Below are positions 1 to 64,000 of a stretch of DNA of 64,000 nucleotides, piece by piece. Below the pieces are notes generated by a model that searched no databases, had not been told where the DNA came from, and saw only the letters and a list, made by a program, of their open reading frames with translations. Origin of the DNA: Candidatus Micrarchaeota archaeon (lineage in GTDB: Archaea > Micrarchaeota > Micrarchaeia > Norongarragalinales > SBBD01); assembly GCA_043806595.1 (NCBI GenBank), contig JAZDGU010000004.1, positions 8,353-72,352 of the forward strand, written 5' to 3'. The stretch's first letter is position 1; each line of letters starts with the position of its first letter. The translations under genes were made by a program, and so were the position numbers.

Positions 1-750
1 GAGCGTGGAACGGAAGTCATGTACAACGGCGTGCCGATAAGCAAGGTCGTCGGCGAGGGCATGGGGATCGGCGACGTAATCGGGCTGCTGTGGTTCAAGA
101 AGAGGCTGCCGCCGTATGCAAGCAAGTTCGTCGAATTGTGCCTGATCATCAGCGCCGACCACGGCCCCGCGGTTTCCGGCGCGCACAACACGATCGTCGC
201 CAGCAGGGCCGGAAAGGACGTGATATCGAGCCTCTGCTCGGGGCTGCTGACCATCGGGCCCCGATTCGGGGGGGCGCTGGATGACGCGGCGAGGTATTTC
301 AAGGAGGCGAAGGACTCGGGCATGGCGCCGCAGGAGTTCGTCGACAGCATGAAGAAGAAGGGCGTGCTGATTCCCGGCATCGGCCACAGGATAAAGAGCG
401 TGCAGAACCCGGACGAGAGGGTGACGCAGCTCAAGGAATACGCCAAAAAGCACTTCAAGTCGACGAAATACCTGGACTACGCGCTCGAGGTCGAGAAAAT
501 CACCACGGGCAAGCGCAACAACCTCATCCTCAACGTCGACGGGTGCATGGCGGTGCTGTGGCTGGACCTGCTGACGTCCTGCGGGGAATTCTCCGAGGAA
601 GAGGTCAAGGACCTCGCGGAGGGCGGGTTCTTCAACGGGCTTTTCGCGCTCGGCAGGAGCATCGGGCTCATCGGCCACGCGCTCGACCAGAAGCGCCTGA
701 AACAGCCCCTGTACCGGCACCCGTGGGACGACATACTCTTTGTCAAGTGA
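1..750 (+). CDS. ATP-citrate lyase / citryl-CoA lyase, citrate-synthase-like C-terminal domain (5' partial, runs off window start)
   Basis: Translation ([16 protein letters not shown] ... NLILNVDG ... [29 protein letters not shown]) closely matches, from memory, the C-terminal citrate-synthase-like region of ATP-citrate lyase. The reading frame is open from base 1. Confidence 0.75.
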
Positions 751-846
751 CCCACCATTCGCCTGCCTTCAGCCAATCGATCCAATACGTGCAACAAAGT
801 AAAGCATTTAAAGTAAGTGCTTGCACATATAATGCGGGTGGAGGCC

Positions 847-1071
847 ATGGTGAACGTCACGGTGTCGGTTCCGGAGGATTTTAAGAAGGAGTTGGATAGG
901 CGGGCGGAAATCAACTGGTCGGAAGTCGCAAGGCAGGCTTGGAAGTCGAAGCTGGACCAGCTGGAGCTCCTCGACAGCCTGACTGCCAAAAGCAAGGCGA
1001 CTGACGAGGACATCGAGGAATTGGGCCGGATGCTCAGAAAAAACATGGCCGACAGGCACAAGAAGGCGTGA
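847..1071 (+). CDS. RHH-type antitoxin (paralog 1 of 3)
   Basis: 74 aa, MVNVTVSVPEDFKKELD ribbon-strand then helices. SD GGTGGAGG upstream. Stop overlaps GTG start of the downstream PIN gene. Paralogous to the 21090 and 56672 genes (shared M-x-N-V-T-x-S-x-P N-terminus). Confidence 0.6.
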   Translation: MVNVTVSVPEDFKKELDRRAEINWSEVARQAWKSKLDQLELLDSLTAKSKATDEDIEELGRMLRKNMADRHKKA

Positions 1072-1478
1072 ACTTGGAGGTCGTGGCAGACACGAACGTA
1101 ATCGTGGCGGCAATCCTGCGGAGGGGGCTTACGCGCAACCTCATCTTCAGCGCAGGGTTGCAACTGATTTCGCCGGATTTCGCATATCAGGAAATCAAAA
1201 ACCACGAGGAAGAGTATCTAAAAAAGTCGGGACTCGAACACAAGGCTTTCGAGCGATCCGTCGAAATCGTGCTTTCGCGAATCACGCCAATACCTGAAGA
1301 GGAATACGGGGGCCAACAAGCGACTGCCAAGGAATTCTCCCCGGATTTGGCGGACTGGCCTTTCTTTGCCTTGTCTCTTGTGAAAAAATGTCCTCTCTGG
1401 AGCAACGACCGCGTGTTGAAAAAGCAAAACCGCGTGCAAGTGATAAGCACGCCGGAACTGCTGGAAATGCTCGGATAA
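1068..1478 (+). CDS. PIN-domain toxin (VapC-like, paralog 1 of 3)
   Basis: 136 aa with acidic PIN residues (VVADTNVIV ... SNDRV). 4-bp overlap with the upstream antitoxin. Paralogs at 21316 and 56909. Confidence 0.7.
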   Translation: MNLEVVADTNVIVAAILRRGLTRNLIFSAGLQLISPDFAYQEIKNHEEEYLKKSGLEHKAFERSVEIVLSRITPIPEEEYGGQQATAKEFSPDLADWPFFALSLVKKCPLWSNDRVLKKQNRVQVISTPELLEMLG

Positions 1479-1576
1479 TAAAAGCAGCCACCCCACCGGC
1501 ACTTCATGCGTGCGGCATACTGTTTGTCAGGTAGCGAAACCGTGGGCCGCATGCAGTGCACGGCCGGCAGGCGAAA

Positions 1577-1723
1577 TCACGGCATATGGAAGACGCCCCA
1601 GAGGAGGATTCCCGCGACGAGCAGGAATTGGCCGAAGCCATCGCCTTGGACGGTCAGCCACGTGCCGATAACCAGCGCGCCGTACGCCGCGTAGTCGTAC
1701 GATGAAATGCCGCCGCCGCTCAT
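1577..1723 (-). CDS. small membrane protein (48 aa)
   Basis: Hand-translated: MSGGGISSYDYAAYGALVIGTWLTVQGDGFGQFLLVAGILLWGVFHMP. AGGGTGAA SD 8 nt upstream. Below the ORF-track size cutoff. Convergent with PIN module 1. Confidence 0.4.
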   Translation of the reverse strand: MSGGGISSYDYAAYGALVIGTWLTVQGDGFGQFLLVAGILLWGVFHMP

Positions 1724-1751
1724 CGGAAAATTCACCCTAACAATCCGCTAT

Positions 1752-2465
1752 TCAATGGTAGAGTTCGGCGAAGACCTTCTCCTTGGGCGCGCCCAGCTGG
1801 AGCAGCTTCTCGCGCGTCTTTTCGGCCATTATCGGCACGCCACAGGCGTAGAATTCCTTGTCCCCCGCATCGCGCCCGAACAGCCGCTCGATGAGGTCGG
1901 GCACGAAGCCCTTCTCACCCTTCCAGTCGCCGACATCCTCGTCGCTCAAGACCGGGTAGTAATGGAAGTTCTTGTGCGATTCCGCCAGCGCCCGGAATTC
2001 CTTGTCGTAGATTATCTCGGACTGGTTGCGGATGCCGAAGAGGAGCCACACCTGCCTTGCGGTGCCCTCCCCGAACATTAGGTCGAGCATGGACTTGAAT
2101 GGCGCTATGCCCGTGCCGCTCGCGCAGAATACGACGTCCTGCTCGTTGCCCTTCAGGCCGAACATGCCGTACGGGCCTGAGACTGTGACGGGGCTGCCGG
2201 GCGCGAGGTCGCACAGGTAGTTCGAGCCGGGGCCTTGCGGCACGCGCTTGATGCAGAGCTCGAAAAAGCGTTTCTCCAGGGGGCTGCTGGCGAAGGAATA
2301 CGGCCGCGGGAGCTCCTTTCCGTCCGGCAGGGGGACGTGCGCCATGGCGAACTGGCCGGGCTTGAACGAGAAGGGGTTCGACGCCTCCACGGAAATCCTG
2401 ACGAGGTGCACCGTCGGCGTCGCCTGGACGTTCTCCACCACCGTGGCTTGAATTTTCTGTACCAT
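1752..2465 (-). CDS. FAD/NAD(P)-binding oxidoreductase (ferredoxin-NADP reductase-like)
   Basis: 237 aa with RPYSFAS (RxYS FAD motif) and CASGTGIAPF (NAD-binding GTG motif). The FNR-like two-domain layout is inferred from these motifs. Confidence 0.7.
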   Translation of the reverse strand: MVQKIQATVVENVQATPTVHLVRISVEASNPFSFKPGQFAMAHVPLPDGKELPRPYSFASSPLEKRFFELCIKRVPQGPGSNYLCDLAPGSPVTVSGPYGMFGLKGNEQDVVFCASGTGIAPFKSMLDLMFGEGTARQVWLLFGIRNQSEIIYDKEFRALAESHKNFHYYPVLSDEDVGDWKGEKGFVPDLIERLFGRDAGDKEFYACGVPIMAEKTREKLLQLGAPKEKVFAELYH

Positions 2466-2528
2466 TCAAATGCACCGGCACAATTTGGGCGGCAACGGTT
2501 TTTAATGTCTGCGTAGGGTACATTCCGC

Positions 2529-2975
2529 ATGGAGACGCTCGCGAGGAAAATGCGGGGGCAGGGATTCACTTTCGCCGGGATATGCAGGCCTCAGGATAAC
2601 TACGTCCAGATCCGGCTCGTCAAAAACCGGGGAAAAATCACGCGAAAAGGGCTCGAAAGGCTCGGAGCCGCCGCAAGGGAATTCGAGAGACGGCAGGGAG
2701 CGCGCGACCTGTATACGGAATCTGCGAGCCGAGCAATTTTAAACGACATCAGGGGCTACGCCCGGACCGCGAGGAGGCTCCTTTCGCGGAAACCGGAGCC
2801 GGAGCCGCTGGAAGGCCTCAGGGGCATCAATGCGCAGGTACGGCACATAAAAGGCTGGAAGAGGGAAGTGGTAATTGACCTGTTCGCGAAGGGAAGCCCG
2901 GGGCACACGAAGCGCTTCAGCGATGAAACAGTAGGGGCGATTGAATCGGCGATGCGTGCGGTGCGCCGCCGGTGA
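2529..2975 (+). CDS. hypothetical protein
   Basis: 148-aa ORF in intergenic space between flanking genes, non-repetitive composition. No domain recognised. Confidence 0.35.
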   Translation: METLARKMRGQGFTFAGICRPQDNYVQIRLVKNRGKITRKGLERLGAAAREFERRQGARDLYTESASRAILNDIRGYARTARRLLSRKPEPEPLEGLRGINAQVRHIKGWKREVVIDLFAKGSPGHTKRFSDETVGAIESAMRAVRRR

Positions 2976-2977
2976 AC

Positions 2978-3277
2978 TTAGGCCGGAAGGGCAACCCGGT
3001 CGACAGGAAGCTTGAACCTGAACAAATGCCTGGTGGACTTGCATGGGAGAAGCCTGCCGGATTCCGCCACGCGCATGACCAGCTCCTTTGAGACTGGCAG
3101 GCGCCTCCTACGCGCGCTGACTGAAACGCCGCCGCCCGAATAATCCACGACGACGGCCGGCACCATGCCGATGCCGATTCTTTTCAGGCATGCCAGCCGG
3201 TGGTGGCCGTCGAGCACGACGAAATCCTCGCTCACGACGAGCGGGTGGACGCCGCCGGCGGAGGCGATTTCGGCCAT
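2978..3277 (-). CDS. ParB-like nuclease domain protein
   Basis: VLDGHHRLACLKRIG matches the ParB/sulfiredoxin DGHHR motif. Start chosen at the internal ATG preceded by GGAGAGGGAGGTG. The ORF track extends to 3367. Confidence 0.55.
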   Translation of the reverse strand: MAEIASAGGVHPLVVSEDFVVLDGHHRLACLKRIGIGMVPAVVVDYSGGGVSVSARRRRLPVSKELVMRVAESGRLLPCKSTRHLFRFKLPVDRVALPA

Positions 3278-3347
3278 CACCTCCCTCTCCCGGCGCGCGC
3301 TGGTCCTCTCGTGCGCCTTGAGCAGGGACGTTGGCAACATTACTGGC

Positions 3348-4670
3348 CTAATCCTTGAGCTCGCCATCCAGATACGCCCGGTACCCGTTCAAGTCCAGCA
3401 GGCCGTGGCCGCTGAGGTTGAAGACAATGGCCTTTCCGGCATTGCTCTTCCTGCACGCAAGCGCCTCGTCGATTACTGCGGAAATCGCATGCGCGGACTC
3501 CGGCGCGGGGACTATCCCTTCGGTGTGGGCGAAGAGCAGACCGGCCTCGAAGGTTTTCGCCTGCGGGTAGGCAACGGGCCGCACGAGGCCCTGGTCGATG
3601 AGCAGGGAAACCGCCGGGGCCATGCCGTGGAAGCGCAGCCCGCCGGCGTGTATGGGGGAGGGCACGAAGTCCCTGCCAAGCGTGTGCATCTTCAACAGGG
3701 GGGTCGTGCCCGCGGCGTCGCCGAAGTCGTACTCGTACCTGCCCTTGGTCGTCGACGGGCAGGAAACCGGCTCGACGGCAACGAACTTGGCCGAAGACGT
3801 GCCTTTCAGGCGGTCCTGCATGAAGGGAAACGCGAAGCCCGCGAAGTTGGAGCCTCCGCCGACGCAGCCGATGAGCACGTCCGGGGTATCGCCGGCAATC
3901 TGCAGCTGCGCCTTGGCCTCAAGGCCGATGACGGTCTGGTGCAAGAGCACGTGGTTGAGAACCGAGCCGAGCGAATATTTAGCGCCAGGGTTTGCCGCGA
4001 CCATCTCGAGCGCCTCGCTTATCGCGATTCCGATCGAACCGGGGTGGCCCGGCCGTGCGGCAAGCACCTTGCGGCCGAACCGGGTGCGCTTGCCCGGCGA
4101 GGCGTGGACCTTGGCGCCGTACGACTCCATGAGCGTGCGCCGCATGGGCTTCTGCTCGAAGCTGGCCTTGACCATGAACACCTCCACCTGAAGGCCGAAG
4201 AGCGCGCCGGCATATGCCAGCGCCGTCCCCCATTGGCCCGCGCCGGTCTCGGTGTAAAGCTGCCCTACGCCTTCCTTGGCGTTGTAATACGCCTGCGCGA
4301 CCGCGGTGTTCGCCTTGTGGCTGCCGCACGGGTTGAGCGACTCGTTCTTGAAGTAAATTTTCGCCGGCGTCTTCAGGTAGGATTCGAGGCGTTTCGCGCG
4401 GACCAACGGCGTCGGCCTCCCGAGCCGAAGGAGGGCGTCCCTGACCTCGCCGGGAATGCGTATCCGCGGCTCAGCGCTCATCTCCTGCGCTACCAGCGCC
4501 TTGGGGAATATCGCCTCAAGCGCCGCGGCAGGCACCGGCTCCCTTGTCGCGGGGTGCAGGGGCGGCGGCAACGGCGCCGGCAGGTCGGGGAGAATGTTGT
4601 AATACTCCCGCGGGACGTCGTTCTCGTCCAGCAGTATCTTCACCGGTTCACTTGCGCTCATCCAAATCAC
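3348..4670 (-). CDS. trpB: tryptophan synthase beta chain, TrpB2 type
   Basis: 440 aa with the PLP-lysine region [15 protein letters not shown], a GGGSNFAG loop and an overall TrpB2-like N-terminal extension. Confidence 0.85.
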
Positions 4671-4975
4671 CCATCGAACAACGCCCTTGCCAGCCGAGTC
4701 GGCACTACGGGCATGAACTTCGAATCCCTACCGCCGCCCTCAAGCAGGCCGAGCGTGCGCATCCGCCGGATCGCCCTGCGGGCCGTCGGCTCGCTGACCC
4801 TGCAGGCCCCCGATACTTCAAGCGCCAGGTGGTAGGAGGAAAGCCGGCCGGAATAGGAATAGGAGTACACGGTCGTGTAGAGCTGGAGCCTGCCGGCGTC
4901 CGAGGAAAGCAACGCACGGCACAGGCGGATGGCTTCAGAATCAGGTTGAGCTAGCGCTGTCCGTGCCCGCGCCAT
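4667..4975 (-). CDS. winged-helix transcriptional regulator
   Basis: 102 aa, HTH-like [20 protein letters not shown]. Stop overlaps the trpB start (ATGA), so it is operonic and a possible trp regulator. Confidence 0.5.
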
Positions 4976-5149
4976 CGGCGGGCCCCGACCTCGAATGCTT
5001 GGACGTTTGCCTGCTCCATTTGATACCGGAAGGGTATTGGCGGCCCAAGGAATATAAGCGTTTTCAGTCAGCGCGCTGACGGAGGCCGCCTGAGTTCAAC
5101 GCACGGTTTAAAAGCCGGGGGGAGCGGAAGACTTGCTGGTGAAAAGAAA

Positions 5150-5287
5150 ATGCCGAAAGCCACGCACGTCTGCGCCGGAACCTGCGGCGCAAGGATCACC
5201 CGCGAGGAGTACGGGAAGGGGCTGCACGCCTGCGGCGCCAAGACCTGCAGCCACCATGGGAAGCCTTTTAAGAAGGTAGCAAACTGA
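5150..5287 (+). CDS. small Cys/His-rich putative metal-binding protein (45 aa)
   Basis: Hand-translated: MPKATHVCAGTCGARITREEYGKGLHACGAKTCSHHGKPFKKVAN. GGTGAAAAG 7 nt upstream. The competing minus-strand ORFs here are low-complexity Ser/Pro runs. Confidence 0.35.
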   Translation: MPKATHVCAGTCGARITREEYGKGLHACGAKTCSHHGKPFKKVAN

Positions 5288-5302
5288 TTTCCAGCGGTCG
5301 AA

Positions 5303-5455
5303 ATGCCAAGGAAGAAGAAGGCAACGGGCGGAGGCCCCGGCGGGGGCATGGATGCACCCGCGGGTATAGAGGGCGAGGACCTCGACCTGCTCAAGACGCT
5401 GCGCGCGCGGCGCAAGGCGGAGCTTGAGGAGCTCGCAAAGCAGGAGGATGACTGA
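5303..5455 (+). CDS. small basic/Gly-rich protein (50 aa)
   Basis: Hand-translated: [50 protein letters not shown]. No SD, so speculative. Confidence 0.3.
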   Translation: MPRKKKATGGGPGGGMDAPAGIEGEDLDLLKTLRARRKAELEELAKQEDD

Positions 5456-5513
5456 AGACATCTGATTATGGCAGACAAATTCCTGACGCACCCGAAAAAT
5501 GAGGGGGAAGGAA

Positions 5514-5933
5514 ATGGGCGAGCGCATCGTCAGACACCCTGACGCCGAAGGAAGGATACTGATAGATTCCGGGGGAGAGGTTCGCGGGCGCATCCGCTAC
5601 AGCTCCCGCATTGGACAGCGAATCACGAAAATCCGCATGCATGGATTGAACCACTTCATTCTCCCATCAAGCGAGGGCGGAGTCAGAATCCTCAATCGCT
5701 TGCTGGGAAAAATAATAAGGACCGGCCTGCGCGGTCGTTCGGGGGTATTCCAGAATCCGTTGGGAGGCGAACCGCTGCTTGTTCACGACGGACGGGTGCT
5801 TGGGCGCATTATTGCGAGCGGCAACCCGAGGGAAGGCCTTATGGCCGTTCAAACAGGCGCCAGAATGCACGTAGTCGGCCCGATCCCCACGGAGACTGCA
5901 AGAGCAATCGCAGCGGCCATCAGGAAAGGATAG
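5514..5933 (+). CDS. hypothetical protein
   Basis: 139 aa from the ATG preceded by GAGGGGGAAGG. No domain recognised. Confidence 0.45.
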   Translation: MGERIVRHPDAEGRILIDSGGEVRGRIRYSSRIGQRITKIRMHGLNHFILPSSEGGVRILNRLLGKIIRTGLRGRSGVFQNPLGGEPLLVHDGRVLGRIIASGNPREGLMAVQTGARMHVVGPIPTETARAIAAAIRKG

Positions 5934-5994
5934 GCCACAGGTGCCGGAAAGTGACATAATGCAAGCCGCACGATGCGGACACGCGGGTCGGAGA

Positions 5995-6720
5995 CTACGA
6001 ATAGGCGGGGTTGTTCTGCATCTCGTCGTAGTCGGTGTGCATGGCCTTTATCTTGCTCATGTTGTCCGCGATTTTCTCCTGAATCGCCTTGCCCTCGGCC
6101 TCGAGCTGCTTGACGTCGACGTCCAGCCCCACGACGGCCTTGACCTTGTTCAGCAGCATTGCCGCGCGCTGGGGCGCCATCGGCAGGTCCACCTGCACCA
6201 GCAGGTTCGCCGCGGGGATGCCCTCGGAGGCGCATTCCGCGATGAGGATGCCGCTCACGCCCTGCGTCGCGCCCTCGCGCACGAGCTCTATGTCGAACTT
6301 GCGGAGCTTGTCGGCCATCTTCTTCGTCGAGCAGATGCCATAGACCTTGGAATCCGGGGTCTGCGACGCTATGCCAGCGAGGGAGTAGATTTCCGAGGCG
6401 TTCTTGTCCTTGGCGTACTTGATTATGCGCTGCGAGAGCGCGTAGACGACCTCCGCGGGTATCATGAACTCGGAAAAGAGGATGATGAGGTTGTGCTCCT
6501 CGCTCGCGTAGATGCGCGCCGGGGACATCGGCACGAAGTCGTGTATCGCGGCAATCGGCGGGAAGTGCGAGCTCTGTATGTAGCCGACGAGTTTCATCTT
6601 CAGCTTGTCGGCGAGGAACGAGGAGGAAATCGTGCCGATCATGCCGACGCCGGGGAATCCCTCGATGATTACGGGGTTCTTCAGCCTGACCTTTGCTACT
6701 TCGCGGATTTCCACGAGCAC
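5995..6720 (-). CDS. proteasome assembly chaperone PAC2 family protein
   Basis: 241 aa. IIEGFPGVGMIG is recalled from memory as the PAC2/ATP-grasp-like signature. Typical archaeal size. Confidence 0.7.
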   Translation of the reverse strand: MLVEIREVAKVRLKNPVIIEGFPGVGMIGTISSSFLADKLKMKLVGYIQSSHFPPIAAIHDFVPMSPARIYASEEHNLIILFSEFMIPAEVVYALSQRIIKYAKDKNASEIYSLAGIASQTPDSKVYGICSTKKMADKLRKFDIELVREGATQGVSGILIAECASEGIPAANLLVQVDLPMAPQRAAMLLNKVKAVVGLDVDVKQLEAEGKAIQEKIADNMSKIKAMHTDYDEMQNNPAYS

Positions 6721-6730
6721 GGCGACTCCC

Positions 6731-6835
6731 CTAGAATTTGGTGAAGACGGTCTTCGCGTAGTATGCGACTATCGTCACGAACAGCACGGCCGTGCCGACC
6801 AGCAGAAGATACTCGATTGCAGCCTGCGCCTTCAT
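6731..6835 (-). CDS. Flp-like type IV prepilin (class III signal peptide), 34 aa
   Basis: Hand-translated: MKAQAAIEYLLLVGTAVLFVTIVAYYAKTVFTKF. AQAAIEYLLL resembles the Flp/archaeal prepilin processing motif (G/A-x-x-A-I-E-Y). ATGA-overlapped with the upstream TadC-like gene. Confidence 0.55.
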   Translation of the reverse strand: MKAQAAIEYLLLVGTAVLFVTIVAYYAKTVFTKF

Positions 6836-7647
6836 GCGAACACCCGCGCGCCCGCCACCGCCCGGAAAACGAGCAGCGAAAACGGGGCAACAATACACAG
6901 ATACACGCCCGCTTTTTTAATGTTCCCCTCCTGCAGCGCCACGAAGCACGAGGACAGCGCGGAGAAGAGGAACAGGTAGAGCTGGCAGGCGAGAAAGAAC
7001 GCCGGCGGCACCGGCGCCGCGCCGTCAAGGGAGGCAAGGGACGCGCTCGACTGGATAAGGGAGCCGAGGATGAAGGGAAGCAGCAAGGCAGCCGCGGCGA
7101 GCAGCGTGTACTTCTGCAGGGACGCCAGCGCGGCGCCCTCTTCCGACAGGCGGAGCATTTCCCCGGCGTCCTCGGCGACGCCGTGGACCGCGCGCGAGAG
7201 CTGGCCGCCGGACTCGTGGAGCGAGACAAGCATGCGGGAGGCGCGCGAGAACGCGGGGGAGCCGTATTCTGCGGAGACCGCGGCGAACGCCCTGGCTGCT
7301 GGCACGCCGCGCCCGGCCATGGCAGAAACCCGCGCGAACGCGGAGCCGGTCTCGCCGCCGCAGGACGCGGCCTCGCAAAGCAGCTTCTCGAAGGGGGCGC
7401 CGGGAGGGGCCGAGGTCATGCGGAACAGCGCGGAGGGCAGGCCAAGCTCGAGGCCGCGGACTCTCCTTGAGAAGGCGTATTCCTCGAGCGCGGGGACGAG
7501 GAGCAGCGCTGCTGCCGCGGAATATGCGATGAGCAGGTAATCCGCTGCGAGGCCGCGGAACGCCGCGAACGCGACCGCGGAAGCGAGAATTGACGCGACG
7601 AAGTAATGGGGCAGCCTGCTACGGAAGTACTGCCATGCGGGTCCCAT
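6832..7647 (-). CDS. TadC/GspF-domain membrane protein (one T2SS-F domain)
   Basis: 271 aa, TM segments at both ends with a cytoplasmic GspF-like core (LVSLHESGGQLSRAVHGV). ATG abuts the stop of the 1129-aa gene. Confidence 0.55.
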   Translation of the reverse strand: MGPAWQYFRSRLPHYFVASILASAVAFAAFRGLAADYLLIAYSAAAALLLVPALEEYAFSRRVRGLELGLPSALFRMTSAPPGAPFEKLLCEAASCGGETGSAFARVSAMAGRGVPAARAFAAVSAEYGSPAFSRASRMLVSLHESGGQLSRAVHGVAEDAGEMLRLSEEGAALASLQKYTLLAAAALLLPFILGSLIQSSASLASLDGAAPVPPAFFLACQLYLFLFSALSSCFVALQEGNIKKAGVYLCIVAPFSLLVFRAVAGARVFA

Positions 7648-10600
7648 CTAGAGTTCCACCTTCCGCGGGCGGTTGCGGGCGAGCGCGGTTCCGGCAAGCG
7701 CGGCGAGGCCGACGGGGGCGAGCCATAGGTAGTCCGGCTGGTTGGATGGAACCGAGCGGGGGACGAGGCGGGCCGAGATTTCGGATGCGGCAAGGTAGGC
7801 GTCGAGATAAAGCTCCTGCGAGATGCCGGCGTCGATTGCCTCGAGGGCTAGCCTGTCCTCCTCGCCGCCGAACTGGCCTACGCGGCTACGCGCGATTTCC
7901 GCCTGATCCAGCGCCATCTCCCGGATTTCCGAGTTGTATGAGTAAAGCGCCGAGGAAGCGCCTTGCAGGGATGCGAGGAAACTCGAGATTCTTGCCGCAG
8001 ACTGCCTGCCCAGCACATCCGGGTCCTTCTCCACAGCATTCGCAACCGCATCGAGCTGCTTGAGTGCAGCCGAAGCCGACTTGAATTCCGCTGCTGCGGC
8101 TGCGGCAAGCGCGGGCTTGCCCGCCCTGGAGGACGAGAAGAAGCGGGAATATTCCTCAATGGCGGTCGAAAAATCCGTTCGCGAGGCCGAGAAGTTCTCC
8201 AGCAGTTCGGAGACCGCCTGCGTCGAATCGGGTGCGCCTTCCGCGCCGGCCGGGTTCCATGCGGCCGCGGATGCCGGCGCGCCTACAGCGTCGGACGCGG
8301 GCGGGGGCGTCGCAAGGATTGCGGGCTGCGCGCCCTCCATCGACGCAAGGGACTGTTCGACCTCGTAGGCGGCCTCGAGCGCCTCCTCCCAACGCGAATC
8401 CAAGGCAAGGCTCTTGGCGTCCGAGAGTTTGGCCTGAAGCGGGGAATCCGGCACGGACGCAAGGCGTTCATCGAGCTCGGCGAGCTTGAGCCGGAACGCA
8501 TCCTCGGAGAAGCCCGCGCATTCGACGGACAGCGCGACGGAACGGGCCTCGCCCTCGCGCCAGGCACCTGAAGAAAGCCTCGCCCAGAGCATTCCTCCGG
8601 CATGCCCGACCGACGCCTTCAGTTCTGGCGGGAAGGACGCATTCGCGGAAAGTATTTCGCACGGCAGGGAGTCGTCGAACCGGAGTTCCGCGGAGCCGAG
8701 GTCCGAAAAAACGTTCCGGTAGTGTAGCGCGTAATCGAACCGTACGGGCAGGCCGTAAACGGGAACCGTTGTCCGGGAGGCGGAATGCTCGAACGGGTTT
8801 GCGGAGAAGAATGTGATTTCCAGATCGGTCCTGCCGGATGCAGCGTCGAGGACCAGCTCCAGCCAGCCTTTGGAGAACGTATCGCCGTAGGGCGCGGAAG
8901 ACGACACGGAATAATTCGAGCCCGGGGGAGCCCGAATCCGGAACAGCACGGGCAGGGGCAACGAGGAGTCGATTGAAACGGAAACCGCCTTCTCGGCGGA
9001 ATCCAGCCCAGCGGCAGACGCGCGCTCATTCATTGCGACAATCCGCGACGGCACCGCGGAGAAGGCGATGGCGACGGAATAATCCGATTGGATTACGCCG
9101 GAGAAGACCGCGCGCAGGCCGCCCTGACCCGATTCAACGGAAAGTCCGGGGGAGGCGTTCACAACGCGGGCGTCGGAGGCGTTGAACGGAAGGGCGACAT
9201 AAAACTTTTCCGGGGACTCGAAGGGCAAGGAATTCCCGAATGAGACCCGGGCTTCAACGTCGGCCCGCGCCCCAGGCTCGGTGGGGACAGCTGAAAATTG
9301 GACGAGCATGCTCCCCTCCAGCTCGCCCTGGATAAGCCGGCCTTTGTCCTTCTCCACGCCTGCGCGCACTGACGAGAGAAAAACCCGCATCGGCTTGAGG
9401 CGCCCGACGGCCTGCAAAGGGTCCAACTTGCCGCCGTGGAAAAACCCGGAATAAGCGGAAAGTGCATCGCGCTCGCCCGCCGAAAGGAACGCCTCCGCGG
9501 CCTCGGCGAATGCGAAGTCGGATTCGACGGAAGCGAACTCCTCGAACGCAGCGCGCCGCAGGCCTTCCTCGATGCCCAACAGTTCTCCGGAAAGAACCCT
9601 GACCGCGGCGTAATTGCCCTCGGAAGGCTCGGACAGGCGGCCGAGTGCGGACGCAACGGTCGACAGCCTCTGCCGGAACGCGGTGACGTCGATGCCGTCC
9701 TTCTCCGCGCCGGCGAGAAGGCCGCCGAGGCGCTGCGCCGCGCCTTCCGCCTCGGAATGGGCGAAGGCATATGCGTCCTGCGCGCCGCATGCCTCGCGGA
9801 TCCTGCCGAGGAAGACCAGCTGGGCCAGCAGGTGCGTGATCCTCGCGCCCGCCGAATTCTTCGACGCGTATTCGACGCGCATCTTCCCGAAATCGGAGAG
9901 CATCGACTGGAGCACGGCATACGATACCGGCTCGCCGCGCCTGCCTTCGGCAAGGAGCCTCACTTCCGCTTCTTCCCTCGCGGACCTTCCCTCGAGCAGC
10001 ATGCGCGCCGAGGACGCCGACTCCATGAGCTCGCCCCCGCCGTCCGAAATTCCCTCGAGGATGGCGAGTGCGCGCCGGCGCAGGACCACGGCGCGGCCGA
10101 GGTAGCCGCGGCTCCTCGCCGAAAGCAAATCATCCGCCTGCCTGGCAACCAGCTTTGCGAGCGACCCGTCCTCCTCGAGTGCGCGCACCCCGTCCTTGAA
10201 GGAGACCGGCCCGCTTGAGGGCTCGAAGATGCCGCCGTAGATGTACGGATACGCCTCCTCCGGGATGTCGGCAAGCTCCTCCTGCTTGATGCGGGCGAGC
10301 ACTGCATCCGCGGCCAGCCGTGCCACCTCGAGTGCCTCGCCGAGGCTCCGGCTCGCCTGCCACATGCCGGTTATGGATTCGTCGATGCGGCGGGCAAGCG
10401 AAAAAGTGCACGCCAGCACGGAATTCGGGCCGGCGAGGTCCTGCAGCACCGACAAATTGGCGATGTTCGCGAGGTAGTCCTCGCTGAGGGCGCGGAGCTT
10501 TGACGAAGACGAGACCATCCTCTGCCCGAGGGAGGTGCCGTCCGACGACGAGGAAAGGAGATGGCGCTCGGTCTCCCTGATTTCGTTGCGCACGCCCTGG

Positions 10601-11037
10601 GCGAAGTCATCGGACTCGTCCTGCAGGGCCTCGAACTCCGCGAACCGCGAGTCAAGCGCCTCGAGTCCGGCGCGGGCAGCCGAGGACGCCTCGTTGAGCG
10701 CGTCGACGGCCAGGTAGTGGCAGCCGAGGACGACGAGCGGCCGCAGGTGCGGGGCGATGTGGAACACATCCTGCACGGATGCGAGCAGCTTAGCGTGCCG
10801 GAGGTGCGTGCGGGCGGAATCGTAGTGCGCAAGCGCCTTGGCGAAACCCGCGCCTTGCAGCACGGGCAGCCCATCGAGGTCCATCGCCGACACGTAGCGG
10901 CAATTCGAGGACAGCGAGGCGAGCTTGACGAAGGAGACGTGCACTTCCGGAAGAAGGTAGTTGTATTCCGAAAGCGATGAGGCGCCCGCGAGGAACGCGA
11001 GCAAAAGCGAGGCAAAGACGGCACGCAAGCGAATCAC
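7648..11037 (-). CDS. large secreted alpha/beta protein, N-terminal signal peptide and C-terminal TM anchor with basic tail (1129 aa)
   Basis: Signal-like N-terminus (MIRLRAVFASLLLAFLAGASS). Ala/Leu/Glu/Arg-rich helical halves flank a Ser/Val-rich beta region. C-terminus LAPVGLAALAGTALARNRPRKVEL. No Walker A motif. Translationally coupled to the TadC-like gene. Confidence 0.6.
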   Translation of the reverse strand: MIRLRAVFASLLLAFLAGASSLSEYNYLLPEVHVSFVKLASLSSNCRYVSAMDLDGLPVLQGAGFAKALAHYDSARTHLRHAKLLASVQDVFHIAPHLRPLVVLGCHYLAVDALNEASSAARAGLEALDSRFAEFEALQDESDDFAQGVRNEIRETERHLLSSSSDGTSLGQRMVSSSSKLRALSEDYLANIANLSVLQDLAGPNSVLACTFSLARRIDESITGMWQASRSLGEALEVARLAADAVLARIKQEELADIPEEAYPYIYGGIFEPSSGPVSFKDGVRALEEDGSLAKLVARQADDLLSARSRGYLGRAVVLRRRALAILEGISDGGGELMESASSARMLLEGRSAREEAEVRLLAEGRRGEPVSYAVLQSMLSDFGKMRVEYASKNSAGARITHLLAQLVFLGRIREACGAQDAYAFAHSEAEGAAQRLGGLLAGAEKDGIDVTAFRQRLSTVASALGRLSEPSEGNYAAVRVLSGELLGIEEGLRRAAFEEFASVESDFAFAEAAEAFLSAGERDALSAYSGFFHGGKLDPLQAVGRLKPMRVFLSSVRAGVEKDKGRLIQGELEGSMLVQFSAVPTEPGARADVEARVSFGNSLPFESPEKFYVALPFNASDARVVNASPGLSVESGQGGLRAVFSGVIQSDYSVAIAFSAVPSRIVAMNERASAAGLDSAEKAVSVSIDSSLPLPVLFRIRAPPGSNYSVSSSAPYGDTFSKGWLELVLDAASGRTDLEITFFSANPFEHSASRTTVPVYGLPVRFDYALHYRNVFSDLGSAELRFDDSLPCEILSANASFPPELKASVGHAGGMLWARLSSGAWREGEARSVALSVECAGFSEDAFRLKLAELDERLASVPDSPLQAKLSDAKSLALDSRWEEALEAAYEVEQSLASMEGAQPAILATPPPASDAVGAPASAAAWNPAGAEGAPDSTQAVSELLENFSASRTDFSTAIEEYSRFFSSSRAGKPALAAAAAAEFKSASAALKQLDAVANAVEKDPDVLGRQSAARISSFLASLQGASSALYSYNSEIREMALDQAEIARSRVGQFGGEEDRLALEAIDAGISQELYLDAYLAASEISARLVPRSVPSNQPDYLWLAPVGLAALAGTALARNRPRKVEL

Positions 11038-11080
11038 CCTACGCCCTTTGCCTCAAGGGGGTTTGGGGGGCTAGCAATTA

Positions 11081-11332
11081 TTAAATCGTTGCCGGGGGGT
11101 CTTCGGGAGGCTTGAATCCGGGTTCGGGCCCGAGGCCCTCAAGCTCGCTCGCGATGGCCGAGCGGGCGAACCCCTGCGATTCGCGCTCGCGGCGCGCCTC
11201 AAGCGCATCGTCGCGCTCGGCCTCGCGCCTGCCCTTCATGCGGTAGAACACGAGGACAAACGCGCCGACGACCAGGAGCAATACGGCCACCAGCCCGAGG
11301 ACTGCGAGAAGCCGCGCGCCGAATTCGTCCAT
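11081..11332 (-). CDS. small single-TM membrane protein
   Basis: 83 aa, TM helix LLAVLGLVAVLLLVVGAFVLVF then a charged tail. First gene of the pilus-like operon. Confidence 0.45.
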   Translation of the reverse strand: MDEFGARLLAVLGLVAVLLLVVGAFVLVFYRMKGRREAERDDALEARRERESQGFARSAIASELEGLGPEPGFKPPEDPPATI

Positions 11333-11337
11333 GAGCG

Positions 11338-11679
11338 CTATTTCCGCCTCTCCTTCTCTAGGACAACGGCAGTGCCGTAGGCGTAGATGTCAATCGTCGC
11401 CGGGAGGATCTGCGTGGAGTTCATCTGGACGCCGAGAACCGCATTCGCGCCGAGGAGCCTTGCCTGCTCAGCGAGGCCGTGCACGATGTCCTTGCGCGCC
11501 TCGTTCATCATGTGCCGGTACGCGTGCGACTCGCCGCCGGCGAGCGATTTCGTGACGGCTATGAGGTCGTGAGCGAAGCTCCTGCTTCTCGCCGTAGAGG
11601 TCCACACGAGGCCCTTGTGCTCGCTGACGCAGTAGCGCGGAACCTGGTGCAGCGTCGAAATGATTACCTTCTCTGGCAA
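11338..11679 (-). CDS. YbjQ/UPF0145 family protein
   Basis: 113 aa with GANAVLGVQMNSTQI ... AYGTAVV, typical of UPF0145. Confidence 0.7.
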   Translation of the reverse strand: MPEKVIISTLHQVPRYCVSEHKGLVWTSTARSRSFAHDLIAVTKSLAGGESHAYRHMMNEARKDIVHGLAEQARLLGANAVLGVQMNSTQILPATIDIYAYGTAVVLEKERRK

Positions 11680-11685
11680 GATTCC

Positions 11686-13074
11686 TCACCTTCTCAGGAA
11701 GCCCTCGGCGCGCAGGACGTATGCGCAGAGGCCTTCCGACAAACCCTTGTTTCTCCCGGCCGCCTTTAATATGCTTCCCCCGGAGAGGATGCGCGCCTTG
11801 GAAAACGGCTTGAGGAAGTGGGACGCGACGCCGAGGCTGCGCCCGCGGGCGCGCGCTCCGGCGAGGAACGACTCGGCGGAACCGCCGGAGGCCTCCTCGA
11901 CGAATACCCTCCCGCCCTCGACGTACGGCCCGCGCAGCACGCGGCCGTGGCTGGCGAGGAACTTCGAGACGTCCTTCTCCAGTGTCACCGGCGGGCCCGC
12001 GCGCCGCTTCAGCTTGGGCGCGGATGCGGATTCGAGCTCGAAGACGAGCGCGCACTCTGACCCCGTGCAGAACGAATGCGAGCCGAACACGCGGAAGCCC
12101 TCGAGCGCGAGGTGCCGCTCGAGCGAGCGCTGGGTGTGGCGCAGCTGGGGAACGAGGATGTCGGACACGATCCCCTTCGGCGAGGGCATGACCATGACGA
12201 CCATGTGCATGCGCCGGACAAGCGTCTTGGAGAGCAGCGCGCTGCTGCATGGAAGCCTCTTGGGGAAAAGCAGCTGCAGGGAAGGCCTTGCGAGGAACTC
12301 ACGAGCCAGCAGGATGAGACGCGAGAAGTTGGTCTCGCTGATTGCCGCTGCGGCATTGCGGTTGCAGTCGACGAAGTCCACGAGCACTAGGTGGTGCTGG
12401 AACTTCGCGCGCAAGGCGTCCTCCTCACCGTCGTAGGCGCCCTCGATGTCGAGAATCACCGGCGGAACCCATTTCGCGGCGCTCTGGAGGAGGCCGTGGA
12501 GCGAGCGGTAGTTGAGCACGAGATATTCGCAGACGAGGCCCGAGAAGCCCTCGACCTCGGCCTCGGCGCCATAAATCCCGTGCGACTTGAGCAGCTGCTT
12601 CAACAGACGCACGTCGCGCTTCTGTCTAGAGGAAAGGTGCTTCTGCAGGTAGAGCGCGTGCAGCGGCGTGCGGTCAACTGCGGAGGCGAGCGCCTCGTTC
12701 TCGACTATGCGGTAGCACGGGATGACCTCGACCTTGAAGCCCCGCACCACCGCCTGCAGGTACGGGTGCTCAGCGTAATGCATCTCCCAGTCGGGGTGCA
12801 CGGCGAGTGCCGCTCTCCGGGTTAGCTCGACTATCTCGTCGCGGCTGCGCTCCTTGGAGAAGGAAATGAACAAGTCTATGTCGCGGTCGCCGGCGATTCC
12901 CGTGTCGCGGGCGGCGCTGCCGACGAAATTGACCTCCGCATCCTTCGGGAGCCTGCTCGCGAGCCGCTTTGAGGCCTGCGAGGCGAACCTCTTCTCGGCC
13001 TTCAGCTCGGCTGCCGAGGGCGTGATGCGCCTGCTCGCCGCGGCGAAGACCTTCTCGCACTCCTTCTCCCCCAT
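11686..13074 (-). CDS. cca: CCA-adding enzyme (archaeal class I tRNA nucleotidyltransferase)
   Basis: 462 aa. GSAARDTGIAGDRDIDLFISF is the archaeal CCA-enzyme nucleotidyltransferase motif. Confidence 0.85.
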   Translation of the reverse strand: MGEKECEKVFAAASRRITPSAAELKAEKRFASQASKRLASRLPKDAEVNFVGSAARDTGIAGDRDIDLFISFSKERSRDEIVELTRRAALAVHPDWEMHYAEHPYLQAVVRGFKVEVIPCYRIVENEALASAVDRTPLHALYLQKHLSSRQKRDVRLLKQLLKSHGIYGAEAEVEGFSGLVCEYLVLNYRSLHGLLQSAAKWVPPVILDIEGAYDGEEDALRAKFQHHLVLVDFVDCNRNAAAAISETNFSRLILLAREFLARPSLQLLFPKRLPCSSALLSKTLVRRMHMVVMVMPSPKGIVSDILVPQLRHTQRSLERHLALEGFRVFGSHSFCTGSECALVFELESASAPKLKRRAGPPVTLEKDVSKFLASHGRVLRGPYVEGGRVFVEEASGGSAESFLAGARARGRSLGVASHFLKPFSKARILSGGSILKAAGRNKGLSEGLCAYVLRAEGFLRR

Positions 13075-13179
13075 GACGGGAATAACCGCGCCGGCGTTTA
13101 AAATGGTTTGTCGGAGGAGGCCCGGGGGAAAGTTAATAAATGCCGGAAAATACGGTAGAGATTACAAAATGGTGATCGC

Positions 13180-14535
13180 ATGAAAGCCCCCGCGTTGCTT
13201 CTGCTTGCCGTCATGGCCTCGTTCGCCACCGCGCTGCCCGACCTGGTTTCCAGCGTCTATGCTTCCAACTCGATGCCATACGTTGGCGACACCGTCACAG
13301 TCTTTACCACTACCAGCAACATCGGATCCGATTGGGCGTCGAGCTCGGTCACAAGCCTGTTCCACCGCTACGGGGGGGCGTTATTCAATGTCCCGCCGCT
13401 GGCCCCTGGCGCCAACATCACCAATACGTCCTCCTTTACGTGCAATGAGACCGGATTCTTCAACTTCTCCTCCTTCGCCGACTTCTATTTCAGCGTGTCG
13501 GAGTCCAACGAGAACAACAACTATAATACCTACTCGATTTTCTGCCAGCCGGCGCAGAACCAGACGCTGCCCGACCTGACGGCATCGATCGACTTTAGCA
13601 ACCAAAACCCGAGGGTCGGCGACACCGTCACGGTCCACGTCAAGACGCAGAACATCGGCGACGGCGCGGCGGGCACCAGCTGGACGTACGCCTGGGACCC
13701 GACGGCGTACATCCCATACATGTTCTTCGTACCGGGGCTTGCGCCGGGACAGGCCGCGGACAACAACTTCACGTTCACCTGCCCGTGGGCGGGCAACTTC
13801 GGGTTCAACGCCTCCGCCGACTTCAGGCACAATGTCGACGAGTCGAACGAGGGCAACAACTACGCCTTCGCCAATCTCTACTGCGCGCCCATCGTCACCG
13901 TGACCCCGCCGCCGGGGCCGGTAATCACCAACGTGAGGGCGGAGAACGTCACCGCCGTCTCCGCGGCCATCAGGTGGTTCACCGACGTGCTCTCGGACAG
14001 CCGCGTGGAATACGGGCTCGCGAGCGGGCAATACGGGTTCGCCGCCGGCAACCCGAATTACGTGACGTACCACGTGGTGCCGCTCAACGGGCTTCGGCCG
14101 TTGACGAAGTACTTCTTCCGCGTGAGGAGCTGCAACCGGGGGGGCTGCACTTACAGCCCGGAGTCCTCCTTCAAGACGAAGACGATGGCGGTGGAAATCG
14201 GGAAGAGCGACACGGGCTATGCCCTGCTCGCGCAGATGCTCAACACCAACCTCAACACCGAGCTCAATGAGCTAAAAGGCGTCGACGCGTCCGAGGCCGC
14301 CAAGTACGAGCCTGCGGCGCGCAGCCTCAACGAGCTCGCGGCGGTCAACCCTCCGGCCTCCATCGGCAGGCTGCAGCAGCTCCGCGCGATAATCGACGAC
14401 GCGAGGAAGAAGGCGAGCGGCACGAGGACTGCGCTGCTTGCGGTCGCACTCCTCGGCATCGCGGTGATTTCCACGTGGTACTTCTGGGGCAAGCGCAGGA
14501 CAAGGATGAGGATGCACAAGAAGCGCCGGCGCTGA
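13180..14535 (+). CDS. secreted surface protein with two CARDB domains, one fibronectin-III-like domain and a C-terminal TM anchor
   Basis: Signal peptide MKAPALLLLAVMASFATA. Two repeats of PDL ... GDTVTV ... QNIG ... ESNExNN (CARDB). FN3-like VTNVRAENVTAVSAAIRWFTD ... YFFRVRS. C-terminal TM plus KRRTRMRMHKKRRR. Confidence 0.75.
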   Translation: MKAPALLLLAVMASFATALPDLVSSVYASNSMPYVGDTVTVFTTTSNIGSDWASSSVTSLFHRYGGALFNVPPLAPGANITNTSSFTCNETGFFNFSSFADFYFSVSESNENNNYNTYSIFCQPAQNQTLPDLTASIDFSNQNPRVGDTVTVHVKTQNIGDGAAGTSWTYAWDPTAYIPYMFFVPGLAPGQAADNNFTFTCPWAGNFGFNASADFRHNVDESNEGNNYAFANLYCAPIVTVTPPPGPVITNVRAENVTAVSAAIRWFTDVLSDSRVEYGLASGQYGFAAGNPNYVTYHVVPLNGLRPLTKYFFRVRSCNRGGCTYSPESSFKTKTMAVEIGKSDTGYALLAQMLNTNLNTELNELKGVDASEAAKYEPAARSLNELAAVNPPASIGRLQQLRAIIDDARKKASGTRTALLAVALLGIAVISTWYFWGKRRTRMRMHKKRRR

Positions 14536-14559
14536 AATGAAGGCAGAAGCAACGCGGCC

Positions 14560-16674
14560 TTAGGCGGCATCCGTCTTTGATTGGCCGCTGCCGGCATCCT
14601 TGGCCGCGGCATTTCCGGAAGCCCCGCTGGAGTCCTTCTTCGCCCAGCCCGCCTTGCTCGGGCACGAGGGGAGCAGGCACATCTCGAACGGCTTGCGGCC
14701 CTTCCTCAGCACCTTCACCTGGGGAGTGCCGCACTGCGGGCACTGCGTCCCCTTGGGAAGGATTTTTGCCATGCGCGGCAGGGGGAAGGTGTTCCTGCAC
14801 GCGGGGTACTTGTTGCACGCCGCGAAGAAGCCGAACTTGGACTTCTTGATGACTATCTTGCCCTCCTTGCAGATGTTGCAAGAGCCGAGCACGTCCTCCT
14901 GGCGCTGGAACGTGTGGAGGCCAGAGGCGAGCGCCTTGCCGACGGTCTCCTCCTTGAGCTTGAAGCTCTTGAGGATCTTCGCGAGCGCCTCGCGGCCCTC
15001 GTCGACCACCTGCTTCCCGCCGTACTTGCCTTCCTGTATTGCGTCCATCTCCTCCTCGAACTGGCGAGTGAGCTGCTCGTCCATTATCTCCGGCACGTTC
15101 TTCTTCAGCGCGTCGAAGACGGACATGCCGAACGCAGTAACCTTGATGCTCTTCTTGTCCGAGAGGTAGCTGCGGCTGTAGAGGGTGTCGATGACGGCGG
15201 AGCGCGTGCTCTTCGTGCCGAGGTTCTGGCGCTCGAGCTCCTTGACTATGCTAGCCGGGGTGAACCGCTTCGGGGGCTGGGTCTGCTTCTCGCGCCTCTC
15301 GACCTTCTGCACGGCGGGCCTCTCGCCCTGCGCGAACGGCGGCAGCTGCACCTCCTCGAGGTGGACGTACGGCTGGTAGAACGCGAACCAGCCGCGCTCG
15401 ATGGTGCGCGTGCCTTCGGCAAGGAAGCCGTGCTTTACGGCGAGCAGCATGCGAACCTTCATGCTCTCGCGCAGCGCGTCCTCGGCGAAGCACGAGAGGA
15501 ACCTGCGGACGATGAGGTCGTAGAGCTTGGACTCCTCCGCGCCGGGCTTGCCGGGCTTCTGGCCCGTGGGGTATATGGCGACGTGCGCGCTGTCCTCCTT
15601 GCTGCCCTCCTTTGGCTTGAAGCGGCGCTTGAGGACGAGCTCGCCGGCAAGCGCGGAATACTGCGGGTTCTCGCCGATCTGCCGGATGACCTTCGCCAGG
15701 TTGAGCTTCTCGGGCAGTTTCTGCGAGGAAGTGCGGGGGTAGCTGATGAGCGCCTGCTCGTACAGGTTCTGCGAGATCTCGAGGGTCCTGGAGGGCGAGA
15801 AGCCGAAGTTCTTATATGCCTCGACCTGCAGCGTGGTGAGGTCGAACGGGTGCCCCGGCGGCTGGTGGAACTGCCTGACGTTGACTGAATCAATCTCCCC
15901 GGTCTTGCACGCCTTGCACTCCTCGAACACGCGCCCTGCCTCCTCACCGTCGAAGAACCTCTCCGCCTCGTGCAGGAACTCCACGCCCTTCGAGAACGCG
16001 GCAATCTGCCAATAAGTCTTCGGGAGAAACGCCGCAATCTCCTTCTCGCGCTTGGCGAGGATCGCGAGCGCGGGGCCCTGCACGCGGCCGATGCTCATGA
16101 CCTTGTACCTTCCGGCTGCCCGGAGGGACTGCATGAGGGCGCGGCTTGCGTTGATTCCCCAGAACCAGTCCATCATGTGCCTGGCCTCGCCTGCATCTAT
16201 GGAGGGCTGGTCCAGCTGGCCGCGGTTGTCGTACGCGTCCTGCAGCTCGTCTTCGGTGAGCGACGAGAAGAGCATGCGCTTGGCCGGCTTGCCCTTGGCC
16301 GCGAAGCGCATGATGTTTCCGCCGATGACCGACCCCTCGACATCAAAATCGCACGCGTTCACCACCTCGTCCGCGGATTTCGCGAGCTTCTTGATGGCGT
16401 CGAGGTATTTCTTGGTGAAGGCGCTGCCCTTGTCCTGCGCGCTGCTCTCCACCCACTCGATGTCGAACACGGGGTAGCTGGAGGTCCTCTTCTTCTCGGC
16501 GAGCGTGTAGACGTGGCCGACGGCGGGCGCGACGAGCACAGTGTTGCCGCCGCGCTCGAGCTCGAAATACGACACGCCTTGGGCGGCCGGCTTGCGCTTT
16601 GCGGACTTGGAGAGGGCGGCGGCTAGCTTTTCCGCGACGCGCGGCTTCTCCGTGATTACCAGAATCGTTGCCAT
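14560..16674 (-). CDS. topA: DNA topoisomerase I (type IA) with C-terminal zinc ribbons
   Basis: 704 aa with Toprim N-terminus (ILVITEKP), GRVQGPAL, and C-terminal CxxC pairs (CNICKEG ... CNKYPAC, CPQCG). Confidence 0.9.
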   Translation of the reverse strand: MATILVITEKPRVAEKLAAALSKSAKRKPAAQGVSYFELERGGNTVLVAPAVGHVYTLAEKKRTSSYPVFDIEWVESSAQDKGSAFTKKYLDAIKKLAKSADEVVNACDFDVEGSVIGGNIMRFAAKGKPAKRMLFSSLTEDELQDAYDNRGQLDQPSIDAGEARHMMDWFWGINASRALMQSLRAAGRYKVMSIGRVQGPALAILAKREKEIAAFLPKTYWQIAAFSKGVEFLHEAERFFDGEEAGRVFEECKACKTGEIDSVNVRQFHQPPGHPFDLTTLQVEAYKNFGFSPSRTLEISQNLYEQALISYPRTSSQKLPEKLNLAKVIRQIGENPQYSALAGELVLKRRFKPKEGSKEDSAHVAIYPTGQKPGKPGAEESKLYDLIVRRFLSCFAEDALRESMKVRMLLAVKHGFLAEGTRTIERGWFAFYQPYVHLEEVQLPPFAQGERPAVQKVERREKQTQPPKRFTPASIVKELERQNLGTKSTRSAVIDTLYSRSYLSDKKSIKVTAFGMSVFDALKKNVPEIMDEQLTRQFEEEMDAIQEGKYGGKQVVDEGREALAKILKSFKLKEETVGKALASGLHTFQRQEDVLGSCNICKEGKIVIKKSKFGFFAACNKYPACRNTFPLPRMAKILPKGTQCPQCGTPQVKVLRKGRKPFEMCLLPSCPSKAGWAKKDSSGASGNAAAKDAGSGQSKTDAA

Positions 16675-16761
16675 GGCCGCTCAGAGGGTTACAAGTGCTG
16701 GCCTGCCGGTATATAAACCATGCTGCCGCTCGGCTGGGGAAAACGCGGACGCGGGGGGGGC

Positions 16762-17490
16762 TCAGCGGAGGAGCGCGTATTTGCTGAGGAAGACCTGCGT
16801 CTTCAAGACCTCGAGGAACGGCAGCAGCACGACGGCGTTGACGAGCACCGCGAAATAGCGCGCCTGCCTGAAGCCCGGGAACTGCAGCGACACGTAGGAC
16901 ACGACAAGGAGGAGCACGGCGGACACCGCGATGAAGAAGACCACGTACGGGAGCTTGTAGTAGAGCATCGAGAGGCTGCGCTTGATGCTCGCGCCGATGC
17001 TCAGGTCCTCGAGCACCATCGCCTGCGGCACGAACAGCATGCCAAGCGCGAGCGCCAGCGACACCGCCATGCCGAGAGAGCCGGCCAGCCCGGCGTCGTA
17101 GAGCAGCAGGTTCGCGACGAGGGAAACCACGAACACGAACAGGAAGACCGTGAAGAGCGAGAGCGTGTGCGCCTCGATCTTCTCCTGCTCGTAGTGAGAG
17201 AGCTTGAGGAGAGTGCGCTGGCTCTTGATGACCATGTTGATGCCGACGAGCGCGAACGAGAAGAGCAGGAGGGAGACGAGGTAGGCGGCGATCGTGGCCG
17301 CGGCGTCTAGCACGGAGAGGTCGGAGCGGATGCTGCCGTAGCGCAGGAATATGCCGCCGAGCGCGACGAAGTTAGGCAGGAGCACGGAAAGCGGGAAGAC
17401 GAGCGCGAAGGGGAAGGCGAAGAAGGAGAGCATCTTGAGGTTGTGCCAATAGGACCTCGCGGACACCTCCAGCAGGCCGGCAAACGACAT
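16762..17490 (-). CDS. polytopic membrane protein
   Basis: Start moved to the internal ATG preceded by GGGGGGT SD (242 aa). About 6 TM segments. The ORF track starts at 17769. Confidence 0.5.
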   Translation of the reverse strand: MSFAGLLEVSARSYWHNLKMLSFFAFPFALVFPLSVLLPNFVALGGIFLRYGSIRSDLSVLDAAATIAAYLVSLLLFSFALVGINMVIKSQRTLLKLSHYEQEKIEAHTLSLFTVFLFVFVVSLVANLLLYDAGLAGSLGMAVSLALALGMLFVPQAMVLEDLSIGASIKRSLSMLYYKLPYVVFFIAVSAVLLLVVSYVSLQFPGFRQARYFAVLVNAVVLLPFLEVLKTQVFLSKYALLR

Positions 17491-17587
17491 TTGGTAACCC
17501 CCCCTGAAGGGTTTCTGCGCGCCGCGCTTAAAAATATTGTGATTCACTGCGGAAAAGGTAAAAAGCCCTCCGGCGCCAAACAAGGGC

Positions 17588-18157
17588 ATGAGGCTCGTAA
17601 TCACCGGCACGCCGGCTACTGGAAAGACTACGCTCGCCAAGGCCATTGCGGACAAGGCCGGCGCGGAGCTCGTCAAAATCAACGAGTTCGTCAAACGGAA
17701 CGGTCTCGGCAAAAAGGTGCAGGGCGGCGAGACTGAAGTCGAGCCCGCGGTCCTCGAGAAGGCGCTCAACCGCGAGCTGGAAGGAAAGCGCTCTTATGTC
17801 GTGGAAGGGCATCTGGCATGCGAGTGCAGGCTGCGCGCGGATGCGGTCGTGGTTTTGCGCTGCGACCCCGCGAAGCTTCGCCTGCGGTATCGGAAGCGGG
17901 GCTACGCGGCGGCGAAGGCCAAGGACAACCTTCTTGCGGAGGCGCTCGACTACTGCCTCGTGCGCGCCGAGACCATTTACGGCAGGAGTATGGTGCTCCA
18001 GCTGGACGCGACGCGGAAAAGGACCGCGGAAGGGGTGCTCGCCGCGCTCGCGAAGTGGAAGCCGGAGAAGGTCGACTGGGCGAAGGACATGCTTCCCGGA
18101 GGCAGGCTCTCGTTCCTGCTTCGAGAGAAAGGGTTTAAAAAGGGGGGAGGGGAATAA
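17588..18157 (+). CDS. Fap7/AK6-like nucleotide kinase (putative adenylate kinase)
   Basis: 189 aa with P-loop ITGTPATGKTT. Size and architecture fit the archaeal Fap7 family. Confidence 0.7.
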   Translation: MRLVITGTPATGKTTLAKAIADKAGAELVKINEFVKRNGLGKKVQGGETEVEPAVLEKALNRELEGKRSYVVEGHLACECRLRADAVVVLRCDPAKLRLRYRKRGYAAAKAKDNLLAEALDYCLVRAETIYGRSMVLQLDATRKRTAEGVLAALAKWKPEKVDWAKDMLPGGRLSFLLREKGFKKGGGE

Positions 18158-18184
18158 CAGCAGGGTTTTACGGAGGTGAATCTG

Positions 18185-18304
18185 ATGCCGAAGGGCAAAA
18201 AGAAGCCGAAAGACGACGACGCTTTCGACGAAGACGAGGACGAGGACTGGGAAGAGGACGAGGACTGGGAGGAAGACGAGGACCTCGACGAGGACGAGGA
18301 ATAG
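18185..18304 (+). CDS. highly acidic micro-protein (39 aa)
   Basis: Hand-translated: MPKGKKKPKDDDAFDEDEDEDWEEDEDWEEDEDLDEDEE. Strong SD GGAGGTGA 4 nt upstream. Below the ORF-track cutoff. Confidence 0.35.
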   Translation: MPKGKKKPKDDDAFDEDEDEDWEEDEDWEEDEDLDEDEE

Positions 18305-18371
18305 CTTTCCCCCAAGCCCCCTTAGCCTTTCCCACGGGAATCCGCAATTCCAAGGCAGGAGAGCGCAAGCC

Positions 18372-18914
18372 ATGCTTAAAAAAACAGCGGGCGCTAATGC
18401 CAAAAGCATGCAAACCCGCCGCGTGACCCCACAGCTGCGCCGCAGGCTCAAGAGGCCTTTCGGCAAGGTATACCCCGGAAAGACCGCAGCCGCGGCGCTC
18501 CATGGCAGGAAGGTGGTCGTGGCAGTCGGTGACATCGCCACCGAGGCGCTCCTCGAAAAAGGGATGGCCCCGACGGTCGCGGTCGTTGACTTCAAGTGCA
18601 GGAGGAGGGACGTAGCATTGCATACCGCTAGGAGAATCGCCGCGTTCAAGGCGAGGGAATTCACCGTCGATAACCCTCCCGGCGGCATCTCCTCGGCGCT
18701 AAACTCGGCGATAGCGCGCATTTTCTCGGAAAGGCTGTTTCCGGCTAAGGTGCTCGTGCGCGGCGAGGAGGACCTCGCGGTGGTTCCGGCCGTGCTGTAT
18801 GCACCGGAGGGCGCAGCGGTCTACTACGGCCAGCCGGGAAAGGGCGGGGTAATAGTCGAAGTCGACGCCAAGAGCAAGAGGAGGTTCAAGGCGATTTTCG
18901 CGGGCATGGAATAG
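18372..18914 (+). CDS. GTP-dependent dephospho-CoA kinase (DUF359 family)
   Basis: 180 aa. VAVGDIATEALLEKG and GEEDLAVVPAVLYAPEGAAVYYGQPGKGGVIVEV match the DUF359 motifs. Confidence 0.7.
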   Translation: MLKKTAGANAKSMQTRRVTPQLRRRLKRPFGKVYPGKTAAAALHGRKVVVAVGDIATEALLEKGMAPTVAVVDFKCRRRDVALHTARRIAAFKAREFTVDNPPGGISSALNSAIARIFSERLFPAKVLVRGEEDLAVVPAVLYAPEGAAVYYGQPGKGGVIVEVDAKSKRRFKAIFAGME

Positions 18915-20180
18915 ATGGAACTGCATTTCCTCGGGGGGGCAAGGGAGGTCGGCCGCAGCGCCGTGATGGCCGAGAGCGACGGCCTGCGCCTGCTGCTTGA
19001 CTGCGGCGTGAAGACCGGCAGGCAGAACCAGTTCCCGTTGATGGAGAAGGCGAAGAGGCCGCACGCAGTCGCGCTGACGCACGCCCACCTCGACCACTCG
19101 GGGTACATACCCGCGCTTTTCCGGCACCAGGCGCTGCCCGTGGTCTGCACGTTCCCCACGATTCCGCTCGTCGACCTGCTCCTCGAGGACACCATGAAGC
19201 TCGCGAGGGAGAACCGGCAGCGGGCCTACTTCTCGCGCGCGGACATGCGCAAGATGCAGAGGCACGCGGTCGCCGTGCCATACGAGCAGGACTACGCGTT
19301 CTATAACGGCGACCGGCTGAGGCTCTACGACGCCGGGCACATCCTCGGGAGCGCGCAGGCGCTCTTCCAGACGCGCTCCGGCAGCGTGCTCTACACCGGG
19401 GACTTCAACAAGGTGAAGACCGTGATGCACGAGCCGGCGAAGGTGCCAAAGGAGAAGGTCGACGTGCTCGTCACGGAGAGCACTTACGGGAACGAGGACC
19501 ACCCCGACCGCGGGGAGCTCGTCAAGAGGTTCTGCAGGGAGGTGAAGGAAGCGCTCGACAACCGCATGGCCGTGCTCGTGCCGTGCTTTGCCGTCGGCCG
19601 CACGCAGGAGATGCTGCAGGTACTCTACGAGAACAAGCTCTCGGACCGGCTCTACCTCGACGGCATGGGCCGCCTGACCTCCGAGGTCGCGCTCGGCTTC
19701 CCGTCGTACATGCGCGACGCCAAGACGTACTCCGCCGCGCTCTCCAAGGCGAGGCTCGTTACGGACGCCATCGGCCGCAAGTCCGCGGCACGCGCGGGAA
19801 ACATCATCGTAACCACAGCGGGCATGATGGAGGGCGGGCCAGTGCTGAACTATCTGGAGCGCTTCGTCAAGACCGGCACGAAGGCCAAGGTGTTCCTCAC
19901 GGGGTACCAGGTGCCGGGCACCAACGGCCGCCGGCTGCTCGAGGAAGGCAAAGTGTATTCCAACGGCCGCACGCTCGAATTCCGGGGGGAAGTCTCGTTC
20001 TACGACTTCAGCGCGCACAGCGGGAGGAAGGAGCTCATCTGGCACGCGAAGGACGTAAACCCCGGGAGGGTGCTCTGCATGCACGGCGACGCGGACAAGA
20101 TCGGCGGGTTCGTATCCGCGCTGAGGGAGGAAGGCTTCGACGCGTACGCGCCCGAGCTCGGGGAGAGGATAACGGTGTGA
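18915..20180 (+). CDS. beta-CASP family metallo-beta-lactamase ribonuclease
   Basis: 421 aa with HAHLDHSG MBL motif, downstream conserved Asp/His, and the beta-CASP region (TESTYG ... HSG). Confidence 0.75.
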   Translation: MELHFLGGAREVGRSAVMAESDGLRLLLDCGVKTGRQNQFPLMEKAKRPHAVALTHAHLDHSGYIPALFRHQALPVVCTFPTIPLVDLLLEDTMKLARENRQRAYFSRADMRKMQRHAVAVPYEQDYAFYNGDRLRLYDAGHILGSAQALFQTRSGSVLYTGDFNKVKTVMHEPAKVPKEKVDVLVTESTYGNEDHPDRGELVKRFCREVKEALDNRMAVLVPCFAVGRTQEMLQVLYENKLSDRLYLDGMGRLTSEVALGFPSYMRDAKTYSAALSKARLVTDAIGRKSAARAGNIIVTTAGMMEGGPVLNYLERFVKTGTKAKVFLTGYQVPGTNGRRLLEEGKVYSNGRTLEFRGEVSFYDFSAHSGRKELIWHAKDVNPGRVLCMHGDADKIGGFVSALREEGFDAYAPELGERITV

Positions 20181-20184
20181 GAAA

Positions 20185-20823
20185 ATGGTTCTGAACCTTG
20201 CTCATGTCGCCATAAAGGGTTGGAAGGGAATGTGGAACGGCAGGAGGGAAGTCTCGGGCCATGTGGTGGTAAGGGGAGCGCATACCCTCTCCGTCATGAC
20301 GTCAAAGTATCGCATCGCATTGAAAAATTGCGATTGCTTCAGCGTTGTGAGCTTTCCCCGACCAGAGCATTTCAGTGATTTAATAAATGCCAGCAGAGGA
20401 ACACATGAAAATGGCCCGTCTTCGTACAATCCCGTGGCCGTCGGAACTGCACACTATGAAATCCGCGGTGGCTACGCGGAACTCGTGTACCTGATGGCGC
20501 ATTACAAGCTGAAGCAGGATGCCCGCCGCCAGGGGCGAGCGGTTTTATCCGAAAAACTGCACGCGCTCCACCACGGCTGGAGACTCCAGAACCTCGAGGC
20601 CGGCATCAGATGGGCTCTCGAGAATGTGGGAGACGTCAGGATTGACAAATACTATCTTGATAATCGGGATCGGAAAAACGTGAGGGACAGTGTCTTCGCG
20701 GTATGCCGTAAGAAACGGTGGAAGCTTGAGGGGCCAACGGAAGAAAATCCTTTGTATTATACGATAAGGAGGCCAGACGGCATGGCCGATACCCCAAAGG
20801 GTAAGAAATACGCGGTTTACTAA
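20185..20823 (+). CDS. hypothetical protein (low-GC islet)
   Basis: 212-aa ORF, about 50% GC locally against about 65% background. No domain recognised. Confidence 0.45.
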   Translation: MVLNLAHVAIKGWKGMWNGRREVSGHVVVRGAHTLSVMTSKYRIALKNCDCFSVVSFPRPEHFSDLINASRGTHENGPSSYNPVAVGTAHYEIRGGYAELVYLMAHYKLKQDARRQGRAVLSEKLHALHHGWRLQNLEAGIRWALENVGDVRIDKYYLDNRDRKNVRDSVFAVCRKKRWKLEGPTEENPLYYTIRRPDGMADTPKGKKYAVY

Positions 20824-20978
20824 CCGTTTCCTCCCCTCGGGGCAACCATTAAAAACCTGCTTTCCCAAACAATTGGTGTCAGCGGTCATAGGCCGGGGGC
20901 AACACCCGTTCCCTTTTCGAACACGGAAGTAAAGCCCCGGTGCGATTCCGTCGGTACTGCCCTGCGGGTGGGAAAGCG

Positions 20979-21013
20979 GGATACCGCTGCGCTTCAACAA
21001 CCCCCAGCGCAGC
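20979..21013 (+). repeat. direct-repeat / hairpin element, upstream copy flanking RHH-PIN module 2
   Basis: GATACCGCTGCGCTT (15 nt exact) plus CAACAACCCCCAGCGCAGC. The inverted GCTGCGC/GCGCAGC arms can form a hairpin. Second copy at 21734. Confidence 0.5.
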
Positions 21014-21063
21014 TTGGGGAAGGGGGGAAAAGCCACCTCAAAGGCAAGGTATTTATATGTGCG

Positions 21064-21084
21064 TTCACATAAAAAATATGTGAA
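21064..21084 (+). promoter_or_regulatory. palindromic operator candidate upstream of antitoxin 2
   Basis: TTCACATA-AAAAA-TATGTGAA, perfect 8-bp arms, ends 5 nt before the ATG at 21090 and overlaps the AT-rich promoter. A GTGAATTT motif is also upstream of antitoxin 3. Confidence 0.45.
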
Positions 21085-21089
21085 TTTAT

Positions 21090-21332
21090 ATGACTAACGT
21101 GACACTGTCCTTCCCGGATGCGTTCTGGAGGAGGATGAAGGCGTTCCCGGAAATCTGCTGGTCGAAGGCAGTGCGGAGCGTCATCGAAGGCAAGCTCGAC
21201 GACTTCGAGGAGGCCGAGCGCCTCGTCGGAAAAAGCCGCTTTCGCGAGGAGGACGTCGCGCGCCTTTCAAAGAAGGTGGACGACGCCATGGCCAGGCATG
21301 CCGGGGCGCTGTTGAATGAAGCTCGTCGTTGA
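21090..21332 (+). CDS. RHH-type antitoxin (paralog 2 of 3)
   Basis: 80 aa, MTNVTLSFPDAF N-terminus paralogous to 847 and 56672. 17-nt overlap with the PIN gene. Confidence 0.6.
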   Translation: MTNVTLSFPDAFWRRMKAFPEICWSKAVRSVIEGKLDDFEEAERLVGKSRFREEDVARLSKKVDDAMARHAGALLNEARR

Positions 21333-21726
21333 CGCCAATATCCTCCTTTCCGCGCTGCTGCGCAAGGGATTGACCCAGCGGCTCTGGTTCCATCCGTCGT
21401 TGCGGCTCAGCGCCCCCGAGTTCCTTCTCGTCGAGGCGCGCGCGCATATAGAGGAAATGAGGCAAAAATACGGCGGCACACAGGACGAGCTGATGCGTGT
21501 GTTCAGCCTGCTGGAGAAACAATTAACCCTGGTTCAGGATGAAAAGCTCCTGCCCTTCCTGCCCGCGGCTTCCACGCTCACCAAGGACAGGAAAGACTTG
21601 CTTTATCTGGCCTGCGCCCTTTATGAGGATGCGGCCTTGTGGACGCACGACAAGGGCTTCAAATCCCAGCGGCGGATCAAAATATACTCCACGCTGGAAC
21701 TCGGGGAAGAAATCGGTTCGCTTTAA
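21316..21726 (+). CDS. PIN-domain toxin (paralog 2 of 3)
   Basis: 136 aa, MKLVVDANILLSALL ... WTHDKGF. PIN acidic residues conserved. Confidence 0.75.
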   Translation: MKLVVDANILLSALLRKGLTQRLWFHPSLRLSAPEFLLVEARAHIEEMRQKYGGTQDELMRVFSLLEKQLTLVQDEKLLPFLPAASTLTKDRKDLLYLACALYEDAALWTHDKGFKSQRRIKIYSTLELGEEIGSL

Positions 21727-21733
21727 GGCCAGT

Positions 21734-21768
21734 GATACCGCTGCGCTTTTCAAAACCCCGGCGCAAGC
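21734..21768 (+). repeat. direct-repeat / hairpin element, downstream copy flanking RHH-PIN module 2
   Basis: GATACCGCTGCGCTT exact, then TTCAAAACCCCGGCGCAAGC. Begins 8 nt after the PIN stop. Confidence 0.5.
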
Positions 21769-21843
21769 CTTACCCGGCTCCGACACGAAATAACCGAACG
21801 CTAGCGCTAGCCGCATAAAAGAAGAAAAGGGGGCCGGAGCCCT

Positions 21844-22542
21844 TCACAGGTGGAACTTCTCGCGCGTGGCACGTATTGCGGCCTTGGCGTCGTCCTGGCC
21901 GCCGAAGCCGAACGCGATGCCTATGGCGAGCGCGATGCCGTAGACGAGGCCCTGCAGTATCGTGAGGAACGACGCGGTTATGATGGTCGTGTCGAAGCCC
22001 ATCGTTGCGAGGCCGGTCACCACGCCGAGGAAGATCACGACGGCCTTCGTGAACTGCGAGAAGAACCTCGCAATCTTCGACTTGGGGCCGAGCGCCAGAA
22101 TCTTCTCCTTCGCAATCTCGCCGACGACCGCGGATAGGATGACGATGAGTATCGCGCCGATGAACACGGGGGCGTAGCCGACGACCATCGTCAGGAAGTG
22201 CGACAGCGTCCCGAGGTAGAGCAGGGTCATCGCGGCCTGCAGGAAGAGCAGCAGGATGTAGTACTTGATGAGCTTGACGAGAACCGGTTGGAGCTTGATG
22301 CTGCCGAGGGCGTCGTCCACGCCGTATTTGGCGAGCATCTTCTCGAACCGGATGAAATCGAGGAGCTTCTTGGCGATGTGCGAGATTATCGTCGCAAAGA
22401 CCCAGCCCACGAAGAGTATGAGGAAAGCCCCGAGCAAACCGGGAACCAGCTGGATCACGTTGTCGAAGAGCGAGTTCGCGCTCTTGTCAATGGCCAGGCG
22501 GAACGCGTCGCCGGCGCTTGCAATAATGTCCTCCAAGTCCAT
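21844..22542 (-). CDS. conserved TM-helix-repeat membrane protein (MscS-associated TM_helix family)
   Basis: 232 aa. Two DxxxxIxxLVPGLLGAxLILxVGW-type repeats, as recalled for the TM_helix family. Confidence 0.55.
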   Translation of the reverse strand: MDLEDIIASAGDAFRLAIDKSANSLFDNVIQLVPGLLGAFLILFVGWVFATIISHIAKKLLDFIRFEKMLAKYGVDDALGSIKLQPVLVKLIKYYILLLFLQAAMTLLYLGTLSHFLTMVVGYAPVFIGAILIVILSAVVGEIAKEKILALGPKSKIARFFSQFTKAVVIFLGVVTGLATMGFDTTIITASFLTILQGLVYGIALAIGIAFGFGGQDDAKAAIRATREKFHL

Positions 22543-22641
22543 ACACCCCCGTTTTACTGTTAAAAGAAAAAATGAAAAGCACTAACGGGTACTCGGCGGG
22601 TATATATAAGCCTTTTCCACACGGGAGAAGGCTCTGGCGGA

Positions 22642-23391
22642 TTAGGCGGTCTCGACGCGGGGCGCGAGGAAGTAGGTCAGCTGCGCCTCGCCGATCTTGT
22701 ACGTCATCTTGACGGGGTTGGCGGCCTTGAACTCGAGCTGGAGCAGGTCGTGCTCCACTGCGGCCTTGCTCATCTTGTCCAGGTATTCCGCGGGGTACAT
22801 CGCCTTCGCGGCAGCTGAGGCCTTGACCTCGACGTCCTTCGACTTCTCGTTCTCTATCCTCAGGTCGCCGGAGTCGCCGTGCGCCTCGACGACGAACGCG
22901 TGGTCGCCTGCCTCGAGCGTGAGGTGGGAGGAGACGAGCGAGGCGTCCTTGAGCATCTCCTTGAAAACGCCGGCCTTTATCCTCACCTGGGCGTCGAAGA
23001 CTGTCTTGGGCTCGCGCGGGAGGCCGGCCTCGCGGAGGTCGAGGAGCGGCAGGCGGAAGGAGCGCTTGCTTTCCGCGGTGAACTCGAAGAGGACCTTGTT
23101 GCGCTCCTCGTCGTCGAGCTTGACGGAGAGCTTCTCGTTGGGCCTGCTGCGCGCCAGTATCTTGGAGAGGTCTACGAGGTTCAACGCGATGTTGCGCACG
23201 CCCTCGACCTCGAATCCGGAGAACGAGGGGCCCTTGGGCAGCTGGAAGTCGACCATGGATATCTGGGAGGGGTCGAGCGAGCGGAGGTGGATGCCGGTGC
23301 TGGAAATCTCGAAGCTGCCCTCGTCCACGAGGTTCGCTATCGCGTCCACGCACTGCTTGAAGAATTTGGCATCCTTGAAGGTAATCTCCAT
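22642..23391 (-). CDS. pcn: DNA polymerase sliding clamp PCNA
   Basis: 249 aa, two-domain PCNA fold (MEITFKDAKFFKQCVDAI ... interdomain loop). Length and pattern typical of archaeal PCNA. Confidence 0.9.
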   Translation of the reverse strand: MEITFKDAKFFKQCVDAIANLVDEGSFEISSTGIHLRSLDPSQISMVDFQLPKGPSFSGFEVEGVRNIALNLVDLSKILARSRPNEKLSVKLDDEERNKVLFEFTAESKRSFRLPLLDLREAGLPREPKTVFDAQVRIKAGVFKEMLKDASLVSSHLTLEAGDHAFVVEAHGDSGDLRIENEKSKDVEVKASAAAKAMYPAEYLDKMSKAAVEHDLLQLEFKAANPVKMTYKIGEAQLTYFLAPRVETA

Positions 23392-23501
23392 CAGAACCCC
23401 ACCCTTGCAACTGCCCCCATTTTGGCCTTGCTTTTTTTGCCGACACTGAATACGGCAAAATCAGGTTATTAAAAGTTTGTTTGTGCCATTCCCCGGGGGC
23501 C

Positions 23502-24812
23502 TCAACCGGTTCGGAGGGGCCTTCCGGAGGCGCGGCGCGCGGTAATGCTCCCGCCGTCGAAGGCCTGTTCCCCGCGAAGGAACACGCGCGCGACCTTCCC
23601 CTTCACCCTCATGCGCTCGAATGCCGTCCATCGGCATTTCGTGAATAGCGAGTCGCCGCGCAGGGTCCACTCCTTCTTCAGGTCCACCAGCACCAAGTCG
23701 GCGTCAAGGCCTTCCGCGATCCGCCCCTTGTGCCTGATTCCGTAGATTTCGGCGGGGCGCGAGGAATAGAGGCGCACGACGTCGGGGAGGGACAATCTCC
23801 GGTCGTTGACCGCGGTAAGCAGCAGGGGCAAGGCGGTCTCGAGGCCGGGCATGCCCGCGGGCGCCTCGGAATAGCGCTTCAGTTTCTCGTCGGCGGTGTG
23901 GGGCGCGTGGTCGGTGGCGACGATGTCGACGGTTCCATTGCGCAGCGCACCCCAGAGGGCGGCGACGTGCGTTTTGCCGCGCAGCGGGGGATTCACCTTG
24001 GCGAAGTTGCCCAGCCGCGCCGCATCCGCGCCGGAGAGGAAAAGGTGGTGGGGGGTGGCCTCGCAGGTGACCCGGACGCCTTCATTTCTTGCCTCCGCAA
24101 TCAAATTGAGCTCTTCCTCTGTCGAGACGTGGCAGACGTGCAGCCTCGCCTTGGTGCGCTCGGCGACGTCGATTGCAGCCGAGACCGCCAGCTGCGCGCA
24201 CAGTTCGTCCCTGATTTTCGAGTGGTTGGCCGCGGTCTTCTCGAACTTGTCCGAGAAGTATTTCAGGCAATCTCCGCTCTCGGCGTGCACCGCGATGGGC
24301 TTGCGGAAGGCGTGGAAGTGGTCGTACAGCGAGGCGAACGCCCCGGCATCGAGTCCGCCGGTGCTCGGGCCCATGTACACCTTGAGGCCGGCAACGGAGG
24401 AATCCGAGGCGGAGCGCGCGGCCTCGCCCGCGTTGGAAGGCGTGGCGCCGAAGAAGAAGGCGTAGTCGCAGAAGGATTTCGCGGCCGCCACTTTCTTCTT
24501 GGCCTCGAGCGCGGCATGGCTCGTGGTCGGGAGCGGGGAGTTCGGCATCTCCATGACGGAGGTGACGCCGCCGGCGAGGGCCGCCGAAGAGCCGGAGAAC
24601 CAGTCCTCCTTGTAGGAGTCCTTGAAGTCGCGGAAGTGCACGTGCGCGTCGACCATGCCGGGCAGCACGTATAAGCCGGCGGCGTTGACGACCGTCTCGC
24701 CCGAATGGCATGGCAGGGACTTGCCGATTTTCGTTATTTTGCCGCCGGAGACGGATATGTCTGCGGGCACTGCCCTGCCTTCGATTACTGCCTTTCCCCC
24801 GCGGATTATCAT
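23502..24812 (-). CDS. pyrC: dihydroorotase
   Basis: 436 aa with GMVDAHVHFRDF metal-binding His pair and DHAPHT. Amidohydrolase fold. Confidence 0.85.
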   Translation of the reverse strand: MIIRGGKAVIEGRAVPADISVSGGKITKIGKSLPCHSGETVVNAAGLYVLPGMVDAHVHFRDFKDSYKEDWFSGSSAALAGGVTSVMEMPNSPLPTTSHAALEAKKKVAAAKSFCDYAFFFGATPSNAGEAARSASDSSVAGLKVYMGPSTGGLDAGAFASLYDHFHAFRKPIAVHAESGDCLKYFSDKFEKTAANHSKIRDELCAQLAVSAAIDVAERTKARLHVCHVSTEEELNLIAEARNEGVRVTCEATPHHLFLSGADAARLGNFAKVNPPLRGKTHVAALWGALRNGTVDIVATDHAPHTADEKLKRYSEAPAGMPGLETALPLLLTAVNDRRLSLPDVVRLYSSRPAEIYGIRHKGRIAEGLDADLVLVDLKKEWTLRGDSLFTKCRWTAFERMRVKGKVARVFLRGEQAFDGGSITARRASGRPLRTG

Positions 24813-24851
24813 GGCGACCGCAATAGGAAACCGGAGGCGGTATTTAACGGT

Positions 24852-25631
24852 TTAGGCCTTTGAGTATGATTGCCTTTTGCCGCCCCAGTCGAGGTAGGAC
24901 TTGCCGAAGTCGGGGTTCTTCGCGAGGTCCCCGCCGCCAAAGACAGTGCCCTGCGCGCACACGAGCCTGTCGCCGCACGCGCATTCCCCGCAGACGCCGA
25001 AGCCGCACTTCATCATCCTCTCGACGCTCACCCAGACGGGCACGCGGCGGCGGGCGCAGACGCGCACGAGCTCCACCTCCATCATCTCGGGGCCGCAGCC
25101 GTACACCGCGGAGAACCGTTCCTTGGAGAGAATCGAGTCGGCGTCCTGCGTGCAGTAGCCCTTCGAGCCCCTGCTGCCGTCGTCCGTGCACACCGACATC
25201 CTGCAGCCGAGCCTCTTGAAATCTTCCTCCAGCACCACGTCCTCGGCCTTGCGCGCCCCCGCGACTACTGTCACGCCGATTTTCCTCTTGCGCGCCTCGA
25301 CCGCAAGAAAGTACAGCGGCATGAGGCCGTAGCCGCCGCCGACGAGAAGGATGTTCCTGCCTTGCAGCTTGAAGGAGTTCCCGTAGGGCCCGCGGATTCC
25401 GACCTTGTCGCCGGGCTTGAGCTCGAGCGCCTTGGAGGAGAACTCGCCGACCTTCGCGACGGAGAGCGAGAGCGGGTCCGGCCCGTGGATGGAGATCGGG
25501 CGCTCGTTGACGCCCGGCAGCCACATCATCACGAACTGTCCGGGCCTCGAGGGCAGCGGGCGGTCGAAGGAGATGGTGCTGATGCGGTAGTTCTCCTTCT
25601 TCACTCTTACGACGGTGAAAGCCTCGGGCAT
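24852..25631 (-). CDS. pyrK: dihydroorotate dehydrogenase electron-transfer subunit
   Basis: FAD-binding RPISI, NAD-binding LLVGGGYG, and a C-terminal CGxGxCGxC ... C 2Fe-2S motif (CGFGVCGECAC). Start placed at the internal ATG giving an N-terminus like other PyrK. GTG 25697 or ATG 25688 are alternatives. Confidence 0.8.
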   Translation of the reverse strand: MPEAFTVVRVKKENYRISTISFDRPLPSRPGQFVMMWLPGVNERPISIHGPDPLSLSVAKVGEFSSKALELKPGDKVGIRGPYGNSFKLQGRNILLVGGGYGLMPLYFLAVEARKRKIGVTVVAGARKAEDVVLEEDFKRLGCRMSVCTDDGSRGSKGYCTQDADSILSKERFSAVYGCGPEMMEVELVRVCARRRVPVWVSVERMMKCGFGVCGECACGDRLVCAQGTVFGGGDLAKNPDFGKSYLDWGGKRQSYSKA

Positions 25632-25680
25632 GTCGTACTTTGAACCGAGCGCCGCGGAACCCGGCGCGGGATGCCGGATG

Positions 25681-26610
25681 CTATCCATGCGCGGCACCCA
25701 CCAATTGCTTGACCGAGGAATAGCCGTTCGCCTTCATCCACTGCCCCATTTCCGTGCAGACCTGCGAAAATACGTCGAAGCCGCGCCAGTAGACCGCGCT
25801 GCCGATGCCTACCGCAGAGGCGCCGGCCATGAGCATCTCGACGGCATCCGAGCCGGTGGCGACGCCGCCGGTGCCAATAATAGGGATTTTTACGGAGGCG
25901 TAGACGTCGTAGACGCACTTGAGCGCGATGGGCTTGAGCGCCGGGCCGGAGACGCCGCCGGACTTGTTCGCGAGCACCGGCCGACGGAGCTCGGCGTTGA
26001 TTGCCATGCCCTTCGCGGTGTTGATGGCGGTGATGCCGTCGGCGCCGGCGGATTCAACTGCCTTGGCCATGACGGAGATGTCCGCGCAGTTGGGCGACAG
26101 CTTTGCAAATACGGGAATCTTGGTCGCGGACTTTACCGCGGAGACCACTGCAGAGGCCGACTCCGGGTTGCTGGAGAAGTCGCCGTAGGAGGAGAAGTCC
26201 TTTTCAGTCGAAAGGTGCGGGCAGGAGAGGTCGAGCTCGAGGAAATCGGGCTTTGCACGCGAAATTTTCTCCGCGACCTCGGCGAACTTGCGCGGCGAGG
26301 ACTCGAAGACGCTGGCGATGACCGCGGCCTTGGTCTTCTTCTTCAGCAGGGCGACGGTCTTCGCCTCCTCCTCGACGCCCGGATTTGCCAGGCCTACGGC
26401 GTTGAGCATGTAGTGCGGCGTGCTCACGACCGTCGGGTTCGGAAAGCCCTCGCGGCCCCGCAGGTTGCAGGACTTGGTGGTGAGCGCGCCTGCGCCGCAC
26501 CTGGCGGCGAAGGACATGACGTCCGCCGAGGTCCCCAGGATTCCGCTGGCGAGCACGGTCGGGTTGGAAAGGCGCTTCCCGCAGAGGTTGGTTTCGAGAG
26601 AGGTATTCAT
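25681..26610 (-). CDS. pyrD: dihydroorotate dehydrogenase catalytic subunit (class 1B)
   Basis: 309 aa with SNPTVLASG, NAVGLANPG, and an FMN-binding TIM-barrel pattern. Directly upstream of pyrK and pyrC. Confidence 0.85.
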   Translation of the reverse strand: MNTSLETNLCGKRLSNPTVLASGILGTSADVMSFAARCGAGALTTKSCNLRGREGFPNPTVVSTPHYMLNAVGLANPGVEEEAKTVALLKKKTKAAVIASVFESSPRKFAEVAEKISRAKPDFLELDLSCPHLSTEKDFSSYGDFSSNPESASAVVSAVKSATKIPVFAKLSPNCADISVMAKAVESAGADGITAINTAKGMAINAELRRPVLANKSGGVSGPALKPIALKCVYDVYASVKIPIIGTGGVATGSDAVEMLMAGASAVGIGSAVYWRGFDVFSQVCTEMGQWMKANGYSSVKQLVGAAHG

Positions 26611-26616
26611 GTGGGG

Positions 26617-26796
26617 TCACGACTCGAGGAAGAGCCACGCGGCGAGGGAGACGGCAAAGCACGCGCCGGAAATCCACAAGAGCGGGCTTACGGCTCCGCG
26701 CTTGCGGTGCCGCGCCAGTCTCGCGAAATAGATGAACGCGCCCGCGGAGACTAGCACCACGCCCAGCAAGGCGATTTTCCGGGTATCGAGCGGCAT
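26617..26796 (-). CDS. small membrane protein (59 aa)
   Basis: Hand-translated: MPLDTRKIALLGVVLVSAGAFIYFARLARHRKRGAVSPLLWISGACFAVSLAAWLFLES. GGAGAA SD. Two TM helices. Below the cutoff. Confidence 0.35.
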   Translation of the reverse strand: MPLDTRKIALLGVVLVSAGAFIYFARLARHRKRGAVSPLLWISGACFAVSLAAWLFLES

Positions 26797-26865
26797 TGGT
26801 CTGTTCTCCTAACGGAATATTTCGGGAAACCCGAATAAAAAGGGGCGCGATGGCAGGCGGGGGCA

Positions 26866-27561
26866 TCAGGCAAGGAAGTACAGCAGCGCCCACGTGAGCG
26901 CCAGCCCTGCGAAGAAATACAGCGGACGGCCCTTGCGCTTCTGCGGCAGGATGCCGCGGAGCACGGAATACAATATGACGCCGAGCATGAAGCTGAAGAT
27001 GATGAAGAAGTAATGAGGGTTCAGCTGGAGGTAGCCTGCGGCAAGCGCGCCCGCTATCGGGGCGGAGGCGAGCACGGCATTCCCGAACACGCCGGCGCTG
27101 AAATGCTCGAGGATGTGCGCCGTGGAGAGGCTGGAGGCGAGCATGTGCACCACGAACGGAATCAGCGCGAAGTAGGCCTTGGCAGGATCGACGGCCTGCA
27201 TGACGAACACGAGCGCGAAGCCCACGATGAAGCTGTCGGCGAACGAACCGAGGGCGTGCAGTTCGCCGAGTTCGCTTATCAGCTGCCTCCTGTTGGAAAC
27301 GTGCTGGTAGACGTACTTCTCGACGAGGTGGAATGCTGCCAGCCCGAGCAGCATCGCCGCGAACAGTTCCTTCTCCGCGGAAGGCGGGGCGCGCAACAGA
27401 ACCGGGAACAGCGCGAGGAAGAAATAGGAGAGGAACACGCCCGCGGAGAAGCTGACGACCTCGGAATGGTGGCGTTCGAGCCTGCGGGCTATGGGGACGC
27501 TGAAGAAGCGGAGCACTGCGAGAACCGTCACGAAAGCCAGCGCGAAGTCGGAGGCAAGCAT
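26866..27561 (-). CDS. ZIP family metal transporter
   Basis: 231 aa, about 8 TM segments, with ZIP His/Asp motifs (HxxxD and HALGSFADSFIVG). Confidence 0.7.
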   Translation of the reverse strand: MLASDFALAFVTVLAVLRFFSVPIARRLERHHSEVVSFSAGVFLSYFFLALFPVLLRAPPSAEKELFAAMLLGLAAFHLVEKYVYQHVSNRRQLISELGELHALGSFADSFIVGFALVFVMQAVDPAKAYFALIPFVVHMLASSLSTAHILEHFSAGVFGNAVLASAPIAGALAAGYLQLNPHYFFIIFSFMLGVILYSVLRGILPQKRKGRPLYFFAGLALTWALLYFLA

Positions 27562-27647
27562 GCAAGCGTAATGCCTGACGAATAGAAAAAGGTTGCTGCG
27601 GCGAGCAAAGCGAAAGCGTTTTTATTGGCACGCGATAAAGGGGGGTC

Positions 27648-29867
27648 ATGGTCGCCGTGGAGCAGCTGCCCATAATCGAGATAGGGGTCGTCATACTCAC
27701 GGCGCTGCTATCCGGCATACTCTTCTCCAGGCTCGGCCAGAGCTCGGCGATCGGCTACATCGCCGCGGGCTTGGTGCTCGGCCCGCTCGGGTTCAACATG
27801 CTCGCCGGCGAAGGCGTCGGCGTCGCCTCCCTGCTCGGCGAGATCGGCGTCACCATGCTGCTGTTCTACCTCGGGCTGGAGCTCAGCATGAGGAAATTCC
27901 AGGAGACCGGCGCGGTGGCGACGGTGCTCGCGTTCGTCGAGATGCTCTTCGCGTTCGTCGCCGGCTTCCTCATCGCGCGCTTCTTCGGGTTCTCGCAGAT
28001 AGAGGCGATGGTAATCGGCGCGATGCTGACTGCGACGAGCACCGTGATCACGGGCAAGTTCCTCATCGAGCGCGGCCTCATCAACACGCCGGAGGCGCGC
28101 GTCACCATCTCAGTGCTCATCCTCGAGGACTTCTTCGCGATACTCGTGCTCGTGTTCATCGCCATGCTGTCCCAGCAGCAGACCGTGAACCTGCCGGTGC
28201 TCAACGCGCTGTTCTTCGTCATCGCGATGTTCTTCGTCGTGAGCAAGGTCAGCAAGCACGTGCTCAACATCCTCAACAGCATCGGCAGGGAGGACCAGAT
28301 GTGGCTATACAGCATGGGCATCTTCCTCGTCGTCTCATACTTCGGGAGCGAGTACCTCGGCCTGAGTCCGGCAATCGGCGCGTATTTCGCGGGCTTCGCC
28401 CTCGCCGAAAGCGCCTACGGGGAGAAGATAAAGCGCGAGCTGGGGCTGTTCCGCGAGTTCTTCGTGCTGTTCTTCTTCGTGAGCTTCGGCGCAACGACGA
28501 CGTTCCCGTCGGACCCGATGCTCTATTGGCTCGTTGCCGCGCTTGCCGCGGGCTACGTGCTGGCCAAGCTCGTCGCGCACGGCATCACCGGCACCGCGAT
28601 AGGCATGGAGCTCAAGTCCGCGGTCACGGGCGGCATACTCATGAGCCCGCTCGGCGAGTTCGCAATAATCATCGCCATCGCCGCGAAGGGCATACTGCCG
28701 CATGCTTCCGACGTGCTCTCGGTCGCATTCCTGCTCACGATCTCGACGACGATAGCCTTGCCGATACTGTATGGCGGCAGGGAAAGGATCGCAGCAGTGT
28801 TCGAGAGGTTCTTCCCGATAAGGCTGCAGGAGCAGAGCCGCATCCTCCAGAGGGAGATGAACGCCGTGGACCGCATGGCGCGCGACGTCGCCGCGCAGAA
28901 CGAGTTCGTGCGCTCCCTCGGGAGGCTGTTCACGCAGCTGGTCATCGCGGTCTCCATCGTCTACCTCAGCTACCTCACGCAGGCCGAATTCTCGATCCCG
29001 TTCCTCGAGTTCCTGCCCGCGGGGCTTTCCCCGGGTCTGGTCATCCTGCCGCTCGTGGTGTGGCCCCTGTACAAGTTCATTGCCGAGCTCAAGCACCTGA
29101 CGCGGCAGGCCGCGCGCGGGCTCGTGTTCAACAGCTTTCGGCCGTCGAACGAGGTCGTCGAGGGCATCGAGCTCGACGCAGCCGACGTCTTCACGGGCAT
29201 AGTCCTCACGCTCTTCGGCGTGGGCTCGACGGCGTTCGTGTTCTACGCGTTCCCGGGCGAGTACATGTTCGTGCTCATCCCCGCTACCTACACGCTGCTC
29301 TCGCTCATGTACCTCAGCAAGTCGTTCTACGGGCTCATCGAGCAGTACGAGGCTATGGAGACGCAGATGGGCATAGAAGGAGAGAAGATACCGGACAAGA
29401 GGGTGGTCGAGCTGGCGAAGGAGTTCAACGAGCACGCCAAATACTTCCGGCAGCTCAACCTCGAGAGGCTGAAGGCGCACGAGGACGTCTCGGACGCGCT
29501 CAGGAGCGAGGACCTGCAGTCCGCAAAGCATTCGCTCATCAGCTTCAAGAAGAGGGAGACCAAGGCGCTCGTCAACCTCTTCGACTTCAAGGGGCTCGCG
29601 GGGTTCCCGCGGCTCAAGAAGCTCGTCGGCGAGGGGCTGGAGCGCAACAAGGAGTTCCACGGCGGCGTGCACGAGGCCAAGACGCGCGCGGCGTTCCAGA
29701 AATACCTCTCGCAGCACCTCAAGCCGCACCTCTTCGAGGCCCGGCCCTCCTCGCCGGAAGCCGGCTCGAGCCTGGATGCCGCGGCGCAGACGCTGATAGA
29801 GCGCGAGCTCGCCAAGAGCAGGCAGAAGCCCGGGAAGGCCGCCGGAAAGCTGAGGAAGCGCAACTGA
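27648..29867 (+). CDS. cation:proton antiporter (CPA2/Kef-type) with long C-terminal soluble domain
   Basis: 739 aa. N-terminal approximately 400-aa Na+/H+ exchanger membrane domain (GYIAAGLVLGP, LFYLGLEL). C-terminal charged helical region. The 817-aa ORF in another frame is an Arg-rich artefact. Confidence 0.8.
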   Translation: MVAVEQLPIIEIGVVILTALLSGILFSRLGQSSAIGYIAAGLVLGPLGFNMLAGEGVGVASLLGEIGVTMLLFYLGLELSMRKFQETGAVATVLAFVEMLFAFVAGFLIARFFGFSQIEAMVIGAMLTATSTVITGKFLIERGLINTPEARVTISVLILEDFFAILVLVFIAMLSQQQTVNLPVLNALFFVIAMFFVVSKVSKHVLNILNSIGREDQMWLYSMGIFLVVSYFGSEYLGLSPAIGAYFAGFALAESAYGEKIKRELGLFREFFVLFFFVSFGATTTFPSDPMLYWLVAALAAGYVLAKLVAHGITGTAIGMELKSAVTGGILMSPLGEFAIIIAIAAKGILPHASDVLSVAFLLTISTTIALPILYGGRERIAAVFERFFPIRLQEQSRILQREMNAVDRMARDVAAQNEFVRSLGRLFTQLVIAVSIVYLSYLTQAEFSIPFLEFLPAGLSPGLVILPLVVWPLYKFIAELKHLTRQAARGLVFNSFRPSNEVVEGIELDAADVFTGIVLTLFGVGSTAFVFYAFPGEYMFVLIPATYTLLSLMYLSKSFYGLIEQYEAMETQMGIEGEKIPDKRVVELAKEFNEHAKYFRQLNLERLKAHEDVSDALRSEDLQSAKHSLISFKKRETKALVNLFDFKGLAGFPRLKKLVGEGLERNKEFHGGVHEAKTRAAFQKYLSQHLKPHLFEARPSSPEAGSSLDAAAQTLIERELAKSRQKPGKAAGKLRKRN

Positions 29868-30140
29868 ACGTTGCCCGCGGCAGCTGCGGGAACAACATGA
29901 AGCCCCCGCAGCCTTCATCGCCCGGCAAACAAATCCCTCAAGACCGGCGACGCAGCTGCGACGCCGTCGAAATAGGCATAAAAACTCGCGCGGCATCTCA
30001 ATTGGCATGGAACCGGAGAACCGGAAGCGCCGAGGTGGCGCGATAGTTGGAATCGTCCACGACCCGCCCTGGGCCGGGCTAATGTTCAGAAGGAAGACCA
30101 TGCAGTCGCTTAGGCGAACTATATCCGAATACCCCCCCCC

Positions 30141-30830
30141 ATGGAGCAGGGTTTCAACGCCGCAGTGAAAGCCATGCGCAAGCTGCGCCCGGGGCAGACG
30201 GTGATGATAGAGGGAACGCACACCCCTGGCGCGCACATCTTCCGCCTGCTTGCCGACACCGCGCGGGCAAGGGGGCTCAAGGTGAAGGGCTTCCATCCGG
30301 AACGCGCGCTTGACGCCCGAGCGAGAGCGCTCGCGAAAGTGATTGACGCGGAAAAATCCCGGCAAAGCATGCCAGAAATTTTCCAGTTGGCCAATCGCGA
30401 CATAACCGACGCGGCGCTGGAGTCGATAGACGCGGCCACGCGCGCCAAGAAGCGCAGTGCGGCGCGAGAACACGGAAGGCCCAGCCTAGCGTGGATGAGC
30501 GAAAACGAAGCCGAAAAGCTCATACTCCTCGATTACGAGGTTATGACTGACTTCCTGGTGATGAGGGCCATGCGCTTCCGGCCGGCTCTGATCATCGTGG
30601 GGGGGCAGCATGCCATGGACGCCCATCCTTATCTAATGAAAGCGGGCTATTCAAACCTGACACCGCGCGGAATCCGCCGCATATACGCCGAAGTCCTACG
30701 CGTCAGGCGCGAAACCCATCCGGCGTATGAAAAAATGCGGGAGAAATTCGTCACCCACCGGAGGAAACTGCTGCAGCGCGCCTTACCGCAGCCGGAGACT
30801 GCGGGAAAAAAGGCCGGCAAGCGCAAATAA
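30141..30830 (+). CDS. hypothetical protein
   Basis: 229-aa ORF with balanced composition. Immediately upstream of the PriL-like gene. No domain recognised. Confidence 0.45.
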   Translation: MEQGFNAAVKAMRKLRPGQTVMIEGTHTPGAHIFRLLADTARARGLKVKGFHPERALDARARALAKVIDAEKSRQSMPEIFQLANRDITDAALESIDAATRAKKRSAAREHGRPSLAWMSENEAEKLILLDYEVMTDFLVMRAMRFRPALIIVGGQHAMDAHPYLMKAGYSNLTPRGIRRIYAEVLRVRRETHPAYEKMREKFVTHRRKLLQRALPQPETAGKKAGKRK

Positions 30831-30863
30831 ATAGCTTGCCGGCGAGAATAATCCAGGAGGCTA

Positions 30864-31790
30864 GTGGTGCCAATGGAGCTCTGGGAGAGATACCCGTTCC
30901 TGTCCGAGGCGAGGCGCAGGCTCAAGCAGGAGGGAGTCGAATCAGTCACCGGCGAGGAAGTGGAGAGCGCCGAGAGGCAGGTGCTCGAGACTCTGCAGGG
31001 CGGGCCGCGCCCGCCGAAAGACGCCAAGGGATACGTACTTGCGAGGCTCCTGCTCGCGGCCGGCGGGGACTCGAACGCGATGCAGAGGTACGGCGAGGCC
31101 GAGGCCCGGAGGTACATGCTGCAAATTGAAACCGCCGGCGTGCAGGAGTATGAAGCAGTGGCGAAGGACTTCTTCCCCGGACTGCAGACGGACGCGCAAG
31201 GCGGGGGGTATTCCATCGCATTGCTAGACTACCTTTCCGCCGGCACGACGCTAGCCGACGAGGCAGTAGAGGAAGGCAGGGTGCACGTCGGCAGGACCGC
31301 GCTCTCGCGGCTGCTGGCGCAAGCCATCGCGCAGAGGATAACGCAAGTGCGCGCGGACGCGAAGGCGCTGCCCAAGGAAATCCGAGACGCCGGCAGGAGG
31401 CTCTCCGCGGCGCTGCCTAGGCCCGCAGTGTCCCTGCAGACCTATGCCGGCAAGTACCTCGGGCTGCCGGCCGTGCAGGCGCTGCTGCAGGGCGTCGGCG
31501 AGGGCAAGCGGTATTACGCGTCGGTGACGGTAGCCATCGCATGCCTCAAGGACGGGCTGCAGCGCGAGCAGGCTGCTGAAGTCATGCGGACATTCGCGAA
31601 GAACTGCAGGAGGAGCACGCACGACTTCACGGAAAAGGAGGCGCTTGCCAGCATGGAATGGGTCTACAAGCACCCGACGATAAACTTCTCCGTGAAGACT
31701 CTGCGCGACCAGCAGATCGTCGACGAGCAGTCGCTGGCGAAGACCGCGGAGATGCTCCGGCGGAGAAGAAAAACTATCCGAAAGGCCTAA
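30864..31790 (+). CDS. possible DNA primase large subunit PriL-like protein (Fe-S cysteines absent)
   Basis: 308 aa, N-terminal WERYPFLSEARRRLKQEG resembles the archaeal PriL N-terminus (YPF motif). Only 2 Cys, so the canonical 4-Cys cluster is not present. Confidence 0.4.
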   Translation: MVPMELWERYPFLSEARRRLKQEGVESVTGEEVESAERQVLETLQGGPRPPKDAKGYVLARLLLAAGGDSNAMQRYGEAEARRYMLQIETAGVQEYEAVAKDFFPGLQTDAQGGGYSIALLDYLSAGTTLADEAVEEGRVHVGRTALSRLLAQAIAQRITQVRADAKALPKEIRDAGRRLSAALPRPAVSLQTYAGKYLGLPAVQALLQGVGEGKRYYASVTVAIACLKDGLQREQAAEVMRTFAKNCRRSTHDFTEKEALASMEWVYKHPTINFSVKTLRDQQIVDEQSLAKTAEMLRRRRKTIRKA

Positions 31791-31806
31791 AACCCGTCGT
31801 CGGGGT

Positions 31807-32115
31807 TTAAGCCTTGCCGTTTGAGTCGGCTCCGTCGGCCAAGACGATGACTCCACTGCCGGCGCCGTTTAGAGCAACCTTCCAGCTGCCGTCGGAAGGG
31901 TCGCTTGTTGCCTGCAGTTCGTGCATGATCCATTGCGTGTCGTCGTCCGGGTCCGTTACGGAAATCTTGAAGCCCTCGTCTTCGCCACCGATGAAAGTCT
32001 TGCCGCCTCCGAGTTCGTCGCCGGAGTCTGACGGCCTTGCATGGGTAACAACGAACGCCGAAACGCTTACGGTCATGACGGCCAGCAGGCCGATTGCCAC
32101 AATGAGCCTATTCAT
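31807..32115 (-). CDS. small secreted protein
   Basis: 102 aa, signal peptide MNRLIVAIGLLAVMTVSVSA, Asp/Gly-rich mature part. Confidence 0.5.
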   Translation of the reverse strand: MNRLIVAIGLLAVMTVSVSAFVVTHARPSDSGDELGGGKTFIGGEDEGFKISVTDPDDDTQWIMHELQATSDPSDGSWKVALNGAGSGVIVLADGADSNGKA

Positions 32116-32221
32116 GCAATCACCTGCAAGGCGTTCCGTTCCCCCTCAATAAAAAGCATTCGGTTGGGAGAAACGCGCCGGGACGGCGCACCGGAAACGC
32201 GGCCGCGGAAGGAATAAAAAC

Positions 32222-32256
32222 TTTAGTGTAAAAAGTGTTAAAGGTGTTAAACGTGT
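32222..32256 (+). promoter_or_regulatory. three tandem approximately 9-bp repeats (AGTGTAAAA / AGTGTTAAA / GGTGTTAAA) overlapping the start of the vapB-like gene
   Basis: Visible tandem GTGTTAAA units immediately before or over the GTG start codons. Candidate autoregulatory operator. Confidence 0.35.
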
Positions 32257-32519
32257 CCGAATCGGGGCTGATTACGAAGAAGGTGCCGCGCAGGATCGTG
32301 CCGAAGATCCGCAGGCTGCAGGCCAACTACATGCTGAGGCACCGCAGACGGATTTCCGAGGCGGAAATCATCGAGAAGGGGGTCGAGAAACTCACGGAAG
32401 ACGACCTGATGGAAACCGGAAAGAAAAGCGCCAGATGGGAGGACTTTTTCGGAATGGACAAGTCAAGGACAAAAGGAGATTCGCGCACCGATGTTGACAA
32501 GGTAGTTTACGGGATTTGA
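32235..32519 (+). CDS. vapB: VapB-like antitoxin
   Basis: 94 aa, GTG start (alternative GTGs at 32244 and 32253). KKVPRRIVPKIRRL DNA-binding-like N-terminus. 3-nt gap to vapC. Confidence 0.5.
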   Translation: MLKVLNVSESGLITKKVPRRIVPKIRRLQANYMLRHRRRISEAEIIEKGVEKLTEDDLMETGKKSARWEDFFGMDKSRTKGDSRTDVDKVVYGI

Positions 32520-32522
32520 GCC

Positions 32523-32921
32523 ATGATTTTCGTCGACACGAGCATTTTCATAGCCGCGGCGCGCGCCAACGACCCATCCCACGCCCAAGGCTTGGCGCTC
32601 ATACAACGCGCAAAAAGGGAGGGGGAGACCCTCATCACTTCCGACCATGTGCTTGACGAGACTGTGACATACCTGCAGGCAAAGGGAGGGAAGGAGAGGG
32701 CAAGCGAGGCTGGCAGGCAGATGCTGCGCCTGGAGAAGCTTCAAATGGAATACAATTCTCCCCCGCGCACGGACGCCGCCCTGAGGATCGTGGGAAAAAT
32801 CGACGGGATGAGTTTCTGCGACGCCTTGAGCATCGTCGTCATGCAGGAACTCGGAATCAGGACCATCTACTCTTTCGACTCCGACTTCGACAAAATCGCC
32901 GGGATAAGGAGAATCGAATAG
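32523..32921 (+). CDS. vapC: VapC PIN-domain ribonuclease toxin
   Basis: 132 aa. MIFVDTSIFIAA ... ITSDHVLDET ... SFCDA ... YSFDSDF gives the classic PIN acidic quartet. Confidence 0.8.
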   Translation: MIFVDTSIFIAAARANDPSHAQGLALIQRAKREGETLITSDHVLDETVTYLQAKGGKERASEAGRQMLRLEKLQMEYNSPPRTDAALRIVGKIDGMSFCDALSIVVMQELGIRTIYSFDSDFDKIAGIRRIE

Positions 32922-32993
32922 CGAGCGCACGACCGGAGCCGCCGGCAAGGGTTTAATAGCGTTCGCGGGCACAATGGGGGGAAGTGATCGTAC

Positions 32994-33359
32994 ATGGCAG
33001 AAGACGAGGAAATCAAGAGCGACGTGCGCGACTTCCAGAGCCTGCAGCAGCAGCTGCAGATAATCGGCATGCAGAAGCAGCAGGTCTCCGCGCAGAAGCA
33101 GGAAATCGGGAAGGCGATTGAGGAGGTCACGAAGCTCAAGTCGGAAGGCAAGGTGTTCCGCCTGGTGGGAAGCGTGTTCGTGCCCAAGCAGAAGGACACG
33201 CTCGAGAAAGAGCTAAAAGGGGAGGCACAGACGCTGGAAGACCGTAAGGCGACGCTGGAGAGGCAGGAGACGAGGCTTGCCGAGCGCATGGAGGTCTTCC
33301 GCAAGAAATTCGAGGCCCTCGAGAAGGGCGAACGCGCCACGGCTAAGCCAGCAAAATAG
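32994..33359 (+). CDS. pfdB: prefoldin beta subunit
   Basis: 121 aa coiled-coil/beta-hairpin/coiled-coil (QQLQIIGMQKQQV ... VFRLVGSVFVP ... LEKELK). Confidence 0.8.
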   Translation: MAEDEEIKSDVRDFQSLQQQLQIIGMQKQQVSAQKQEIGKAIEEVTKLKSEGKVFRLVGSVFVPKQKDTLEKELKGEAQTLEDRKATLERQETRLAERMEVFRKKFEALEKGERATAKPAK

Positions 33360-33627
33360 CCCTACGGCAGCCGACGAATAGACTTTTGACGTTAGCCGAA
33401 GCGCAAGCAATAAATAGCACCCAATCGAACAAATAACTGCACTCGAATAGAGCATTGAGTGGTGAGAGAGAAAATAGGCGTTTTTCCGTCTAATAGCACA
33501 AGGATTTGCCTCCTTTTGGTCAAACAGCCTCTTCCTCTCCCAACCACTCCGAAATCATGAGCTCCAGCGCCAAACGTCCAAAGTTCCTACTGCCGGCGCG
33601 ATGAAAACGGACAAACGTTGGGAGAGG

Positions 33628-34398
33628 TCAGACGCGCTTCTTGCCTGCGGCCTTGACTGCGGCGCGCACGTCGCGGATTTTCTTGCGCACGTCACCCTCC
33701 TCGAAGGCCGTGCCTATCTGGATGCCGTCGGCACCTGCCGCGATGATGTCGCCGGCCTGCACGGGAGTGCGCGCTCCGCCGGCGTAGAAGTAGAACATCT
33801 CCTTCGCGCACGCCTTCGCGACCGCGCTCACCAGCTCGACTGGCGCGGGCTCGGCGGCTCCGCTGCCGACGTCCGTTATGAGCACGTGCGAGCCGCTGAA
33901 CTTCGCGGCAAGCGCGCACGAATAGGCGAGGTCGGGCCGGTCTCGGGGCACTATGTTCGCGTTGCCTATCCAGCCGACGGTGCGGCCGGGCTCGAGCACG
34001 AGGTAGCTCGTGGGAATGGCCTCGATCTTCATCCTCTGGACAACGGGCGCGGCCTGTATCTGCGCCGTGGAAAGCCAGTAGACGTCCCTGCTGTTCATCA
34101 TGTGCATGAAGTAGATTGCGTCGGCGTAGTGCGAGAGACCCGAGATGTTGCCCGGAAAAAGCACGACGGGGATGCTCACCTCCTCCTTGATCATCTTGAC
34201 GGTGTCGTCGAGGACCGAGCCCTGCGCGCCGATGCTTCCGCCGATGAGGATGACGTCGCTGCCCTCGTCGAAGGCGACCTTCGCTATCTGCACGCCGCGC
34301 TCGAGGTAGCTCTTGTCGGGGTCGATGAGCGAGAACAGCATGGCTCCCTCGGACTCCAGCTTTTCGGCGTAATATTTCTCTATCCTACCCGGATGCAT
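33628..34398 (-). CDS. geranylgeranylglyceryl phosphate synthase
   Basis: 256 aa PcrB/GGGPS family (LIDPDK ... ILIGGS ... FPGN ... GGARTP TIM-barrel motifs). Confidence 0.85.
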   Translation of the reverse strand: MHPGRIEKYYAEKLESEGAMLFSLIDPDKSYLERGVQIAKVAFDEGSDVILIGGSIGAQGSVLDDTVKMIKEEVSIPVVLFPGNISGLSHYADAIYFMHMMNSRDVYWLSTAQIQAAPVVQRMKIEAIPTSYLVLEPGRTVGWIGNANIVPRDRPDLAYSCALAAKFSGSHVLITDVGSGAAEPAPVELVSAVAKACAKEMFYFYAGGARTPVQAGDIIAAGADGIQIGTAFEEGDVRKKIRDVRAAVKAAGKKRV

Positions 34399-34486
34399 GG
34401 CAACACACCCTTTCCACGCGCTATTTTGCCGCGGCGGCTTTAAAAGAGGTTGCCCTGAAAGGCCTTCTGGCCCGCCTGCCCCGGTG

Positions 34487-35413
34487 CTATTTCCGCAGGC
34501 GGCTTATCTTCTCGCGCAGTCTGGCAAGGCTCTCGTCGCTCAGAAGCCGGAGCAGCTCCGCCGAGGGCGTCATCTCAAACATGACATAGGCCTCCTTGCT
34601 GGCTTTGCGCTCCCGCACCGCAAAGCCTGCGTCCGAGAAAAACGAGTGCGCCGAATCCCTGTCCTTCGAATGCACTTCGAACAACAGTTTTTCGGGAAGG
34701 GAACCGCCGGGCCATTTCCCATTATAATAAATCGAATAGACCAGCCCCGCGTAGTCTACAGCCCGGTCTTCGCGGGCATGAGTTTTCCAGAGGGCAATCA
34801 AGTTCATGATGCTGGCCCGAATTTTTTCCGCAGGCAGAATGCCCGCGCGTTTTTCCTGCTGGCCGTGCATGGCCGCAAAATATGAGCGCATATGGCTTTC
34901 CAGCCGCTCTTCGAGGGGAGGGGCCGCTCCCCCCCAGAACACAGCAGGAGCAGTGTGATGCTCGGAGACCGGAATGCGCTGGCCTTTCGCTTCAAGCGCC
35001 CCGATTATCACGGACCTCCGTAACCCATGGCCCCTGAAGAACTCCGCGATTATTCCTTCTGCTCGTTCTGGCGGAAGGCTCCTGTGCTGAAGCAGGCGCC
35101 GGGATGCCTCGACGGCACGGTAAAGGTTGAGCTTCACCGCCGCCCTGGCCGCCGCCTGGGTAGACAGGCCTTCGAGTCCAACAAAACGCGCGGTTTCGGG
35201 GTAACGACTGGATGAAGCCAAAAACCGTTCCGTTTCCTCGTCGAAGATAAGCGGGCTCCTTCTGATGCGTCGGTGCTGGCCTAGGCTTAAAAGGAGGCGG
35301 TCGTGGGCTTCCGAAAAACGGCGCTCGGCGGGATTCCGCAATTCACGGGGCCTCTCGAAGGCCGCCTGGAGCGGGTTGTGTTCGCGAAAGGGGGGCTTCC
35401 TCATGAAGGACAC
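34487..35413 (-). CDS. hypothetical protein
   Basis: 308-aa ORF with non-repetitive composition. No domain recognised. Confidence 0.4.
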   Translation of the reverse strand: MSFMRKPPFREHNPLQAAFERPRELRNPAERRFSEAHDRLLLSLGQHRRIRRSPLIFDEETERFLASSSRYPETARFVGLEGLSTQAAARAAVKLNLYRAVEASRRLLQHRSLPPERAEGIIAEFFRGHGLRRSVIIGALEAKGQRIPVSEHHTAPAVFWGGAAPPLEERLESHMRSYFAAMHGQQEKRAGILPAEKIRASIMNLIALWKTHAREDRAVDYAGLVYSIYYNGKWPGGSLPEKLLFEVHSKDRDSAHSFFSDAGFAVRERKASKEAYVMFEMTPSAELLRLLSDESLARLREKISRLRK

Positions 35414-35539
35414 CGAGGCAAGGTCATGGCGAAATAAACTTCAATAATACCCTTAAAAATGGAGGTTAAAAAGGAGGCTGCCTGGGGGGCGGCAGCGGGA
35501 GAAAAGACATTTATTAACCCGGCAATGCACTTGACGGTA

Positions 35540-36406
35540 ATGCACAACGCGGCGCGCGGCCAGGCCGCGCTGGAGTACGTCATACTGCTCGCAGGCATAC
35601 TCCTCATCATCTTCCTCACCATAGCGGTCATGCAGGCGCTGCAGGGGCGCTCAAAAGCTCAGATTGAGGAGAGCGTGGGGACGTGGAAAACGTTCGTCTG
35701 CCTCTCCAAGTACCTCGCCGAACCCGACAGCACGCTGCTCGCATACAAGCTCGACGGCCTGCAGGGCGGGACAACGCCGGACTCCAGCGCCAAGCACAAC
35801 GACGGCATCCTCAAGGGCGGCCTTCCCACGCTCGACTCGGCGAACTGCAAGTTCCCGCCGTGCCTTCACTTCGGCGCAGCCCCGGGCCACGTCGAGAGCA
35901 GCAAGCCCATCGAGGGCGTGGGGAGCATGACGTTTCTGGCTTGGATAAGATTCGACGACAGCGGGGACGGCAGCCAGCCCGTCATAGCGGCCATCGCCAA
36001 CTCGTTCGACCTCTCGTTCACGCAAGTCGATTACATAGTCTGGTCGATGGACGACCCTCCCCCGCCGGCCATGGAAGCCGCGTTCCACTTCTCGGTCTGG
36101 ACCGGCCTCTTCAACCCCGTAATAGTGGATCCGGAGGACATGACCCTCGAGGGATACCACCACATCGCCGCGACGTACAACGAAACCACAGGCACGGCGA
36201 ACGTCTACATCGACGGCAGGCTCAATGCCACTGTAAGCGGCCCTGCGAACAAGCCGATGTGGCACTCCAATCTGCCGCTGTCAGTGGGCAACAAGCAGAA
36301 CGACGCGTCACAGGCGTTCAAGGGCAACATCGACCAGGTCGAGTTCTACAGCAGGGAGCTGACCGCGGAGGAAATCATGCAGGAGATAAGGTGCCAGCCC
36401 GCCTGA
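35540..36406 (+). CDS. class III signal peptide (pilin-like) protein with LamG/concanavalin-like lectin domain
   Basis: N-terminus MHNAARGQAALEYVILLAGILLIIFLTIAV is prepilin-like. C-terminal FKGNIDQVEFYSRELTAEEI matches the Laminin_G_3 signature. TATA TTTATTAA about 25 nt upstream suggests a leaderless start (35525 is an alternative). Confidence 0.65.
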   Translation: MHNAARGQAALEYVILLAGILLIIFLTIAVMQALQGRSKAQIEESVGTWKTFVCLSKYLAEPDSTLLAYKLDGLQGGTTPDSSAKHNDGILKGGLPTLDSANCKFPPCLHFGAAPGHVESSKPIEGVGSMTFLAWIRFDDSGDGSQPVIAAIANSFDLSFTQVDYIVWSMDDPPPPAMEAAFHFSVWTGLFNPVIVDPEDMTLEGYHHIAATYNETTGTANVYIDGRLNATVSGPANKPMWHSNLPLSVGNKQNDASQAFKGNIDQVEFYSRELTAEEIMQEIRCQPA

Positions 36407-36887
36407 ACCTGCGCTTCATCCTGCGAAGGCCGGCAAGGATCTTCGCGTTGTGCGAGCCCCGCCAGTAGGCCTTGCCGCACGAGCCGCAGACGAGGAATTC
36501 CGCCGCATGAAGCCAGGACTTCCTCGGCACTTTGCCTTCCAACGATTTTTTCGGCGTTTTCTTCAGGCGGCCGCTGCACTCGGGACAGACAGACGTGCTC
36601 GGCACCGAATCCTCCCGGATTGCGGAAAGGTCGAGGCCGGCGGCCCTGCAGAACTCCAGCACCTGGCCGTCGAGGTCCGAGGAACGCAGGAGCAGGCAGC
36701 GGCAGTAGCTCGATGATTTTACAGAGAGAGCGACGTCGCGGGTCACGAGGACAGCCCTCTCCCCGATGCACTGGCGGATTATGTCGTCGTCGGATTGCGA
36801 GCGCGGGGGCGAGACACGAACGCCGAGCATGCGCAGCCAGCGCGCGAGCCTCGCGAGCATCACGTCGGCGACGAAATTCATGCGCAT
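36375..36887 (-). CDS. Mut7-C RNase domain (DUF82) protein with C-terminal zinc ribbon
   Basis: 170 aa. N-terminus MRMNFVADVMLARLARWLRMLGV matches the Mut7-C/DUF82 start. C-terminal CPECS ... CGSCG. 32-nt convergent overlap with the LamG gene. Confidence 0.65.
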   Translation of the reverse strand: MRMNFVADVMLARLARWLRMLGVRVSPPRSQSDDDIIRQCIGERAVLVTRDVALSVKSSSYCRCLLLRSSDLDGQVLEFCRAAGLDLSAIREDSVPSTSVCPECSGRLKKTPKKSLEGKVPRKSWLHAAEFLVCGSCGKAYWRGSHNAKILAGLRRMKRRFRRAGTLSPA

Positions 36888-36951
36888 GAATGGCTCTCCG
36901 CGGGGAGCGGTTATAAAGGCTTATATACGCCGCGAGGGAAAGGCAGTCATG

Positions 36952-39051
36952 CCGCCCAAGCAGAGGAAGGCGAAGGAGGAGAAGTTCGAGTCGCTCTACA
37001 CGCAGAAGTCGCAGGAATACGTCGAGGAGGAGAAGGAGCAGAGGAGGGAAAGCTTCTTCGTCGGGCTGACGCGGTTCATGTACTCCCGCAACAGGTCCGG
37101 CGGCGCGGGCGCTAAGTTCTCGCCGGAGCAGAAGGCGCTATTCGACTTCCTCAACTGGAACATCCCCGCGGAGGAGTACTACGCTACGGCGAAGGCGCTG
37201 CTGACCTACGGGCTGGGCGTCGGCGTGGTGTTCGGCGCGGCGTTCTATTTCTACCTCGGGCCGGAGCTCACGACGGACACGATGATGATATACCTCGGAA
37301 GCCTACTGTGTCTGCTCCTGCCGGTGACGCCGAGCATTTTCTACCAGTATTATCCGGGGATGGCGGCGGAGCGCGAGAGGATGCTTTCGCTCGCGTACAT
37401 CCCGGAGATCGTAAACTACCTCGTGATGAGCCTGAGGCTCAACCCCAACCTCGAGAAGGCCGTCGAGTTCGCGGCGAACCACGGCCGGGGGAAGATAGCG
37501 GACGAGCTCAAGGAGCTCGTATGGGAGGTGCAGATAGGGACGTTCCTCAGCGTGGAGGAGGGCCTGGACGCGATGGCTTACCGATGGGGGGGCTACAGCG
37601 ACGACTTCAAGCACGCGCTCATGATCATCCGCTCGTCCTCGCTGGAGACGGACCACGTGCGAAGGGTAGAGCTGCTGGAGAAGGCCTCGTTGGACGTGCT
37701 CGAGGGCAGCAAGGAGAAGATGGACATCTACGCGCGCAACTTGCACCAGCCGACGGTGTTCCTCTACTACTTCGGGATACTCCTGCCGCTCATGCTCGCC
37801 ATTATCCTGCCCATCGGGTCGGCGTTCGTGAAAGGCCTGCCGATCGCGCAGGCGGGGTTCATATTCCTCATATACTGCGTACTCCTGCCCGCGGGCATCT
37901 ACATCTACGGGAACAGCATCCTCGGGGGCAGGCCGCCGACTTACATCCCGCCGCAAATCACCGACCGCTACCCCGGGCTGCCGAGAAGGGGCAACATGCG
38001 GTTCCTCGGCATGGAGTTCTCGTACACCCTCGCGGCCGTGGTCGTCTTCGCCGCGGTGCTGCTCGCGGGCAACTTCGCGGACAACCTCACGCTCCAGCAG
38101 ATTCCGACGTACCTGCAGGACGAGTACCTCGCCTCGACGCCGCACGTGGAGCTGCTCGGGCTCAAGCTGTACGTGTTCTCGATACTCGCGGTGGTGCTTG
38201 CGGTAAGCTTCGCCTTCTCGGTCTACCTCTGGGGGAAGTTCGGCGAGCGGAAGAAGGTGCAGGACGAGATACGCGAGATGGAGAGGGAGTTCAAGGACGC
38301 GACGTACGTGCTCGCGTCGAGGCTGGGGGAGAACAAGCCTATGGAGGACGCGCTCGCCTACGCCATCGACTTCCTCCCGAAGAGCAAGGTCGGGGAGAAG
38401 TTCTTCAGGCGCGTGCTTGAGAACGTCACTTTGCTCGGCATGACGCTGGAAGCGGCCGCGTTCGACAGGACGTACGGCGCGCTGCGCTACATCCCCTCGC
38501 AGATCATCCGCAGCGGCACGAGGCTCATGGTGGACAGCGTGGAGCTCGGGGTCAACGTAGCCGCCAAGTCGCTCATGAGCCTCAGCTTCCAGATGAGGAA
38601 CGCCCAGAAGATAGACGAGACGCTGCGCAGGCTGCTCGCGGACATCACGACGCTGCTGAGCACCATGTCCACGTTCGTCGTGCCGGTAGTCATCGCCGTA
38701 GTCAGCTCGCTTCAGACCATCATCATAAACTCGTTCGCGGGCATGAGCCTCGGGGATTCTCTGGGGAACACCAACGTCCAGCTCGGCGGCCTGAGTTTCA
38801 AGGGCTTCTCGTCGCTGCTGGACACCTCCGGCATAAGGGAGACCACGGCGTCGCCCGGGGAGTTCCTCCTGATAATGGGGCTGTACGTGGTCGAGGTCGT
38901 CATACTGCTGACGTACTTCAACTCGCAGGTCGAGGACAGCAACAACAAGCTGCACACCTACACGAGCATCGCCAAGACGCTGCCCATCGCGGCGATAATC
39001 TTCGCCGTCACGGCGTTCCTCGCGAGCAGCACCCTCTCCGGATTCGGATGA
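36952..39051 (+). CDS. FlaJ/TadC-like polytopic membrane protein with two T2SS-F (GspF) domains
   Basis: 699 aa from the ATG preceded by GAGGGAAAGG. Two cytoplasmic GspF-like modules each followed by TM triplets. The ORF track starts at 36766. Confidence 0.7.
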   Translation, partial: PPKQRKAKEEKFESLYTQKSQEYVEEEKEQRRESFFVGLTRFMYSRNRSGGAGAKFSPEQKALFDFLNWNIPAEEYYATAKALLTYGLGVGVVFGAAFYFYLGPELTTDTMMIYLGSLLCLLLPVTPSIFYQYYPGMAAERERMLSLAYIPEIVNYLVMSLRLNPNLEKAVEFAANHGRGKIADELKELVWEVQIGTFLSVEEGLDAMAYRWGGYSDDFKHALMIIRSSSLETDHVRRVELLEKASLDVLEGSKEKMDIYARNLHQPTVFLYYFGILLPLMLAIILPIGSAFVKGLPIAQAGFIFLIYCVLLPAGIYIYGNSILGGRPPTYIPPQITDRYPGLPRRGNMRFLGMEFSYTLAAVVVFAAVLLAGNFADNLTLQQIPTYLQDEYLASTPHVELLGLKLYVFSILAVVLAVSFAFSVYLWGKFGERKKVQDEIREMEREFKDATYVLASRLGENKPMEDALAYAIDFLPKSKVGEKFFRRVLENVTLLGMTLEAAAFDRTYGALRYIPSQIIRSGTRLMVDSVELGVNVAAKSLMSLSFQMRNAQKIDETLRRLLADITTLLSTMSTFVVPVVIAVVSSLQTIIINSFAGMSLGDSLGNTNVQLGGLSFKGFSSLLDTSGIRETTASPGEFLLIMGLYVVEVVILLTYFNSQVEDSNNKLHTYTSIAKTLPIAAIIFAVTAFLASSTLSGFG

Positions 39052-39095
39052 CATGGGATAAAACCGCGACCCGGGAATTTTTTATCGAGAGTATA

Positions 39096-39107
39096 TTCCT
39101 ATAGGAA
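39096..39107 (+). promoter_or_regulatory. perfect 12-bp palindrome TTCCTATAGGAA upstream of the MetE-like operon
   Basis: Read directly from the sequence. Sits in an AT-rich promoter about 50 nt upstream of the ATG at 39155. Confidence 0.3.
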
Positions 39108-39154
39108 TTATTGCGTCAGGAGGGAATTTATATCCCGGGCGGCGAAAAACGCGC

Positions 39155-40114
39155 ATGGACGGTTTTTCGGGGGCGATGGTCTGCGGAAGGCTGCCGCGGT
39201 CGGACTCTACTGCAGCAGTGCACCGGCTTGTCCGCGACGGGCACGCCGAAGCGGGCGAGTTCGGGAAGGCAGTGGGGGCCGACCGGGCAAGGCTGCTGGA
39301 GGCGCAAAAGGGGTTCGCGTTCGCCAGCGGCGGGCAGTCCGACTGGCTCGACCTCCTGCGGCCGATTGCGAAAACCTTCGGAGGCTTCGAGAGGAGGGAA
39401 ACCGCAGGCGAGGACTCGGTCGGCCCGGTGACGCGCTGGTTCCGCACGAACACGTTCTACCGCAAGCCCAACATCGTGTCGGAAATCTCGTGCGAAGGCG
39501 GGGAAATCGCCGACGCCCTGCCCGGACTGAAGGGAGGGATTCTGTCCCTCATCGGGCCGTACACTTTCGCGGCGCTCGTGCAGGACTCGCACTATTCCGA
39601 CCCGGCGGAGCTCGCCCTAGGGTACATGAATGCCGTCGCGAAGAGCCTGCCGGCCGTGCAGAGGAAGGGCTATAACTGCCTCGTGCTGCTCGAGCCGGGC
39701 GTCGGCTACGACCTCTCGAGGGAAGGGCTGCGCGAATCAGGATGGGCCGCGGAGTGCATTTCGCTAGCGAAGGCGGAAGGCTGGCAGCTCGGCGTGCACT
39801 TCCCCCTTGCGGACGCGCGCCACGCGATCGCGGTCGCAGAGGAATCCGAGGCCGACTTCCTCGGGATAGACTGCCTGCGCACGGAGCCGGAGGGGGTCTC
39901 CACTGGAAAGGGCCTGCTGCTCGGCGTGGCGGACGGCGCGAGGGCGGGAATCGAGGCGCTTGAAACCTCGGAAAAGATGGTGCGGGAGTTCGCCGGCGCG
40001 GAATTCTCCGGCAAATTCTACGTAGGGAGCAACGACAGGCTCTGGGACGTGCCGTTCGGCGTCGCCCTGGAAAAAATCATGCTGCTGTCGCAACTCAGCG
40101 GTCGATTGGGATGA
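39155..40114 (+). CDS. MetE N-terminal-domain-like protein (cobalamin-independent methionine synthase family, non-catalytic barrel)
   Basis: 319 aa. UroD/MetE-like barrel (GPVTRWFRTNTFYRKP). 4-nt overlap with the downstream catalytic-domain gene. Confidence 0.55.
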   Translation: MDGFSGAMVCGRLPRSDSTAAVHRLVRDGHAEAGEFGKAVGADRARLLEAQKGFAFASGGQSDWLDLLRPIAKTFGGFERRETAGEDSVGPVTRWFRTNTFYRKPNIVSEISCEGGEIADALPGLKGGILSLIGPYTFAALVQDSHYSDPAELALGYMNAVAKSLPAVQRKGYNCLVLLEPGVGYDLSREGLRESGWAAECISLAKAEGWQLGVHFPLADARHAIAVAEESEADFLGIDCLRTEPEGVSTGKGLLLGVADGARAGIEALETSEKMVREFAGAEFSGKFYVGSNDRLWDVPFGVALEKIMLLSQLSGRLG

Positions 40115-41295
40115 ACAAACCGTTTGTCACGCAGGAAATCGGGAGCATCCAGCGGCCCATCTGGAGGCAGAAGCTCTCCGCCCCAGCAGACAAGGCGTGG
40201 ATTGCGGACGCGCTGGCGTGGGGCGAAAGGCTGGGGGTCGGGGAGAGGAAGGAGCTCGCGGACGGCAGGGGCGGCGGGCTGCTCGAGAAGGACGGAGCCC
40301 TCAGGACGGAAGAGGAAAGGGCGCGCATCGTGGAAATCGCGTCGATCTACGTCATCCGGATGTTCGAGGGCGTCGGGCTCGACCGGGTATTCAACGGCGA
40401 GCAGCCGCGGACCGAGATGTACGACTTCCTCGCGAGGAACACCGAGGGCATCGAGCCCGCGGGCGTGCTGAACTCGTTCGACGCCAACTACTTCCGCAAG
40501 GGCATCGTGGCCTCGCCGGTCAAGGTGAAGGAAGAGGGGGCGCGCTTCTTCGAGGAGGAATTCGATTTCGTCCGCCGGCACACCGACCGGGAGGTGAAGC
40601 CGTGCCTCACCGGGCCGTACACGATGGCCGACTGGTCGTACATAGAGCACCACCGCGCCGTCCGCGAACGTGCAGGAGAAGCGCCGCTGCAGGCGCTGCA
40701 GGGCGGAAGGCGGGACGCCATCATGGACTTCGCGGAACACGTGCTGAACCCCGTGGTGCGCAGGCTCGCGGACGCCGGGGCGAAGGTGATCCAGGTGGAC
40801 GAGCCGGCTGCCGCGACCAACGAGATGGAATCCGGCGTGTTCACCGCGGCCATCAACGCATCGTTTGAGGGCGTGCCGGCCGGCGTCGAGAAGGCGGTCC
40901 ATTTGTGCTACAGCAGCTACCCTGCGCTCTTCCCCGCGCTCGCGGAATGCGTCGCGGACTCGTACCTCATCGAATTCACCAACCACGCCTCGCCGACGCA
41001 CTTCCGTCCGGACGAGGTGAGTCCCGAGGCCTTCAAGGCGATTGGGCTGTTCAAGGAATACGGCATGGAAGTCAACGTCGGCGTCGGCGTCATCGACATA
41101 CACTCGGACGTCGTCGAGACCCCCGAGGTCGTCCGGGACAGGCTGCTGCACGCGGCGAGGCTGGTCGGAGACGCGGGGCGCGTGCAGGCCAACCCCGACT
41201 GCGGGCTGAGGACGCGACGGTGGGAGGTCGCCTACGCCAAGCTGAAAAGCATGGCGGAGGGCGCAGTGCTCGCAAGGAAGGAGGCGGGTGGTTGA
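40111..41295 (+). CDS. metE: cobalamin-independent methionine synthase catalytic domain (MetE C-terminal-like)
   Basis: 394 aa with IQVDEPA, HLCYSSY (zinc His/Cys) and NPDCGLRTR ... E, matching MetE catalytic motifs. Confidence 0.8.
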   Translation: MNKPFVTQEIGSIQRPIWRQKLSAPADKAWIADALAWGERLGVGERKELADGRGGGLLEKDGALRTEEERARIVEIASIYVIRMFEGVGLDRVFNGEQPRTEMYDFLARNTEGIEPAGVLNSFDANYFRKGIVASPVKVKEEGARFFEEEFDFVRRHTDREVKPCLTGPYTMADWSYIEHHRAVRERAGEAPLQALQGGRRDAIMDFAEHVLNPVVRRLADAGAKVIQVDEPAAATNEMESGVFTAAINASFEGVPAGVEKAVHLCYSSYPALFPALAECVADSYLIEFTNHASPTHFRPDEVSPEAFKAIGLFKEYGMEVNVGVGVIDIHSDVVETPEVVRDRLLHAARLVGDAGRVQANPDCGLRTRRWEVAYAKLKSMAEGAVLARKEAGG

Positions 41296-42223
41296 ATTGC
41301 TTCCCGGCCCGGTGATGTTCGAGGTCTCGCCGCCGTCCAAGAGGTCCTCCGCTGATGCCGTCGGCAAAGCGGTGGCCAAGATCGCGGACGCGGTCAAACG
41401 CACGCGCTGCATAGACGCGTTGAACGTGCCCGAGATCATCGCCGAAAACCGCGACGGCGAGCCCCTGTACCGCAACATGGACGTGCTCGAGTTCGCCTCG
41501 CTGGTCTACAAGGCGACGGGCAAGCCCGTCGCGGTCAACAAGGTCGTGGCGTTCTTCAGCTCCGCCGAGGAATTCGACTCATGGCTCGGCAGGGCCTCGG
41601 CACAGGGAGGAATCTGCGCGGCGGTCCTCGTGGGCGGAAGCAGCGACGCGGTCAGGTACCTGGGGCCGCCGGTGATAGAGGCCGACCGCAGGGCGACCGC
41701 GTTCGCCGGCACCGGCGTTGGCAACATCTCCATCCCCGAAAGGCAGGGGGAGGCGGCGCGCGTCCTCGCGAAAACCGCGGCCGGCTGCTCGTTCTTCACG
41801 ACGCAGGTAATCATGGAGCCGGAGAGCACGCTCGCACTGCTCAAAGAATATTCCGGAAAATGCGGGGAAACCGGGATTGCGCCGGCGACGTTCTACCTGA
41901 GCCTCGCGCCAGTGGGGGACGCGCACGACCTCGAGTTCCTCAAGTGGCTGGGGGCGAAGGTGCCTCAGGAAGTCGAGAGCAGGCTCGCCGGCAGCTCGGA
42001 CATGGCCTCCGAGTCCGTGGAAATCGCCTTGCAGACGTTCAATGCGATACTCGATTCCGCGGAAAGCCGCGCGCCCGACGTGCCGCTCGCGCTCAACGTC
42101 GAACCGATATCTATGCACAACCTCGAGCCGGCGGAAAGGCTGCTGCTCCGGCTGGAGAAGAGGACCCGCACGGCGCCCAAATGGATTGCCGCGCACGGCG
42201 AGGCGGCGGTCTCGAGCCGCTGA
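41288..42223 (+). CDS. metF: methylenetetrahydrofolate reductase-like protein
   Basis: 311 aa. N-terminal FEVSPP matches MTHFR FEFFPP. TIM-barrel-like pattern. Context with metE. Confidence 0.65.
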   Translation: MVELLPGPVMFEVSPPSKRSSADAVGKAVAKIADAVKRTRCIDALNVPEIIAENRDGEPLYRNMDVLEFASLVYKATGKPVAVNKVVAFFSSAEEFDSWLGRASAQGGICAAVLVGGSSDAVRYLGPPVIEADRRATAFAGTGVGNISIPERQGEAARVLAKTAAGCSFFTTQVIMEPESTLALLKEYSGKCGETGIAPATFYLSLAPVGDAHDLEFLKWLGAKVPQEVESRLAGSSDMASESVEIALQTFNAILDSAESRAPDVPLALNVEPISMHNLEPAERLLLRLEKRTRTAPKWIAAHGEAAVSSR

Positions 42224-42224
42224 C

Positions 42225-42392
42225 TCAAGCTATAGGAGAGAGCGCGACTGCGAGCACGTCCGAGAACGAGACGCTCTCGGAGCCGTGGAACAGCACCAGG
42301 TGGTCCCATATTTGGGGCACGACAGCTTCTTTGCCGCCGCTGACGCGCACCTCGCAACCCGAAGGGCACGCATAGCAGGCGTCCTTTTTCAT
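42225..42392 (-). CDS. small Cys-containing protein (55 aa)
   Basis: Start at the internal ATG preceded by AGGGGTG: MKKDACYACPSGCEVRVSGG ... . The ORF track starts at 42503. Confidence 0.35.
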   Translation of the reverse strand: MKKDACYACPSGCEVRVSGGKEAVVPQIWDHLVLFHGSESVSFSDVLAVALSPIA

Positions 42393-42483
42393 GCCAACAC
42401 CCCTTAGAAAAAATACGAATGGTATGAAATACATACCAGATATAATTGGGAGGTTTAACCCTAAAAGATGCCGTTCTGCCGCG

Positions 42484-43005
42484 TCAATACCTTCCGCCGG
42501 CATACCTCGGGGGCGTGGCCTGCGGCGCGCCTGGCGAGGCCGAGGCCGCGAGGTAGCCGTAGAGCAGGCCCACCAACAGCGGCACCGCCTGGAATTCCTG
42601 AACCACGAGGAAGTTGAACGCGAGCACCGCCACGGCGCCCAGGAACGCGGGCACCGGGAAGAAGTTGAAGACGATGACGAGCGCGTACGGGTCCGCTGCG
42701 ACGACTGCGCCGAGCAGGCCGCCCATGCCGGCTACCGCGGGCGAAACCGAGACGCCTAGGGCCGGCAGCGCGAGGGGGACCGCAGAGGCGAGCACCCACA
42801 CGAGGGCTAGGTTCCACGGCCCGAGCCTCTTCTCGACGACCCCGCCGATAAAGAATATGCCGAGCGCGCACCCGAAGAGCAGGAAGGGGTGCCGGATTGC
42901 GAAGAATGAGGTGACGTAGGCGAGCGGCGGCTCGGCGACGAAGGGGAACAGCCACGAGGCTACCGAAACCGTGACCACGAGGGCGAAGAGCAGCTTGTGG
43001 AGCAT
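42484..43005 (-). CDS. membrane protein
   Basis: About 173 aa from MLHKLLFAL, 5-6 TM helices. No catalytic motif recognised. Confidence 0.45.
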   Translation of the reverse strand: MLHKLLFALVVTVSVASWLFPFVAEPPLAYVTSFFAIRHPFLLFGCALGIFFIGGVVEKRLGPWNLALVWVLASAVPLALPALGVSVSPAVAGMGGLLGAVVAADPYALVIVFNFFPVPAFLGAVAVLAFNFLVVQEFQAVPLLVGLLYGYLAASASPGAPQATPPRYAGGRY

Positions 43006-43125
43006 AACGCGACTACACACAATCCAGCGCACGCCCCCCTTTTAAACGGCATATTTTGTCGGGCGGGCTCCGCAGGCTAAACGGGCAACCGCTGCCCCGA
43101 GTATGAAAACTGCCCCATTGCGGTC

Positions 43126-43377
43126 CTACTTCGGCGGCGCGGCCTCCGGCGGTAGCTGGCCCACGGGGATTTCCACGAAGCGCACGTTGTCGTCGTCCGC
43201 GGTGTAGATTATGCGGATTACCCCGCTGACGAGCTGCCTGTCATTGAGCTTGTCGAAGAACATGAGCGACGTGTCCTCCTTGACGCCGACGGCGCCCTCG
43301 AACACCGCGTCTATCGGCGAGAAGCCGGCCTTCTTGAGGGACTCTATCATCTTGAGCACTTCGTCCTTGACCTTCAT
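43126..43377 (-). CDS. hypothetical protein (83 aa)
   Basis: Start at the internal ATG (MKVKDEVLKMIESLKK ...). Soluble and charged. No domain recognised. Confidence 0.4.
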   Translation of the reverse strand: MKVKDEVLKMIESLKKAGFSPIDAVFEGAVGVKEDTSLMFFDKLNDRQLVSGVIRIIYTADDDNVRFVEIPVGQLPPEAAPPK

Positions 43378-43512
43378 GCGAACCACCCCTGCAGAAACAC
43401 AAATTGCACGCATTACTGGCAATAGGTTTAAATACATATGGCTATTATGACTGGCTTCGCGCAAAAAACCCACTTGCGCTAAAACCGATTCCGGCAGACA
43501 AGGTGAGTCCGC

Positions 43513-43668
43513 ATGACCGTGAAGGGAGACGAGCTCGTGTACAACTGCAGGAACTGCTACTGCACGTACGGCTACGGCATCAACCTCAAGCCCTCGGGCA
43601 ACGCCTACTCCTGCCCGCAGTGTAGCACGCGCTACATAGCGCAGCAGGGCTACATGGTCAGGGCGTGA
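43513..43668 (+). CDS. small zinc-ribbon protein (51 aa)
   Basis: Hand-translated: MTVKGDELVYNCRNCYCTYGYGINLKPSGNAYSCPQCSTRYIAQQGYMVRA. CxxC ... CxxC. AGGTGA SD. Confidence 0.4.
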   Translation: MTVKGDELVYNCRNCYCTYGYGINLKPSGNAYSCPQCSTRYIAQQGYMVRA

Positions 43669-43708
43669 GACGTAACCGGATTTAAACCTGCCCGCTCATT
43701 CTGAACGC

Positions 43709-44467
43709 ATGAACAAGCTCCGCGAACCTGAATCGTCCAAGGAGCACATCGCCGACGCCATCTTCAACGCGTACAAACACCCGCTGGAGAACATCGAGGA
43801 AGTCGTCACGCGCCCGCCGAAGGCCTTTATCGACTATCTAGAGTTCGTGGCGACGATCGGGGCGCTTGCCGGCGCGATGGGCGTGCGCTGGCAGAAGCGG
43901 AAACCCGGCAGCCCGCTTGGAGGGAGGCGCAAATTCGACGTCGTAGGGGGCGCGCACGATACGGCGCGCGTGCCCACGGTCAACCTCGAAACCGTCCAAC
44001 CGGAGATAACCGAGTTCGCGGGCTGGCAGAACAGCTACCACGCGCGCAACAGCTTCTACCAGCACCTGCTGAAAATGCCGGTACGCGGAAAAAACTGGCA
44101 GACCCAAAGGCTGCGCGCCGGCGCCGCGTGGAACACGTTGCTCGGGCAAGTCGGACGCGCCAAGGCGTACACCCCGAAGGAAATCCGGGCCAACGACCTA
44201 GGGATTGCCGTGGAACGCATAGCACGGAAGTCTGCGCACTCCGCGGGGCGCGAGTATATCGCAGGGTTAAGGGAGGCCTTTGCGGAACTCATGCGCGCCA
44301 ACGCCGAAGGGCGGTTGCCGGAGGCGAATGAGGAATTCCAGAGGTATGCGGCGCGGACGGCGAGACTTGCAATCAAGAGGGGCCACGAGGAGGGCCTGCG
44401 GCTCCGGCAGGAAAAGCGCTTCAAGCCCCTGCTGGAGAACTTCAAGGGCGACCCCGCGCCGGCCTGA
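43709..44467 (+). CDS. hypothetical protein
   Basis: 252-aa ORF. No domain recognised. Confidence 0.45.
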   Translation: MNKLREPESSKEHIADAIFNAYKHPLENIEEVVTRPPKAFIDYLEFVATIGALAGAMGVRWQKRKPGSPLGGRRKFDVVGGAHDTARVPTVNLETVQPEITEFAGWQNSYHARNSFYQHLLKMPVRGKNWQTQRLRAGAAWNTLLGQVGRAKAYTPKEIRANDLGIAVERIARKSAHSAGREYIAGLREAFAELMRANAEGRLPEANEEFQRYAARTARLAIKRGHEEGLRLRQEKRFKPLLENFKGDPAPA

Positions 44468-44517
44468 CGGCTTGCATGGCAGAGAAGCGAATGCGGTTGG
44501 CGGAAAGACGAGCATGC

Positions 44518-44994
44518 CTAAAGCCGGAAACCTACGCCCCTGCGCTCAGCCTGGTAATTGTAGCCCATGCGGAACGCAAATTCCATTGCGCGGTTTAAAT
44601 CGGCTGGATTGCGGGCGCTGATTGACGGCGCCAGTTTCCGGGCCAGTGCATGGGCGCGCAGGCCGGAACGGCGGTCCTCCCCCTCGAACGGTTTTTGGGA
44701 GACACGCCGGTCTCCTTGGACCTTCACGCCGAAGGCATGCGCGCGCAAGAGGCAATCGAGGAGAAACGACTTCGGCGACTCGAGCGGCTTGATCTCGCGG
44801 ATATGCTCCTGCCACCTGCGGGCGATGGGCCGTGCGAACCTCGAAAAATTGCGTTCAGCCCGGGGAGAAAGCGGAATCAAATGCAGGTCGGAGAGTTTGA
44901 AGCCGTTCAACGCCAGATCGGAGACGAACGGGTCGCCCATAAGCTCAGGATCAGCCTTGCGGCTATCGCGCCAACTCCGAATTCTTTCTCCCAT
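44518..44994 (-). CDS. hypothetical protein
   Basis: 158-aa ORF convergent with the upstream gene. No domain recognised. Confidence 0.35.
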   Translation of the reverse strand: MGERIRSWRDSRKADPELMGDPFVSDLALNGFKLSDLHLIPLSPRAERNFSRFARPIARRWQEHIREIKPLESPKSFLLDCLLRAHAFGVKVQGDRRVSQKPFEGEDRRSGLRAHALARKLAPSISARNPADLNRAMEFAFRMGYNYQAERRGVGFRL

Positions 44995-45063
44995 GCCAAA
45001 TACCCGAATCCAGCAATAGAATGCTCTCCTTTTTTATTCCTTGCAAGGCATAGCAATACCACC

Positions 45064-45642
45064 ATGGACGACAAGGCCAAGATAGACGAGAAGAATTACA
45101 CCGAGGCGGAGCTCAACCAACTGTTCCGTGACGCGGGAAAGAGGGGCGCGGTGCTCGCGCTGCTCCATTTCGACGCCTACGGCAGGGACAAGGAGGTCAT
45201 CCGGCAGGCCATAGTCGAGATGGTTTCCAGCGTCACGCGCGAGCCCGGCGTAATCTATGCCAAGGGCGAGGTCGAGGAGGTCCGCGAGGGCAAGGACAAG
45301 GACGGCAACACGGAATTCTCGACGTACACGGAGGTCAAGGTGCTCTTCGCGAGCCTCAGCCGCGCGCTCTCGCTCTGCCTGAAATACGCGCCGGTAGCGG
45401 TAGAAATTCTGGAGCCGGCGGAGCTGAAGCTGAACGCCGAGGAAATCCAGAACATCATGCTGGACGCGAGCAGCATCAGCCAGCAGTACACGAATTTCTA
45501 CATGAAGAAGCTGTTGAGCAAGGAGGAGCTCGCAGACTTCCAGGACCACTTGAAGAAGCGCGCGGAGGAGGGCAGGAGGCTGCTGGAGAAGGCCGGGGAT
45601 CCCAAGAAGGAGGAAACCCTGAAGCCTGAAGAGAAGAAGTGA
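45064..45642 (+). CDS. hypothetical protein
   Basis: 192 aa from the internal ATG downstream of a TTTTTATTCC box. Charged and helical. Directly upstream of scpA. Confidence 0.45.
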   Translation: MDDKAKIDEKNYTEAELNQLFRDAGKRGAVLALLHFDAYGRDKEVIRQAIVEMVSSVTREPGVIYAKGEVEEVREGKDKDGNTEFSTYTEVKVLFASLSRALSLCLKYAPVAVEILEPAELKLNAEEIQNIMLDASSISQQYTNFYMKKLLSKEELADFQDHLKKRAEEGRRLLEKAGDPKKEETLKPEEKK

Positions 45643-45730
45643 ACCCCGGGGGGCGGACCCCCGGGCGAAAGATTTAAGAGCACGGGCACAGTATCTAGGA
45701 ATCCCGTAGGAACCCACCGGGACTGAGGCC

Positions 45731-46459
45731 ATGCCAGAAGACGAGTCTTTCGACGACGAGGAATCCGTTGCGGAGCGCGCTGCAGAAGACTTCCGCCAGC
45801 TTGACCTGAGCGAGTTCGTCAAGGAGCCGAGCTGGCGCGAGGTCCTGCTGGAGGCGATAGAGAACGAGCGGCTCGACCCGTGGAACGTCGACATCGCCAA
45901 GGTCGCGGACGCCTACCTGCAGACCGTGCGCAAGATGCAGGCGCTCGACCTGCGCGTTCCCGCGAACGTCATACTGGCAAGCGCGCTGCTGCTGCAGTAC
46001 AAGGCGCAGGCCTTGCGGCTGGAGGAGCCCGAGCCCGCGGTCGAGGAGCAGGTGCGCGCGCTCTACGACGAGGAGATTCCGGCGCTCGCATACAACACGA
46101 ACAACCCGAGGACGAGGCCGGTGACGCTCGGCGAGCTGCTGGAGGCCGTCGAGGAGGTTCTGAGCCAGGGCCCGAGGGAGATTCCGCGGAGGGAGAGGCC
46201 CGCTCCCCTGGAGCTGGAACTTCCCAAGGAGGAAATGCACGAGCTCATGCAGAGGGTATACGACAGGGCGCACGAGTTGAAGGACCGGGAGAGCATGCTG
46301 CTCTTCTCCAGCCTAGCAAGAAGCTTCAACGGCCACGGCGAGCCCGCGGCCAGCGTCGTGTCCCACAGCCTCATTCCCGTGCTGCACCTCGTGCAGGACC
46401 AGAGGATGATGGCGTGGCAGGACGCGCTTTTCGGCGAGATATTCATCAAGGTCTACTGA
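45731..46459 (+). CDS. scpA: segregation and condensation protein A (kleisin)
   Basis: 242 aa. LDPWNVDIAKVADAYL and ANVILASALLL match the ScpA N-terminal motifs. Confidence 0.7.
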   Translation: MPEDESFDDEESVAERAAEDFRQLDLSEFVKEPSWREVLLEAIENERLDPWNVDIAKVADAYLQTVRKMQALDLRVPANVILASALLLQYKAQALRLEEPEPAVEEQVRALYDEEIPALAYNTNNPRTRPVTLGELLEAVEEVLSQGPREIPRRERPAPLELELPKEEMHELMQRVYDRAHELKDRESMLLFSSLARSFNGHGEPAASVVSHSLIPVLHLVQDQRMMAWQDALFGEIFIKVY

Positions 46460-46489
46460 CCCTGCGCTGCAGCCTTCCGAAAAGCCGGC

Positions 46490-47383
46490 TCAACCGCACT
46501 CCGAGAGCGAGAAGCACGCCCCCTCGCGGTATTCGCAGCCCTTGAAGACGGCGGGCGCGCCGGAATCGCATAACAGGAGCGCCTCGCTGCATGTGTCCGG
46601 CCGGGACTCGAGGCAGCAGATGCCGTCGTGTGCGACGCAGTTACCGGCAACGGGGGCTGCGGGGGGCTCGGCAGCGCAGTCCTGCGGGCAGTTCTCCGGG
46701 GTCTCAACGAGCGGGCAGCCCGCGCCGGTGCAGCTGACCCTCTGGCAGAAGCCGTCGCCGCAGTCGGGGTTGAAGAAGCGGGCCCCGAACTCTTCGGGGG
46801 TGAGCAGGCTTGCCAGCGGGGAGAACGAGTAGGAGCCGAGGTCAATGCGGAGGGAGCGGGCGTCGATGTCCAGTATGAGCCGGGACTCCTGTCCGGCAAG
46901 GACGATGAACGGGCTGCCCACCGCGACGGACGACTTCGGGGCCTTGACCGAGTATTTCTTGAGAACCGGCGCACAGACGGACCTCGGCAGCTGGTTGAAC
47001 GGAAGGCCGTAGCACTCCTTCGGCTTCTCCCCGAAGAGCGCGCGCACGGACGACACCCTGAAGCGCAGCTTGGTGTAGCCGCCCTGCGCCAGCGGGAAGC
47101 GGCCCCAAGGAGCGGAACGGTTCGCCAGCGCGATCAAATCGAAGTCCTTCGCGGACTTGGAGAGCAGCACCCAGCCGCCCTCCCCTGCAGTCGAGGCGTA
47201 AAGGTCCGTTAGGGTGACGTTGAGCTGGAGCAGGCCGGGCAGCGGGGCGTCGACGACTTCCAGCACGAGGAAGCCGGAATCCGGGCCGGGTTCCGGCGAC
47301 GCACGGGCGAAAGGGTTCGGTATGGTGCAGCCCGCAAGCAGTATGAACGCGGCGGCCAATGACGCAAAGGCAGGGAACCGCAT
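46490..47383 (-). CDS. secreted lipoprotein with Cys-rich C-terminal region
   Basis: Signal plus lipobox-like LLAGC. C-terminal cluster of about 14 Cys (CGDGFCQRVSCTGAGC ... ). Confidence 0.55.
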   Translation of the reverse strand: MRFPAFASLAAAFILLAGCTIPNPFARASPEPGPDSGFLVLEVVDAPLPGLLQLNVTLTDLYASTAGEGGWVLLSKSAKDFDLIALANRSAPWGRFPLAQGGYTKLRFRVSSVRALFGEKPKECYGLPFNQLPRSVCAPVLKKYSVKAPKSSVAVGSPFIVLAGQESRLILDIDARSLRIDLGSYSFSPLASLLTPEEFGARFFNPDCGDGFCQRVSCTGAGCPLVETPENCPQDCAAEPPAAPVAGNCVAHDGICCLESRPDTCSEALLLCDSGAPAVFKGCEYREGACFSLSECG

Positions 47384-47589
47384 GACGGAATAGGAACGCG
47401 GGGCGGTATAAAAATGCTCGGCACGGGAGACGACGGGAAGGTGGAAACGCCAAAATGGGCGCCGGGGGATAAAGATAAAGTTTTTATTCTTTGAATGCGA
47501 TGGTTATTGGCGATTGGACGTTTTCCTAGCGGGCTAGGATGGGGTTTCACGGGCTTACTGCTAATTGTCTGTGACGGAAAACTACAGGG

Positions 47590-49251
47590 GTGGATAATAT
47601 GGCACAGGACGGACGGCTGGGCAACCAGCAGATGGTGATACTGCCAGAGGGCTCCCAGAGAATCCTCGGCAGGGACGCGCAGCGCACGAACATAGCCGTC
47701 GGCTACGCGGTCGCGCAGGCGATCAAGAGCACGCTCGGGCCGCGCGGCATGGACAAGATGCTCGTCGACGAGATGGGCGACATCGTGATAACGAACGACG
47801 GAGCGACAATCCTGAAGGAAATCAACATTGAGCACCCCGCGGGCAAGATGATGGTGGAAATCGCCAAGACGCAGGACGACGAGGTCGGCGACGGCACGAC
47901 GACGGCCGTAGTGCTGGCCGGCGAGCTTCTGAAGAAGAGCCTCGAGCTGCTGGACCAGAACATCCACGCCTCGACGATAATCACGGGCTACAAGTCCGCG
48001 GCCGCGAAGGCAATCGAGTTCCTCGAGAAGCACAGCGAGGCGGTGTCGCACAAGGACAAGGAGCTGCTCGAGGAAATCGCGAGCATCAGCATGGGAAGCA
48101 AGACCGTCGGCTCCGGCGGGGCCAAGGACGTGCTCGCCAAGCTCGTGGTCTCCGCGGTGACGCAGGTCGCGGAGGTCAGGGACGGCAAGATTAAGATCGA
48201 CAAGGACTACGTCAAGCTCGAGAAGAAGCAGGGAGGGGACGTCATGCAGACTTCCCTCATCAACGGCGTGCTCATCGACAAGGAGGTCGTGCACCCCGGC
48301 ATGCCCAAGAGCCTTTCCAACGCAAAGATTGCGCTCGTGGACACAGCGCTTGAAATCGAGAAGACCGAGACCGACGCGCGCATCAGCATAACCTCGCCAA
48401 ACCAGATGACCGCCTTCCTCGAGCAGGAGGAGAAGATGCTCAAGGACATGGTGGACAAGGTTGCGAAGAGCGGATGCAACGTGCTGTTCTGCCAGAAAGG
48501 GATAGACGACGTCGCGCAGCACTACCTGAGCAAGAAGGGAATCACCGCGGCGAGGCGAGTCAAGAAGAGCGACATGGAGAAGCTCGTCAGGGCGACCGGC
48601 GCAAGGATCGTCACCACGCTGGACGACCTGAGCGAGAAGGACCTCGGAAAGGCCGGCCTCGTGGAGGAGCGCAAGATTGCAGGCGAGCAGATGATCTTCG
48701 TCGAGAAGTGCCACAACCCGAAGAGCGTGACGATACTCGTCCGCGCGGGCACCCAGCACGTGGTGGACGAGGCCGAGCGCGCGGTGGTCGACGCCATCGG
48801 CGCGGTATCGAGCGCCATCGAGGAGGGCAAGTACGTCTACGGCGGCGGGAGCGTGGAGATGGAGCTCGCCATGCACCTCAGGAAGTATGCGGTCGAGGTC
48901 GGCGGGCGCGAGCAGCTGGCGATAACCGCGTTCGCGGAGGCCATGGAAGTCATACCCAAGACCCTCGCCGAGAGCTGCGGCATGGACGCCATAGACACGC
49001 TAGTCGAGCTGCGCACCAAGCACGAGAAGCAGGGCAAGAGCCTAGGCGTGGACGTCTATTCCGCAAAGCTGGCGGACATGAAGGCGCTGAAGGTGATCGA
49101 GCCCATGAAGATAAAGAAGCAGGCCATCCAGAGCGCTTCCGAGGTCACCGAGATGCTGTTGCGCATCGACGACATCATCGCCAGCAGGGGCAAGCCATCG
49201 ATGCCGCCGGGCGGCGCAGGCGGGCCGGGCGGCGGCATGGACATGGATTAA
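47590..49251 (+). CDS. ths: thermosome subunit (group II chaperonin)
   Basis: 553 aa. [32 protein letters not shown], and C-terminal GGM repeats are archetypal. Confidence 0.9.
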
Positions 49252-49288
49252 GGGCTCTAACGCGCGGGCCCCCGTTTCCTTTTTTATT

Positions 49289-49972
49289 TTGAACTTCCTA
49301 GTGGAAGCCATGGCTCACACGCCCATGCACGAAATCGACTGGCACAAGCTCTATAGCGGGAAAACCGGCGGCAAGCTGCTGTTCGATGGCAAGGCGCTTG
49401 AAGAATACCGCAGGCAGGAGAAGCCATTCGCGGAATTAGTCAAAAGGCATGCCGGCAGCGGGCAGAGGGGGCTCGACGCGGGATGCGGCCTCGGTAGGAT
49501 GACGCTCTTACTTTCACTGGAAGGCTACTGCATGACTGCGCTCGACAGGGACAGGCGCATGCTTGAAATCGCCGAGAAGAACGTGAATGCCAACGGCGGA
49601 AAGGCGGATTTTGTGGCGGGGGACTTGACGAGCCTCGAGTTCCCGGCGGATTCCTTCGATTTCATAGTCCACCAGGGCATCCTCGAGCATTATTCCGAGG
49701 AGGAGGCGAAGGACATTCTTCGGCACCATCTCTCGGTTGCGCGGCTGGTGGCCTTCTCCGTGCCGATCGCAGGCGAGAAGACGAAGGTTTACTTCGGCGG
49801 CGACTCGATCGAGAGGAACGTCAGGGATTTCGACGGATGGATGAAGGCGCTGGCGGGATTCAAGGTCGCCGAGGCGTTCGAGGCACAGCAGAGGAGCTTT
49901 AACCTGCTCGCGGCAATCACGCGCTGGCCGCAAAAAAGTGCACCGGAAACGCGGTTGCGCAAGGAACAATAA
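49289..49972 (+). CDS. class I SAM-dependent methyltransferase
   Basis: 227 aa. LDAGCGLGRMTLLLS (motif I), ADFVAGDL. Confidence 0.7.
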   Translation: MNFLVEAMAHTPMHEIDWHKLYSGKTGGKLLFDGKALEEYRRQEKPFAELVKRHAGSGQRGLDAGCGLGRMTLLLSLEGYCMTALDRDRRMLEIAEKNVNANGGKADFVAGDLTSLEFPADSFDFIVHQGILEHYSEEEAKDILRHHLSVARLVAFSVPIAGEKTKVYFGGDSIERNVRDFDGWMKALAGFKVAEAFEAQQRSFNLLAAITRWPQKSAPETRLRKEQ

Positions 49973-50061
49973 GCACTAGCGCCCAGCAGCTGGCGGGAAG
50001 GCCGTAAAACCAACGGCAACATTAAATACCACCCGAATCCATATTTTTAGTGGTGGTTTAG

Positions 50062-50319
50062 GTGGAAACCGTCGTGAGGTTCGTTGGAGTTCCGGAATTC
50101 GTCTTGGACAAGCTGGTTTCGATGGGCTATTTCGCGACCAAGACCGAGGCCTTGAGGGCCGGGGTGCTCGAACTCGGAAAGGAATACAAGATACTCGGCG
50201 AGGCGGGGAAGATGGAGGAGGAACTCGTCGCACGCAAGCTTGAAAGGGAGGAGAAGGAGCTCAAGCGTTCCGGCGGCAAATACCTTTCCGAGAAGGAGGC
50301 GCTGTCGAAATACCGGTGA
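50062..50319 (+). CDS. RHH (CopG-like) antitoxin (paralog A)
   Basis: 85 aa, GTG start. METVVRFVGVPEFVLDKLVSMGYFATKTEALRAGVLELGKEY is paralogous to the 59730 gene. Confidence 0.6.
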   Translation: METVVRFVGVPEFVLDKLVSMGYFATKTEALRAGVLELGKEYKILGEAGKMEEELVARKLEREEKELKRSGGKYLSEKEALSKYR

Positions 50320-50325
50320 TGCGAG

Positions 50326-50595
50326 TTGGAGCTTAAGCCGTTCAGGCTGGAATTCAACCCCGGCTGGGACAGGCATTTCAGGAAATTCGACCGCGCGGTG
50401 CAGGAAAGGATTCTCGCGAAACTGGAACAGATGAAACAGCCACTGCCGGCCCGGGGAATGCACGCGAGCCGGTACAAGATCGAGGAAGCGGGCGGCTACC
50501 GCATTGCGTACATCCAAGATGATGAGAAAAGGGAAAAGCGGATTCACTTCGTCGGCGACCACAAACAATACGAAGAATGGTATTCGTCGAAATAG
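50326..50595 (+). CDS. relE: RelE/ParE-family toxin (paralog A)
   Basis: 89 aa. YRIAYIQDDEKREKRIHFVGDHKQYEEWY matches the paralog at 59981 (YRIIYTCKEGVKRIYFVGDHKEYERWY). Confidence 0.7.
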   Translation: MELKPFRLEFNPGWDRHFRKFDRAVQERILAKLEQMKQPLPARGMHASRYKIEEAGGYRIAYIQDDEKREKRIHFVGDHKQYEEWYSSK

Positions 50596-50686
50596 GCGGT
50601 GAGGCGTTCGGCGAAAATAGTTTATTCAAGGACAGCGAAAGCAAGACTTGCAAAGCGCAAATGCTTAGGGGGAAGGGGCGTCTTGC

Positions 50687-51157
50687 ATGAAGGCAAGGAA
50701 GAAGGAGCTGGTTCCCGTGGGTTTCGACTGGCCGAGGAGGAGGCGCATGGACCTGATCCCGGCGGCCTGGGAAGAAGGATTTCCGGCGCTGAGGATGCCC
50801 GGCTTCGCGGGAATGGGGGAGCCGGTGGTGGACGTCTTCGATGCGGGCAAGGAGATGGTCGTCACGGCGGAGCTGCCGGGCACGAAGAAGGAGGACATCT
50901 CCATCAAGGTGACCGGCGAGGTAATCAACCTCACGGTCAAGAGGCGCGAGCGCGCGGAGGAGAGGCGGGAGGACAGGCGCCGCGGCTTCTACTCGTATTC
51001 CTCGTCGAGCAGGTTCGAGGGCTACAGCAGGAGCATCCCCTTCGGCACTGCCGTCAACGCGAAGGCGGCAAAGGCCACGTACAAGAACGGCGTCCTCGAA
51101 ATCCGCGTGCCCAAGACCGCAGGCAAGCGCCCGGGGCACGCCATCGAAGTCGAATAA
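50687..51157 (+). CDS. hsp20: small heat shock protein Hsp20
   Basis: 156 aa alpha-crystallin domain (PVVDVFDAGKEMVVTAELPG ... NGVLEIRVPK). Confidence 0.8.
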   Translation: MKARKKELVPVGFDWPRRRRMDLIPAAWEEGFPALRMPGFAGMGEPVVDVFDAGKEMVVTAELPGTKKEDISIKVTGEVINLTVKRRERAEERREDRRRGFYSYSSSSRFEGYSRSIPFGTAVNAKAAKATYKNGVLEIRVPKTAGKRPGHAIEVE

Positions 51158-51252
51158 GGTGAGCGGCAGATTTTTATTCCACCAGCTCCAGCAAGAAAGC
51201 GGGGCAAAAGACTGATTCTCCGGAGCGCGGCACGGCCCAGCGGAACGCCTGA

Positions 51253-51642
51253 ATGCACGAGAAACAGCTCGCCGCGGTGTGCGCCGCGGCCGCAGTCGCG
51301 GGAATACTCCTTATCGCCGCCTATTCGAAGGCGCTGGCAGCGCAGCCGATGGGCATCGCGGAGATTTCCGGGGCCGACATCGGAAAAGCCTTGAAGGTCA
51401 AGGGCGCGCTGGCCTCGATCTATTCCAGAAACGGCAACTGGTTCATCTCCGTCTGCAACAAGGGCTGCATCAAGGCGTTCATTCCCGCGTCCGTCGCAAG
51501 GGGCATGCCCGGAAAGGGAACGGACCTCAAGGCTTTGAGGAAGGGCGCGTGGATTTCCTTCTCCGGAGCCGTCCAGGAATACAAGGGCGCGCTCGAAATC
51601 GCGGCATACGACGAATACTGTGTCGAGGTGCACAGGCCGTGA
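51253..51642 (+). CDS. membrane-anchored OB-fold-like protein
   Basis: 129 aa. N-terminal TM, then KVKGALASIYSRNGNWFISVCNKG ... resembling OB-fold anticodon-binding-like domains. Confidence 0.45.
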   Translation: MHEKQLAAVCAAAAVAGILLIAAYSKALAAQPMGIAEISGADIGKALKVKGALASIYSRNGNWFISVCNKGCIKAFIPASVARGMPGKGTDLKALRKGAWISFSGAVQEYKGALEIAAYDEYCVEVHRP

Positions 51643-52793
51643 TGGAGTTCCTCGCAGGCGCACTGCTGGGCATGCTCGGCGTGCTGCCGTTCGTGCACAC
51701 CAACCTGATACTGCAGGTGGCGAAGCCCTTCCTCGCGCAGGGCGCGGGCCTCGTCGCGTTCGCCTCCGCGTTGTCGTTCTCGCACCTCGTATTCGAGACG
51801 CTGCCGGCGCTGTTCCTGTTCATCCCGACGGAAAACCTTTCTGCCAGCGTTCTGCCGTTCCAGCGCATGGCACTGCAGGGAAGGGGGGCGGAGGCGCTCA
51901 ACAGGATCATCGCGGCCACGCTTCTCGCGCTCTGCGTCGCGGCTGCAGTGCTTCCCCTGCAGGCCGCGGCGCTGCCGGCAATCAAGGAGGCCGTTGGGGA
52001 AAACCTGAAGTGGGCGCTGCTCGCCGTGCTCGCACTCTACTTCACGTCGATGCGCAAATGGAAGGAAAGGCTCGGGTCGCTGGCGGTGTTCCTGCTTTCC
52101 GGGGCGCTCGGAGTCACGGCGTTCGCCGCGCCATGGGTGCGGGAGCCCTTGTTCCCGCTGCTCACCGGCCTCTTCGCCGTGCCGGCGATACTGCTCGCCC
52201 GCGGCAGCGCGGTCAAGGACGGAGGCGCCGCCGGGGAAACCCGGCTCGACGTGCGGCTGGTGCTCGCGGGAGTAGCCGTCGGCTCCGTCTCATCCCTTTT
52301 GCCCGGCCTGACCGTCGCCGTGCTGCTCTGCATATGCCTGCTCGCGGTCAAGGAGGACTACGGCGCGTTCATGTCGCTTGCCCCGAGCATAGCCGCATCC
52401 AAGACGCTCTACGACCTCGCCTCTCCGTTCACCGTCGGGAATGCGAGGAGCATGGCAGGCGCGATCATCGCCGGGGCGCCTGGCCCGGAGGCGCAGACGC
52501 TGGCAATTGCGTCGGCTTCCGCGCTCGCCTCGGCGGCGCTGGCCTCCGCGGTACTGCTCGCGACGTATAGGAAAATCCTCGCGAAAACCGGCGGCGACTA
52601 CTCCGGATTCAAGAAGTGGCTCCTGGCGGTGCTGGCGCTGATTGCGCTCGGCCTCAACGGCTGGCAGGGAATCCTGCTGATGACCACCGCGGCGCTTGTC
52701 GGCGCGCTGCCGCTCCTGCTCGGGCTGCGCAGGAGCGCCGCCGTCGGGGCGCTCGTCGTGCCCGCGCTCGCTTACCACTTCGGCATGGCGTGA
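51643..52793 (+). CDS. TctA/DUF112 family membrane protein
   Basis: 383 aa from MEFLAGALLGMLGVLPF, 10+ TM segments with LPGLT-type motifs. Start overlaps the upstream stop (GTGATGG). Confidence 0.6.
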
Positions 52794-52958
52794 CTGAAAC
52801 CGGCCCATAAATCGTTGTGCGCATAAACCATTTGGCGACAAGCGATGCAGAGTATGGTTAGCCGGCATGCTTCAACTGACCTTGCCGCGGTTAACCGTTT
52901 TATAGGACGCTCCCGACTTGACCCCGCGTTTTAAAAACCGGGGAAAGGTAGTAGGAGC

Positions 52959-53396
52959 ATGGCCAAGAGGGCGCAGGTGGGCGTCGAGATGTTCCTCGTG
53001 TTCAGCATAGCCCTCCTCGTGCTGTTCTGGTTCTCCAACTACCTCAACGCGTTCTCGTCGTCGGCCCAGAAAATCGGGGCGAACGAGCAGCAGAAGCTCG
53101 CGCTCAAGGACCTCGCGAAACTGGCGAACGACGTCTGCGTCATGCGCGCCAACCTGACCGTCAAGGCGCCGTGCATAACCGTGGGGAGCGAGAGCATGCT
53201 TTACCGGCTCTACGGCACCCTGCCGGCGAACGTGATCCGCATGAACAACACGTTCACGAACCATTCGAGCGCGGAGAAGGTCAACTGCAACGTCGACGTC
53301 ATGGTGCCGGACTACGTGCGGTGCACGTCGAGGGAAATGCTGTGCATGTACAAGTCCGGGGACGACGTGGTCATCACGAGGGGGGCATGCACTTGA
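52959..53396 (+). CDS. class III signal peptide pilin-like protein 1
   Basis: 145 aa. MAKRAQVGVEMFLVFSIALLVLFWF. TATA GTTTTAAAAACC 25 nt upstream. Cys-rich mature domain. Confidence 0.55.
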   Translation: MAKRAQVGVEMFLVFSIALLVLFWFSNYLNAFSSSAQKIGANEQQKLALKDLAKLANDVCVMRANLTVKAPCITVGSESMLYRLYGTLPANVIRMNNTFTNHSSAEKVNCNVDVMVPDYVRCTSREMLCMYKSGDDVVITRGACT

Positions 53397-53719
53397 GGGC
53401 GCAGGTTTTCAGCATAGACTTCGTCGTCGCGACGACCATACTCCTGCTCGGGCTCGGCATAGCCCTGCAGACCGTCGACCTCGTCCAGAAGGACGCCGAC
53501 ACCTACGCGAACATGCAGACCAACAACGCCGAAACCGTCGCGGAAGGCCTGATGCGTTCCGTAGAGGGGTTCGCCAACCACTCGCCGTACTGCTTCAGGT
53601 ACAGCAACGGCACCAGCACGTGCGGCGGCTTCTCCTGCGCGTTCAACACGTTCACCGCGACGAGGCTCGTCAACTGCGAGGGCGCGGTGTGCTCGATGGA
53701 GGTAAGGACCTGTGAATAA
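53387..53719 (+). CDS. class III signal peptide pilin-like protein 2
   Basis: 110 aa. MHLRAQVFSIDFVVATTILLLGLGIAL. Start overlaps the upstream stop. The ORF track merges it into 53171..53719. Confidence 0.5.
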   Translation: MHLRAQVFSIDFVVATTILLLGLGIALQTVDLVQKDADTYANMQTNNAETVAEGLMRSVEGFANHSPYCFRYSNGTSTCGGFSCAFNTFTATRLVNCEGAVCSMEVRTCE

Positions 53720-54710
53720 GGGATTCGTGTTCACCGCCGACGCGCTGTTCGCGCTCACCGCCATCTCCGTGCTGGCGACCTCGTACGTCATCATCCACTC
53801 CATCCAGTACCAGTCGCAGAAGTACGCCAGCCTCGAGAACCAGGGGAGGGACTACCTGCGGCTGGTGTACCGCGAGGGCTTCGCGAACTTCACGAACGAG
53901 TCCTTCCACGCACTGACGGGCCACAACTGCTACGGGTGCATCCAGAGTCCCTTCTGGGGCTTCGAGACGGAAGCGGACCTTGAGGACTGGACAATCATTT
54001 ATGGCTCTTGGCAGCTAAAAGACATAGGCGCAGGAGTCTCCCATATTGTCCTAATAGAGGCAGGTACCCCCGGCTTTTCAAATTCGACCATTACGACCGG
54101 CAAATACTACTGGAGCAACTACTCGGTCAGCGCCAAGGTTGCCATGGGAACCACAGGATCCACGGATATAATGGGAATAGGCATTTATTCCAACAGCACC
54201 GGCGGCAGGTACGTTTGCGCTCTTGATTTCAGAACCGGCACATACTACATTGCCGTCTACAAGGCGTTCAACTCGACCAGTCCGTATGTTCTGCCGGCGG
54301 ATACCGCCGTCGCAAGAACGCCACTGCCGGTAGGATATGACTCGCATGTGTTCCACGACCTCAACGTCTCCGCATTCGGCGGGGTAGTCAACTGCTCCAC
54401 ATACGATAATACGAACACAATCAGCGCCGTTTACTACGACCCCAACCCCCTCGACAGCGGCAAGGTGACCCTGGGACGTGGAGAATACCAAAGCGCGGCA
54501 CAATACGATAACATTACCATCAATTTCGTCGCCGGGTACCCGCCGAGGGACGTGCCGTTCGTGATGCGCAGCTCGATGCTCACCTACCCGTGGGAGTGCG
54601 GGTGCAGCCCTTACGAGCCGAACTGCTCGATTAGCAACGCTTCGCCGTGCCTGCGCTACCAGGAGCCGCTGGAAGCGGACTGGGTGAAGCACGAGGTCTG
54701 GGTGAACTGA
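53712..54710 (+). CDS. pilin-like secreted protein 3 with large N-glycosylation-sequon-rich domain
   Basis: 332 aa. MNKGFVFTADALFALTAISVLA, then more than 15 NxS/T sequons. 8-nt overlap upstream, ATGA overlap downstream. Confidence 0.55.
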   Translation: MNKGFVFTADALFALTAISVLATSYVIIHSIQYQSQKYASLENQGRDYLRLVYREGFANFTNESFHALTGHNCYGCIQSPFWGFETEADLEDWTIIYGSWQLKDIGAGVSHIVLIEAGTPGFSNSTITTGKYYWSNYSVSAKVAMGTTGSTDIMGIGIYSNSTGGRYVCALDFRTGTYYIAVYKAFNSTSPYVLPADTAVARTPLPVGYDSHVFHDLNVSAFGGVVNCSTYDNTNTISAVYYDPNPLDSGKVTLGRGEYQSAAQYDNITINFVAGYPPRDVPFVMRSSMLTYPWECGCSPYEPNCSISNASPCLRYQEPLEADWVKHEVWVN

Positions 54711-55321
54711 TGAGAAAAGCTTTCTTCTCGTTCGTCGTGATCGCCGCGGTGTCGGTGGCGCTCATGCTGCTCGCGGCCTACGCCAAGTCGTGGTACGACT
54801 ACAGGAACACCGCGAACTACGACCTCGAGGTGCGGCTCGTCGACCAGAGGGCGAACGACAGCGAGACTTTCATCAGCGGCATGCTCGACGACATCGTGGT
54901 TGACTCCGCTTACAGCACGTGGGGCTGCAAACCGTCGGATACCGGACCGGCGGGGCCGTACAGCCTCTGCACCGAGGCGAGCAACTCGAGGATGCCGGCA
55001 TACTGGAGGGCAGTCGCCAACCTCTCGACCGCAGGCGTGACGTTTTACAACAATACCGAGTATTATTTCAGATGCGGATGGCTCTCTTGGGTCAACAAAA
55101 CCGCCGCACCAAAATACAACTATACCGAATACATCCTCAATCTCACAGTAAACTATACGGTCAACACATCCCATGCCGCGGTCAACCACACGTTGCTGAT
55201 GATAAACAAGCGGTTCGATGTCAATAGCAGCAACATGGCCAACGGCAAGTACATCAATATAACGATTTTCAACGCCGCGTTCGGGAGGGCGTATTCCTAT
55301 TACGTCGACTGCACGGTCTGA
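54710..55321 (+). CDS. signal-anchored extracellular protein 4 (sequon-rich)
   Basis: 203 aa from MRKAFFSFVVIAAVSVALMLLAAY. Many NxT/S. The ORF track starts at 54647. Confidence 0.5.
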   Translation: MRKAFFSFVVIAAVSVALMLLAAYAKSWYDYRNTANYDLEVRLVDQRANDSETFISGMLDDIVVDSAYSTWGCKPSDTGPAGPYSLCTEASNSRMPAYWRAVANLSTAGVTFYNNTEYYFRCGWLSWVNKTAAPKYNYTEYILNLTVNYTVNTSHAAVNHTLLMINKRFDVNSSNMANGKYINITIFNAAFGRAYSYYVDCTV

Positions 55322-55411
55322 CGCGCTCCCGAGGAAGGGGCCGCAAAGCGCTGGAGAGGCAAAGAGTTATAAAAAGCCGCGAAGCCTAAGATACGGGGGA
55401 GGGGTAAAGTC

Positions 55412-55993
55412 ATGCGGCAGGCCGTCATACTAATCGGGCTTCTCGTGGCGGCAATCGCCATATATGCCGCGATCCCCAAGCCGGAGCTCTCGCCCTACGG
55501 CACGGACCAGGTCAAGCAGTTCGTGCTCGAGGACGCGAGGAACGACTACCCGTCGGCGCAGGTCGAGGTGCTCTCCGCCGGGAACAAGGACGGGAAGTGG
55601 CTCGTCGACGTCAAGATAGCGAGGGACGCGCACTCCAAGTGCCCGAAGATAGTCATGCGCGCCTACACGTTCCCGCCCATACTGTTCCGCGAGGAGGTCT
55701 ACAACGACAGGTGCAGTGCCGGAGGTTCGCTGCTGGTATACCCCGAGGAGGCGATACTGGCCTCTGCGCAGACTTCGCAGGTGAAGGCGCTGCCCGAGGA
55801 CGCGCAAGGGAACGCGCGCATGTACACCGCGGAGGAAATCAGGGCGCTGCAGCAGTGCGTCGCGTGCTCGCCGTTCGAGGAGTTCTCGAAGGCGCTGCCT
55901 GCTGAAAGGCTGTGGGCCGTCCAATGGGACTACGCGGGCAAGACTCTGTACGTCGCGCTGGACATCTACGGAAAGGCGGTCGCGACAAGCTAG
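55412..55993 (+). CDS. signal-anchored extracellular protein 5
   Basis: 193 aa. MRQAVILIGLLVAAIAIYAAIP. SD GGGGGAGGGG. Last gene of the pilin-like operon. Confidence 0.5.
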   Translation: MRQAVILIGLLVAAIAIYAAIPKPELSPYGTDQVKQFVLEDARNDYPSAQVEVLSAGNKDGKWLVDVKIARDAHSKCPKIVMRAYTFPPILFREEVYNDRCSAGGSLLVYPEEAILASAQTSQVKALPEDAQGNARMYTAEEIRALQQCVACSPFEEFSKALPAERLWAVQWDYAGKTLYVALDIYGKAVATS

Positions 55994-56514
55994 CCTATTG
56001 ACACGAGCGGCCGGCACTTCCTGCAGAACTCTGCAGTCTTGCGGTCGAGGAACATCAGGTTGCGCGCCTGGTTCATGACGCAGTTCCTGTTGCTGCAGTG
56101 CGGTATGCCCATCAGGTGCCCGAGCTGGTGCACTACCTTCTTGTAGAGCCTGCGCCGGAAGAGCTCGTCGTCGTGCCTGCCCTGCATGGCGGGGTCGAAG
56201 GCGTGGTAGCTGACGATGGCCGTGCGGCCTACGTTCTCGGCGACGCCGAACACCTGTTTGCGCCTGCCGGCGAACATGTCGTAGGGGAAGAGGCCGATGA
56301 CGAACGTCCCGCGCTCCTTCGCGAACAGCCCCGAGAGCCATTCCAGCAGCTTCTCCGCGTCCCACTGGCCGCGCGGCTCCGTGAAGTGCTCGTAGTCCGC
56401 GGGCAGGGGGCGCTTGAGGAGCACTACTTCCGCCTTGAACGCGCCGGAGAGCGTCGTCTTGAGGAAGGAGGCGTCCCTGCAGGGAAGCTCGACCTCGGCT
56501 AGGATTATGCGCAT
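55990..56514 (-). CDS. amzA: archaemetzincin zinc metalloprotease
   Basis: 174 aa from MRIILAEV. HQLGHLMGIPHCSNRNCVM plus C-terminal CRKC matches the archaemetzincin HExxHxxGxxH/CPxC signature. The ORF track extends to 56868. Confidence 0.75.
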   Translation of the reverse strand: MRIILAEVELPCRDASFLKTTLSGAFKAEVVLLKRPLPADYEHFTEPRGQWDAEKLLEWLSGLFAKERGTFVIGLFPYDMFAGRRKQVFGVAENVGRTAIVSYHAFDPAMQGRHDDELFRRRLYKKVVHQLGHLMGIPHCSNRNCVMNQARNLMFLDRKTAEFCRKCRPLVSIG

Positions 56515-56551
56515 GGGAAAGGCTAGGCGGCAGAGGTTTTTATTGGCTTGC

Positions 56552-56585
56552 GGCGCGGGCTCAGACGGCGAGCATGAGGAGGCCG
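56552..56585 (+). repeat. 34-bp perfect direct repeat, upstream copy (pseudo 3' end of small membrane protein gene) flanking RHH-PIN module 3
   Basis: TCAGACGGCGAGCATGAGGAGGCCGATGAACGCG is identical to 57348..57381. Confidence 0.8.
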
Positions 56586-56671
56586 ATGAACGCGGGGAAG
56601 AGACCAGTAAGAAATGAAAAGTATTAAAAATATTAATAGTGTGAATTTTATCAACCGAGGAGGTGATTTGG

Positions 56672-56908
56672 ATGGCGCAGATGCTTTCCGTGCCGCTGCC
56701 GGACGACCTGAAGAAGGACCTCGACAGGCACAAGGAAATTAAGTGGGTGGAGATCGCGAGGCAGGCGCTCAGGGACAAGGTGGAGGCGCTTGACGAGATG
56801 GACGAATTCTTCGCAAAAAGCAGCCTGACGGCGGAGGACGTGGAAAAGCATGCGAGAGCCGTCAGCAAGAACGTGTGGAAGAGGCATAAGAAGGAACTGG
56901 GGCTTTAG
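56672..56908 (+). CDS. RHH-type antitoxin (paralog 3 of 3)
   Basis: 78 aa. MAQMLSVPLPDDLKKDLD. SD GGAGGTGA 6 nt upstream. The ORF track starts at 56663. Confidence 0.6.
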   Translation: MAQMLSVPLPDDLKKDLDRHKEIKWVEIARQALRDKVEALDEMDEFFAKSSLTAEDVEKHARAVSKNVWKRHKKELGL

Positions 56909-57334
56909 ATGCCGATCGAACTAGCAGTGGATGCCAACGTGCTGTTCTCGGCGATGCTCGCGGACGGCACGACCAGGCGGCTCATACTCGACCGGAGGCT
57001 CAGGCTCTGCGCGCCGTCTTATTTGATGGAGGAAATGCTGAGGCACATGCGGGGCGACGACAAGCTCGCAAGAAAGCTGAACCGGACAAAAGAGGAGGCG
57101 GCGATGCAGCTGCAGAGCCTCGGGAGGCACATCGAGGTTGTGCCGCTCGAGGAGTACGGGGCCAGCATACCGGAGGTTCTGAAAGACTGCCCGGATCCCT
57201 TCGATGCCGAGTATCTTGCAGTCGCAAAACGGCGCAGCATCCCATTGTGGACGAACGACAGGAGACTCAAGAACCAGGCGGCCGTTGAAGTGCTGAACAC
57301 GCGCGAGGTCCTCGAACTGCTGGGACGGAAATGA
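56909..57334 (+). CDS. PIN-domain toxin (paralog 3 of 3)
   Basis: 141 aa. MPIELAVDANVLFSAML ... WTNDRRL. ATG abuts the antitoxin stop. Confidence 0.75.
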   Translation: MPIELAVDANVLFSAMLADGTTRRLILDRRLRLCAPSYLMEEMLRHMRGDDKLARKLNRTKEEAAMQLQSLGRHIEVVPLEEYGASIPEVLKDCPDPFDAEYLAVAKRRSIPLWTNDRRLKNQAAVEVLNTREVLELLGRK

Positions 57335-57347
57335 CCGCAGCAGGCGT

Positions 57348-57527
57348 TCAGACGGCGAGCATGAGGAGGCCGATGAACGCGAGGAACACCCCGAAGAGGA
57401 TCACCGCGCCCTGGACGGCGACGCCGAGCATGGCCCAGGCCCCGGCGGACTGGAACCAATAGTACCACGAGGCTGCGATTACCAGGAGGCCGAGGATGAG
57501 AGAAGCTATGCCTGCCTTGCTCAGCAT
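57348..57527 (-). CDS. small membrane protein (59 aa) whose 3' end is duplicated upstream of TA module 3
   Basis: Hand-translated: MLSKAGIASLILGLLVIAASWYYWFQSAGAWAMLGVAVQGAVILFGVFLAFIGLLMLAV. Its last 10 codons plus stop form the 34-bp repeat 57348..57381. Confidence 0.4.
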   Translation of the reverse strand: MLSKAGIASLILGLLVIAASWYYWFQSAGAWAMLGVAVQGAVILFGVFLAFIGLLMLAV

Positions 57528-57545
57528 GTGCCTGCACCCCAGTGC

Positions 57546-57836
57546 CTACTTGATGAAGTCGTCGAGCAGCTCCACCGCGCGCCTGATGCTCTGCGCGATC
57601 TGCTTCTCGCTCTTTGCGCCGCTGCAGATTACCTTGCCGTTCTTGAACAGCAAAAGCGTGGTTCCGATCTCCTTGAGGCGCATGATGGCGCCCGGGAACT
57701 GCTCGGGCTCGTACTCGACGTTGTCGACTTCCATGGCGATGTTGAACAGGTCGAGCTCGACGTTGAGGTTCGCCGAGGCGACGATGTTCTCCACCTTGAA
57801 GCCCATGTTTATGTGCGGGCGTTTTTTCTTGACCAT
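57546..57836 (-). CDS. tbp: single-repeat TATA-box-binding-protein homolog (half-size TBP, 96 aa)
   Basis: ENIVASANLNVELDLFNIA ... EYEPEQFPGAIMRL ... LLLFKNGKVICSGAKSEKQI matches one TBP repeat (closest to the C-terminal repeat). Clean stop. No second repeat is encoded on either side. AT-rich promoter with TTTAAATA and a leaderless start. Confidence 0.7.
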   Translation of the reverse strand: MVKKKRPHINMGFKVENIVASANLNVELDLFNIAMEVDNVEYEPEQFPGAIMRLKEIGTTLLLFKNGKVICSGAKSEKQIAQSIRRAVELLDDFIK

Positions 57837-57881
57837 ACAATAAAAGGGTATTTAAAGGGACTTTAAAAAGCCATCGGTCGG

Positions 57882-58148
57882 CTAGACCAGAAGGTAGATG
57901 AAACCGAGGAAGAACAGGAAGAGGACCGCCGAACCGATCACTGGCCAGGCATGCTCCCACAAGTTGAACAGTAAGACGAATAGCAGTATCGTGGCGGGCA
58001 ACGCCAGCGAGGACCCTACAATCGAGCCTGCGAGTCCTCCCGTGAACGGCCAGAATATCTCTTCTATGGAGAGGTGGAGGTGGCCCTGGAACACGAACAT
58101 GACGACCATGAAGCCCAAGACGAGGGTTATGATGTTGTCCTGCAGCAT
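57882..58148 (-). CDS. small membrane protein
   Basis: 88 aa, three hydrophobic helices. Confidence 0.45.
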   Translation of the reverse strand: MLQDNIITLVLGFMVVMFVFQGHLHLSIEEIFWPFTGGLAGSIVGSSLALPATILLFVLLFNLWEHAWPVIGSAVLFLFFLGFIYLLV

Positions 58149-58373
58149 GCAATCACTACACCACTAAAAGGTAGTTACAAATTTAAAAACCCTGCGGTGC
58201 TTTAAAGCCGTCAAAGGGTTTGCTGAAGAGGCAAATTGACCGGAAGACATGGCCTCCCGATAATCGGGAAGGGGAGGGGGGCGAAGGGTTTAAAATGAAT
58301 CCTCGGCATAAGAGAGCATTCGCTGATTGTGGGCGAATAGGCATAATAGCTAGACTGCGGAAGGGTGTCTTTG

Positions 58374-58649
58374 TTGAAGAGAAGCCACGGCAAATATTCG
58401 GGCAGGGGAAGGAACCTGACGCGCAAGGCCAGGGTGTCCCCGGCGCGCAGGCTCGCCAGCTTCGCTGCGGGGGAGAGGGTGCGCATCGACGTTAACCCGT
58501 CGTTCAAGCACGGCATGCCGCACCTGCGGTTCAACCACAAGATGGCCAAGGTGATCAGAACGCAGGGCAACGGGATCCTGGTCAAGGTATACGACGGAAA
58601 CAAGGAGAAGACGCTGGCGGTTGCGAACGTCCACCTCGCTCGCGGGTGA
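58374..58649 (+). CDS. rpl21e: 50S ribosomal protein L21e
   Basis: KRSHGKYSGRGRNL ... FKHGMPHLRFNHKMAKV ... VKVYDGNKEKTLAVANVHL matches L21e. Start set at the TTG 6 nt after SD GGAAGGGTG (the ORF track's GTG at 58365 is an alternative). Confidence 0.8.
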   Translation: MKRSHGKYSGRGRNLTRKARVSPARRLASFAAGERVRIDVNPSFKHGMPHLRFNHKMAKVIRTQGNGILVKVYDGNKEKTLAVANVHLARG

Positions 58650-58658
58650 AAACAGCAT

Positions 58659-58991
58659 ATGAACGTCGTCGAGGACAAGAAGCTCACTAACGCGGAAGCG
58701 AAGGCACTGCTCACCAGGCGCAAGAAGGACGCGCCGGAGATGGGCTACGAGCAGGCCAATACTCTCGAATACCTCGAGAAGTTCACGCATCTCGACGCGG
58801 ACGACGCGGCGAAGATGCGCAAGGAGCTCGGCGACCTCGGGTTCCTCGAGCCGGGGCAGATAACCGACCTGGCGAACGTCCTGCCGAAGAAGGAGGAGAC
58901 CGTCAGGGCGGTGCTAACGCGGGAGAAGCTGCCGGTGAACGCCGAGCAGGTCAAGGAAGTGCTGAAGGTCTGCAAGAAGTACGCGAAGTGA
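58659..58991 (+). CDS. rpoF: DNA-directed RNA polymerase subunit F (Rpb4 homolog)
   Basis: 110 aa. Conserved archaeal gene order L21e-RpoF-DUF655. Helical HRDC-like composition. Confidence 0.65.
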   Translation: MNVVEDKKLTNAEAKALLTRRKKDAPEMGYEQANTLEYLEKFTHLDADDAAKMRKELGDLGFLEPGQITDLANVLPKKEETVRAVLTREKLPVNAEQVKEVLKVCKKYAK

Positions 58992-58997
58992 GCAAAC

Positions 58998-59615
58998 ATG
59001 TTCAAGAAGGAGGAGCACGCGCTCGTGCTCGACTTCCTGCCGACGGGGAAGGCCGGCGAGGCGAGGCAGGAGCCGACGGCGCAAGTGCTCGGGGAGACCT
59101 ATTTCACGCTGCTTGAGGTCGTGACAAAGCCGGGAGTCGAGCTCAAGCCCCTCGAGAAAGTGTACATCGGCCAGGCGGAGCGCGACAAGGTCGAGAGGAT
59201 AAAGTGCAGGCTGACGTACGCCCAGCTGACGAACTCCGCGCAGCGCGAGGCCGACACCGCGATAAGGCAGATAGTCCCGTCGCGCGAGCAGGACTTCGTC
59301 GGGTTCATCAACCGCGCCGGGCCGATAAACATCCGCATCCACGCGCTCGAGCTGCTGCCTAACATCGGGAAGAAGAACCTCGAGGTGCTTCTCGCCGAGC
59401 GCGACAAGAGGCCGTTCGCGAGCTTCGAGGACATCAAGGCGAGGGTGCCGCACCTCTCGCACGTGCAGGACAGCATCCTCGCGCGAATCATTCAGGAGCT
59501 GAAGGCCGAGGAGAAGTACTACCTTTTCGTCAAGATCCCGCCGAAGGAGGAGACCGGCGAGGGCTACCACGAGAGGAGGTACGGCGACCGGCCATACGGC
59601 GAGCGCAGGTACTGA
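58998..59615 (+). CDS. DUF655 family nucleic-acid-binding protein
   Basis: 205 aa. EHALVLDFLPTGK ... AQVLGETYFTLLEV matches the DUF655 N-terminal OB-like motif. Conserved position after rpoF. Confidence 0.7.
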   Translation: MFKKEEHALVLDFLPTGKAGEARQEPTAQVLGETYFTLLEVVTKPGVELKPLEKVYIGQAERDKVERIKCRLTYAQLTNSAQREADTAIRQIVPSREQDFVGFINRAGPINIRIHALELLPNIGKKNLEVLLAERDKRPFASFEDIKARVPHLSHVQDSILARIIQELKAEEKYYLFVKIPPKEETGEGYHERRYGDRPYGERRY

Positions 59616-59729
59616 GGCTCGACTCAGCGCGCATTGGTTCAACCGCTAGTGGCAGCCAGGGTTCGCACTGGAAACGGGGCCGCAAAGAATTTAATATCAT
59701 TTTGGTATCAAATAGTAGGTGAGGCAAGG

Positions 59730-59984
59730 ATGGAGATGGTGGTCAGGATGGAGGGAATGGTCGAGAACGTCCTCAACAGGCTTGTGGAGAAGGGCTACTT
59801 CAAAACCAAGTCCGAGGCGGTGAGGGCGGGAATCCTCGAGCTGGGGAAGGAATACGCGCTTGTTGGGAGTGAGAAATACCTAGTCAGCCGAAAAATCGCG
59901 CGTTTGGAAAGACTGGCTGACCAAGGAAAGCTCAAATTCACCCCGTTGGAAGAAGTTGCCCGCAAGGCAGGCGTGAAAATATGA
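59730..59984 (+). CDS. RHH (CopG-like) antitoxin (paralog B)
   Basis: 84 aa from the ATG after GGTGAGG SD. MEMVVRMEGMVENVLNRLVEKGYFKTKSEAVRAGILELGKEY. The ORF track starts at 59634. Confidence 0.6.
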   Translation: MEMVVRMEGMVENVLNRLVEKGYFKTKSEAVRAGILELGKEYALVGSEKYLVSRKIARLERLADQGKLKFTPLEEVARKAGVKI

Positions 59985-60238
59985 ATTATGGGGTAGTCTT
60001 CGAATCGGCTGCGGAGAATCAGCTTCTCGGCAAAGATTTTTCGGTACGCAAGAGGCTGATCCAGCGCATCGCCAGAATGCCATTTGAAACCCCGGGGCGC
60101 CATATGGAAAAGGGCCTGCCGTATTTTGTAGCGCAAGCTGGCCAGTATCGGATAATTTATACCTGCAAGGAAGGAGTGAAACGCATTTATTTCGTCGGAG
60201 ACCACAAGGAGTACGAGCGCTGGTACAAACAGTTGTGA
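59981..60238 (+). CDS. relE: RelE/ParE-family toxin (paralog B)
   Basis: 85 aa with 4-nt overlap with the antitoxin. YRIIYTCKEGVKRIYFVGDHKEYERWY. Confidence 0.7.
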   Translation: MNYGVVFESAAENQLLGKDFSVRKRLIQRIARMPFETPGRHMEKGLPYFVAQAGQYRIIYTCKEGVKRIYFVGDHKEYERWYKQL

Positions 60239-60319
60239 GCAGAGCGCCGGCCAAGGTTCAAGTGTGGCTTTTTATTGCTTGATGCAGTGGCTAGTGTGAA
60301 TGCGGGTGCGACTCCTGAC

Positions 60320-61819
60320 ATGCAGCTGAAGGCCAAGATATTCGAGATAGAGCAGGGGCAGAACGAGGTCGTGCTCAACGACGAGCGAGCGCGTGCGCTG
60401 GGGCTGAACATGTCCGACCGCGTGCTCCTGAAGCTGCGGGGCCGCAAGGCCGTCGCCATCGTGGACACCTCCCGCGACTTCATCCGCGAGGACGAGATCG
60501 GGCTCTTCGAGGAGGTCGCGCTGGCCCTAGGCGCGGGCAGGGGCGAGCTCATATCCGTGGACCCCATCGCGCGCCCGAACAGCCTGGACTTCATCCGCAA
60601 GAAGCTGGACGGCAAGGCGCTCTCTGACGCCGAGATTTCCGCGGTCATCGACGACCTCATGCACGAGACGCTTTCCCCGACGGAGCTTGCCGCGTTCATT
60701 GCAGGCATCTACTGCAACGGCATGACCACGGAGGAGACCGCGGGCCTGACGAACGCAATCTGCAACTCGGGGGAGGTGCTGAGCTTCGGCGACGAGATTG
60801 TGGTCAGCTCGCACAGCATCGGCGGGGTTGCGGGAGACCGCGTTTCGCTGCTCATCGTGCCGATCGTCGCGTCGCTCGGCATAAAGATACCCAAGACCGC
60901 GAGCCGCGCGATAAGCAGCGCGAGCGGCACGGCCGACGCGATGGAAGTGCTGACGAAAGTCAGCCTAAGCATCGAAAAGATCCAGGCAGTGGTCAGGAAG
61001 ACTAACGGCTGCCTCGTCTGGGGCGGGAGCGTGCGGCTGGCGAGCGCGGACGACAAGCTCATACGCATACGCAACCCGCTGAGGCTCGACCCCAAGCCCC
61101 TGCTCCTGAGCAGCATTCTCGCCAAGAAGAAGGCCGAGGGCGCGCGGTACGTGATAATCGACATCCCGGTTGGCCGCGGGTCGAAGATAGACCGCCTAGA
61201 CGAGGGCAGGGCGCTCGCGCGCGAGTTCGAGGGCCTTGGGACGCATCTGGGCATGAAGGTGAAGTGCATCCTCAGCGACGGGAGCTCGCCGCTGACGAAC
61301 AACATCGGCCCGGCGCTCGAGGCCAAGGACGCGCTCGAGACGCTCGAGGAGCGAAGGCAGAACATGCTGATGGAGAAGTCGTGCCTCATGGCGGGAATAA
61401 TCCTGCAGATGGTGCGCGGGGTCAGTAGGGAGGAGGGCTACAGGCTCGCCATGCAGCAGGTCATGTCCGGCAAGGCTCTCGAGAAGCTGCAGGAGATAAT
61501 CGTGGAGCAGGGCGGCAGGCAGATCAAGTCGTCGGAAATCAAAACCGGCAGGCTGCGGGCCGCCTACAAGGCCGAGGTCTCCGGAAAGGTGTCGCACGTC
61601 GACAACAAGGCGATATCGAGGGTCTGCAGAATGCTCGGCGCGCCCAGCGAAAAGCAGGCGGGCATAATCCTCAAGGCGAGCAAGGGCCAGCACATCGAGA
61701 AGGGGCAGGAGATAATCGAGCTGGTGACGAACAGCCAGGACAAGCTCGACTACGCGCTCCGGCAGCTCAAGACGATAAACATCTTCGAAGTGGAGAACAT
61801 AATCCTCGACGTGGTGTGA
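60320..61819 (+). CDS. deoA: AMP phosphorylase (thymidine phosphorylase family, archaeal DeoA-type)
   Basis: SHSIGGVAGD, LLIVPIVASLGIKIPKTASRAISSASGTADAMEV and CLVWGGSVRLASADD match the archaeal AMP phosphorylase motifs, including the N-terminal extension domain. Start set at MQLKAKIFEI. Confidence 0.8.
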   Translation: MQLKAKIFEIEQGQNEVVLNDERARALGLNMSDRVLLKLRGRKAVAIVDTSRDFIREDEIGLFEEVALALGAGRGELISVDPIARPNSLDFIRKKLDGKALSDAEISAVIDDLMHETLSPTELAAFIAGIYCNGMTTEETAGLTNAICNSGEVLSFGDEIVVSSHSIGGVAGDRVSLLIVPIVASLGIKIPKTASRAISSASGTADAMEVLTKVSLSIEKIQAVVRKTNGCLVWGGSVRLASADDKLIRIRNPLRLDPKPLLLSSILAKKKAEGARYVIIDIPVGRGSKIDRLDEGRALAREFEGLGTHLGMKVKCILSDGSSPLTNNIGPALEAKDALETLEERRQNMLMEKSCLMAGIILQMVRGVSREEGYRLAMQQVMSGKALEKLQEIIVEQGGRQIKSSEIKTGRLRAAYKAEVSGKVSHVDNKAISRVCRMLGAPSEKQAGIILKASKGQHIEKGQEIIELVTNSQDKLDYALRQLKTINIFEVENIILDVV

Positions 61820-61930
61820 TGCGGCCGCGGTGGCGTCGGACCCGCTGGAAAATCGCGCATGGGAGGACCGGAAACCTCCCCGCTCCAATCAACGATACGC
61901 TTTAAATTGCGCCTTGAGTGTTAGCCCCGT

Positions 61931-62566
61931 ATGGCAAGGCTCGCGTCGGAGAGGGAAAGCAAGGCGCTGATGGAGAAGTACGGCATACCCCACGTGAAGG
62001 AGGAGCAGGCGAAGGACTTCGAGGGCCTGCTGCGCGCGGGCAAGAAGCTGAAGCGGCCGTGGGTGCTGAAAATCATTTCCCCAGAGGCGACGCACAAGAC
62101 GGACAAGGGGCTGGTGCGGCTGCACATCGACGACGAGGGCGAGCTCGTGCGCGCGTTTCAGGAGGTCAGGCGGCGGGCGAGGGGGTTGAAAATCTACTCG
62201 TACCTGCTGCAGGAGCAGAAGAAGGGCGTGGAGCTCATCGTCGGAGGCAAGCGCGACGCGAGCTTCGGCAGGGTTCTCGTGTTCGGCCTCGGCGGTGTGT
62301 TCGTCGAGCTGCTCAAGGAGAGGGCCGTGCGCGTGCTGCCGGTGGGCAGGCGCGAGCTGCACGAGATGGTATGGAAGACGAAGGCGGGCGCGTTCATCCG
62401 GGGATACCGCAACCAGTATATATCCGAAGAAGGCGTGGTCGCGCTGCTCGAAAAGACGGGGAGGATGCTGCAGCGCGAGAACATCGTCGAGCTAGACTTC
62501 AACCCCGTCATCGCGAGCGCGGAAGAGCTGTGGGTGGCGGACGCGAGAATCGTTCTGGGTAAGTGA
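61931..62566 (+). CDS. acdB: acetyl-CoA synthetase (ADP-forming) beta subunit, ATP-grasp domain
   Basis: 211 aa ATP-grasp (LMEKYGIP, PWVLKIIS ... KTD). Immediately upstream of the alpha subunit. Confidence 0.75.
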   Translation: MARLASERESKALMEKYGIPHVKEEQAKDFEGLLRAGKKLKRPWVLKIISPEATHKTDKGLVRLHIDDEGELVRAFQEVRRRARGLKIYSYLLQEQKKGVELIVGGKRDASFGRVLVFGLGGVFVELLKERAVRVLPVGRRELHEMVWKTKAGAFIRGYRNQYISEEGVVALLEKTGRMLQRENIVELDFNPVIASAEELWVADARIVLGK

Positions 62567-62567
62567 C

Positions 62568-63968
62568 ATGGAGAAACGCAAGGCAGCCGCATTGCGCGCG
62601 ATGATGGACCCCCGGGGCATAGCGGTCATCGGGGCGTCGCGCGACGAGGAGAGCGTCGGCTACGGGGTGCTCAAGAGCCTCGTCAAGGGCGGGGTGTTCC
62701 ACTCCGCGGGCGCCAAGCCGTTCGCGGGCGGCGTCTACGCGGTCAACCCCAACGCGCACGAGATTCTCGGAAAGAAGTGCTACGCGCGCGTGCAGGACAT
62801 CCCGGGCAGGGTGGATGCAGCGGTAATCTGCGTGCCCGCGAAAATCGTGCCGCAGGTCATGCGCGACTGCGCGCAGAAGAAGGTCAAGGCGGCGATTCTG
62901 ATTTCGGCTGGATTCGCCGAGACCGGGGAGGCGGGAAGGAGGCTGCAGGAGGAAGTGGTCGCAATAGCGCGCAAGGGCGGCATGGGCGTCCTGGGGCCGA
63001 ACGTGCTCGGGATAATACGGCCGCATTCGTCGCTCAACGCGAGCTTCGCGCTTTCCTCGCCTACTGCCGGAAAAATCGCGTTCGTCTCGCAGAGCGGCGC
63101 GCTCGCGGACAGCATCGTGGACTGGGCGCTCGAGGCTCGCTACGGCTTCTCACTGCTTGCGAGCGTCGGGAACTCGGCGGACATCGACGCGGCCGACCTG
63201 CTGGAGTTCTGCATCAACGACCGCGAGACCAAGGCGGTCGCACTATATCTCGAGGGCCTCAAGGACGGGAGGAGGTTCATGGAAGTCGCGAGGCGCGCGG
63301 CGAGGCGCAAGCCGGTAGTGCTTCTGAAGGGCGGGAGGAGCGAGGGGGGCCGGAAGGCCGTAATCTCGCACACCGCGAGCCTCGCCGGCGACCACGCGGT
63401 ATACGAGGCGGCGATGAGGCAGGCCGGAGCCTTCATGGCGGAGAGCGTCGAGGACCTGCTGGACCTGACGAAGGCGCTGAGCGAGCAGCCCCGGACTAAA
63501 GGGAGGAATGTCGCAATCGTCACCAACGGCGGCGGGGTCGGGGTGCTTGCCGCGGACTACTGCGAACAGTACGGCCTCAACGTGGTCGGATTGAAGGACT
63601 CCACGCTGAAGAAGCTCGACGCCTGCGGGAAGATGCACCCCGCGTATTCGCGGGCGAACCCGCTGGACATCGTAGGCGACGCCCTGCCCGCACGGTACGA
63701 AGCCGCATGCAAAATCCTGCTCGGCGAAAAATACGTCGACGGGCTCATCGTCGTGCAGACGCTGCAGACGATGACCCGCAGCAAGGAGGACGCGGAAGCG
63801 GTAGTGAAGGCGCACGACCGGCATCCCGGGAAGCCCGTGGTCTGCGTGTTCATGGGCGGGCTGTACTCGGCGCCCGGGATCGCGGAGCTGCGCAGGCACA
63901 ACATTCCGGACTACAACGACCCGCTGAAGGCGGTCAAGGTCATGAAGGTGCTCTGCGGGGTAGTCTGA
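62568..63968 (+). CDS. acdA: acetyl-CoA synthetase (ADP-forming) alpha subunit
   Basis: 466 aa. CoA-binding Rossmann (IAVIGAS ... GYGV), a succinyl-CoA-synthetase-like catalytic His region, and ligase-CoA domains. Confidence 0.8.
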   Translation: MEKRKAAALRAMMDPRGIAVIGASRDEESVGYGVLKSLVKGGVFHSAGAKPFAGGVYAVNPNAHEILGKKCYARVQDIPGRVDAAVICVPAKIVPQVMRDCAQKKVKAAILISAGFAETGEAGRRLQEEVVAIARKGGMGVLGPNVLGIIRPHSSLNASFALSSPTAGKIAFVSQSGALADSIVDWALEARYGFSLLASVGNSADIDAADLLEFCINDRETKAVALYLEGLKDGRRFMEVARRAARRKPVVLLKGGRSEGGRKAVISHTASLAGDHAVYEAAMRQAGAFMAESVEDLLDLTKALSEQPRTKGRNVAIVTNGGGVGVLAADYCEQYGLNVVGLKDSTLKKLDACGKMHPAYSRANPLDIVGDALPARYEAACKILLGEKYVDGLIVVQTLQTMTRSKEDAEAVVKAHDRHPGKPVVCVFMGGLYSAPGIAELRRHNIPDYNDPLKAVKVMKVLCGVV

Positions 63969-64000
63969 AAAGAAAGAAAAAAAGAAGGGGCTTGCGCCCG

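What the first reader, a model, noticed from the sequence alone, without database searches (positions are those of the whole stretch)
35540..39051. LamG-lectin pilin-like protein paired with a two-domain FlaJ/TadC platform, again without an ATPase
A prepilin-like N-terminus (RGQAALEYVILLAGILLIIF) is fused to a Laminin_G_3 domain (GNIDQVEFYSRELTAEEI). It is followed by a 699-aa FlaJ-like protein with two GspF domains. The intervening strand carries a Mut7-C RNase gene that overlaps the pilin gene tail by 32 nt. This is the second orphan platform protein in 64 kb; both lack a cis ATPase.
Basis: partly seen in the sequence, partly recalled or inferred. Interest (0 to 1): 0.55.

Follow-up and report, generated by a model that had tools for sequence, protein, structure and literature searches.

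The report
Scattered archaeal pilus genes, ATPase elsewhere
This is an ordinary fragment of the type IV pilus-like machinery of a Micrarchaeota (DPANN) archaeon: a membrane platform protein next to a lectin-tipped pilin-like adhesin, with the motor ATPase gene lying outside the window and probably elsewhere in the genome, as it does in a relative.

Summary
The genes are real. ORF 35540-36406 (+) has a class III/type IV prepilin-like N-terminus (MHNAARG|QAALEYVILL...) and a LamG domain (Pfam 8e-21). ORF 36375-36887 (-) is a Mut7-C RNase whose tail overlaps the pilin tail by 32 nt. ORF 36949-39051 (+) is a 700-aa, 9-TM FlaJ/TadC/GspF-type platform. Only its first T2SSF module is detected, just under Pfam's cut-off; the second has weak support only.

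The window comes from a Candidatus Micrarchaeota MAG. The platform is a well-conserved ortholog in this group (334 hits, 45-73% identity, full length). In more distant relatives it sits directly downstream of a ~750-aa T2SSE ATPase and upstream of 4-6 small pilin genes. In the window's sublineage (six genomes) it sits at PcrB-[Mut7-C]-platform with no ATPase nearby. In one of these genomes the orthologous ATPase lies about 165 kb away on the same contig.

So "orphan" reflects scattered gene order, not an ATPase-less machine. LamG pilins occur at this site in only two of the six genomes. LamG proteins linked to pilus loci in Micrarchaeota were already reported (Golyshina 2017).

Verdict: a new member of a known kind, of low interest.

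The parts
35540..36406 (+). LamG-domain type IV pilin-like protein, 288 aa (NCBI: 'LamG domain-containing protein')
   Evidence: ORF. The NCBI 288-aa product is 100% identical. Pfam Laminin_G_3 8.1e-21 and Class_IIIsignal 22.3 bits, below GA 23.7. Orthologs or paralogs occur in L003 at 29-33% identity. Family members of the same size and architecture are P0138, P0159, P0166 and P0178.
35540..35638 (+). Predicted class III signal: leader MHNAARG with cleavage after Gly7, then the mature N-terminus QAALEYVILLAGILLIIFLTIAVMQA (Q+1, E+5, hydrophobic helix)
   Evidence: Read from the sequence. It is the only [KR]G[QAS] + uncharged 17-residue stretch preceding a long reading frame in the window; one other match, at 26700 (-), runs into a stop after 27 residues. 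Residues 6-48 are 53-56% identical to the L003 proteins, against 23-30% for the rest. Cleavage itself is inferred.
35918..36376 (+). LamG / concanavalin A-like jelly-roll domain
   Evidence: Pfam PF13385 matches residues 154-306 of the 315-aa ORF. About 12,000 library representatives match at E<=1e-3, mostly giant multi-LamG surface proteins.
35508..35519 (+). TATA-box-like element (cATTTATTAAcc) about 22-30 nt upstream of ATG 35540; fits a leaderless transcript and the M28 start
   Evidence: Sequence read. Inference only; no promoter model was run.
36375..36887 (-). Mut7-C (PIN-like RNase + zinc ribbon) protein, 170 aa; 32-nt convergent overlap with the pilin gene
   Evidence: Pfam PF01927 3.9e-32. 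Coordinates. The same position and orientation, divergent from the platform, is seen in L003/L004, L005, L056 and L057 but not L006. No PADLOC hit.
36888..36948 (.). 61-bp divergent intergenic region with two back-to-back TATA-like boxes: TTATAAAG (read on the - strand for Mut7-C) and TTATATA (for the platform)
   Evidence: Sequence read. Inference only.
36949..39051 (+). FlaJ/TadC/PilC/GspF-type polytopic platform protein, 700 aa, 9 predicted TM segments, two K/R-rich cytoplasmic domains
   Evidence: 100% identical to NCBI V1787_00600. 334 homologs at 45-73% identity over the full length, many named 'type II secretion system F family protein'. AF2 model pLDDT 72.7. Foldseek local hits to the EpsF and OutF cytoplasmic domains, prob 1.0, TMt 0.72-0.76. 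Hydropathy.
37414..37812 (+). T2SSF module 1 (cytoplasmic helical domain 1; residues 156-288 of the 700-aa protein)
   Evidence: Pfam PF00482, E=3.2e-5, 24.3 bits against GA 25.2. Many orthologs carry a precomputed PF00482 hit.
38236..38664 (+). Putative divergent T2SSF module 2 (cytoplasmic domain 2; residues 430-572)
   Evidence: The secondary-structure pattern of module 1 repeats here and the segment is K/R-rich and flanked by TM segments. 3 of 12 orthologous C-halves hit PF00482, best E 7e-4; the window's own does not. For the C-half model (pLDDT 58), EpsF, OutF and PilC are the only Foldseek hits with prob 0.6-0.7. hhalign of the N half against the C half is not significant.
33628..34398 (-). 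PcrB (GGGP synthase family); synteny anchor of the ATPase-unlinked sublineage
   Evidence: Pfam 9.8e-46. 76-92% identical orthologs flank the platform in L003, L005 and L006, and a PcrB gene does so in L056 and L057.
6832..7647 (-). The other 'orphan' platform: a single-domain T2SSF protein, 271 aa, part of a second pilus-like system
   Evidence: Pfam T2SSF 28.5 bits, above GA 25.2. Its ortholog P0124 in L055 lies 7 kb downstream of a 527-aa T2SSE ATPase and two further T2SSF genes. None of these is in the window.
7648..11037 (-). 1129-aa predicted surface protein (N-terminal signal, C-terminal TM anchor) abutting the 271-aa T2SSF gene
   Evidence: Translation. 25% identity over 941 aa to the 1142-aa protein that precedes the T2SSF ortholog in L055. 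No Pfam hit.

Best explanation
The region holds two dispersed components of the standard type IV pilus-like (archaeal Tad/Epd/Pil-type) machinery of a Candidatus Micrarchaeota archaeon, plus an unrelated neighbour.

The 700-aa protein is the inner-membrane platform (FlaJ/TadC/PilC/GspF family). With a hexameric T2SSE ATPase docked on its cytoplasmic domains, it extracts processed pilins from the membrane and polymerises them.

In the ancestral arrangement, still seen in many Micrarchaeota, the genes run ATPase-platform-pilins. In the window's sublineage the platform gene was separated from the others and now sits in a housekeeping neighbourhood: PcrB(-), Mut7-C(-), platform(+). The ATPase and the prepilin peptidase are supplied in trans from elsewhere in the genome.

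The LamG protein is a pilin-like substrate of this machinery. Its short basic leader (MHNAARG) is predicted to be removed by a prepilin peptidase. Its conserved hydrophobic N-terminal helix would insert into the filament core or stay membrane-anchored. The ~240-residue LamG jelly-roll would then be displayed as a lectin-like adhesin. It is most likely a minor or tip subunit, because it is much bulkier than the small pilins of related loci.

Mut7-C is a neighbouring PIN-like RNase gene. It shares a 61-bp divergent promoter region with the platform and overlaps the pilin's 3' end.

Shown: the gene identities, orthology, synteny patterns, absence of any ATPase from the window, and presence of the ATPase in trans in a syntenic relative.
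Inferred: the presence of an ATPase and a peptidase in this genome, signal cleavage, assembly into a filament, and an adhesive role for LamG.
For: Origin and family:
- The window is from a Micrarchaeota MAG. The platform has 334 full-length homologs at 45-73% identity, all ~700 aa, with 139 invariant residues across 26 diverse members including the window protein.
- It shows GspF-type fold hits to EpsF and OutF (prob 1.0), a near-threshold T2SSF hit, and 9 TM segments with two cytoplasmic domains.

Gene order in relatives:
- In L001, L007, L008 and L009 the ortholog directly follows a 750-760-aa T2SSE ATPase (1266 aa with an intein in L009). It precedes 4-6 small genes, several starting with KRGQ + a hydrophobic helix.
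- 24 of the 45 ATPase loci from one-genome-per-species contigs have the platform 10-3600 bp downstream.
- The window clade (L003/4, L005, L006, L056, L057) shares PcrB-[LamG]-[Mut7-C]-platform with no ATPase within 10 kb.
- In the L006 genome the orthologous ATPase (68-76% identical to L001's, intein-split) is on the same contig JACRGC010000009.1 at 173-187 kb, while the platform is at 1-15 kb.
- At least ten further ATPase loci lack a platform within 3-6 kb downstream.

Pilin:
- The RG|Q...E+5 motif and Class_IIIsignal E=1.3e-4.
- An N-terminus far more conserved than the globular part: 53-56% against 23-30%, and 91% against 27% between the L003 paralogs. This is the classic type IV pilin pattern.
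- The same architecture recurs in P0138, P0159, P0166 and P0178.

Literature:
- LamG-like proteins are expanded in Micrarchaeota Mia14, and some are linked to its type IV pilus loci (PMC5498576).
- The ATPase/TadC module can work with pilins encoded in trans (PMC4858521).
Against: - The window's own genome could not be searched beyond 64 kb. Its assembly is not in the contig index, so the trans ATPase and prepilin peptidase are inferred from relatives, not shown.
- No peptidase A24-type gene was found among the window ORFs scanned.
- Both the Class_IIIsignal and the T2SSF hits of the window proteins fall just under Pfam's gathering thresholds.
- The second T2SSF module has only weak support.
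- LamG-pilin adjacency to the platform is seen in only two genomes, so a functional link between these two genes rests on general knowledge of pilin-machinery relationships.
- No expression or filament data exist.
Confidence: 0.75

Rival explanations
1. The platform is genuinely ATPase-independent in this lineage. It has been repurposed, for example as a membrane scaffold or channel for LamG adhesins or for another transport task, which would explain why it moved away from the ATPase and into a housekeeping neighbourhood.
For: No T2SSE ATPase of either type is in the 64 kb. The PcrB-platform arrangement without an ATPase is stable across six genomes. ATPase and platform are otherwise regarded as a co-inherited module (PMC4858521).
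Against: A genome with the same synteny keeps the orthologous ATPase intact on the same contig (L046). The window platform keeps every residue that is invariant across ATPase-linked orthologs. Unlinked ATPase genes are common among the loci examined.
Confidence: 0.07
2. The LamG protein is not a filament subunit. It is a surface protein that merely uses a class III-type or uncleaved signal-anchor N-terminus. It would either stay tethered in the membrane or join a bindosome-like surface assembly, as the Sulfolobus sugar-binding proteins with class III signals do. Its position near the platform would be coincidental.
For: Class_IIIsignal scores below Pfam's cut-off. The globular domain is large for a pilin. 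Adjacency to the platform is seen in only 2 of 6 clade genomes and at no other locus fetched. A homolog, P0122, carries an ordinary Sec-type N-terminus instead. Most LamG relatives are giant non-pilin surface proteins.
Against: The strongly conserved N-terminal 43 residues with Q+1/E+5 are characteristic of subunits that pack into a type IV filament core: 91% identity between paralogs whose LamG parts share 27%. Even a bindosome-type assembly needs the same peptidase, ATPase and platform machinery.
Confidence: 0.15
3. Mut7-C and the platform form a functional unit. They would be co-regulated from a shared bidirectional promoter, with the RNase acting post-transcriptionally on pilin or platform mRNAs, and the 3' overlap with the pilin gene providing antisense control.
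For: A divergent Mut7-C/platform pair is found in 5 of 6 clade genomes. A 61-bp intergenic region carries two TATA-like boxes. A convergent 3' overlap with the pilin gene is also present in L003, at 47 nt.
Against: Mut7-C is absent from L006 and from all loci where ATPase and platform are adjacent. No known link between Mut7-C and pili turned up, and PADLOC gave no hit. Short 3' overlaps are common in compact, GC-rich genomes where stop codons are scarce.
Confidence: 0.03

Closest known systems
Archaeal type IV pilus ATPase/TadC module (Haloferax PilB/PilC, Methanococcus Epd pili, Sulfolobus AapE/AapF and UpsE/UpsF; surveyed by Makarova, Koonin and Albers 2016, PMC4858521)
   Same: A polytopic ~700-aa platform with T2SSF-type cytoplasmic domain(s). 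Its orthologs sit next to a T2SSE ATPase and small pilin genes with class III signals. Pilins may be encoded in trans.
   Different: In this sublineage the platform gene is unlinked from its ATPase. The Micrarchaeota ATPase is unusually long, ~750 aa. The second T2SSF repeat is too diverged for Pfam.
LamG-like jelly-roll proteins linked to type IV pilus loci in 'Ca. Mancarchaeum acidiphilum' Mia14 (Golyshina et al. 2017, PMC5498576)
   Same: The same phylum and the same domain family, with the same proposed link to pilus loci and host adhesion.
   Different: Here the LamG domain is directly fused to a pilin-type N-terminus and lies beside an ATPase-less platform locus. Homology to the Mia14 proteins was not tested.
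Archaellum platform FlaJ/ArlJ
   Same: The same superfamily and a similar multi-TM, two-cytoplasmic-domain layout.
   Different: No archaellin, FlaH/ArlH, FlaF/G or FlaC/D/E genes appear in the window or in the related loci examined. DPANN archaea are reported to lack archaella.
Bacterial T2SS GspF/EpsF/OutF and T4P PilC
   Same: The cytoplasmic helical-bundle fold matches 2vmb, 3c1q and 5nbg (prob 1.0, TMt 0.72-0.76). 2whn appears as a hit for the C-half.
   Different: Sequence identity is 10-19%. The protein has 9 predicted TM segments and an extra N-terminal charged region, and it comes from an archaeal lineage.
Sulfolobus bindosome substrates and haloarchaeal Tat-fimbria subunit TafC
   Same: These are non-canonical functional domains displayed on archaeal surface assemblies: sugar-binding proteins with class III signals, and TafC with a LamG-type domain. 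NCBIfam TafC matched weakly over the LamG region (E 6.9e-5).
   Different: The TafC score is 22 bits against a cut-off of 410, so this is not a TafC. Tafi are Tat-dependent, whereas this protein has a prepilin-type leader and no twin-arginine motif.

Membership tests
T2SSF / GspF-PilC-TadC-FlaJ platform family (PF00482) | At least one T2SSF domain recognised by the family model | tested here: inconclusive
   The window protein scores 24.3 bits against GA 25.2, E=3.2e-5. Many full-length orthologs carry a precomputed PF00482 hit and are named T2SSF family.
T2SSF / GspF-PilC-TadC-FlaJ platform family (PF00482) | Cytoplasmic helical-bundle fold of GspF/EpsF/PilC | tested here: met
   The AF2 model (pLDDT 72.7) gives Foldseek hits 2vmb_B, 3c1q_A and 5nbg_B with prob 1.0, TMt 0.72-0.76, rmsd 2.7-2.9 A.
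   For: the secondary-structure and TM pattern repeats. 3 of 12 orthologous C-halves hit PF00482, best E 7e-4, though the window's own does not. EpsF, OutF and PilC are the only prob >0.5 hits for a low-confidence C-half model. Against: hhalign N against C prob 0.4, and no PDB sequence hit.
Archaeal type IV pilus system (ATPase/TadC module) | Cognate T2SSE (FlaI/PilB/VirB11-type) ATPase | tested here: not met
   The feature is not met inside the window. It is met for orthologs: the ATPase is adjacent in L001, L007-L009 and many others, and in trans on the same contig in a syntenic relative (L006/L046). The rest of this genome was not testable.
Archaeal type IV pilus system (ATPase/TadC module) | Prepilin peptidase (FlaK/PibD/EppA, Peptidase_A24) | tested here: inconclusive
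   No A24-type hit appeared among the 48 window ORFs scanned with Pfam. Not every small ORF was scanned, and the rest of the genome is unavailable.
Type IV pilin-like protein (class III signal peptide, PF04021) | A short basic leader ending in [KR]-G, then Q/A/S at +1 and a ~20-residue hydrophobic helix | tested here: met
   MHNAARG|QAALEYVILLAGILLIIFLTIAVMQA. The motif is conserved in L003 and in P0138, P0159, P0166 and P0178.
Type IV pilin-like protein (class III signal peptide, PF04021) | Score above the family's curated threshold | tested here: not met
   22.3 bits against GA 23.7, E=1.3e-4. The relatives' hits are flagged 'weak'.
Type IV pilin-like protein (class III signal peptide, PF04021) | Cleavage by a prepilin peptidase and incorporation into a filament | not testable with these tools
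   This needs N-terminal proteomics or an in vitro PibD/FlaK/EppA assay, and filament mass spectrometry or cryo-EM.
LamG / concanavalin A-like lectin superfamily (PF13385) | Domain model match above threshold | tested here: met
   E=8.1e-21, 75.2 bits against GA 27.6.
Mut7-C RNase (PF01927) | Domain model match above threshold | tested here: met
   E=3.9e-32, 111.8 bits against GA 23.3, covering 142 of 146 model positions.
Archaellum (FlaJ/ArlJ) | Co-occurrence with archaellins and FlaH/FlaI/FlaF/FlaG | tested here: not met
   No such Pfam families occur among the called genes of nine related loci or the window ORFs scanned. The literature reports that most DPANN lack archaella.

The most novel reading that the evidence does not exclude
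The canonical ATPase-platform gene pair has been broken repeatedly in Micrarchaeota; unlinked ATPases fall in at least three clusters of an ATPase NJ tree. In one sublineage the relocated platform gene has become an insertion site for cassette-like LamG-tipped pilins. These keep a near-identical N-terminal assembly module (91% identity between paralogs) while the lectin domain diverges to ~27%. The cassettes would act as exchangeable host-recognition tips that set the host range of these obligate episymbionts.
Probability: 0.2. Interest if true: 0.45.

Novelty: new member of a known kind. Interest (0 to 1): 0.2.

Why it matters
It matters little beyond annotation. It shows that an "orphan" platform in a short window of a DPANN genome should not be read as an ATPase-less machine, because in this Micrarchaeota sublineage the pilus genes are simply scattered.

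Two modest points may interest specialists. First, the ATPase/TadC pair, usually treated as an inseparable module, is unlinked in a sizeable fraction of Micrarchaeota species. Second, there is a small family of ~285-aa proteins that fuse a conserved pilin N-terminus to a fast-evolving LamG lectin domain. These are plausible host-attachment tips for organisms that depend on cell-cell contact, and are candidates for testing in the few cultured Micrarchaeota.

Tried and rejected
- **Internal duplication of the platform by profile-profile alignment.** hhalign of the N half against the C half gave prob 0.4 over only 25 columns. The alignment is too shallow (Neff 2.4) to decide.
- **PDB sequence searches with platform profiles.** No GspF, PilC or FlaJ hit appeared. 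Only fold comparison worked.
- **C-half structure on its own.** It came out at low confidence (pLDDT 58), so its Foldseek hits are only suggestive.
- **Looking up the window's own contig to find its ATPase.** The assembly is not in the contig index.
- **A remnant second LamG pilin in the 1.1-kb spacer 34399-35539.** tblastn found none.
- **A defence-island reading of the Mut7-C / orphan-ORF / LamG stretch.** PADLOC gave no hits.
- **TafC (Tat-fimbria) membership.** 22 bits against a cut-off of 410; rejected.
- **The 83-aa + ~1100-1400-aa gene pair near the other T2SSF as a relic of the main pilus locus.** The window's 83-aa protein is unrelated to L001's 83-aa protein. The large protein instead matches the partner of a second, separate T2SSE/T2SSF system.
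- **NCBIfam on the platform, the 308-aa ORF and the small T2SSF.** No hits.

Full report
**What is in the sequence**

The region 35.4-39.1 kb holds three genes with coding-type GC3 of 0.81-0.91.

- NCBI's product for this gene is 288 aa, "LamG domain-containing protein", 100% identical.
   - A TATA-like ATTTATTAA lies about 22-30 nt upstream of that ATG, which fits a leaderless archaeal transcript.
   - Pfam gives Laminin_G_3 at E=8.1e-21, and Class_IIIsignal at 22.3 bits, just below the 23.7-bit cut-off.
2. ORF 36375..36887 (-) is a Mut7-C RNase (E=3.9e-32). Its 3' end overlaps the pilin's 3' end by exactly 32 nt.
3. The long ORF 36766..39051 (+) is annotated in NCBI from the internal ATG at 36949, as a 700-aa hypothetical protein (V1787_00600, 100% identity).
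   - It is therefore 700 aa from 36949, not 699 aa from 36952.
   - That leaves a 61-bp divergent spacer to Mut7-C containing two TATA-like boxes.

**Origin of the window**

The best hits are all Candidatus Micrarchaeota/Micrarchaeia (DPANN archaea). The neighbourhood is housekeeping: PcrB, prefoldin beta, thermosome, PCNA, ScpA, topoisomerase and the CCA-adding enzyme.

**The platform protein**

- Pfam sees a single T2SSF stretch (residues 156-288 of the 700-aa protein) at 24.3 bits against a 25.2-bit cut-off. NCBIfam sees nothing.
- Family membership is nevertheless solid.
  - 334 homologs were recovered. The 120 listed are 45-73% identical, nearly all over the full ~700 aa, and many carry PF00482 or the name "type II secretion system F family protein".
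  - 139 columns are invariant among 26 diverse members, including the window protein.
  - An AlphaFold2 model (pLDDT 72.7) gives local Foldseek matches to the cytoplasmic domains of EpsF (2vmb, 3c1q) and OutF (5nbg), with probability 1.0 and TM 0.72-0.76.
- Hydropathy gives nine TM segments and two K/R-rich soluble segments, 137-265 and 430-572. The helix pattern of the first module is repeated in the second.
- Direct evidence for a second T2SSF domain is weak.
  - The window's C-half fails the model even at E<=10, and only 3 of 12 orthologous C-halves hit it, best E 7e-4.
  - hhalign of the two halves is not significant.
  - A C-half-only model is of low confidence (pLDDT 58). Even so, EpsF, OutF and PilC are its only hits with probability 0.6-0.7.
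- I therefore treat "two GspF domains" as likely but not demonstrated.

**Is it an orphan?**

No secretion ATPase is encoded in the 64 kb.
- tblastn with the ATPase of a related locus found nothing.
- A six-frame hmmsearch --max with a three-sequence ATPase profile gave a best E of 4.
- tblastn with the ATPase of the second system also found nothing.

Genomic context in relatives explains this absence.
- In four more distant orthologs (47-54% identity; L001, L007, L008, L009), the platform lies directly downstream of a T2SSE ATPase of 750-760 aa (1266 aa with an intein in L009). It lies upstream of four to six small genes. Several of those small genes begin with KRGQ followed by a hydrophobic helix.
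- A scan of one genome per species with an ATPase alignment returned 45 loci. In 24 of them the platform follows the ATPase within 10-3600 bp.
- The closest relatives of the window protein (P0003, P0005, P0008, P0011, P0014; 55-71% identity) all share the window's arrangement: PcrB(-), optional Mut7-C(-), platform(+), with no ATPase within 10 kb.
- In one of these genomes the ATPase ortholog is on the same contig. JACRGC010000009.1 carries the platform within positions 1-15,172 (L006) and the intein-containing 1279-aa ATPase ORF within positions 173,493-186,872 (L046). That ATPase is flanked by unrelated genes, with a Rad50-like gene downstream.
- At least ten further ATPase loci lack a platform within 3-6 kb downstream. 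They fall in about three clusters of an NJ tree.

The most economical reading is that the gene order is scattered in this sublineage and the ATPase acts in trans. I could not verify this for the window's own genome, because its assembly is not in the contig index.

**The other "orphan"**

- ORF 6832..7647 (-) is a single-domain T2SSF protein that passes Pfam's threshold (28.5 bits). It abuts a 1129-aa predicted surface protein.
- Its only detectable ortholog, P0124 (37% identity), lies on the same 423-kb contig as the P0005 platform. The order there is 527-aa T2SSE ATPase, T2SSF, T2SSF, DnaJ, a 146-aa gene, a 1142-aa protein, this T2SSF, then PAC2.
- The window keeps only the last three genes of that series.
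- This matches the report of two distinct type IV pilus systems in the Micrarchaeon Mia14 (PMC5498576). Both systems are fragmented in the window.

**The LamG pilin-like protein**

- The N-terminus MHNAARG|QAALEYVILLAGILLIIFLTIAVMQA has a short basic leader, Gly at -1, Gln at +1 and Glu at +5, followed by a hydrophobic helix.
- It is the only such motif in the window that precedes a long reading frame. The one other match, at 26700 (-), runs into a stop after 27 residues.
- Two tandem homologs sit at the same site in L003/L004, both with MKRG|QGAFEYVLL....
- Residues 6-48 are 53-56% identical between the window protein and these homologs, against 23-30% for the rest. The two L003 paralogs share 91% in this segment but only 27% in the LamG part. 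This is the signature of type IV pilin-like proteins: a constrained assembly helix and a free globular domain.
- An exhaustive HMMER search found about 12,000 LamG relatives, mostly giant multi-LamG proteins. It also found four cluster representatives of the same ~285-aa architecture with the same leader and four conserved cysteines.
- The link to the platform is not conserved. A LamG-pilin HMM hits only the window and L003/L004 among the 57 ATPase or platform loci. The insertion site, between PcrB and Mut7-C, is empty in L005, L056 and L057; L006 lacks both the LamG pilin and Mut7-C.

**Mut7-C**

It is divergent from the platform in five of the six clade genomes, and absent from L006 and from all ATPase-linked loci. 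A convergent 3' overlap with the pilin gene recurs in L003, at 47 nt. I found no evidence for a functional link, and PADLOC gave nothing.

**Mechanism (inferred)**

1. The pre-LamG protein inserts into the membrane by its N-terminal helix.
2. A prepilin peptidase, not found in the window, removes MHNAARG.
3. The platform, energised by the trans-encoded hexameric T2SSE ATPase docking on its cytoplasmic domains, extracts the subunit and adds it to a pilus built mainly from small pilins encoded elsewhere.
4. The bulky LamG jelly-roll is displayed as a lectin-like adhesin, most probably as a minor or tip subunit.

For an episymbiotic DPANN archaeon, the obvious target is the host cell surface. This was already proposed for LamG proteins of Mia14, "some of them linked to type IV pili loci" (PMC5498576). 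LamG proteins of other DPANN have likewise been proposed as adhesion proteins (PMC7414124). That pilins can be served in trans by an ATPase/TadC module is established for euryarchaea (PMC4858521).

**Novelty and verdict**

Every component belongs to a known family. Orthologs are already annotated as T2SSF and LamG proteins, and the association of LamG proteins with pilus loci in this phylum is published.

What is mildly new is twofold. The ATPase/platform pair is unlinked in a whole Micrarchaeota sublineage, and apparently in others. And a small family of LamG-tipped pilins with a cassette-like conservation pattern can be defined.

This is a new member of a known kind, and interest is low (0.2). 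The most novel reading not excluded is exchangeable host-recognition pilin tips inserted at a relocated platform locus. It has perhaps a 20% chance and would be of moderate interest.

Noticed in passing
L009:5281-9081; L039-L050 (e.g. L046:5992-9831): The ~750-aa pilus ATPase of many Micrarchaeota is interrupted by inteins at four or more different insertion points (about residues 468, 490, 546 and 620 in L001 numbering). In L046 and L009 the ORF grows to 1266-1279 aa, with LAGLIDADG/Intein_splicing hits.
   Followed up: partly
window 5995-11332 (- strand): A fragment of a second pilus-like system: a 1129-aa surface protein, a 271-aa single-domain T2SSF and PAC2. It is syntenic with L055, where a 527-aa T2SSE ATPase and two more T2SSF genes lie upstream. 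Those upstream genes are missing from the window.
   Followed up: yes
window 43129-43377 (-): A small soluble 83-aa protein with no Pfam hit, 81% identical to its L003 ortholog and therefore more conserved than the platform. In L005, L006 and L056 an 83-84-aa gene, taken as the same one from size and position only, lies just downstream of the platform on the opposite strand; in L003/L004 a rhomboid gene lies between them. Function unknown.
   Followed up: partly
window 39155-42223 (+): A ~3.4-kb block of MetE-like (Meth_synt_1/2) and weak MTHFR-like genes is inserted between the platform and the rhomboid/83-aa genes. The rhomboid and 83-aa genes follow the platform directly in L003/L004, where no such block is present.
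   Followed up: partly
window 34487-35413 (-): A 308-aa Arg-rich ORF between PcrB and the LamG pilin has atypically low GC3 (0.68, against 0.83-0.92 for its neighbours). It has no Pfam, NCBIfam or PADLOC hit and no counterpart in the syntenic relatives. It may be a lineage-specific insertion or not a gene at all.
   Followed up: partly
window 13180-14535 (+): A secreted CARDB + fibronectin-III/purple-acid-phosphatase-N surface protein with a C-terminal TM anchor. It is the kind of adhesion module reported for Micrarchaeota surface layers.
   Followed up: no
L003:7696-9451: Two tandem LamG pilin paralogs share 39 of 43 N-terminal residues but only 27% identity in the LamG domain. This suggests either gene conversion or strong constraint on the assembly helix, with diversification of the lectin part.
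   Followed up: partly
window 16762-17769 (-), 53712-55321 (+): Hydrophobic (16762-17769) or membrane-like in codon composition (53712-55321) ORFs of 224-335 aa without any Pfam hit. They were checked as possible prepilin peptidases, but nothing supports that.
   Followed up: partly

Follow-up and report, generated by a model that had tools for sequence, protein, structure and literature searches.

A four-gene pilin-like module linked to an OB-fold/TctA-like gene pair in a Micrarchaeota archaeon, with a possible role in DNA uptake

The window analysed here, a 64,000-nucleotide stretch of a contig from a Micrarchaeota archaeon, carries five open reading frames, g1 to g5, downstream of two genes for membrane proteins. 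The five frames are real genes at the coordinates below; GC3 is high in all of them, and their orthologues are conserved across genomes of 38-62% GC. The TATA-like boxes and the AGGAG motif were read from the sequence, and their part in expression is putative.

51253-51642, plus strand: first cluster gene, encoding a protein with one TM segment and an extracytoplasmic OB fold
51642-52793, plus strand: TctA-like polytopic membrane protein, 383 aa
52898-52906, plus strand: TATA-like box TTTTATAGG ahead of g1, putative promoter element
52930-52937, plus strand: TATA-like box TTTAAAAA ahead of g1, putative promoter element
52953-52957, plus strand: AGGAG motif ahead of g1
52959-53396, plus strand: g1, 145 aa, pilin-like, canonical EppA-type class III signal by sequence, 6 Cys
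53387-53719, plus strand: g2, 110 aa, small pilin-like protein, 6 Cys
53712-54710, plus strand: g3, 332 aa, GTG start, pilin-like, 11 sequons, 8 Cys
53943-54536, plus strand: lineage-specific insertion of about 200 aa in g3, beta-rich and glycosylation-rich
54710-55321, plus strand: g4, 203 aa, pilin-like, 11 sequons
55368-55376, plus strand: TATA-like box TTATAAAAA of g5 in the g4-g5 spacer, putative promoter element
55412-55993, plus strand: g5, 193 aa, membrane-anchored extracytoplasmic protein, not pilin-like

The first-pass annotation described all five genes as chained behind one TATA. This description holds for g1 to g4, which overlap by 10 nt (g1/g2), 8 nt (g2/g3) and 1 nt (g3/g4, where the g4 ATG lies on the g3 stop) and are preceded by the TATA-like boxes. 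It does not extend to g5, which lies outside the overlapping chain behind a spacer of 90 nt that contains a separate TATA-like box, TTATAAAAA; the unit is better described as four plus one genes. Because the spacer holds no T-run terminator, read-through from g4 into g5 is possible.

The leaders of g1 to g4 are short and basic (2-9 residues), end in [KR][GA], and precede one N-terminal hydrophobic segment that is the sole one of TM length in Kyte-Doolittle scans. The residue after [KR][GA] is Q in g1 and g2, F in g3, and F or L in g4 in all orthologues compared (8-9 per family), and the position of the site is invariant although these orthologues share only 25-50% identity. The g1 N-terminus (MAKRA/QVGVEMF, the slash marking the predicted cleavage site) has Gln at +1 and Glu at +5, within a motif, [KR][GA]Q.[SGA][IVL]E, common to nine aligned orthologues and fitted by the L018 orthologue (MRGQVSLEFF), which was read separately. 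Experiments have defined RAQ/KGQ, with Gln in position +1 and Glu in position +5, as the signature of EppA substrates (PMC4371748). Aligned by hhalign to a profile of 26 canonical pilin N-termini, the g1 family scores a probability of 93% (E 2.4e-7), and g1 is the top match outside the training set (E 0.0067) when an HMM of the same 26 N-termini is run over 1100 window ORFs; its score against Pfam Class_IIIsignal (PF04021), 14.6 bits, falls under the 23.7 gathering cut-off. Judged by these features, the assignment of a canonical archaeal class III (EppA-type) signal to g1 is solid.

The other three N-termini match neither PF04021 in Pfam nor the pilin profiles, and their likeness to class III signals resides in conserved motifs. 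In g2 (MHLRA/QVFSIDF; Gln at +1, Asp at +6) R[GA]Q[VLF][FL]..D is kept in 9 orthologues, and the N-terminus has weak, below-threshold matches to haloarchaeal DUF7288 and DUF7287 (E 2.4e-4 and 2.7e-3). The g3 N-terminus (MNKG/FVFTADALFAL) belongs to a family in which [KR][GA]F[IVL][FL][TS].DALFAL and a Cys-rich C-terminus are kept in 9 orthologues. In that of g4 (MRKA/FFSFVVI) neither +5 nor +6 is acidic, and [KR][GA][FL] abuts the sole hydrophobic segment in 8 of 8 aligned orthologues as well as in L003 (KKGLLSF). Since only g1 combines Q at +1 with E at +5, g2 having Q at +1 but Asp at +6 and g3 and g4 having F or L at +1, the four genes form a mixed module with respect to the EppA signature. 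Class III-like N-termini had been noted earlier for the first three genes, and this is borne out by the profile match of g1 and the conserved site before the TM segment in g2 and g3; g4, previously classed as merely signal-anchored, shares the site and belongs with them. A pilin-like nature is upheld for g1 to g4 by their basic leaders, [KR][GA] sites and single N-terminal hydrophobic helices.

The sequence of g5 yields no class III motif and no [KR][GA] site as in g1 to g4, and the protein is not pilin-like. The AlphaFold2 model (51 homologues; pLDDT 96.3, pTM 0.84) predicts an N-terminal membrane anchor followed by two alpha+beta domains, in each of which a helix packs against an antiparallel sheet. 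The best PDB fold matches, weak ones with Foldseek E of 0.0095-0.025 and low global TM-scores, are the PepSY proteins 4exr, 5boi and 4k90, so that CD1622 (4EXR) and the YpeB C-terminal domain (5BOI) provide the closest fold-level likeness, and for g5 only. It differs from such proteins in having no conserved protease partner nearby and no Pfam PepSY match in any of 7 orthologues. The family comprises 72 cluster representatives, its named members being Micrarchaeota, and its gene is the last of the cluster in 10 loci; a homologue in L017 stands alone amid housekeeping genes. As modelled, g5 is a membrane-anchored protein with tandem PepSY/cystatin-like domains and a conserved accessory of the cluster.

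The later genes had also been called dense in NxS/T sequons, which is correct for g3 (11 sequons, where shuffled sequences give an expectation of 3.1) and g4 (11 against an expected 3.0), both with P<0.0005, and incorrect for g5, which has zero; g1 and g2 have 3 and 2, neither number being significant. The insertion of about 200 aa in g3 is present in the window, L001, L002 and P0003, and is absent from the 117-140-aa orthologues of L003, L005, L006, L011, L015 and L016; the g3 of L018 is also short, at 125 aa. Searches of Pfam and the PDB and hhalign comparisons gave no match for the insertion. The AlphaFold model of g3, built from 3 sequences, is poor (pLDDT 39) and includes a low-confidence helix at residues 9-55.

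The two genes at 51253-52793 were overlooked in the first-pass annotation, and comparison with relatives places them in the same conserved cluster as g1 to g5. Seven genes make up this neighbourhood, in the order OB-fold TM protein, TctA-like permease, g1, g2, g3, g4 and g5, and TctA, g1-g4 and g5 are linked in 10 of 11 Micrarchaeota loci. Failure of the genes to co-occur in related genomes had been named at the outset as grounds for abandoning the grouping; g1 to g5 co-occur in these 10 of 11 loci, and the grouping therefore stands. The fullest arrangement is that of L015, where T2SSE, two T2SSF, three pilins, Peptidase_A24, two pilin-like genes, a multi-TM protein, OB, TctA, g1-g4 and g5 follow one another on one strand; it is the one locus with the filament ATPase and two platform genes in the cluster. 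L018 repeats this order from the pilins and Peptidase_A24 onward. In L016 the linkage is kept with the order permuted (g1-g4, then OB-TctA, then g5), and a T2SSF gene lies at the contig edge. The prepilin peptidase, Peptidase_A24, is inside the co-directional cluster in L003, L006, L015, L016 and L018, with Pfam confirmation in L003 and L006. That g1 to g4 are pilin-like and tied to filament machinery is well supported.

Further filament genes lie elsewhere in the window:

6731-6835, minus strand: tiny pilin of 34 aa, MKA/QAAIEYLLL, Pfam Class_IIIsignal 24.7 bits, above the 23.7 cut-off
6832-7647, minus strand: platform protein of the T2SSF family, directly upstream of the tiny pilin, Pfam T2SSF E 1.6e-6, 28.5 bits against 25.2
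35540-36406, plus strand: class III pilin, AARG/QAALEY, with a Laminin_G_3 (ConA-like lectin) domain, Pfam Laminin_G_3 E 8.1e-21 and Class_IIIsignal E 1.3e-4
36766-39051, plus strand: membrane protein of 761 aa, encoded downstream of the lectin pilin and carrying a T2SSF-like domain, Pfam T2SSF E 3.2e-5, 24.3 bits, just under 25.2

Of the two T2SSF genes, one is 14 kb and the other 46 kb from g1-g5, and each adjoins a class III pilin. The statement that no assembly machinery is present in cis is therefore accurate within about 10 kb of the operon and fails for the window as a whole, although neither an ATPase nor a prepilin peptidase was found within the 64 kb. The 34-aa pilin resembles a 44-aa pilin behind the two T2SSF genes of L015 and is a candidate for the major subunit of an Epd/Tad-like filament.

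The OB-fold gene has a stop that overlaps the start of the TctA-like gene by 1 nt, and its product has one hydrophobic segment (residues 6-24). The Pfam tRNA_anti-codon OB fold is matched weakly by the window copy (E 0.0084) and by 6 of 9 orthologues, the best with E 2.4e-7; a PDB profile search relates the protein to the AspRS OB domain (E 4.8e-4), and two of the nine orthologues weakly match DUF4131, the ComEC OB domain (E 0.014). The gene is syntenic in L002, L004-L006, L015, L016 and L018. The TctA-like protein matches Pfam TctA (PF01970) over its full length (E 1.3e-14) and has about 10-11 hydrophobic segments. Neither TctB nor TctC is adjacent to its gene, the neighbours of the pair being Hsp20 and g1. 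Orthologues of this permease adjoin g1-g5 in 10 loci, and the OB-TctA pairing recurs in the distant homologues L007, L009 and L012, that of L009 being 3.5 kb from T2SSE and two T2SSF genes; the homologues in Halorubrum (L013) and L014 have neither OB nor pilin neighbours. TctA-like proteins fused to thermonuclease (SNase) and Excalibur domains occur in P0018, P0019 and P0023, and immediately upstream of one such fusion a TM protein with two OB folds is encoded. The L012 organism, which carries an SNase fusion, may be bacterial.

The link to DNA comes from Methanococcus maripaludis, in which adjacent single-TM OB-fold and TctA-like genes are each essential for natural transformation, as established with complemented deletions (PMC10133366). 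The same study found the TctA homologue of Methanoculleus thermophilus to be essential as well, and a thermonuclease likewise scored for transformation in its screen. In strain JJ the genes are MMJJ_13020 (single-TM OB fold) and MMJJ_13030 (TctA-like, 11 TM), and the window pair matches them in architecture and adjacency, as distinct from sequence comparison: the OB gene is directly upstream of a TctA-family gene whose product has about 380-400 aa, and TctB and TctC are absent. The published Methanococcus work reports no linked pilin genes and, judged from locus tags, the pilus genes and OB-TctA there are separate loci, whereas in Micrarchaeota the two are joined. No DNA-binding domain was detected in g1-g5, and the role of the cluster in DNA uptake would be one carried over from Methanococcus genetics.

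Taken together, the linkage of the OB, TctA, g1-g4 and g5 genes is shown, and we favor, with a probability of roughly 0.55, the interpretation that g1 to g4 supply the minor pilins of a type IV filament of the Epd type ('system 1') and are coupled to a candidate DNA-import channel. A prepilin peptidase encoded elsewhere in the genome would cut after the [KR][GA] present in each subunit, and the four mature subunits would pack together by their N-terminal helices as a priming or tip complex. Such a complex may sit on a filament or short pseudopilus of a small major pilin built by the ATPase and platform proteins, with g4, which lacks the acidic residue at +5/+6, as the presumed capping subunit by analogy with GspK. 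The glycosylated surface of g3 and g4, here including the extra module of g3, could capture extracellular DNA, which would be passed to the membrane-anchored OB-fold receptor and imported through the TctA-like permease. Against this interpretation count the lack of ATPase and prepilin peptidase genes in the window, the missing pilin-profile matches of g2 to g4, the below-threshold PF04021 score of g1, the lack of a DNA-binding domain in g1-g5, the solitary g5 homologue of L017, and the TctA homologues of L013 and L014 with neither OB nor pilin neighbours. Pilin-like genes beside a pair of the transformation-essential type would amount to a possible DNA-uptake machine in a Micrarchaeota archaeon.

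The closest filament system is the Epd pilus of M. maripaludis (peptidase EppA, minor pilins EpdA-D, major pilin EpdE), which is required for transformation (PMC10133366). Shared features are the RAQ/KGQ processing motif with Gln at +1 and Glu at +5 (here g1), several minor pilins encoded together with a prepilin peptidase (here in related loci), and a tiny major pilin devoid of a globular domain (here the 34-aa candidate); the likeness to EpdA-D was compared at the N-terminus alone, and g3 and g4 differ in having Phe or Leu rather than Gln at +1. System 1 archaeal type IV filaments, reported in DPANN archaea, are defined by an ATPase and two platform genes, as found in the related L015 locus. 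Four consecutive, translationally coupled pilin-like genes also recall the bacterial tip complexes GspH-I-J-K and FimU-PilV-W-X, and, as in GspK, the conserved acidic residue is missing from g4 and a large domain can be inserted (in g3); no homology is detectable, and the comparison concerns gene features alone. Bacterial competence employs a ComG pseudopilus (ComGC with four minor pilins, ComGD-GG), the DNA receptor ComEA and the channel ComEC, which carries an N-terminal OB fold (DUF4131) and a nuclease domain. The parallel, an analogy only, extends to four minor pilins, a membrane-anchored receptor (DNA-binding ComEA; here, putatively, the OB protein), a polytopic channel, and a nuclease domain comparable to that of the TctA-SNase fusions; there is no sequence homology, TctA and ComEC belong to different transporter families, and ComEA is of a helix-hairpin-helix type that the OB protein does not share.

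Much of this evidence would serve equally for an adhesive pilus, with g1 to g4 as a minor-pilin or adhesin module for attachment to a surface or host, OB and TctA as pilus accessories or unrelated neighbours, and no dedicated DNA import. Host attachment is proposed because Micrarchaeota are episymbionts, and the pilin-like features and filament linkage are explained as well as by DNA uptake. The sequon-rich surface proteins g3 and g4 fit, as do the beta-rich g3 module gained in the lineage, which is typical of adhesin diversification, and the window's other pilin with a lectin domain. Epd pili themselves mediate adhesion in M. maripaludis (PMC4371748). Moreover, because the piliation of OB and TctA mutants was not examined in the Methanococcus study, which thus did not part piliation from a transport defect (PMC10133366), the pair could serve pilus function instead of DNA transport. 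An adhesive pilus does, however, leave unexplained why a nucleic-acid-type OB fold and a polytopic permease are kept with the pilins through the L016 permutation and across genomes of 38-62% GC, and why TctA-like proteins are fused to an extracellular nuclease; we regard it as a serious though rather unlikely alternative to the DNA-uptake interpretation.

It is improbable that g1-g5 form a bindosome-like solute-uptake assembly of pilin-anchored proteins, which would bind a small substrate, for example a carboxylate, and pass it to the TctA permease in place of TctB/TctC. By family TctA is a tricarboxylate-type permease, archaea lack TctB and TctC (PMC10133366), and binding proteins with class III signals occur widely among archaea (bioRxiv 10.64898/2026.04.22.720090). 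The Sulfolobus bindosome (Bas), with its class III-signal sugar-binding proteins, likewise has class III-type extracytoplasmic proteins beside a transporter, and the option had been raised in the initial reading of the locus. It loses ground here, since Pfam and NCBIfam reveal no substrate-binding-protein domain in g1-g5, the adjacent transporter is TctA-like with neither an ABC transporter nor BasEF-type genes next to it, and the globular portions of mature g1 and g2 span no more than about 60-110 residues; furthermore, the extracytoplasmic protein encoded next to them has an OB fold of the nucleic-acid type, and the TctA-nuclease fusions and Methanococcus genetics point to DNA. Finally, that g1-g5 are ordinary glycoproteins of the Sec pathway, signal-anchored or secreted, with a chance likeness to class III substrates is very improbable, for while Pfam misses g2-g4 and reaches g1 only below threshold, and g5 does resemble a plain signal anchor or Sec signal, this would leave without cause the invariant processing position in divergent orthologues, the 93% profile probability of g1, and the presence of Peptidase_A24, T2SSE and T2SSF in the clusters of relatives.

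Genes g1 to g4 are, as far as their sequences indicate, four conserved and translationally coupled genes with class III-type N-termini, and their linkage to the following gene, g5, and to an upstream pair encoding a single-TM OB-fold protein (OB) and a TctA-like membrane protein (TctA) is tight and ancient. In relatives the linkage extends to the peptidase, pilin, ATPase and platform genes of the system-1 (Epd-like) filament, a type reported from DPANN archaea (bioRxiv 10.64898/2026.04.22.720090). The window elements are as follows.

51253–51642, plus strand, OB gene, equivalent of the first conserved-cluster gene
51642–52793, plus strand, TctA gene, equivalent of the second conserved-cluster gene, overlapping OB by 1 nt
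52898–52906 and 52930–52937, plus strand, two TATA-like boxes ahead of g1, read from the sequence
52959–53396, plus strand, g1
53387–53719, plus strand, g2
53712–54710, plus strand, g3
54710–55321, plus strand, g4
55368–55376, plus strand, TATA-like box of g5 itself, TTATAAAAA, within the 90-nt g4–g5 spacer
55412–55993, plus strand, g5

All five ORFs are present on the plus strand where they were first placed, with coding-type GC3. Neighboring genes overlap by 10 nt (g1/g2), 8 nt (g2/g3) and 1 nt (g3/g4), and each internal start of the g1–g4 run is preceded by an SD-like GAGG. The first-pass annotation had described one five-gene chain, which holds for the overlapping g1 to g4; g5 is set apart by its 90-nt spacer and its own TATA-like box, so the layout is better described as 4+1. 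No T-run was seen in this spacer on reading the sequence, and read-through from g4 is therefore possible. The TctA–g1 spacer, which holds the two TATA-like boxes, is 165 nt in the window versus 27–48 nt in most loci.

Each of g1 to g4 encodes a single hydrophobic segment, located N-terminally, and orthologue alignments reveal conserved motifs directly ahead of it, with leaders of 2–9 residues. The motifs (slash at the site) are [KR][GA]/Q.[SGA][IVL]E[MLF]F for g1, R[GA]/Q[VLF][FL]..D for g2, [KR][GA]/F[IVL][FL][TS].DALFAL for g3 and [KR][GA]/[FL][FLMY] for g4. The g1 and g2 sites (RA/QV) match those of the EppA substrates established by experiment in Methanococcus maripaludis, which read RAQI in EpdA, KGQV in EpdB and EpdC, KGQL in EpdD and KGQI in EpdE, with Gln required at +1 and Glu typical at +5 (PMC4371748). 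By quantitative measure only g1 is canonical among the four. Its match to Pfam Class_IIIsignal is below threshold (E 0.033); with an HMM of 26 canonical pilin N-termini from related loci, g1–g4 excluded, it ranks first of 1100 window ORFs once the training set is put aside (E 0.0067), and hhalign of the g1 family against the 26-sequence pilin profile gives a probability of 93%. Genes g2 to g4 obtain no score against the HMM of canonical pilin N-termini. Their class III status is suggested instead by an invariant site position with conserved motifs, an N-terminus that is the best conserved part of the protein, an even number of extracytoplasmic Cys, and synteny with Peptidase_A24 (A24, prepilin peptidase) and T2SSE/F (filament ATPase and platform protein). 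The class III-like N-termini proposed earlier for g1 to g3 are in this way retained, on unequal grounds, and are extended to g4 but not to g5. Extracytoplasmic Cys counts in g1, g2, g3 and g4 are all even (6, 6, 8 and 4), and Pfam and NCBIfam scans of g1–g5 and their orthologues were almost empty, with a weak match of g2 to DUF7288/DUF7287.

The g3 protein is 317–332 aa long in the window, L001, L002 and the homologue P0003, versus 117–140 aa with the same N- and C-termini in L003, L005, L006, L011, L015, L016 and L018, showing a ~200-aa insertion in the window lineage at roughly residues 78–275. The insertion gave a single non-significant match to Pfam (Colicin_D, E 0.18) and a best E of about 1.1 in a PDB profile search. 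A ConA/LamG-like lectin domain was considered for it and is not supported, hhalign against the window's Laminin_G_3 pilin giving 0.1% probability. AlphaFold2 on a 3-sequence g3 alignment returned a model too poor to show a pilin fold (pLDDT 39). Of the five proteins only g3 and g4 are enriched in NxS/T sequons (11 in each versus about 3 expected, P<0.0005); their reported density in the later genes of the run is thus true of g4, applies to g3 as well, and does not extend to g5, which has none. At L004 (3697–4076) a frameshift splits the g3 orthologue into a 58-aa N-terminal ORF and a C-terminal part in another frame, the result of either an assembly error or a pseudogene.

The g5 family is small. 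A phmmer search of 1.84 billion cluster representatives yielded 72 hits, nearly all of 180–215 aa, those that carry a name belonging to Micrarchaeota or Norongarragalinales. AlphaFold2 with 51 homologues gives a confident model (pLDDT 96.3) with a TM helix at residues 2–20 followed by two alpha+beta domains. Foldseek against the PDB found no strong match to this model; the best were of PepSY type, namely 4exr at E 0.0095, the C-terminal domain of YpeB (5boi) and the propeptide of fungalysin (4k90), along with cystatin-fold designs. In HHpred a published tandem-PepSY protein likewise finds 4EXR first (PMC9988556). From the model and these PepSY-type matches, g5 is predicted to be a membrane-anchored tandem PepSY/cystatin-like protein and not a pilin. 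An archaemetzincin (Peptidase_M54) gene at 55990–56868 (minus strand) converges on g5, the gene ends overlapping by 4 nt. A PepSY-type protease-inhibitor link between the two was rejected, the M54 gene being adjacent in the window and L002 only.

Relatives were found by scanning species-representative genomes with a g3 alignment, gene order being read by tblastn and ORF inspection. The scan returned five Micrarchaeota loci, all colinear in the order TM-anchored OB, TctA, g1, g2, g3, g4, g5, except that OB was not detected in L003 by either method. Homologues of TctA or g5 led to more distant loci. L011 carries TctA followed by g1–g5, including a short g3 missed by the gene caller, and L018 (38% GC genome) runs from two pilins and Peptidase_A24 with Arc_PepC through two pilin-like genes to OB, TctA, g1–g4 and g5. 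On a single strand L015 carries T2SSE and two T2SSF, then three small pilins and Peptidase_A24, followed by two pilin-like genes, a multi-TM protein, OB, TctA, g1–g4 and g5. In L016 the order is permuted: T2SSF and pilins come first, then Peptidase_A24 and two pilin-like genes, and a secreted protein precedes g1–g4, OB–TctA and g5. TctA, g1–g4 and g5 are linked in 10 loci, the sole exception being L017 (33% GC genome), where a distant g5 homologue (10001–10627) is isolated amid housekeeping genes, neither TctA nor a pilin gene occurring within 10 kb. Because linkage is kept through rearrangement and across 38–62% GC, we argue for functional coupling.

Several Micrarchaeota have two further conserved pilin-like genes between A24 and OB, of ~148 aa (VKGQLSIEFF) and ~119 aa (MR[AS]Q.SVE[YF]).

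L015, 4087–5452, further pilin-like genes
L003, 6082–7512, further pilin-like genes
L006, 2609–3082 and 7175–7531, further pilin-like genes
L018, 5866–6638, further pilin-like genes

Neither these nor the 173-aa multi-TM protein of L015, which has a counterpart in L003, is matched by a gene in the window. The secreted protein of L016 (4412–5632), 406 aa and Cys-rich, lies between the pilin-like genes and g1; its weak Pfam match to ComP_DUS, the Neisseria DNA-uptake-sequence receptor pilin, is below threshold (E 0.0097) and probably due to chance.

The first-pass annotation had also noted that assembly machinery is absent in cis. Within about 10 kb of g1–g5 none was found, and across the window neither a regex for T2SSE Walker A and A24 GxGD nor tblastn queried with the A24, T2SSE and T2SSF proteins of related loci gave a match; the window nevertheless holds two more filament loci.

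6832–7647, minus strand, T2SSF platform protein, 271 aa (Pfam)
6731–6835, minus strand, 34-aa pilin (MKAQAAIEYLLL...), passing the Pfam cut-off
35540–36406, plus strand, class III signal pilin with a Laminin_G_3 (ConA-like lectin) domain (Pfam)

The first of these loci (6731–11037, minus strand) combines the T2SSF gene and the 34-aa pilin, which like EpdE and Flp has no globular domain, with a 1129-aa surface protein that has an N-terminal signal, a C-terminal TM anchor and no Pfam match. In the other, a 761-aa T2SSF-like membrane protein follows the lectin pilin, and the pair (35540–39051, plus strand) resembles a modular lectin pilin that brings along a platform gene of its own.

To our knowledge archaea lack ComEC, and the only candidates for passing DNA across the membrane in their natural transformation are the OB-fold/TctA-like pair from a Methanococcus transposon screen. 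In architecture the window pair equals that of M. maripaludis (MMJJ_13020/MMJJ_13030), where both genes are essential for transformation; eppA, Epd pilus genes and a thermonuclease came up in the same screen. In Methanoculleus thermophilus, too, the TctA homologue is essential for transformation, and Fonseca et al. propose it as the archaeal DNA transporter (PMC10133366). Window TctA matches Pfam TctA at 1.3e-14, with no TctB or TctC nearby. The OB fold is supported in 6/9 OB orthologues (best E 2.4e-7), and a PDB search brings up the OB domain of AspRS at 4.8e-4. OB–TctA pairing recurs in L007 and in L009, there at 3.5 kb from T2SSE and two T2SSF genes. In Halorubrum (L013) and L014 TctA stands alone. 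A profile search with 12 TctA-like sequences recovered permeases of 690–706 aa (P0018, P0019, P0023) fused C-terminally to SNase (thermonuclease) and Excalibur domains, and at L012 (6280–9121), a 71% GC Tara Oceans marine metagenome scaffold whose organism may be bacterial, such a fusion is immediately preceded by the gene of a TM protein that has two OB folds. These fusions tie the TctA-like family to extracellular DNA processing.

In bacteria the four minor pilins of Com systems, of type IV pili and of type II secretion form a priming or tip complex. By likeness g1–g4 could form such a complex, with g4, which lacks an acidic residue, as its cap, and this module would act together with OB and TctA to capture and import DNA. 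We give a probability of about 35% to the full reading, a complete archaeal DNA-uptake machine in one compact Micrarchaeota cluster comprising an EppA-like peptidase, pilins, a membrane-anchored OB-fold DNA receptor, a TctA-like DNA channel, g1–g4 as a dedicated minor-pilin complex and g5 as a PepSY-like accessory, analogous but not homologous to bacterial ComG/ComEA/ComEC. Its main rival is a purely adhesive role in which OB and TctA serve pilus function, kept plausible by the fact that the Methanococcus OB and TctA mutants were not assayed for piliation in the transformation study (PMC10133366). Two further readings, a bindosome-like system for solutes or simple Sec glycoproteins, are much less likely.

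What is new here is the physical coupling of a minor-pilin module to the candidate archaeal DNA-import pair, which lends independent comparative-genomic support to a pilus-to-channel pathway. A targeted literature search found no description of this linkage; a 2016 census of archaeal type IV pili mentions neither OB fold, TctA nor DPANN, and in a text search TctA did not turn up in a 2026 survey of archaeal type IV filaments. A compact, testable parts list (OB, TctA, g1–g4, g5) is now defined, as are five Micrarchaeota-specific protein families without a Pfam model. Were the DNA-uptake reading true, archaeal natural competence would gain its first genomic parts list, and in these reduced symbionts the system might be used for scavenging nucleotides no less than for gene transfer. 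If the DNA link is wrong, what remains is a clearly bounded minor-pilin module of a DPANN type IV filament, useful but ordinary.

Other window genes merit brief mention. A PIN_2 toxin gene (56909–57334) follows an 81-aa partner ORF, the pair lying within 56663–57334 (plus strand). The 96-aa ORF at 57546–57836 (minus strand) is a single TBP repeat (Pfam TBP, E 2.8e-28, one full repeat), whereas canonical archaeal TBPs have two repeats in about 180 aa; no second repeat adjoins it, the flanks being small membrane-protein ORFs. Two small ORFs (85 and 89 aa) without a Pfam match lie upstream of Hsp20 at 50062–50595 (plus strand). The product of 13180–14535 (plus strand) is secreted, is 451 aa long and combines CARDB and purple-acid-phosphatase N-terminal (Fn3-like) domains with 8 sequons.

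Follow-up and report, generated by a model that had tools for sequence, protein, structure and literature searches.

Insertion with long target duplication was reportedly described for restriction-modification gene complexes by Nobusato et al. in 2000 (Gene 259:99). The restriction-modification inserts analysed by Furuta, Abe and Kobayashi in 2010 are flanked by direct repeats of more than 30 bp and carry no mobility genes (PMC2853133). Their repeats are unique, differ from one insert to the next and in some cases extend into the 3' end of an adjacent gene; several such inserts can be present in a genome, and the repeat is found once in the empty-site genome (PMC2853133). Two different restriction-modification inserts of Haemophilus influenzae both show duplications of 46 bp, and no archaeal case survived the screen (PMC2853133). 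Clear parallels emerge between these inserts and an RHH_12/PIN_2 cassette present in the 64-kb window (the whole stretch of DNA that was analysed) of a Candidatus Micrarchaeota archaeon. In both cases a small addiction unit without mobility gene is bounded by direct repeats of more than 30 bp, and an empty-site genome has a single copy; the insert of 753 nt lies within the limit of 20 kb applied to restriction-modification inserts, and in the related contig L002 the same hotspot includes a DNA methylase gene. We consider it rather probable that the cassette represents an insertion with long target duplication that was brought about by host recombination, as for the bacterial restriction-modification genes. 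This pattern, itself unexplained and until now seen mainly with bacterial restriction-modification genes, would thereby gain a type II toxin-antitoxin family as cargo and DPANN archaea as hosts. There are also differences, since a type II toxin-antitoxin pair (RHH-PIN_2) forms the cargo, the insert is found in a DPANN archaeon, and the repeats of 32 to 36 bp are at the short end of a range that extends from 45 to ~420 bp in restriction-modification inserts. Furthermore, the trigger proposed for the latter is double-strand breakage by the restriction enzyme, for which the PIN toxin offers no obvious counterpart, and the empty site comes here from a distant relative and not from a conspecific strain.

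The cassette starts with a promoter and leader region (56614 to 56671, plus strand) that contains the conserved box ATGAAAAGTATTAAAAATATTAA and the ribosome-binding-like motif GGAGGTGA. It is followed by the gene for an antitoxin of 78 aa (56672 to 56908, plus strand) and, in the same orientation, by that for a toxin of 141 aa (56909 to 57334, plus strand), the TAG stop codon of the former directly abutting the ATG of the latter. The database protein P0009, identical to the antitoxin, and all its 29 homologues have a precomputed assignment to RHH_12 (PF26688), and a separate hmmscan against the local Pfam returned no family. The toxin matches Pfam PIN_2 (E = 8.8e-16) and also PIN (E = 3.7e-07), and the acidic catalytic residues of PIN proteins are kept: D8, E42 and D99 are invariant in 12 homologues, and D117 falls within a conserved W-[ST]-N-D motif. 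The arrangement of an RHH gene followed by a PIN gene is common to L001, L005, L009 and L015 to L030, the box (G)TATTAAAAAT is also found upstream of RHH in L005, L009 and L022, and the RHH-PIN_2 unit with the same promoter box recurs in several distinct genomic contexts of Micrarchaeota. Judged from these sequence features, the pair is predicted to form a self-contained addiction cassette of the type II toxin-antitoxin kind that carries its own promoter. Since the search for PIN homologues retrieved as its sole match the PIN protein itself, there is no nearest foreign PIN that could be used to date the acquisition; RHH_12 was not found in viral contigs.

The cassette shares with VapBC and FitAB systems the upstream, abutting antitoxin, the acidic PIN residues, an own promoter and the presence of many paralogous copies per genome. 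It differs from VapBC in its families, which are RHH_12 and PIN_2 and not those of the classic VapB and PIN (PF01850) profiles. To our knowledge, vapBC loci have not been described as being flanked by target duplications, and a literature search found no report of such a case. Similar to the toxin-antitoxin cassettes of chromosomal integrons, such as the Vibrio superintegrons, the RHH-PIN_2 pair is a minimal unit with its own promoter that behaves as a movable cassette; in contrast to integron cassettes, no repeated or inverted ends of the kind expected from an attC-type imperfect palindrome were found, neither a cassette array nor an integron integrase is seen in the 64-kb window, and the repeats are derived from the target and not from the cassette.

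A direct repeat of 34 bp, TCAGACGGCGAGCATGAGGAGGCCGATGAACGCG, flanks the cassette. It is present in exactly two copies in the 64-kb window with up to 3 mismatches allowed, at 56561 to 56594 and at 57348 to 57381, and no exact match to it exists among the JGI metagenome contigs. Within the 64 kb and these contigs, the search for further copies, which had been suggested in an initial annotation of this DNA, speaks against a common repeat. That annotation had correctly recognised a perfect repeat, but its upstream start at 56552 was 9 nt too low, and the distance from the upstream copy to the ATG of the antitoxin at 56672 is 77 nt and not about 86 nt as given there. The 13 nt between the PIN stop at 57334 and the downstream copy were exact, and the insert of about 760 bp corresponds to the measured 753 nt between the copies, which amounts to a period of 787 nt. 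The copies are identical at 34 of 34 positions, and the repeat extends to 39 nt when one mismatch is admitted. None of 100 dinucleotide-preserving shuffles produced a match to the 34-mer. In a sliding test that compared 260 nt upstream with 200 nt downstream of a 650-nt gap at 1256 positions across the whole window, this locus was the highest, with a flank score of 73 as compared to a 99.5th percentile of 35. On visual inspection the 34-mer shows no evident dyad symmetry, and the 64-kb window contains no array of repeats resembling it.

Both copies can be related to a gene for a small membrane protein of 59 aa (57348 to 57527, minus strand), which is the insertion target and is intact. The downstream copy comprises its real stop codon, the last 10 codons and 1 nt, as the ORF confirms, and the upstream copy is an out-of-context pseudo-3' end (stop and 10 codons on the minus strand) of a truncated version of the gene, so that both descriptions in the initial annotation hold. 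The segment from 56595 to 56613 is probably a continuation of this truncated fragment, with a minus-strand reading of ..LTGLFP followed by AFIGLLMLAV*; it differs from the resident small gene and agrees with the allele of relatives. Nucleotides 35 to 46 of the upstream copy agree with the L002/L003 allele in 10 of 12 positions (by eye) and match the resident small gene at 7 of 12 (p = 0.02, scripted comparison). There is a sharp change at repeat position 34/35, past which the upstream copy resembles a different allele of the small gene. The duplicated piece is identical over 34 bp and recognisable over ~46 bp. Similarity just beyond the 34-mer gave p = 0.07 on the outer and p = 0.02 on the inner side. 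This weak similarity is suggestive, but it cannot separate a duplication at a staggered break from a join of two diverged alleles. On the other side of the cassette, the spacer of 13 nt between the PIN stop and the small-gene stop (57335 to 57347) resembles by eye the 11-nt spacer of L002 at the same place.

The cassette is located in a region of variable content that is bordered on the left by amzA, encoding an archaemetzincin of 174 aa (55990 to 56514, minus strand; Pfam Peptidase_M54, E = 2.4e-23). The gene calls made initially for amzA and the toxin stand, as does that for the antitoxin on the basis of its precomputed RHH_12 assignment. A spacer of 46 nt with a T/A-rich box (56515 to 56560) lies upstream of amzA. 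To the right of the small gene follows a TBP-like gene with a single repeat (96 aa, 57546 to 57836, minus strand; Pfam TBP, E = 2.8e-28), which served as a synteny anchor: its protein is 92 to 97% identical to the orthologues in L001, L002 and L003, and small-gene orthologues of 59 aa, with 63 to 68% identity, adjoin the TBP-like gene in L001 to L004. The comparison with relatives that had been proposed in the initial annotation revealed an empty site in L004, where both flanks are orthologous and the stop of the small gene is separated by 46 nt from the ATG of amzA. The same spacing, from pseudo-stop to amzA ATG, is present in the window. The empty site and the matching 46 nt support the claim made there that the cassette entered the small gene at its 3' end and that the target was regenerated. 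The amzA proteins of L004 and the window are 66% identical, and their small genes agree in 28 of the final 36 nt. As L004 is a distant relative, its empty state is possibly derived and not ancestral.

Five related genomes showed five different contents at this site, namely, RHH-PIN, RHH with a DNA methylase gene, a pair made up of a weak DUF4258-like gene and AbrB, gene fragments, or nothing, so that the cargo turns over rapidly here. Three of the five belong to one clade, with amzA proteins that are 82 to 86% identical. In L002 the DNA methylase gene is accompanied by an adjacent uncharacterised gene. The interval between the small gene and amzA is a small hotspot at which addiction-type modules are swapped among close relatives. 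An RHH gene, with or without PIN, is located at the same site in L001 and L002, indicating that the cassette family is old at this locus. The antitoxin of the window is 78 to 79% identical to those of L001 and L002, homology to the regions upstream of these RHH genes restarts exactly at 56614, and the RHH identities (78, 79 and 88%) track the species tree, which fits long residence as well as repeated entry. The perfect repeat may be the record of a re-insertion, or of a recombination between filled and empty alleles, rather than that of the first arrival. Repeated integration at a regenerated site would leave fragments of the small-gene 3' end inside filled loci; none above background was detected in L001, L002 and L003, the best match being 22/36.

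Flanking repeats are not confined to this locus. A second RHH-PIN_2 cassette in the window (20980 to 21765, plus strand), with RHH at 21090 to 21332 and PIN_2 at 21316 to 21726 (E = 1.9e-21), is flanked by a 32-nt repeat at 20980 to 21011 and 21734 to 21765 that corresponds to the last 13 nt of a 5S rRNA gene (20878 to 20992, 63 bits) and the 19 nt downstream of it. Its repeat score of 38 exceeded the shuffle maximum of 26, and in the window-wide flank test it was the second-highest locus. The left end of its insert is 78 nt upstream of the RHH ATG, as compared to 77 nt in the amzA-linked cassette. Another example is found in a different Micrarchaeota genome, in which a repeat with 33 of 36 identical positions, derived from the first 10 codons of a phosphomutase gene, was observed in two independent assemblies (L022, JGI; L027, ENA) at the same offsets from the cassette. 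This cassette is situated at the 5' end of a gene. A duplication of the full intergenic region of 117 nt in L027, considered on account of equal spacer lengths, was ruled out (p = 0.85). A weak case is the third cassette of the window (700 to 1535, plus strand; RHH at 847 to 1071, PIN at 1068 to 1478, PIN_2 E = 3.5e-24), with a possible decayed repeat of ~51 nt at 700 to 750, formed by the last 16 codons and stop of a citrate synthase gene (Citrate_synt, E = 1e-24), and at 1482 to 1535, 3 nt past the PIN stop; its score of 28 compares with a shuffle maximum of 31 and corresponds to the 97th percentile window-wide. Among 16 distinct RHH-PIN_2 cassettes there were thus three strong cases and one weak one. 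The strong repeats measure 32, 34 and 36 nt and are unrelated to each other in sequence. No empty sites were found for the remaining repeat-flanked cassettes.

The same signature at other RHH-PIN_2 cassettes strengthens one of the two options left by the initial annotation, that of a minimal mobile toxin-antitoxin cassette. The other, a decayed integrative element, is unlikely because three to four independent elements would each have to decay to promoter, RHH and PIN while keeping both repeats. Apart from promoter, RHH and PIN, the 753-nt insert contains nothing, and in particular no mobility gene. The initial annotation had also seen the signature of site-specific integration and had suggested a search for an integrase acting in trans. 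This search covered only 64 kb of the genome, and the 40 window ORFs with a length of 170 aa or more gave no Phage_integrase, resolvase, transposase or Cas1 hit. Nor were terminal inverted repeats present in the four inserts: when the first 50 nt of each insert were compared with the reverse complement of its last 50 nt, between 123 and 448 of 500 shuffles scored at least as high. Across the four cassettes, neither conserved non-coding insert ends nor a common target motif was found. Their repeats share at most a 5-8-mer, a single 8-mer having a chance expectation of ~2% by hand calculation. GGGGAAG, present near the left end of two inserts, was dropped as a shared motif because it is missing from the other two. 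With unrelated repeats that have no shared core, no inverted repeats or conserved ends and no integrase among the 40 ORFs of the 64 kb, the reading as site-specific integration by an integrase is not supported.

The comparison with elements that move by their own enzymes leads to a similar result. With phage- and SSV-type integrative elements the locus shares repeats that correspond to the 3' end of the target, a regenerated gene and the presence of an RNA gene (5S rRNA) among the targets; it differs by the lack of an integrase in or near the insert, the size of 753 bp, repeats that are specific for each cassette without a shared core, and one target at a 5' end. There are no tRNA genes in the 64-kb window. 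Casposons preferentially integrate at tRNA or aEF-2 genes, at the 3' end. Insertion sequences of the Mycoplasma IS1630/IS1634 group have unusually long target duplications (PMC2853133). The repeats described here, 32 to 36 nt long (~51 nt in the weak case), likewise exceed the short, fixed duplications of 2 to 15 bp of DNA transposons and MITEs, but casposons and the IS1630/IS1634 group possess terminal inverted repeats and their own Cas1 or transposase, neither of which is present here.

Given that the element has no recombinase, inverted ends or common attachment sequence, the event was attributed to the recombination and repair machinery of the host. According to the proposed mechanism, the cassette would have been inserted into the recombination hotspot between the small membrane-protein gene and amzA, with duplication of the 3' end of the small gene around the insert, by which the target gene was left intact. 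A crossover between the repeat copies would loop the cassette out as a circle with one copy and restore the empty site; the junction of this circle would read PIN end, 13 nt, the 34-mer and GGGAAGAG. In a related genome with an empty site, the circle, or a linear fragment with one homologous flank, may then be taken up through one crossover within the same 3' end. Such an entry would be either an integrase-free integration of the Campbell type or homology-facilitated illegitimate recombination, and the identical tract of 34 bp would correspond to the exchange or conversion tract of the entry event. As one crossover between diverged alleles would not on its own produce 34 identical bases in both copies, the mechanism must also invoke heteroduplex repair or a later conversion. 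An insertion at a staggered break, in which both copies stem from the recipient, followed by a later allele replacement would give the same picture, and the data do not separate the two. Two observations do not sit easily with host recombination: only three strong and one weak of the 16 distinct RHH-PIN_2 cassettes are repeat-flanked, and the narrow range of 32 to 36 nt, which it does not predict, hints at a ruler-like enzyme.

That the cassette predates the split of the lineages, the repeat having arisen when an empty-site allele replaced the amzA-proximal side of a filled locus, appears unlikely to us, although several data are in its favour. The incoming DNA, comprising amzA and its 46-nt spacer together with ~50 nt of the small gene, would have been fused by an illegitimate join immediately before the RHH promoter, and the side replaced would be that which in relatives contains a zinc-ribbon/AbrB gene and gene fragments; the resulting structure would be the same. 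The common position of RHH in L001 and L002, promoter homology that begins exactly at 56614 and RHH identities that parallel the species tree agree with such a history, as do the PIN gene of L001, which is likewise convergent with the small gene, the similarity of the 13-nt spacer to that of L002, and nucleotides 35 to 46 of the upstream copy, which resemble the allele of the clade containing the empty-site genome. Deletions and fragment joins are moreover common at the site, as seen in L001 and L002. However, the 34 identical bases would still need a conversion, one and the same special course of events would have to be postulated for the 5S rRNA and again for the phosphomutase case, the window retains nothing of the zinc-ribbon/AbrB gene, and small-gene fragments were not seen inside the filled loci of L001, L002 and L003. 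An assembly artefact joining two strains, or a chance match, is hardly credible as the origin of the repeat. The source is a metagenome-assembled genome, and an exact repeat of 34 bp could mislead a short-k-mer assembler, but no shuffle gave a match, the junction between the 34-mer and the region upstream of the cassette must occur in real reads on either contig path, the 46-nt spacing recurs in an independent contig that stems from a different study, and the analogous 33/36 repeats recur at the same offsets in the independent L022 and L027 assemblies.

The two remaining explanations invoke an enzyme. A site-specific recombinase of the tyrosine or serine type, encoded elsewhere, might have integrated a small circle with an attachment site corresponding to the final 34 bp of the small gene, the repeat copies being attL and attR; this seems improbable. 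The identical core, the 3' end of a gene as target, its regeneration, the empty site of the relative and a second cassette at the 3' end of an RNA gene, a classic kind of target, are as expected for such an enzyme, and 32 to 36 nt is within the usual length range of attachment sites. Yet the insert and the 40 ORFs of the 64-kb window contain no integrase, and the cassettes' repeats have no core or motif in common, nor their inserts any arm-like ends, so that one recombinase would need a different attachment site for each cassette; one target is a 5' end, and small-gene-like sequence goes on past the identical core in the upstream copy. Very improbable, in our opinion, is a dedicated, unrecognised activity that makes a staggered cut of ~32 to 36 bp, either a transposase acting in trans or the RHH-PIN complex, in which case the repeats would be true target-site duplications. 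With this, the RHH_12/PIN_2 cassettes of Micrarchaeota might represent a new kind of minimal mobile element that inserts next to gene ends, with a ruler-like target duplication of 32 to 36 bp made by a trans enzyme or by RHH-PIN itself, a notion to which we attach very little credence. RHH would then bind the DNA and PIN act as nuclease, and if this were true, a toxin-antitoxin pair would be its own transposition machinery. The strong repeats of 32, 34 and 36 nt despite unrelated sequences and the left insert ends at 77 and 78 nt from the RHH ATG are in its favour, and the 46-bp pair of H. influenzae hints at long duplications of fixed length (PMC2853133). Against this stand the lack of inverted or conserved ends that an enzyme could recognise, the majority of RHH-PIN_2 cassettes that have no flanking repeat, a sample of three cases, and the mismatched small-gene-like extension, which is unexpected from a simple 34-bp duplication. 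Furthermore, PIN toxins of this kind are known as RNases.

The movement of chromosomal toxin-antitoxin systems has mostly been inferred from patchy distribution, and direct footprints of single insertions are rare. The locus next to amzA provides a clean footprint, composed of the insert, the duplicated target and the empty site, and this footprint recurs at paralogous cassettes of the same genome and in another Micrarchaeota genome. It was observed in DPANN archaea, whose tiny genomes are densely packed with genes and contain few recognised mobile elements, and which lead a cell-associated life. The hotspot makes the process testable by population metagenomics, in which empty and filled alleles as well as circle junctions can be sought. 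Exact look-ups of the PIN, TBP-like and amzA proteins of the window gave no record, and the MAG of origin was reached by homology searches. As to amzA itself, its product is 100% identical to the database protein P0001 of a Candidatus Micrarchaeota MAG, and the query returned no relative among the GTDB representative genomes; its motif reads HQLGH in the window as compared to HExGH in relatives.

The RHH_12 antitoxin/PIN_2 toxin cassette lies between two copies of the 34-mer TCAGACGGCGAGCATGAGGAGGCCGATGAACGCG, located at 56561-56594 and 57348-57381 of the window, which stems from a Candidatus Micrarchaeota metagenome-assembled genome. The perfect 34-bp direct repeat described in the initial annotation was recovered as an exact 34-mer, with only these two copies in the 64-kb window at up to 3 mismatches and none in 100 shuffles; allowing one mismatch extends it to 39 nt. 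The upstream copy had been placed at 56552, which is 9 nt off, so that the gap to the antitoxin ATG at 56672 is 77 nt and not 86 nt. The downstream copy is, as had been proposed, the 3' end of a 59-aa ORF (57348-57527, minus strand), the small membrane-protein gene, and spans its stop codon, the ten codons before it, and one further base. The other gene calls at the locus were borne out as well: amzA (55990-56514, minus strand) matches Peptidase_M54 (E = 2e-23), and the 78-aa antitoxin (56672-56908), for which our own hmmscan run returned no family, is identical to a database protein with a precomputed RHH_12 match. The 141-aa toxin (56909-57334) matches PIN_2 (E = 9e-16); D8, E42, and D99 do not vary among its homologues, and it has the W-[ST]-N-D aspartate. 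A 96-aa single-repeat TBP-like gene (57546-57836, minus strand) follows beyond the small gene. A flank test over 1256 positions of the window, in which the 260 nt before a 650-nt gap were compared with the 200 nt after it, gave the focal locus a score of 73, as compared to a 99.5th percentile of 35.

In the RHH upstream regions of the relatives' contigs L001 and L002, homology to the window restarts at 56614, at ATGAAAAGTATTAAAAATATTAA, a box that is also found 5' of RHH genes in unrelated contexts. The 19 nt separating the 34-mer from this box translate on the minus strand to ..LTGLFP, which precedes AFIGLLMLAV*. By eye, nucleotides 35-46 of the upstream copy match the small-gene allele of L002 and L003 at 10 of 12 positions; they match the resident small gene at 7 of 12 (p = 0.02), and the two copies are weakly similar beyond the stop codon (6/12, p = 0.07). 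Since the nucleotides beyond the 34-mer continue as small-gene-like sequence, the upstream copy is, judged from these alignments, a small-gene fragment of at least 46 nt, of which the last 34 are identical to the resident gene and the inner part looks like another small-gene allele. Uniform decay would not produce so abrupt a change at position 34/35, which appears to mark a recombination or conversion boundary.

No close relative of the window was found among the GTDB representative genomes. A search with the amzA protein identified four relatives with 65-68% identity (contigs L001 to L004), all of which share the gene order TBP-like gene, 59-aa gene, variable segment, and amzA; the content of the variable segment is distinct in every one of these genomes, including that of the window. 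The window carries RHH-PIN; L001 contains PIN-RHH, a zinc-ribbon/AbrB gene, and a fragment of a second RHH-PIN; L002 contains RHH, followed by a 271-aa gene and an N6_N4 DNA methylase, and a truncated zinc-ribbon/AbrB gene; and L003 contains a 79-aa gene with a weak DUF4258 match and a zinc-ribbon/AbrB (MazE_antitoxin) gene. L004 contains nothing, the small-gene stop being followed by 46 nt and the amzA ATG, and provides the empty site predicted by the initial annotation. A spacer of exactly 46 nt likewise separates the amzA ATG of the window from the pseudo-stop in the upstream copy of the repeat, with a T/A-rich box at the same position as in L004. Because of this shared distance and box position, the left junction in the window is considered to have the empty-site architecture, with the cassette inside the duplicated small-gene end. 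L002, L003, and L004 form a tight clade with 82-86% identical amzA, to which the window and L001 are outgroups (65-73%), so that three different contents of this hotspot have arisen within a short evolutionary distance.

The segment of L001 that adjoins amzA (9450-9690) comprises the C-terminal half of an RHH, which is a 130-nt repeat of the RHH 3' end with 83% identity to the intact gene, and about 22 PIN codons, and it is joined to the zinc-ribbon/AbrB gene at that gene's end; this arrangement points to earlier tandem cassettes and deletions at the hotspot. At 493-2487 of L002, the RHH gene of the window and L001 is present with its promoter and is followed not by PIN but by the 271-aa gene, which has no Pfam match, and the methylase. 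These two genes are probably a restriction-modification pair, and the RHH may be a controller-like regulator or may have been kept while PIN was replaced. Three relatives have the zinc-ribbon plus AbrB/MazE-type antitoxin-like gene at the hotspot (L003 727-1280, L001 9090-9440, and L002 2560-2724); L001 and L003 carry it in full, and L002 has a version truncated to 54 aa. That of L003 lies after the 79-aa gene, with which it possibly forms another toxin-antitoxin pair.

Two more RHH-like/PIN_2 pairs are present in the gene map of the window. One of these (21090-21726; PIN_2 E = 1.9e-21) is located directly after a 5S rRNA gene (20878-20992, 63 bits), is the second-highest locus in the window-wide flank test, and is flanked by a 32-nt repeat (20980-21011 and 21734-21765) that is identical over its first 15 nt and has small indels and one or two mismatches thereafter. 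The left copy consists of the last 13 nt of the 5S rRNA gene and 19 nt of hairpin-like downstream sequence and ends 78 nt before the RHH ATG, and the right copy begins 7 nt after the PIN stop, a geometry that matches that of the focal cassette. The other pair (847-1478; PIN_2 E = 3.5e-24) follows citrate synthase and shows, within 700-1535, a possible decayed repeat of about 51 nt with about 70% identity; its left copy consists of the citrate synthase stop codon and the 16 codons before it, and its right copy begins 3 nt after the PIN stop and ends with an in-register TAG. Since its score is only at the 97th percentile of the flank test, this case is counted as weak. An unannotated hydrophobic ORF of about 48 aa (1578-1724, minus strand), small-membrane-protein-like by eye, converges on this PIN about 100 nt downstream; it recalls the small membrane gene adjoining the focal cassette, which may be a coincidence.

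An RHH profile of 29 sequences led to 12 JGI loci, of which one was positive in the flank test (L022, 0/300 shuffles). This RHH_12-PIN_2 cassette is from another Micrarchaeota genome, and its repeat (L022 12-47 and 886-921) is identical at 33 of 36 positions, or over 41 nt at 88%, in L027, the longer ENA version of the locus (1066-1106 and 1940-1980). The repeat comprises 5 nt and the first ten codons (MLFGTSGIRG) of a phosphoglucomutase/phosphomannomutase-family gene, namely, a gene 5' end and not a 3' end, and there is no homology between the two flanks outside it. The functional copy of this gene has its own T/A-rich box, which lies in the 112 nt after PIN. No flanking repeat was found at the cassettes of L001, L005/L016, L009-L014, L015, L017, L018, L020/21, L023-L026, L029, and L030, and the repeat-less cassettes sit in several different genomic contexts. 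The comparators are distant and the cases few: strong flanking repeats are present at three of the 16 distinct cassettes and a weak one at a further cassette. Flanking repeats are also absent from two other toxin-antitoxin-like pairs in the window, one of them VapBC-like (32235-32921; PIN PF01850, E = 1e-16) and the other a small pair with a weak ParE_toxin match in its second gene (59634-60238). The latter lies between DUF655 and a glycosyltransferase-family gene and may be another variable spot, since L001 has three different small genes there.

The model of the initial annotation, integration into a gene 3' end by a minimal mobile cassette or a decayed integrative element, holds as regards insertion into the gene end, regeneration of the target, and an empty site in relatives, but its integrase finds no support. 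None of the 40 window ORFs with 170 aa or more encodes an integrase, transposase, or Cas1, and the window is also devoid of tRNA genes. The inserts have no terminal inverted repeats, and their ends are alike only where the homologous promoter or PIN C-terminus is compared; the four repeats have no shared core, their best common word being one 8-mer with a chance expectation of about 2% (hand calculation). With neither a shared core nor inverted ends nor an integrase in the 64-kb window, these results do not fit a dedicated site-specific integrase with one attachment site. Decay of three or four larger elements, each to exactly promoter, RHH, and PIN and with both repeat copies kept, is very unlikely. 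RHH_12 was not found on viral contigs.

Kobayashi and colleagues named 'insertion with long target duplication' for restriction-modification systems, for which two different 46-bp duplications were found in Haemophilus influenzae and no archaeal case survived the insert screen (PMC2853133). The likeness lies in an addiction-type unit without mobility genes and in direct repeats of more than 30 bp that are unique, differ between inserts, overlap neighbouring gene ends, and are single copy at the empty site, whereas the window cargo is a toxin-antitoxin pair and the host is archaeal. The window cassette is thus most likely a toxin-antitoxin, archaeal variant of this type of insertion. The 34/35 mosaic, the conservation of the 46-nt spacer, and the fact that relatives also carry RHH at this site favour a cycle driven by host homologous recombination. 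A crossover between the two repeat copies would release a circle with one copy and restore the empty site; this circle, or else a linear piece of DNA with homology at one flank, would enter a related genome at its empty site by crossing over in the gene end common to both, and the 34 identical bases would represent the exchange or conversion tract. Less probably, the cassette was inserted at a staggered break, followed by allele replacement, or the polarity is reversed and the amzA-side flank of a locus filled long ago was replaced by an empty allele; this last reading is supported by RHH identities that parallel the species tree. A ruler-like enzymatic mechanism has a low probability, but it would account for two features that host recombination leaves unexplained, namely, that the strong repeats vary so little in length (32, 34, and 36 nt) and that the repeat-to-RHH-start distances, 77 and 78 nt, are nearly the same. 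In a limited literature search, no report was found on toxin-antitoxin cassettes with flanking long target duplications or on toxin-antitoxin mobility in Micrarchaeota; the focal locus represents a concrete, testable footprint of such mobility in DPANN archaea.

The archaemetzincin encoded by the window amzA has the motif HQLGHLMGIPHC near residues 128-140, and HE[LIT]GH is found in 4/4 relatives. It may be catalytically inactive, since glutamine takes the place of the catalytic glutamate of the HExxH zinc motif. With its one TBP repeat, the 96-aa TBP-like protein equals half of a normal TATA-binding protein. It has orthologues in L001 (7899-8189), L002 (1-291), and L003 (170-460), and its identity among these Micrarchaeota is 92-99%, as compared to 63-86% for its neighbours.
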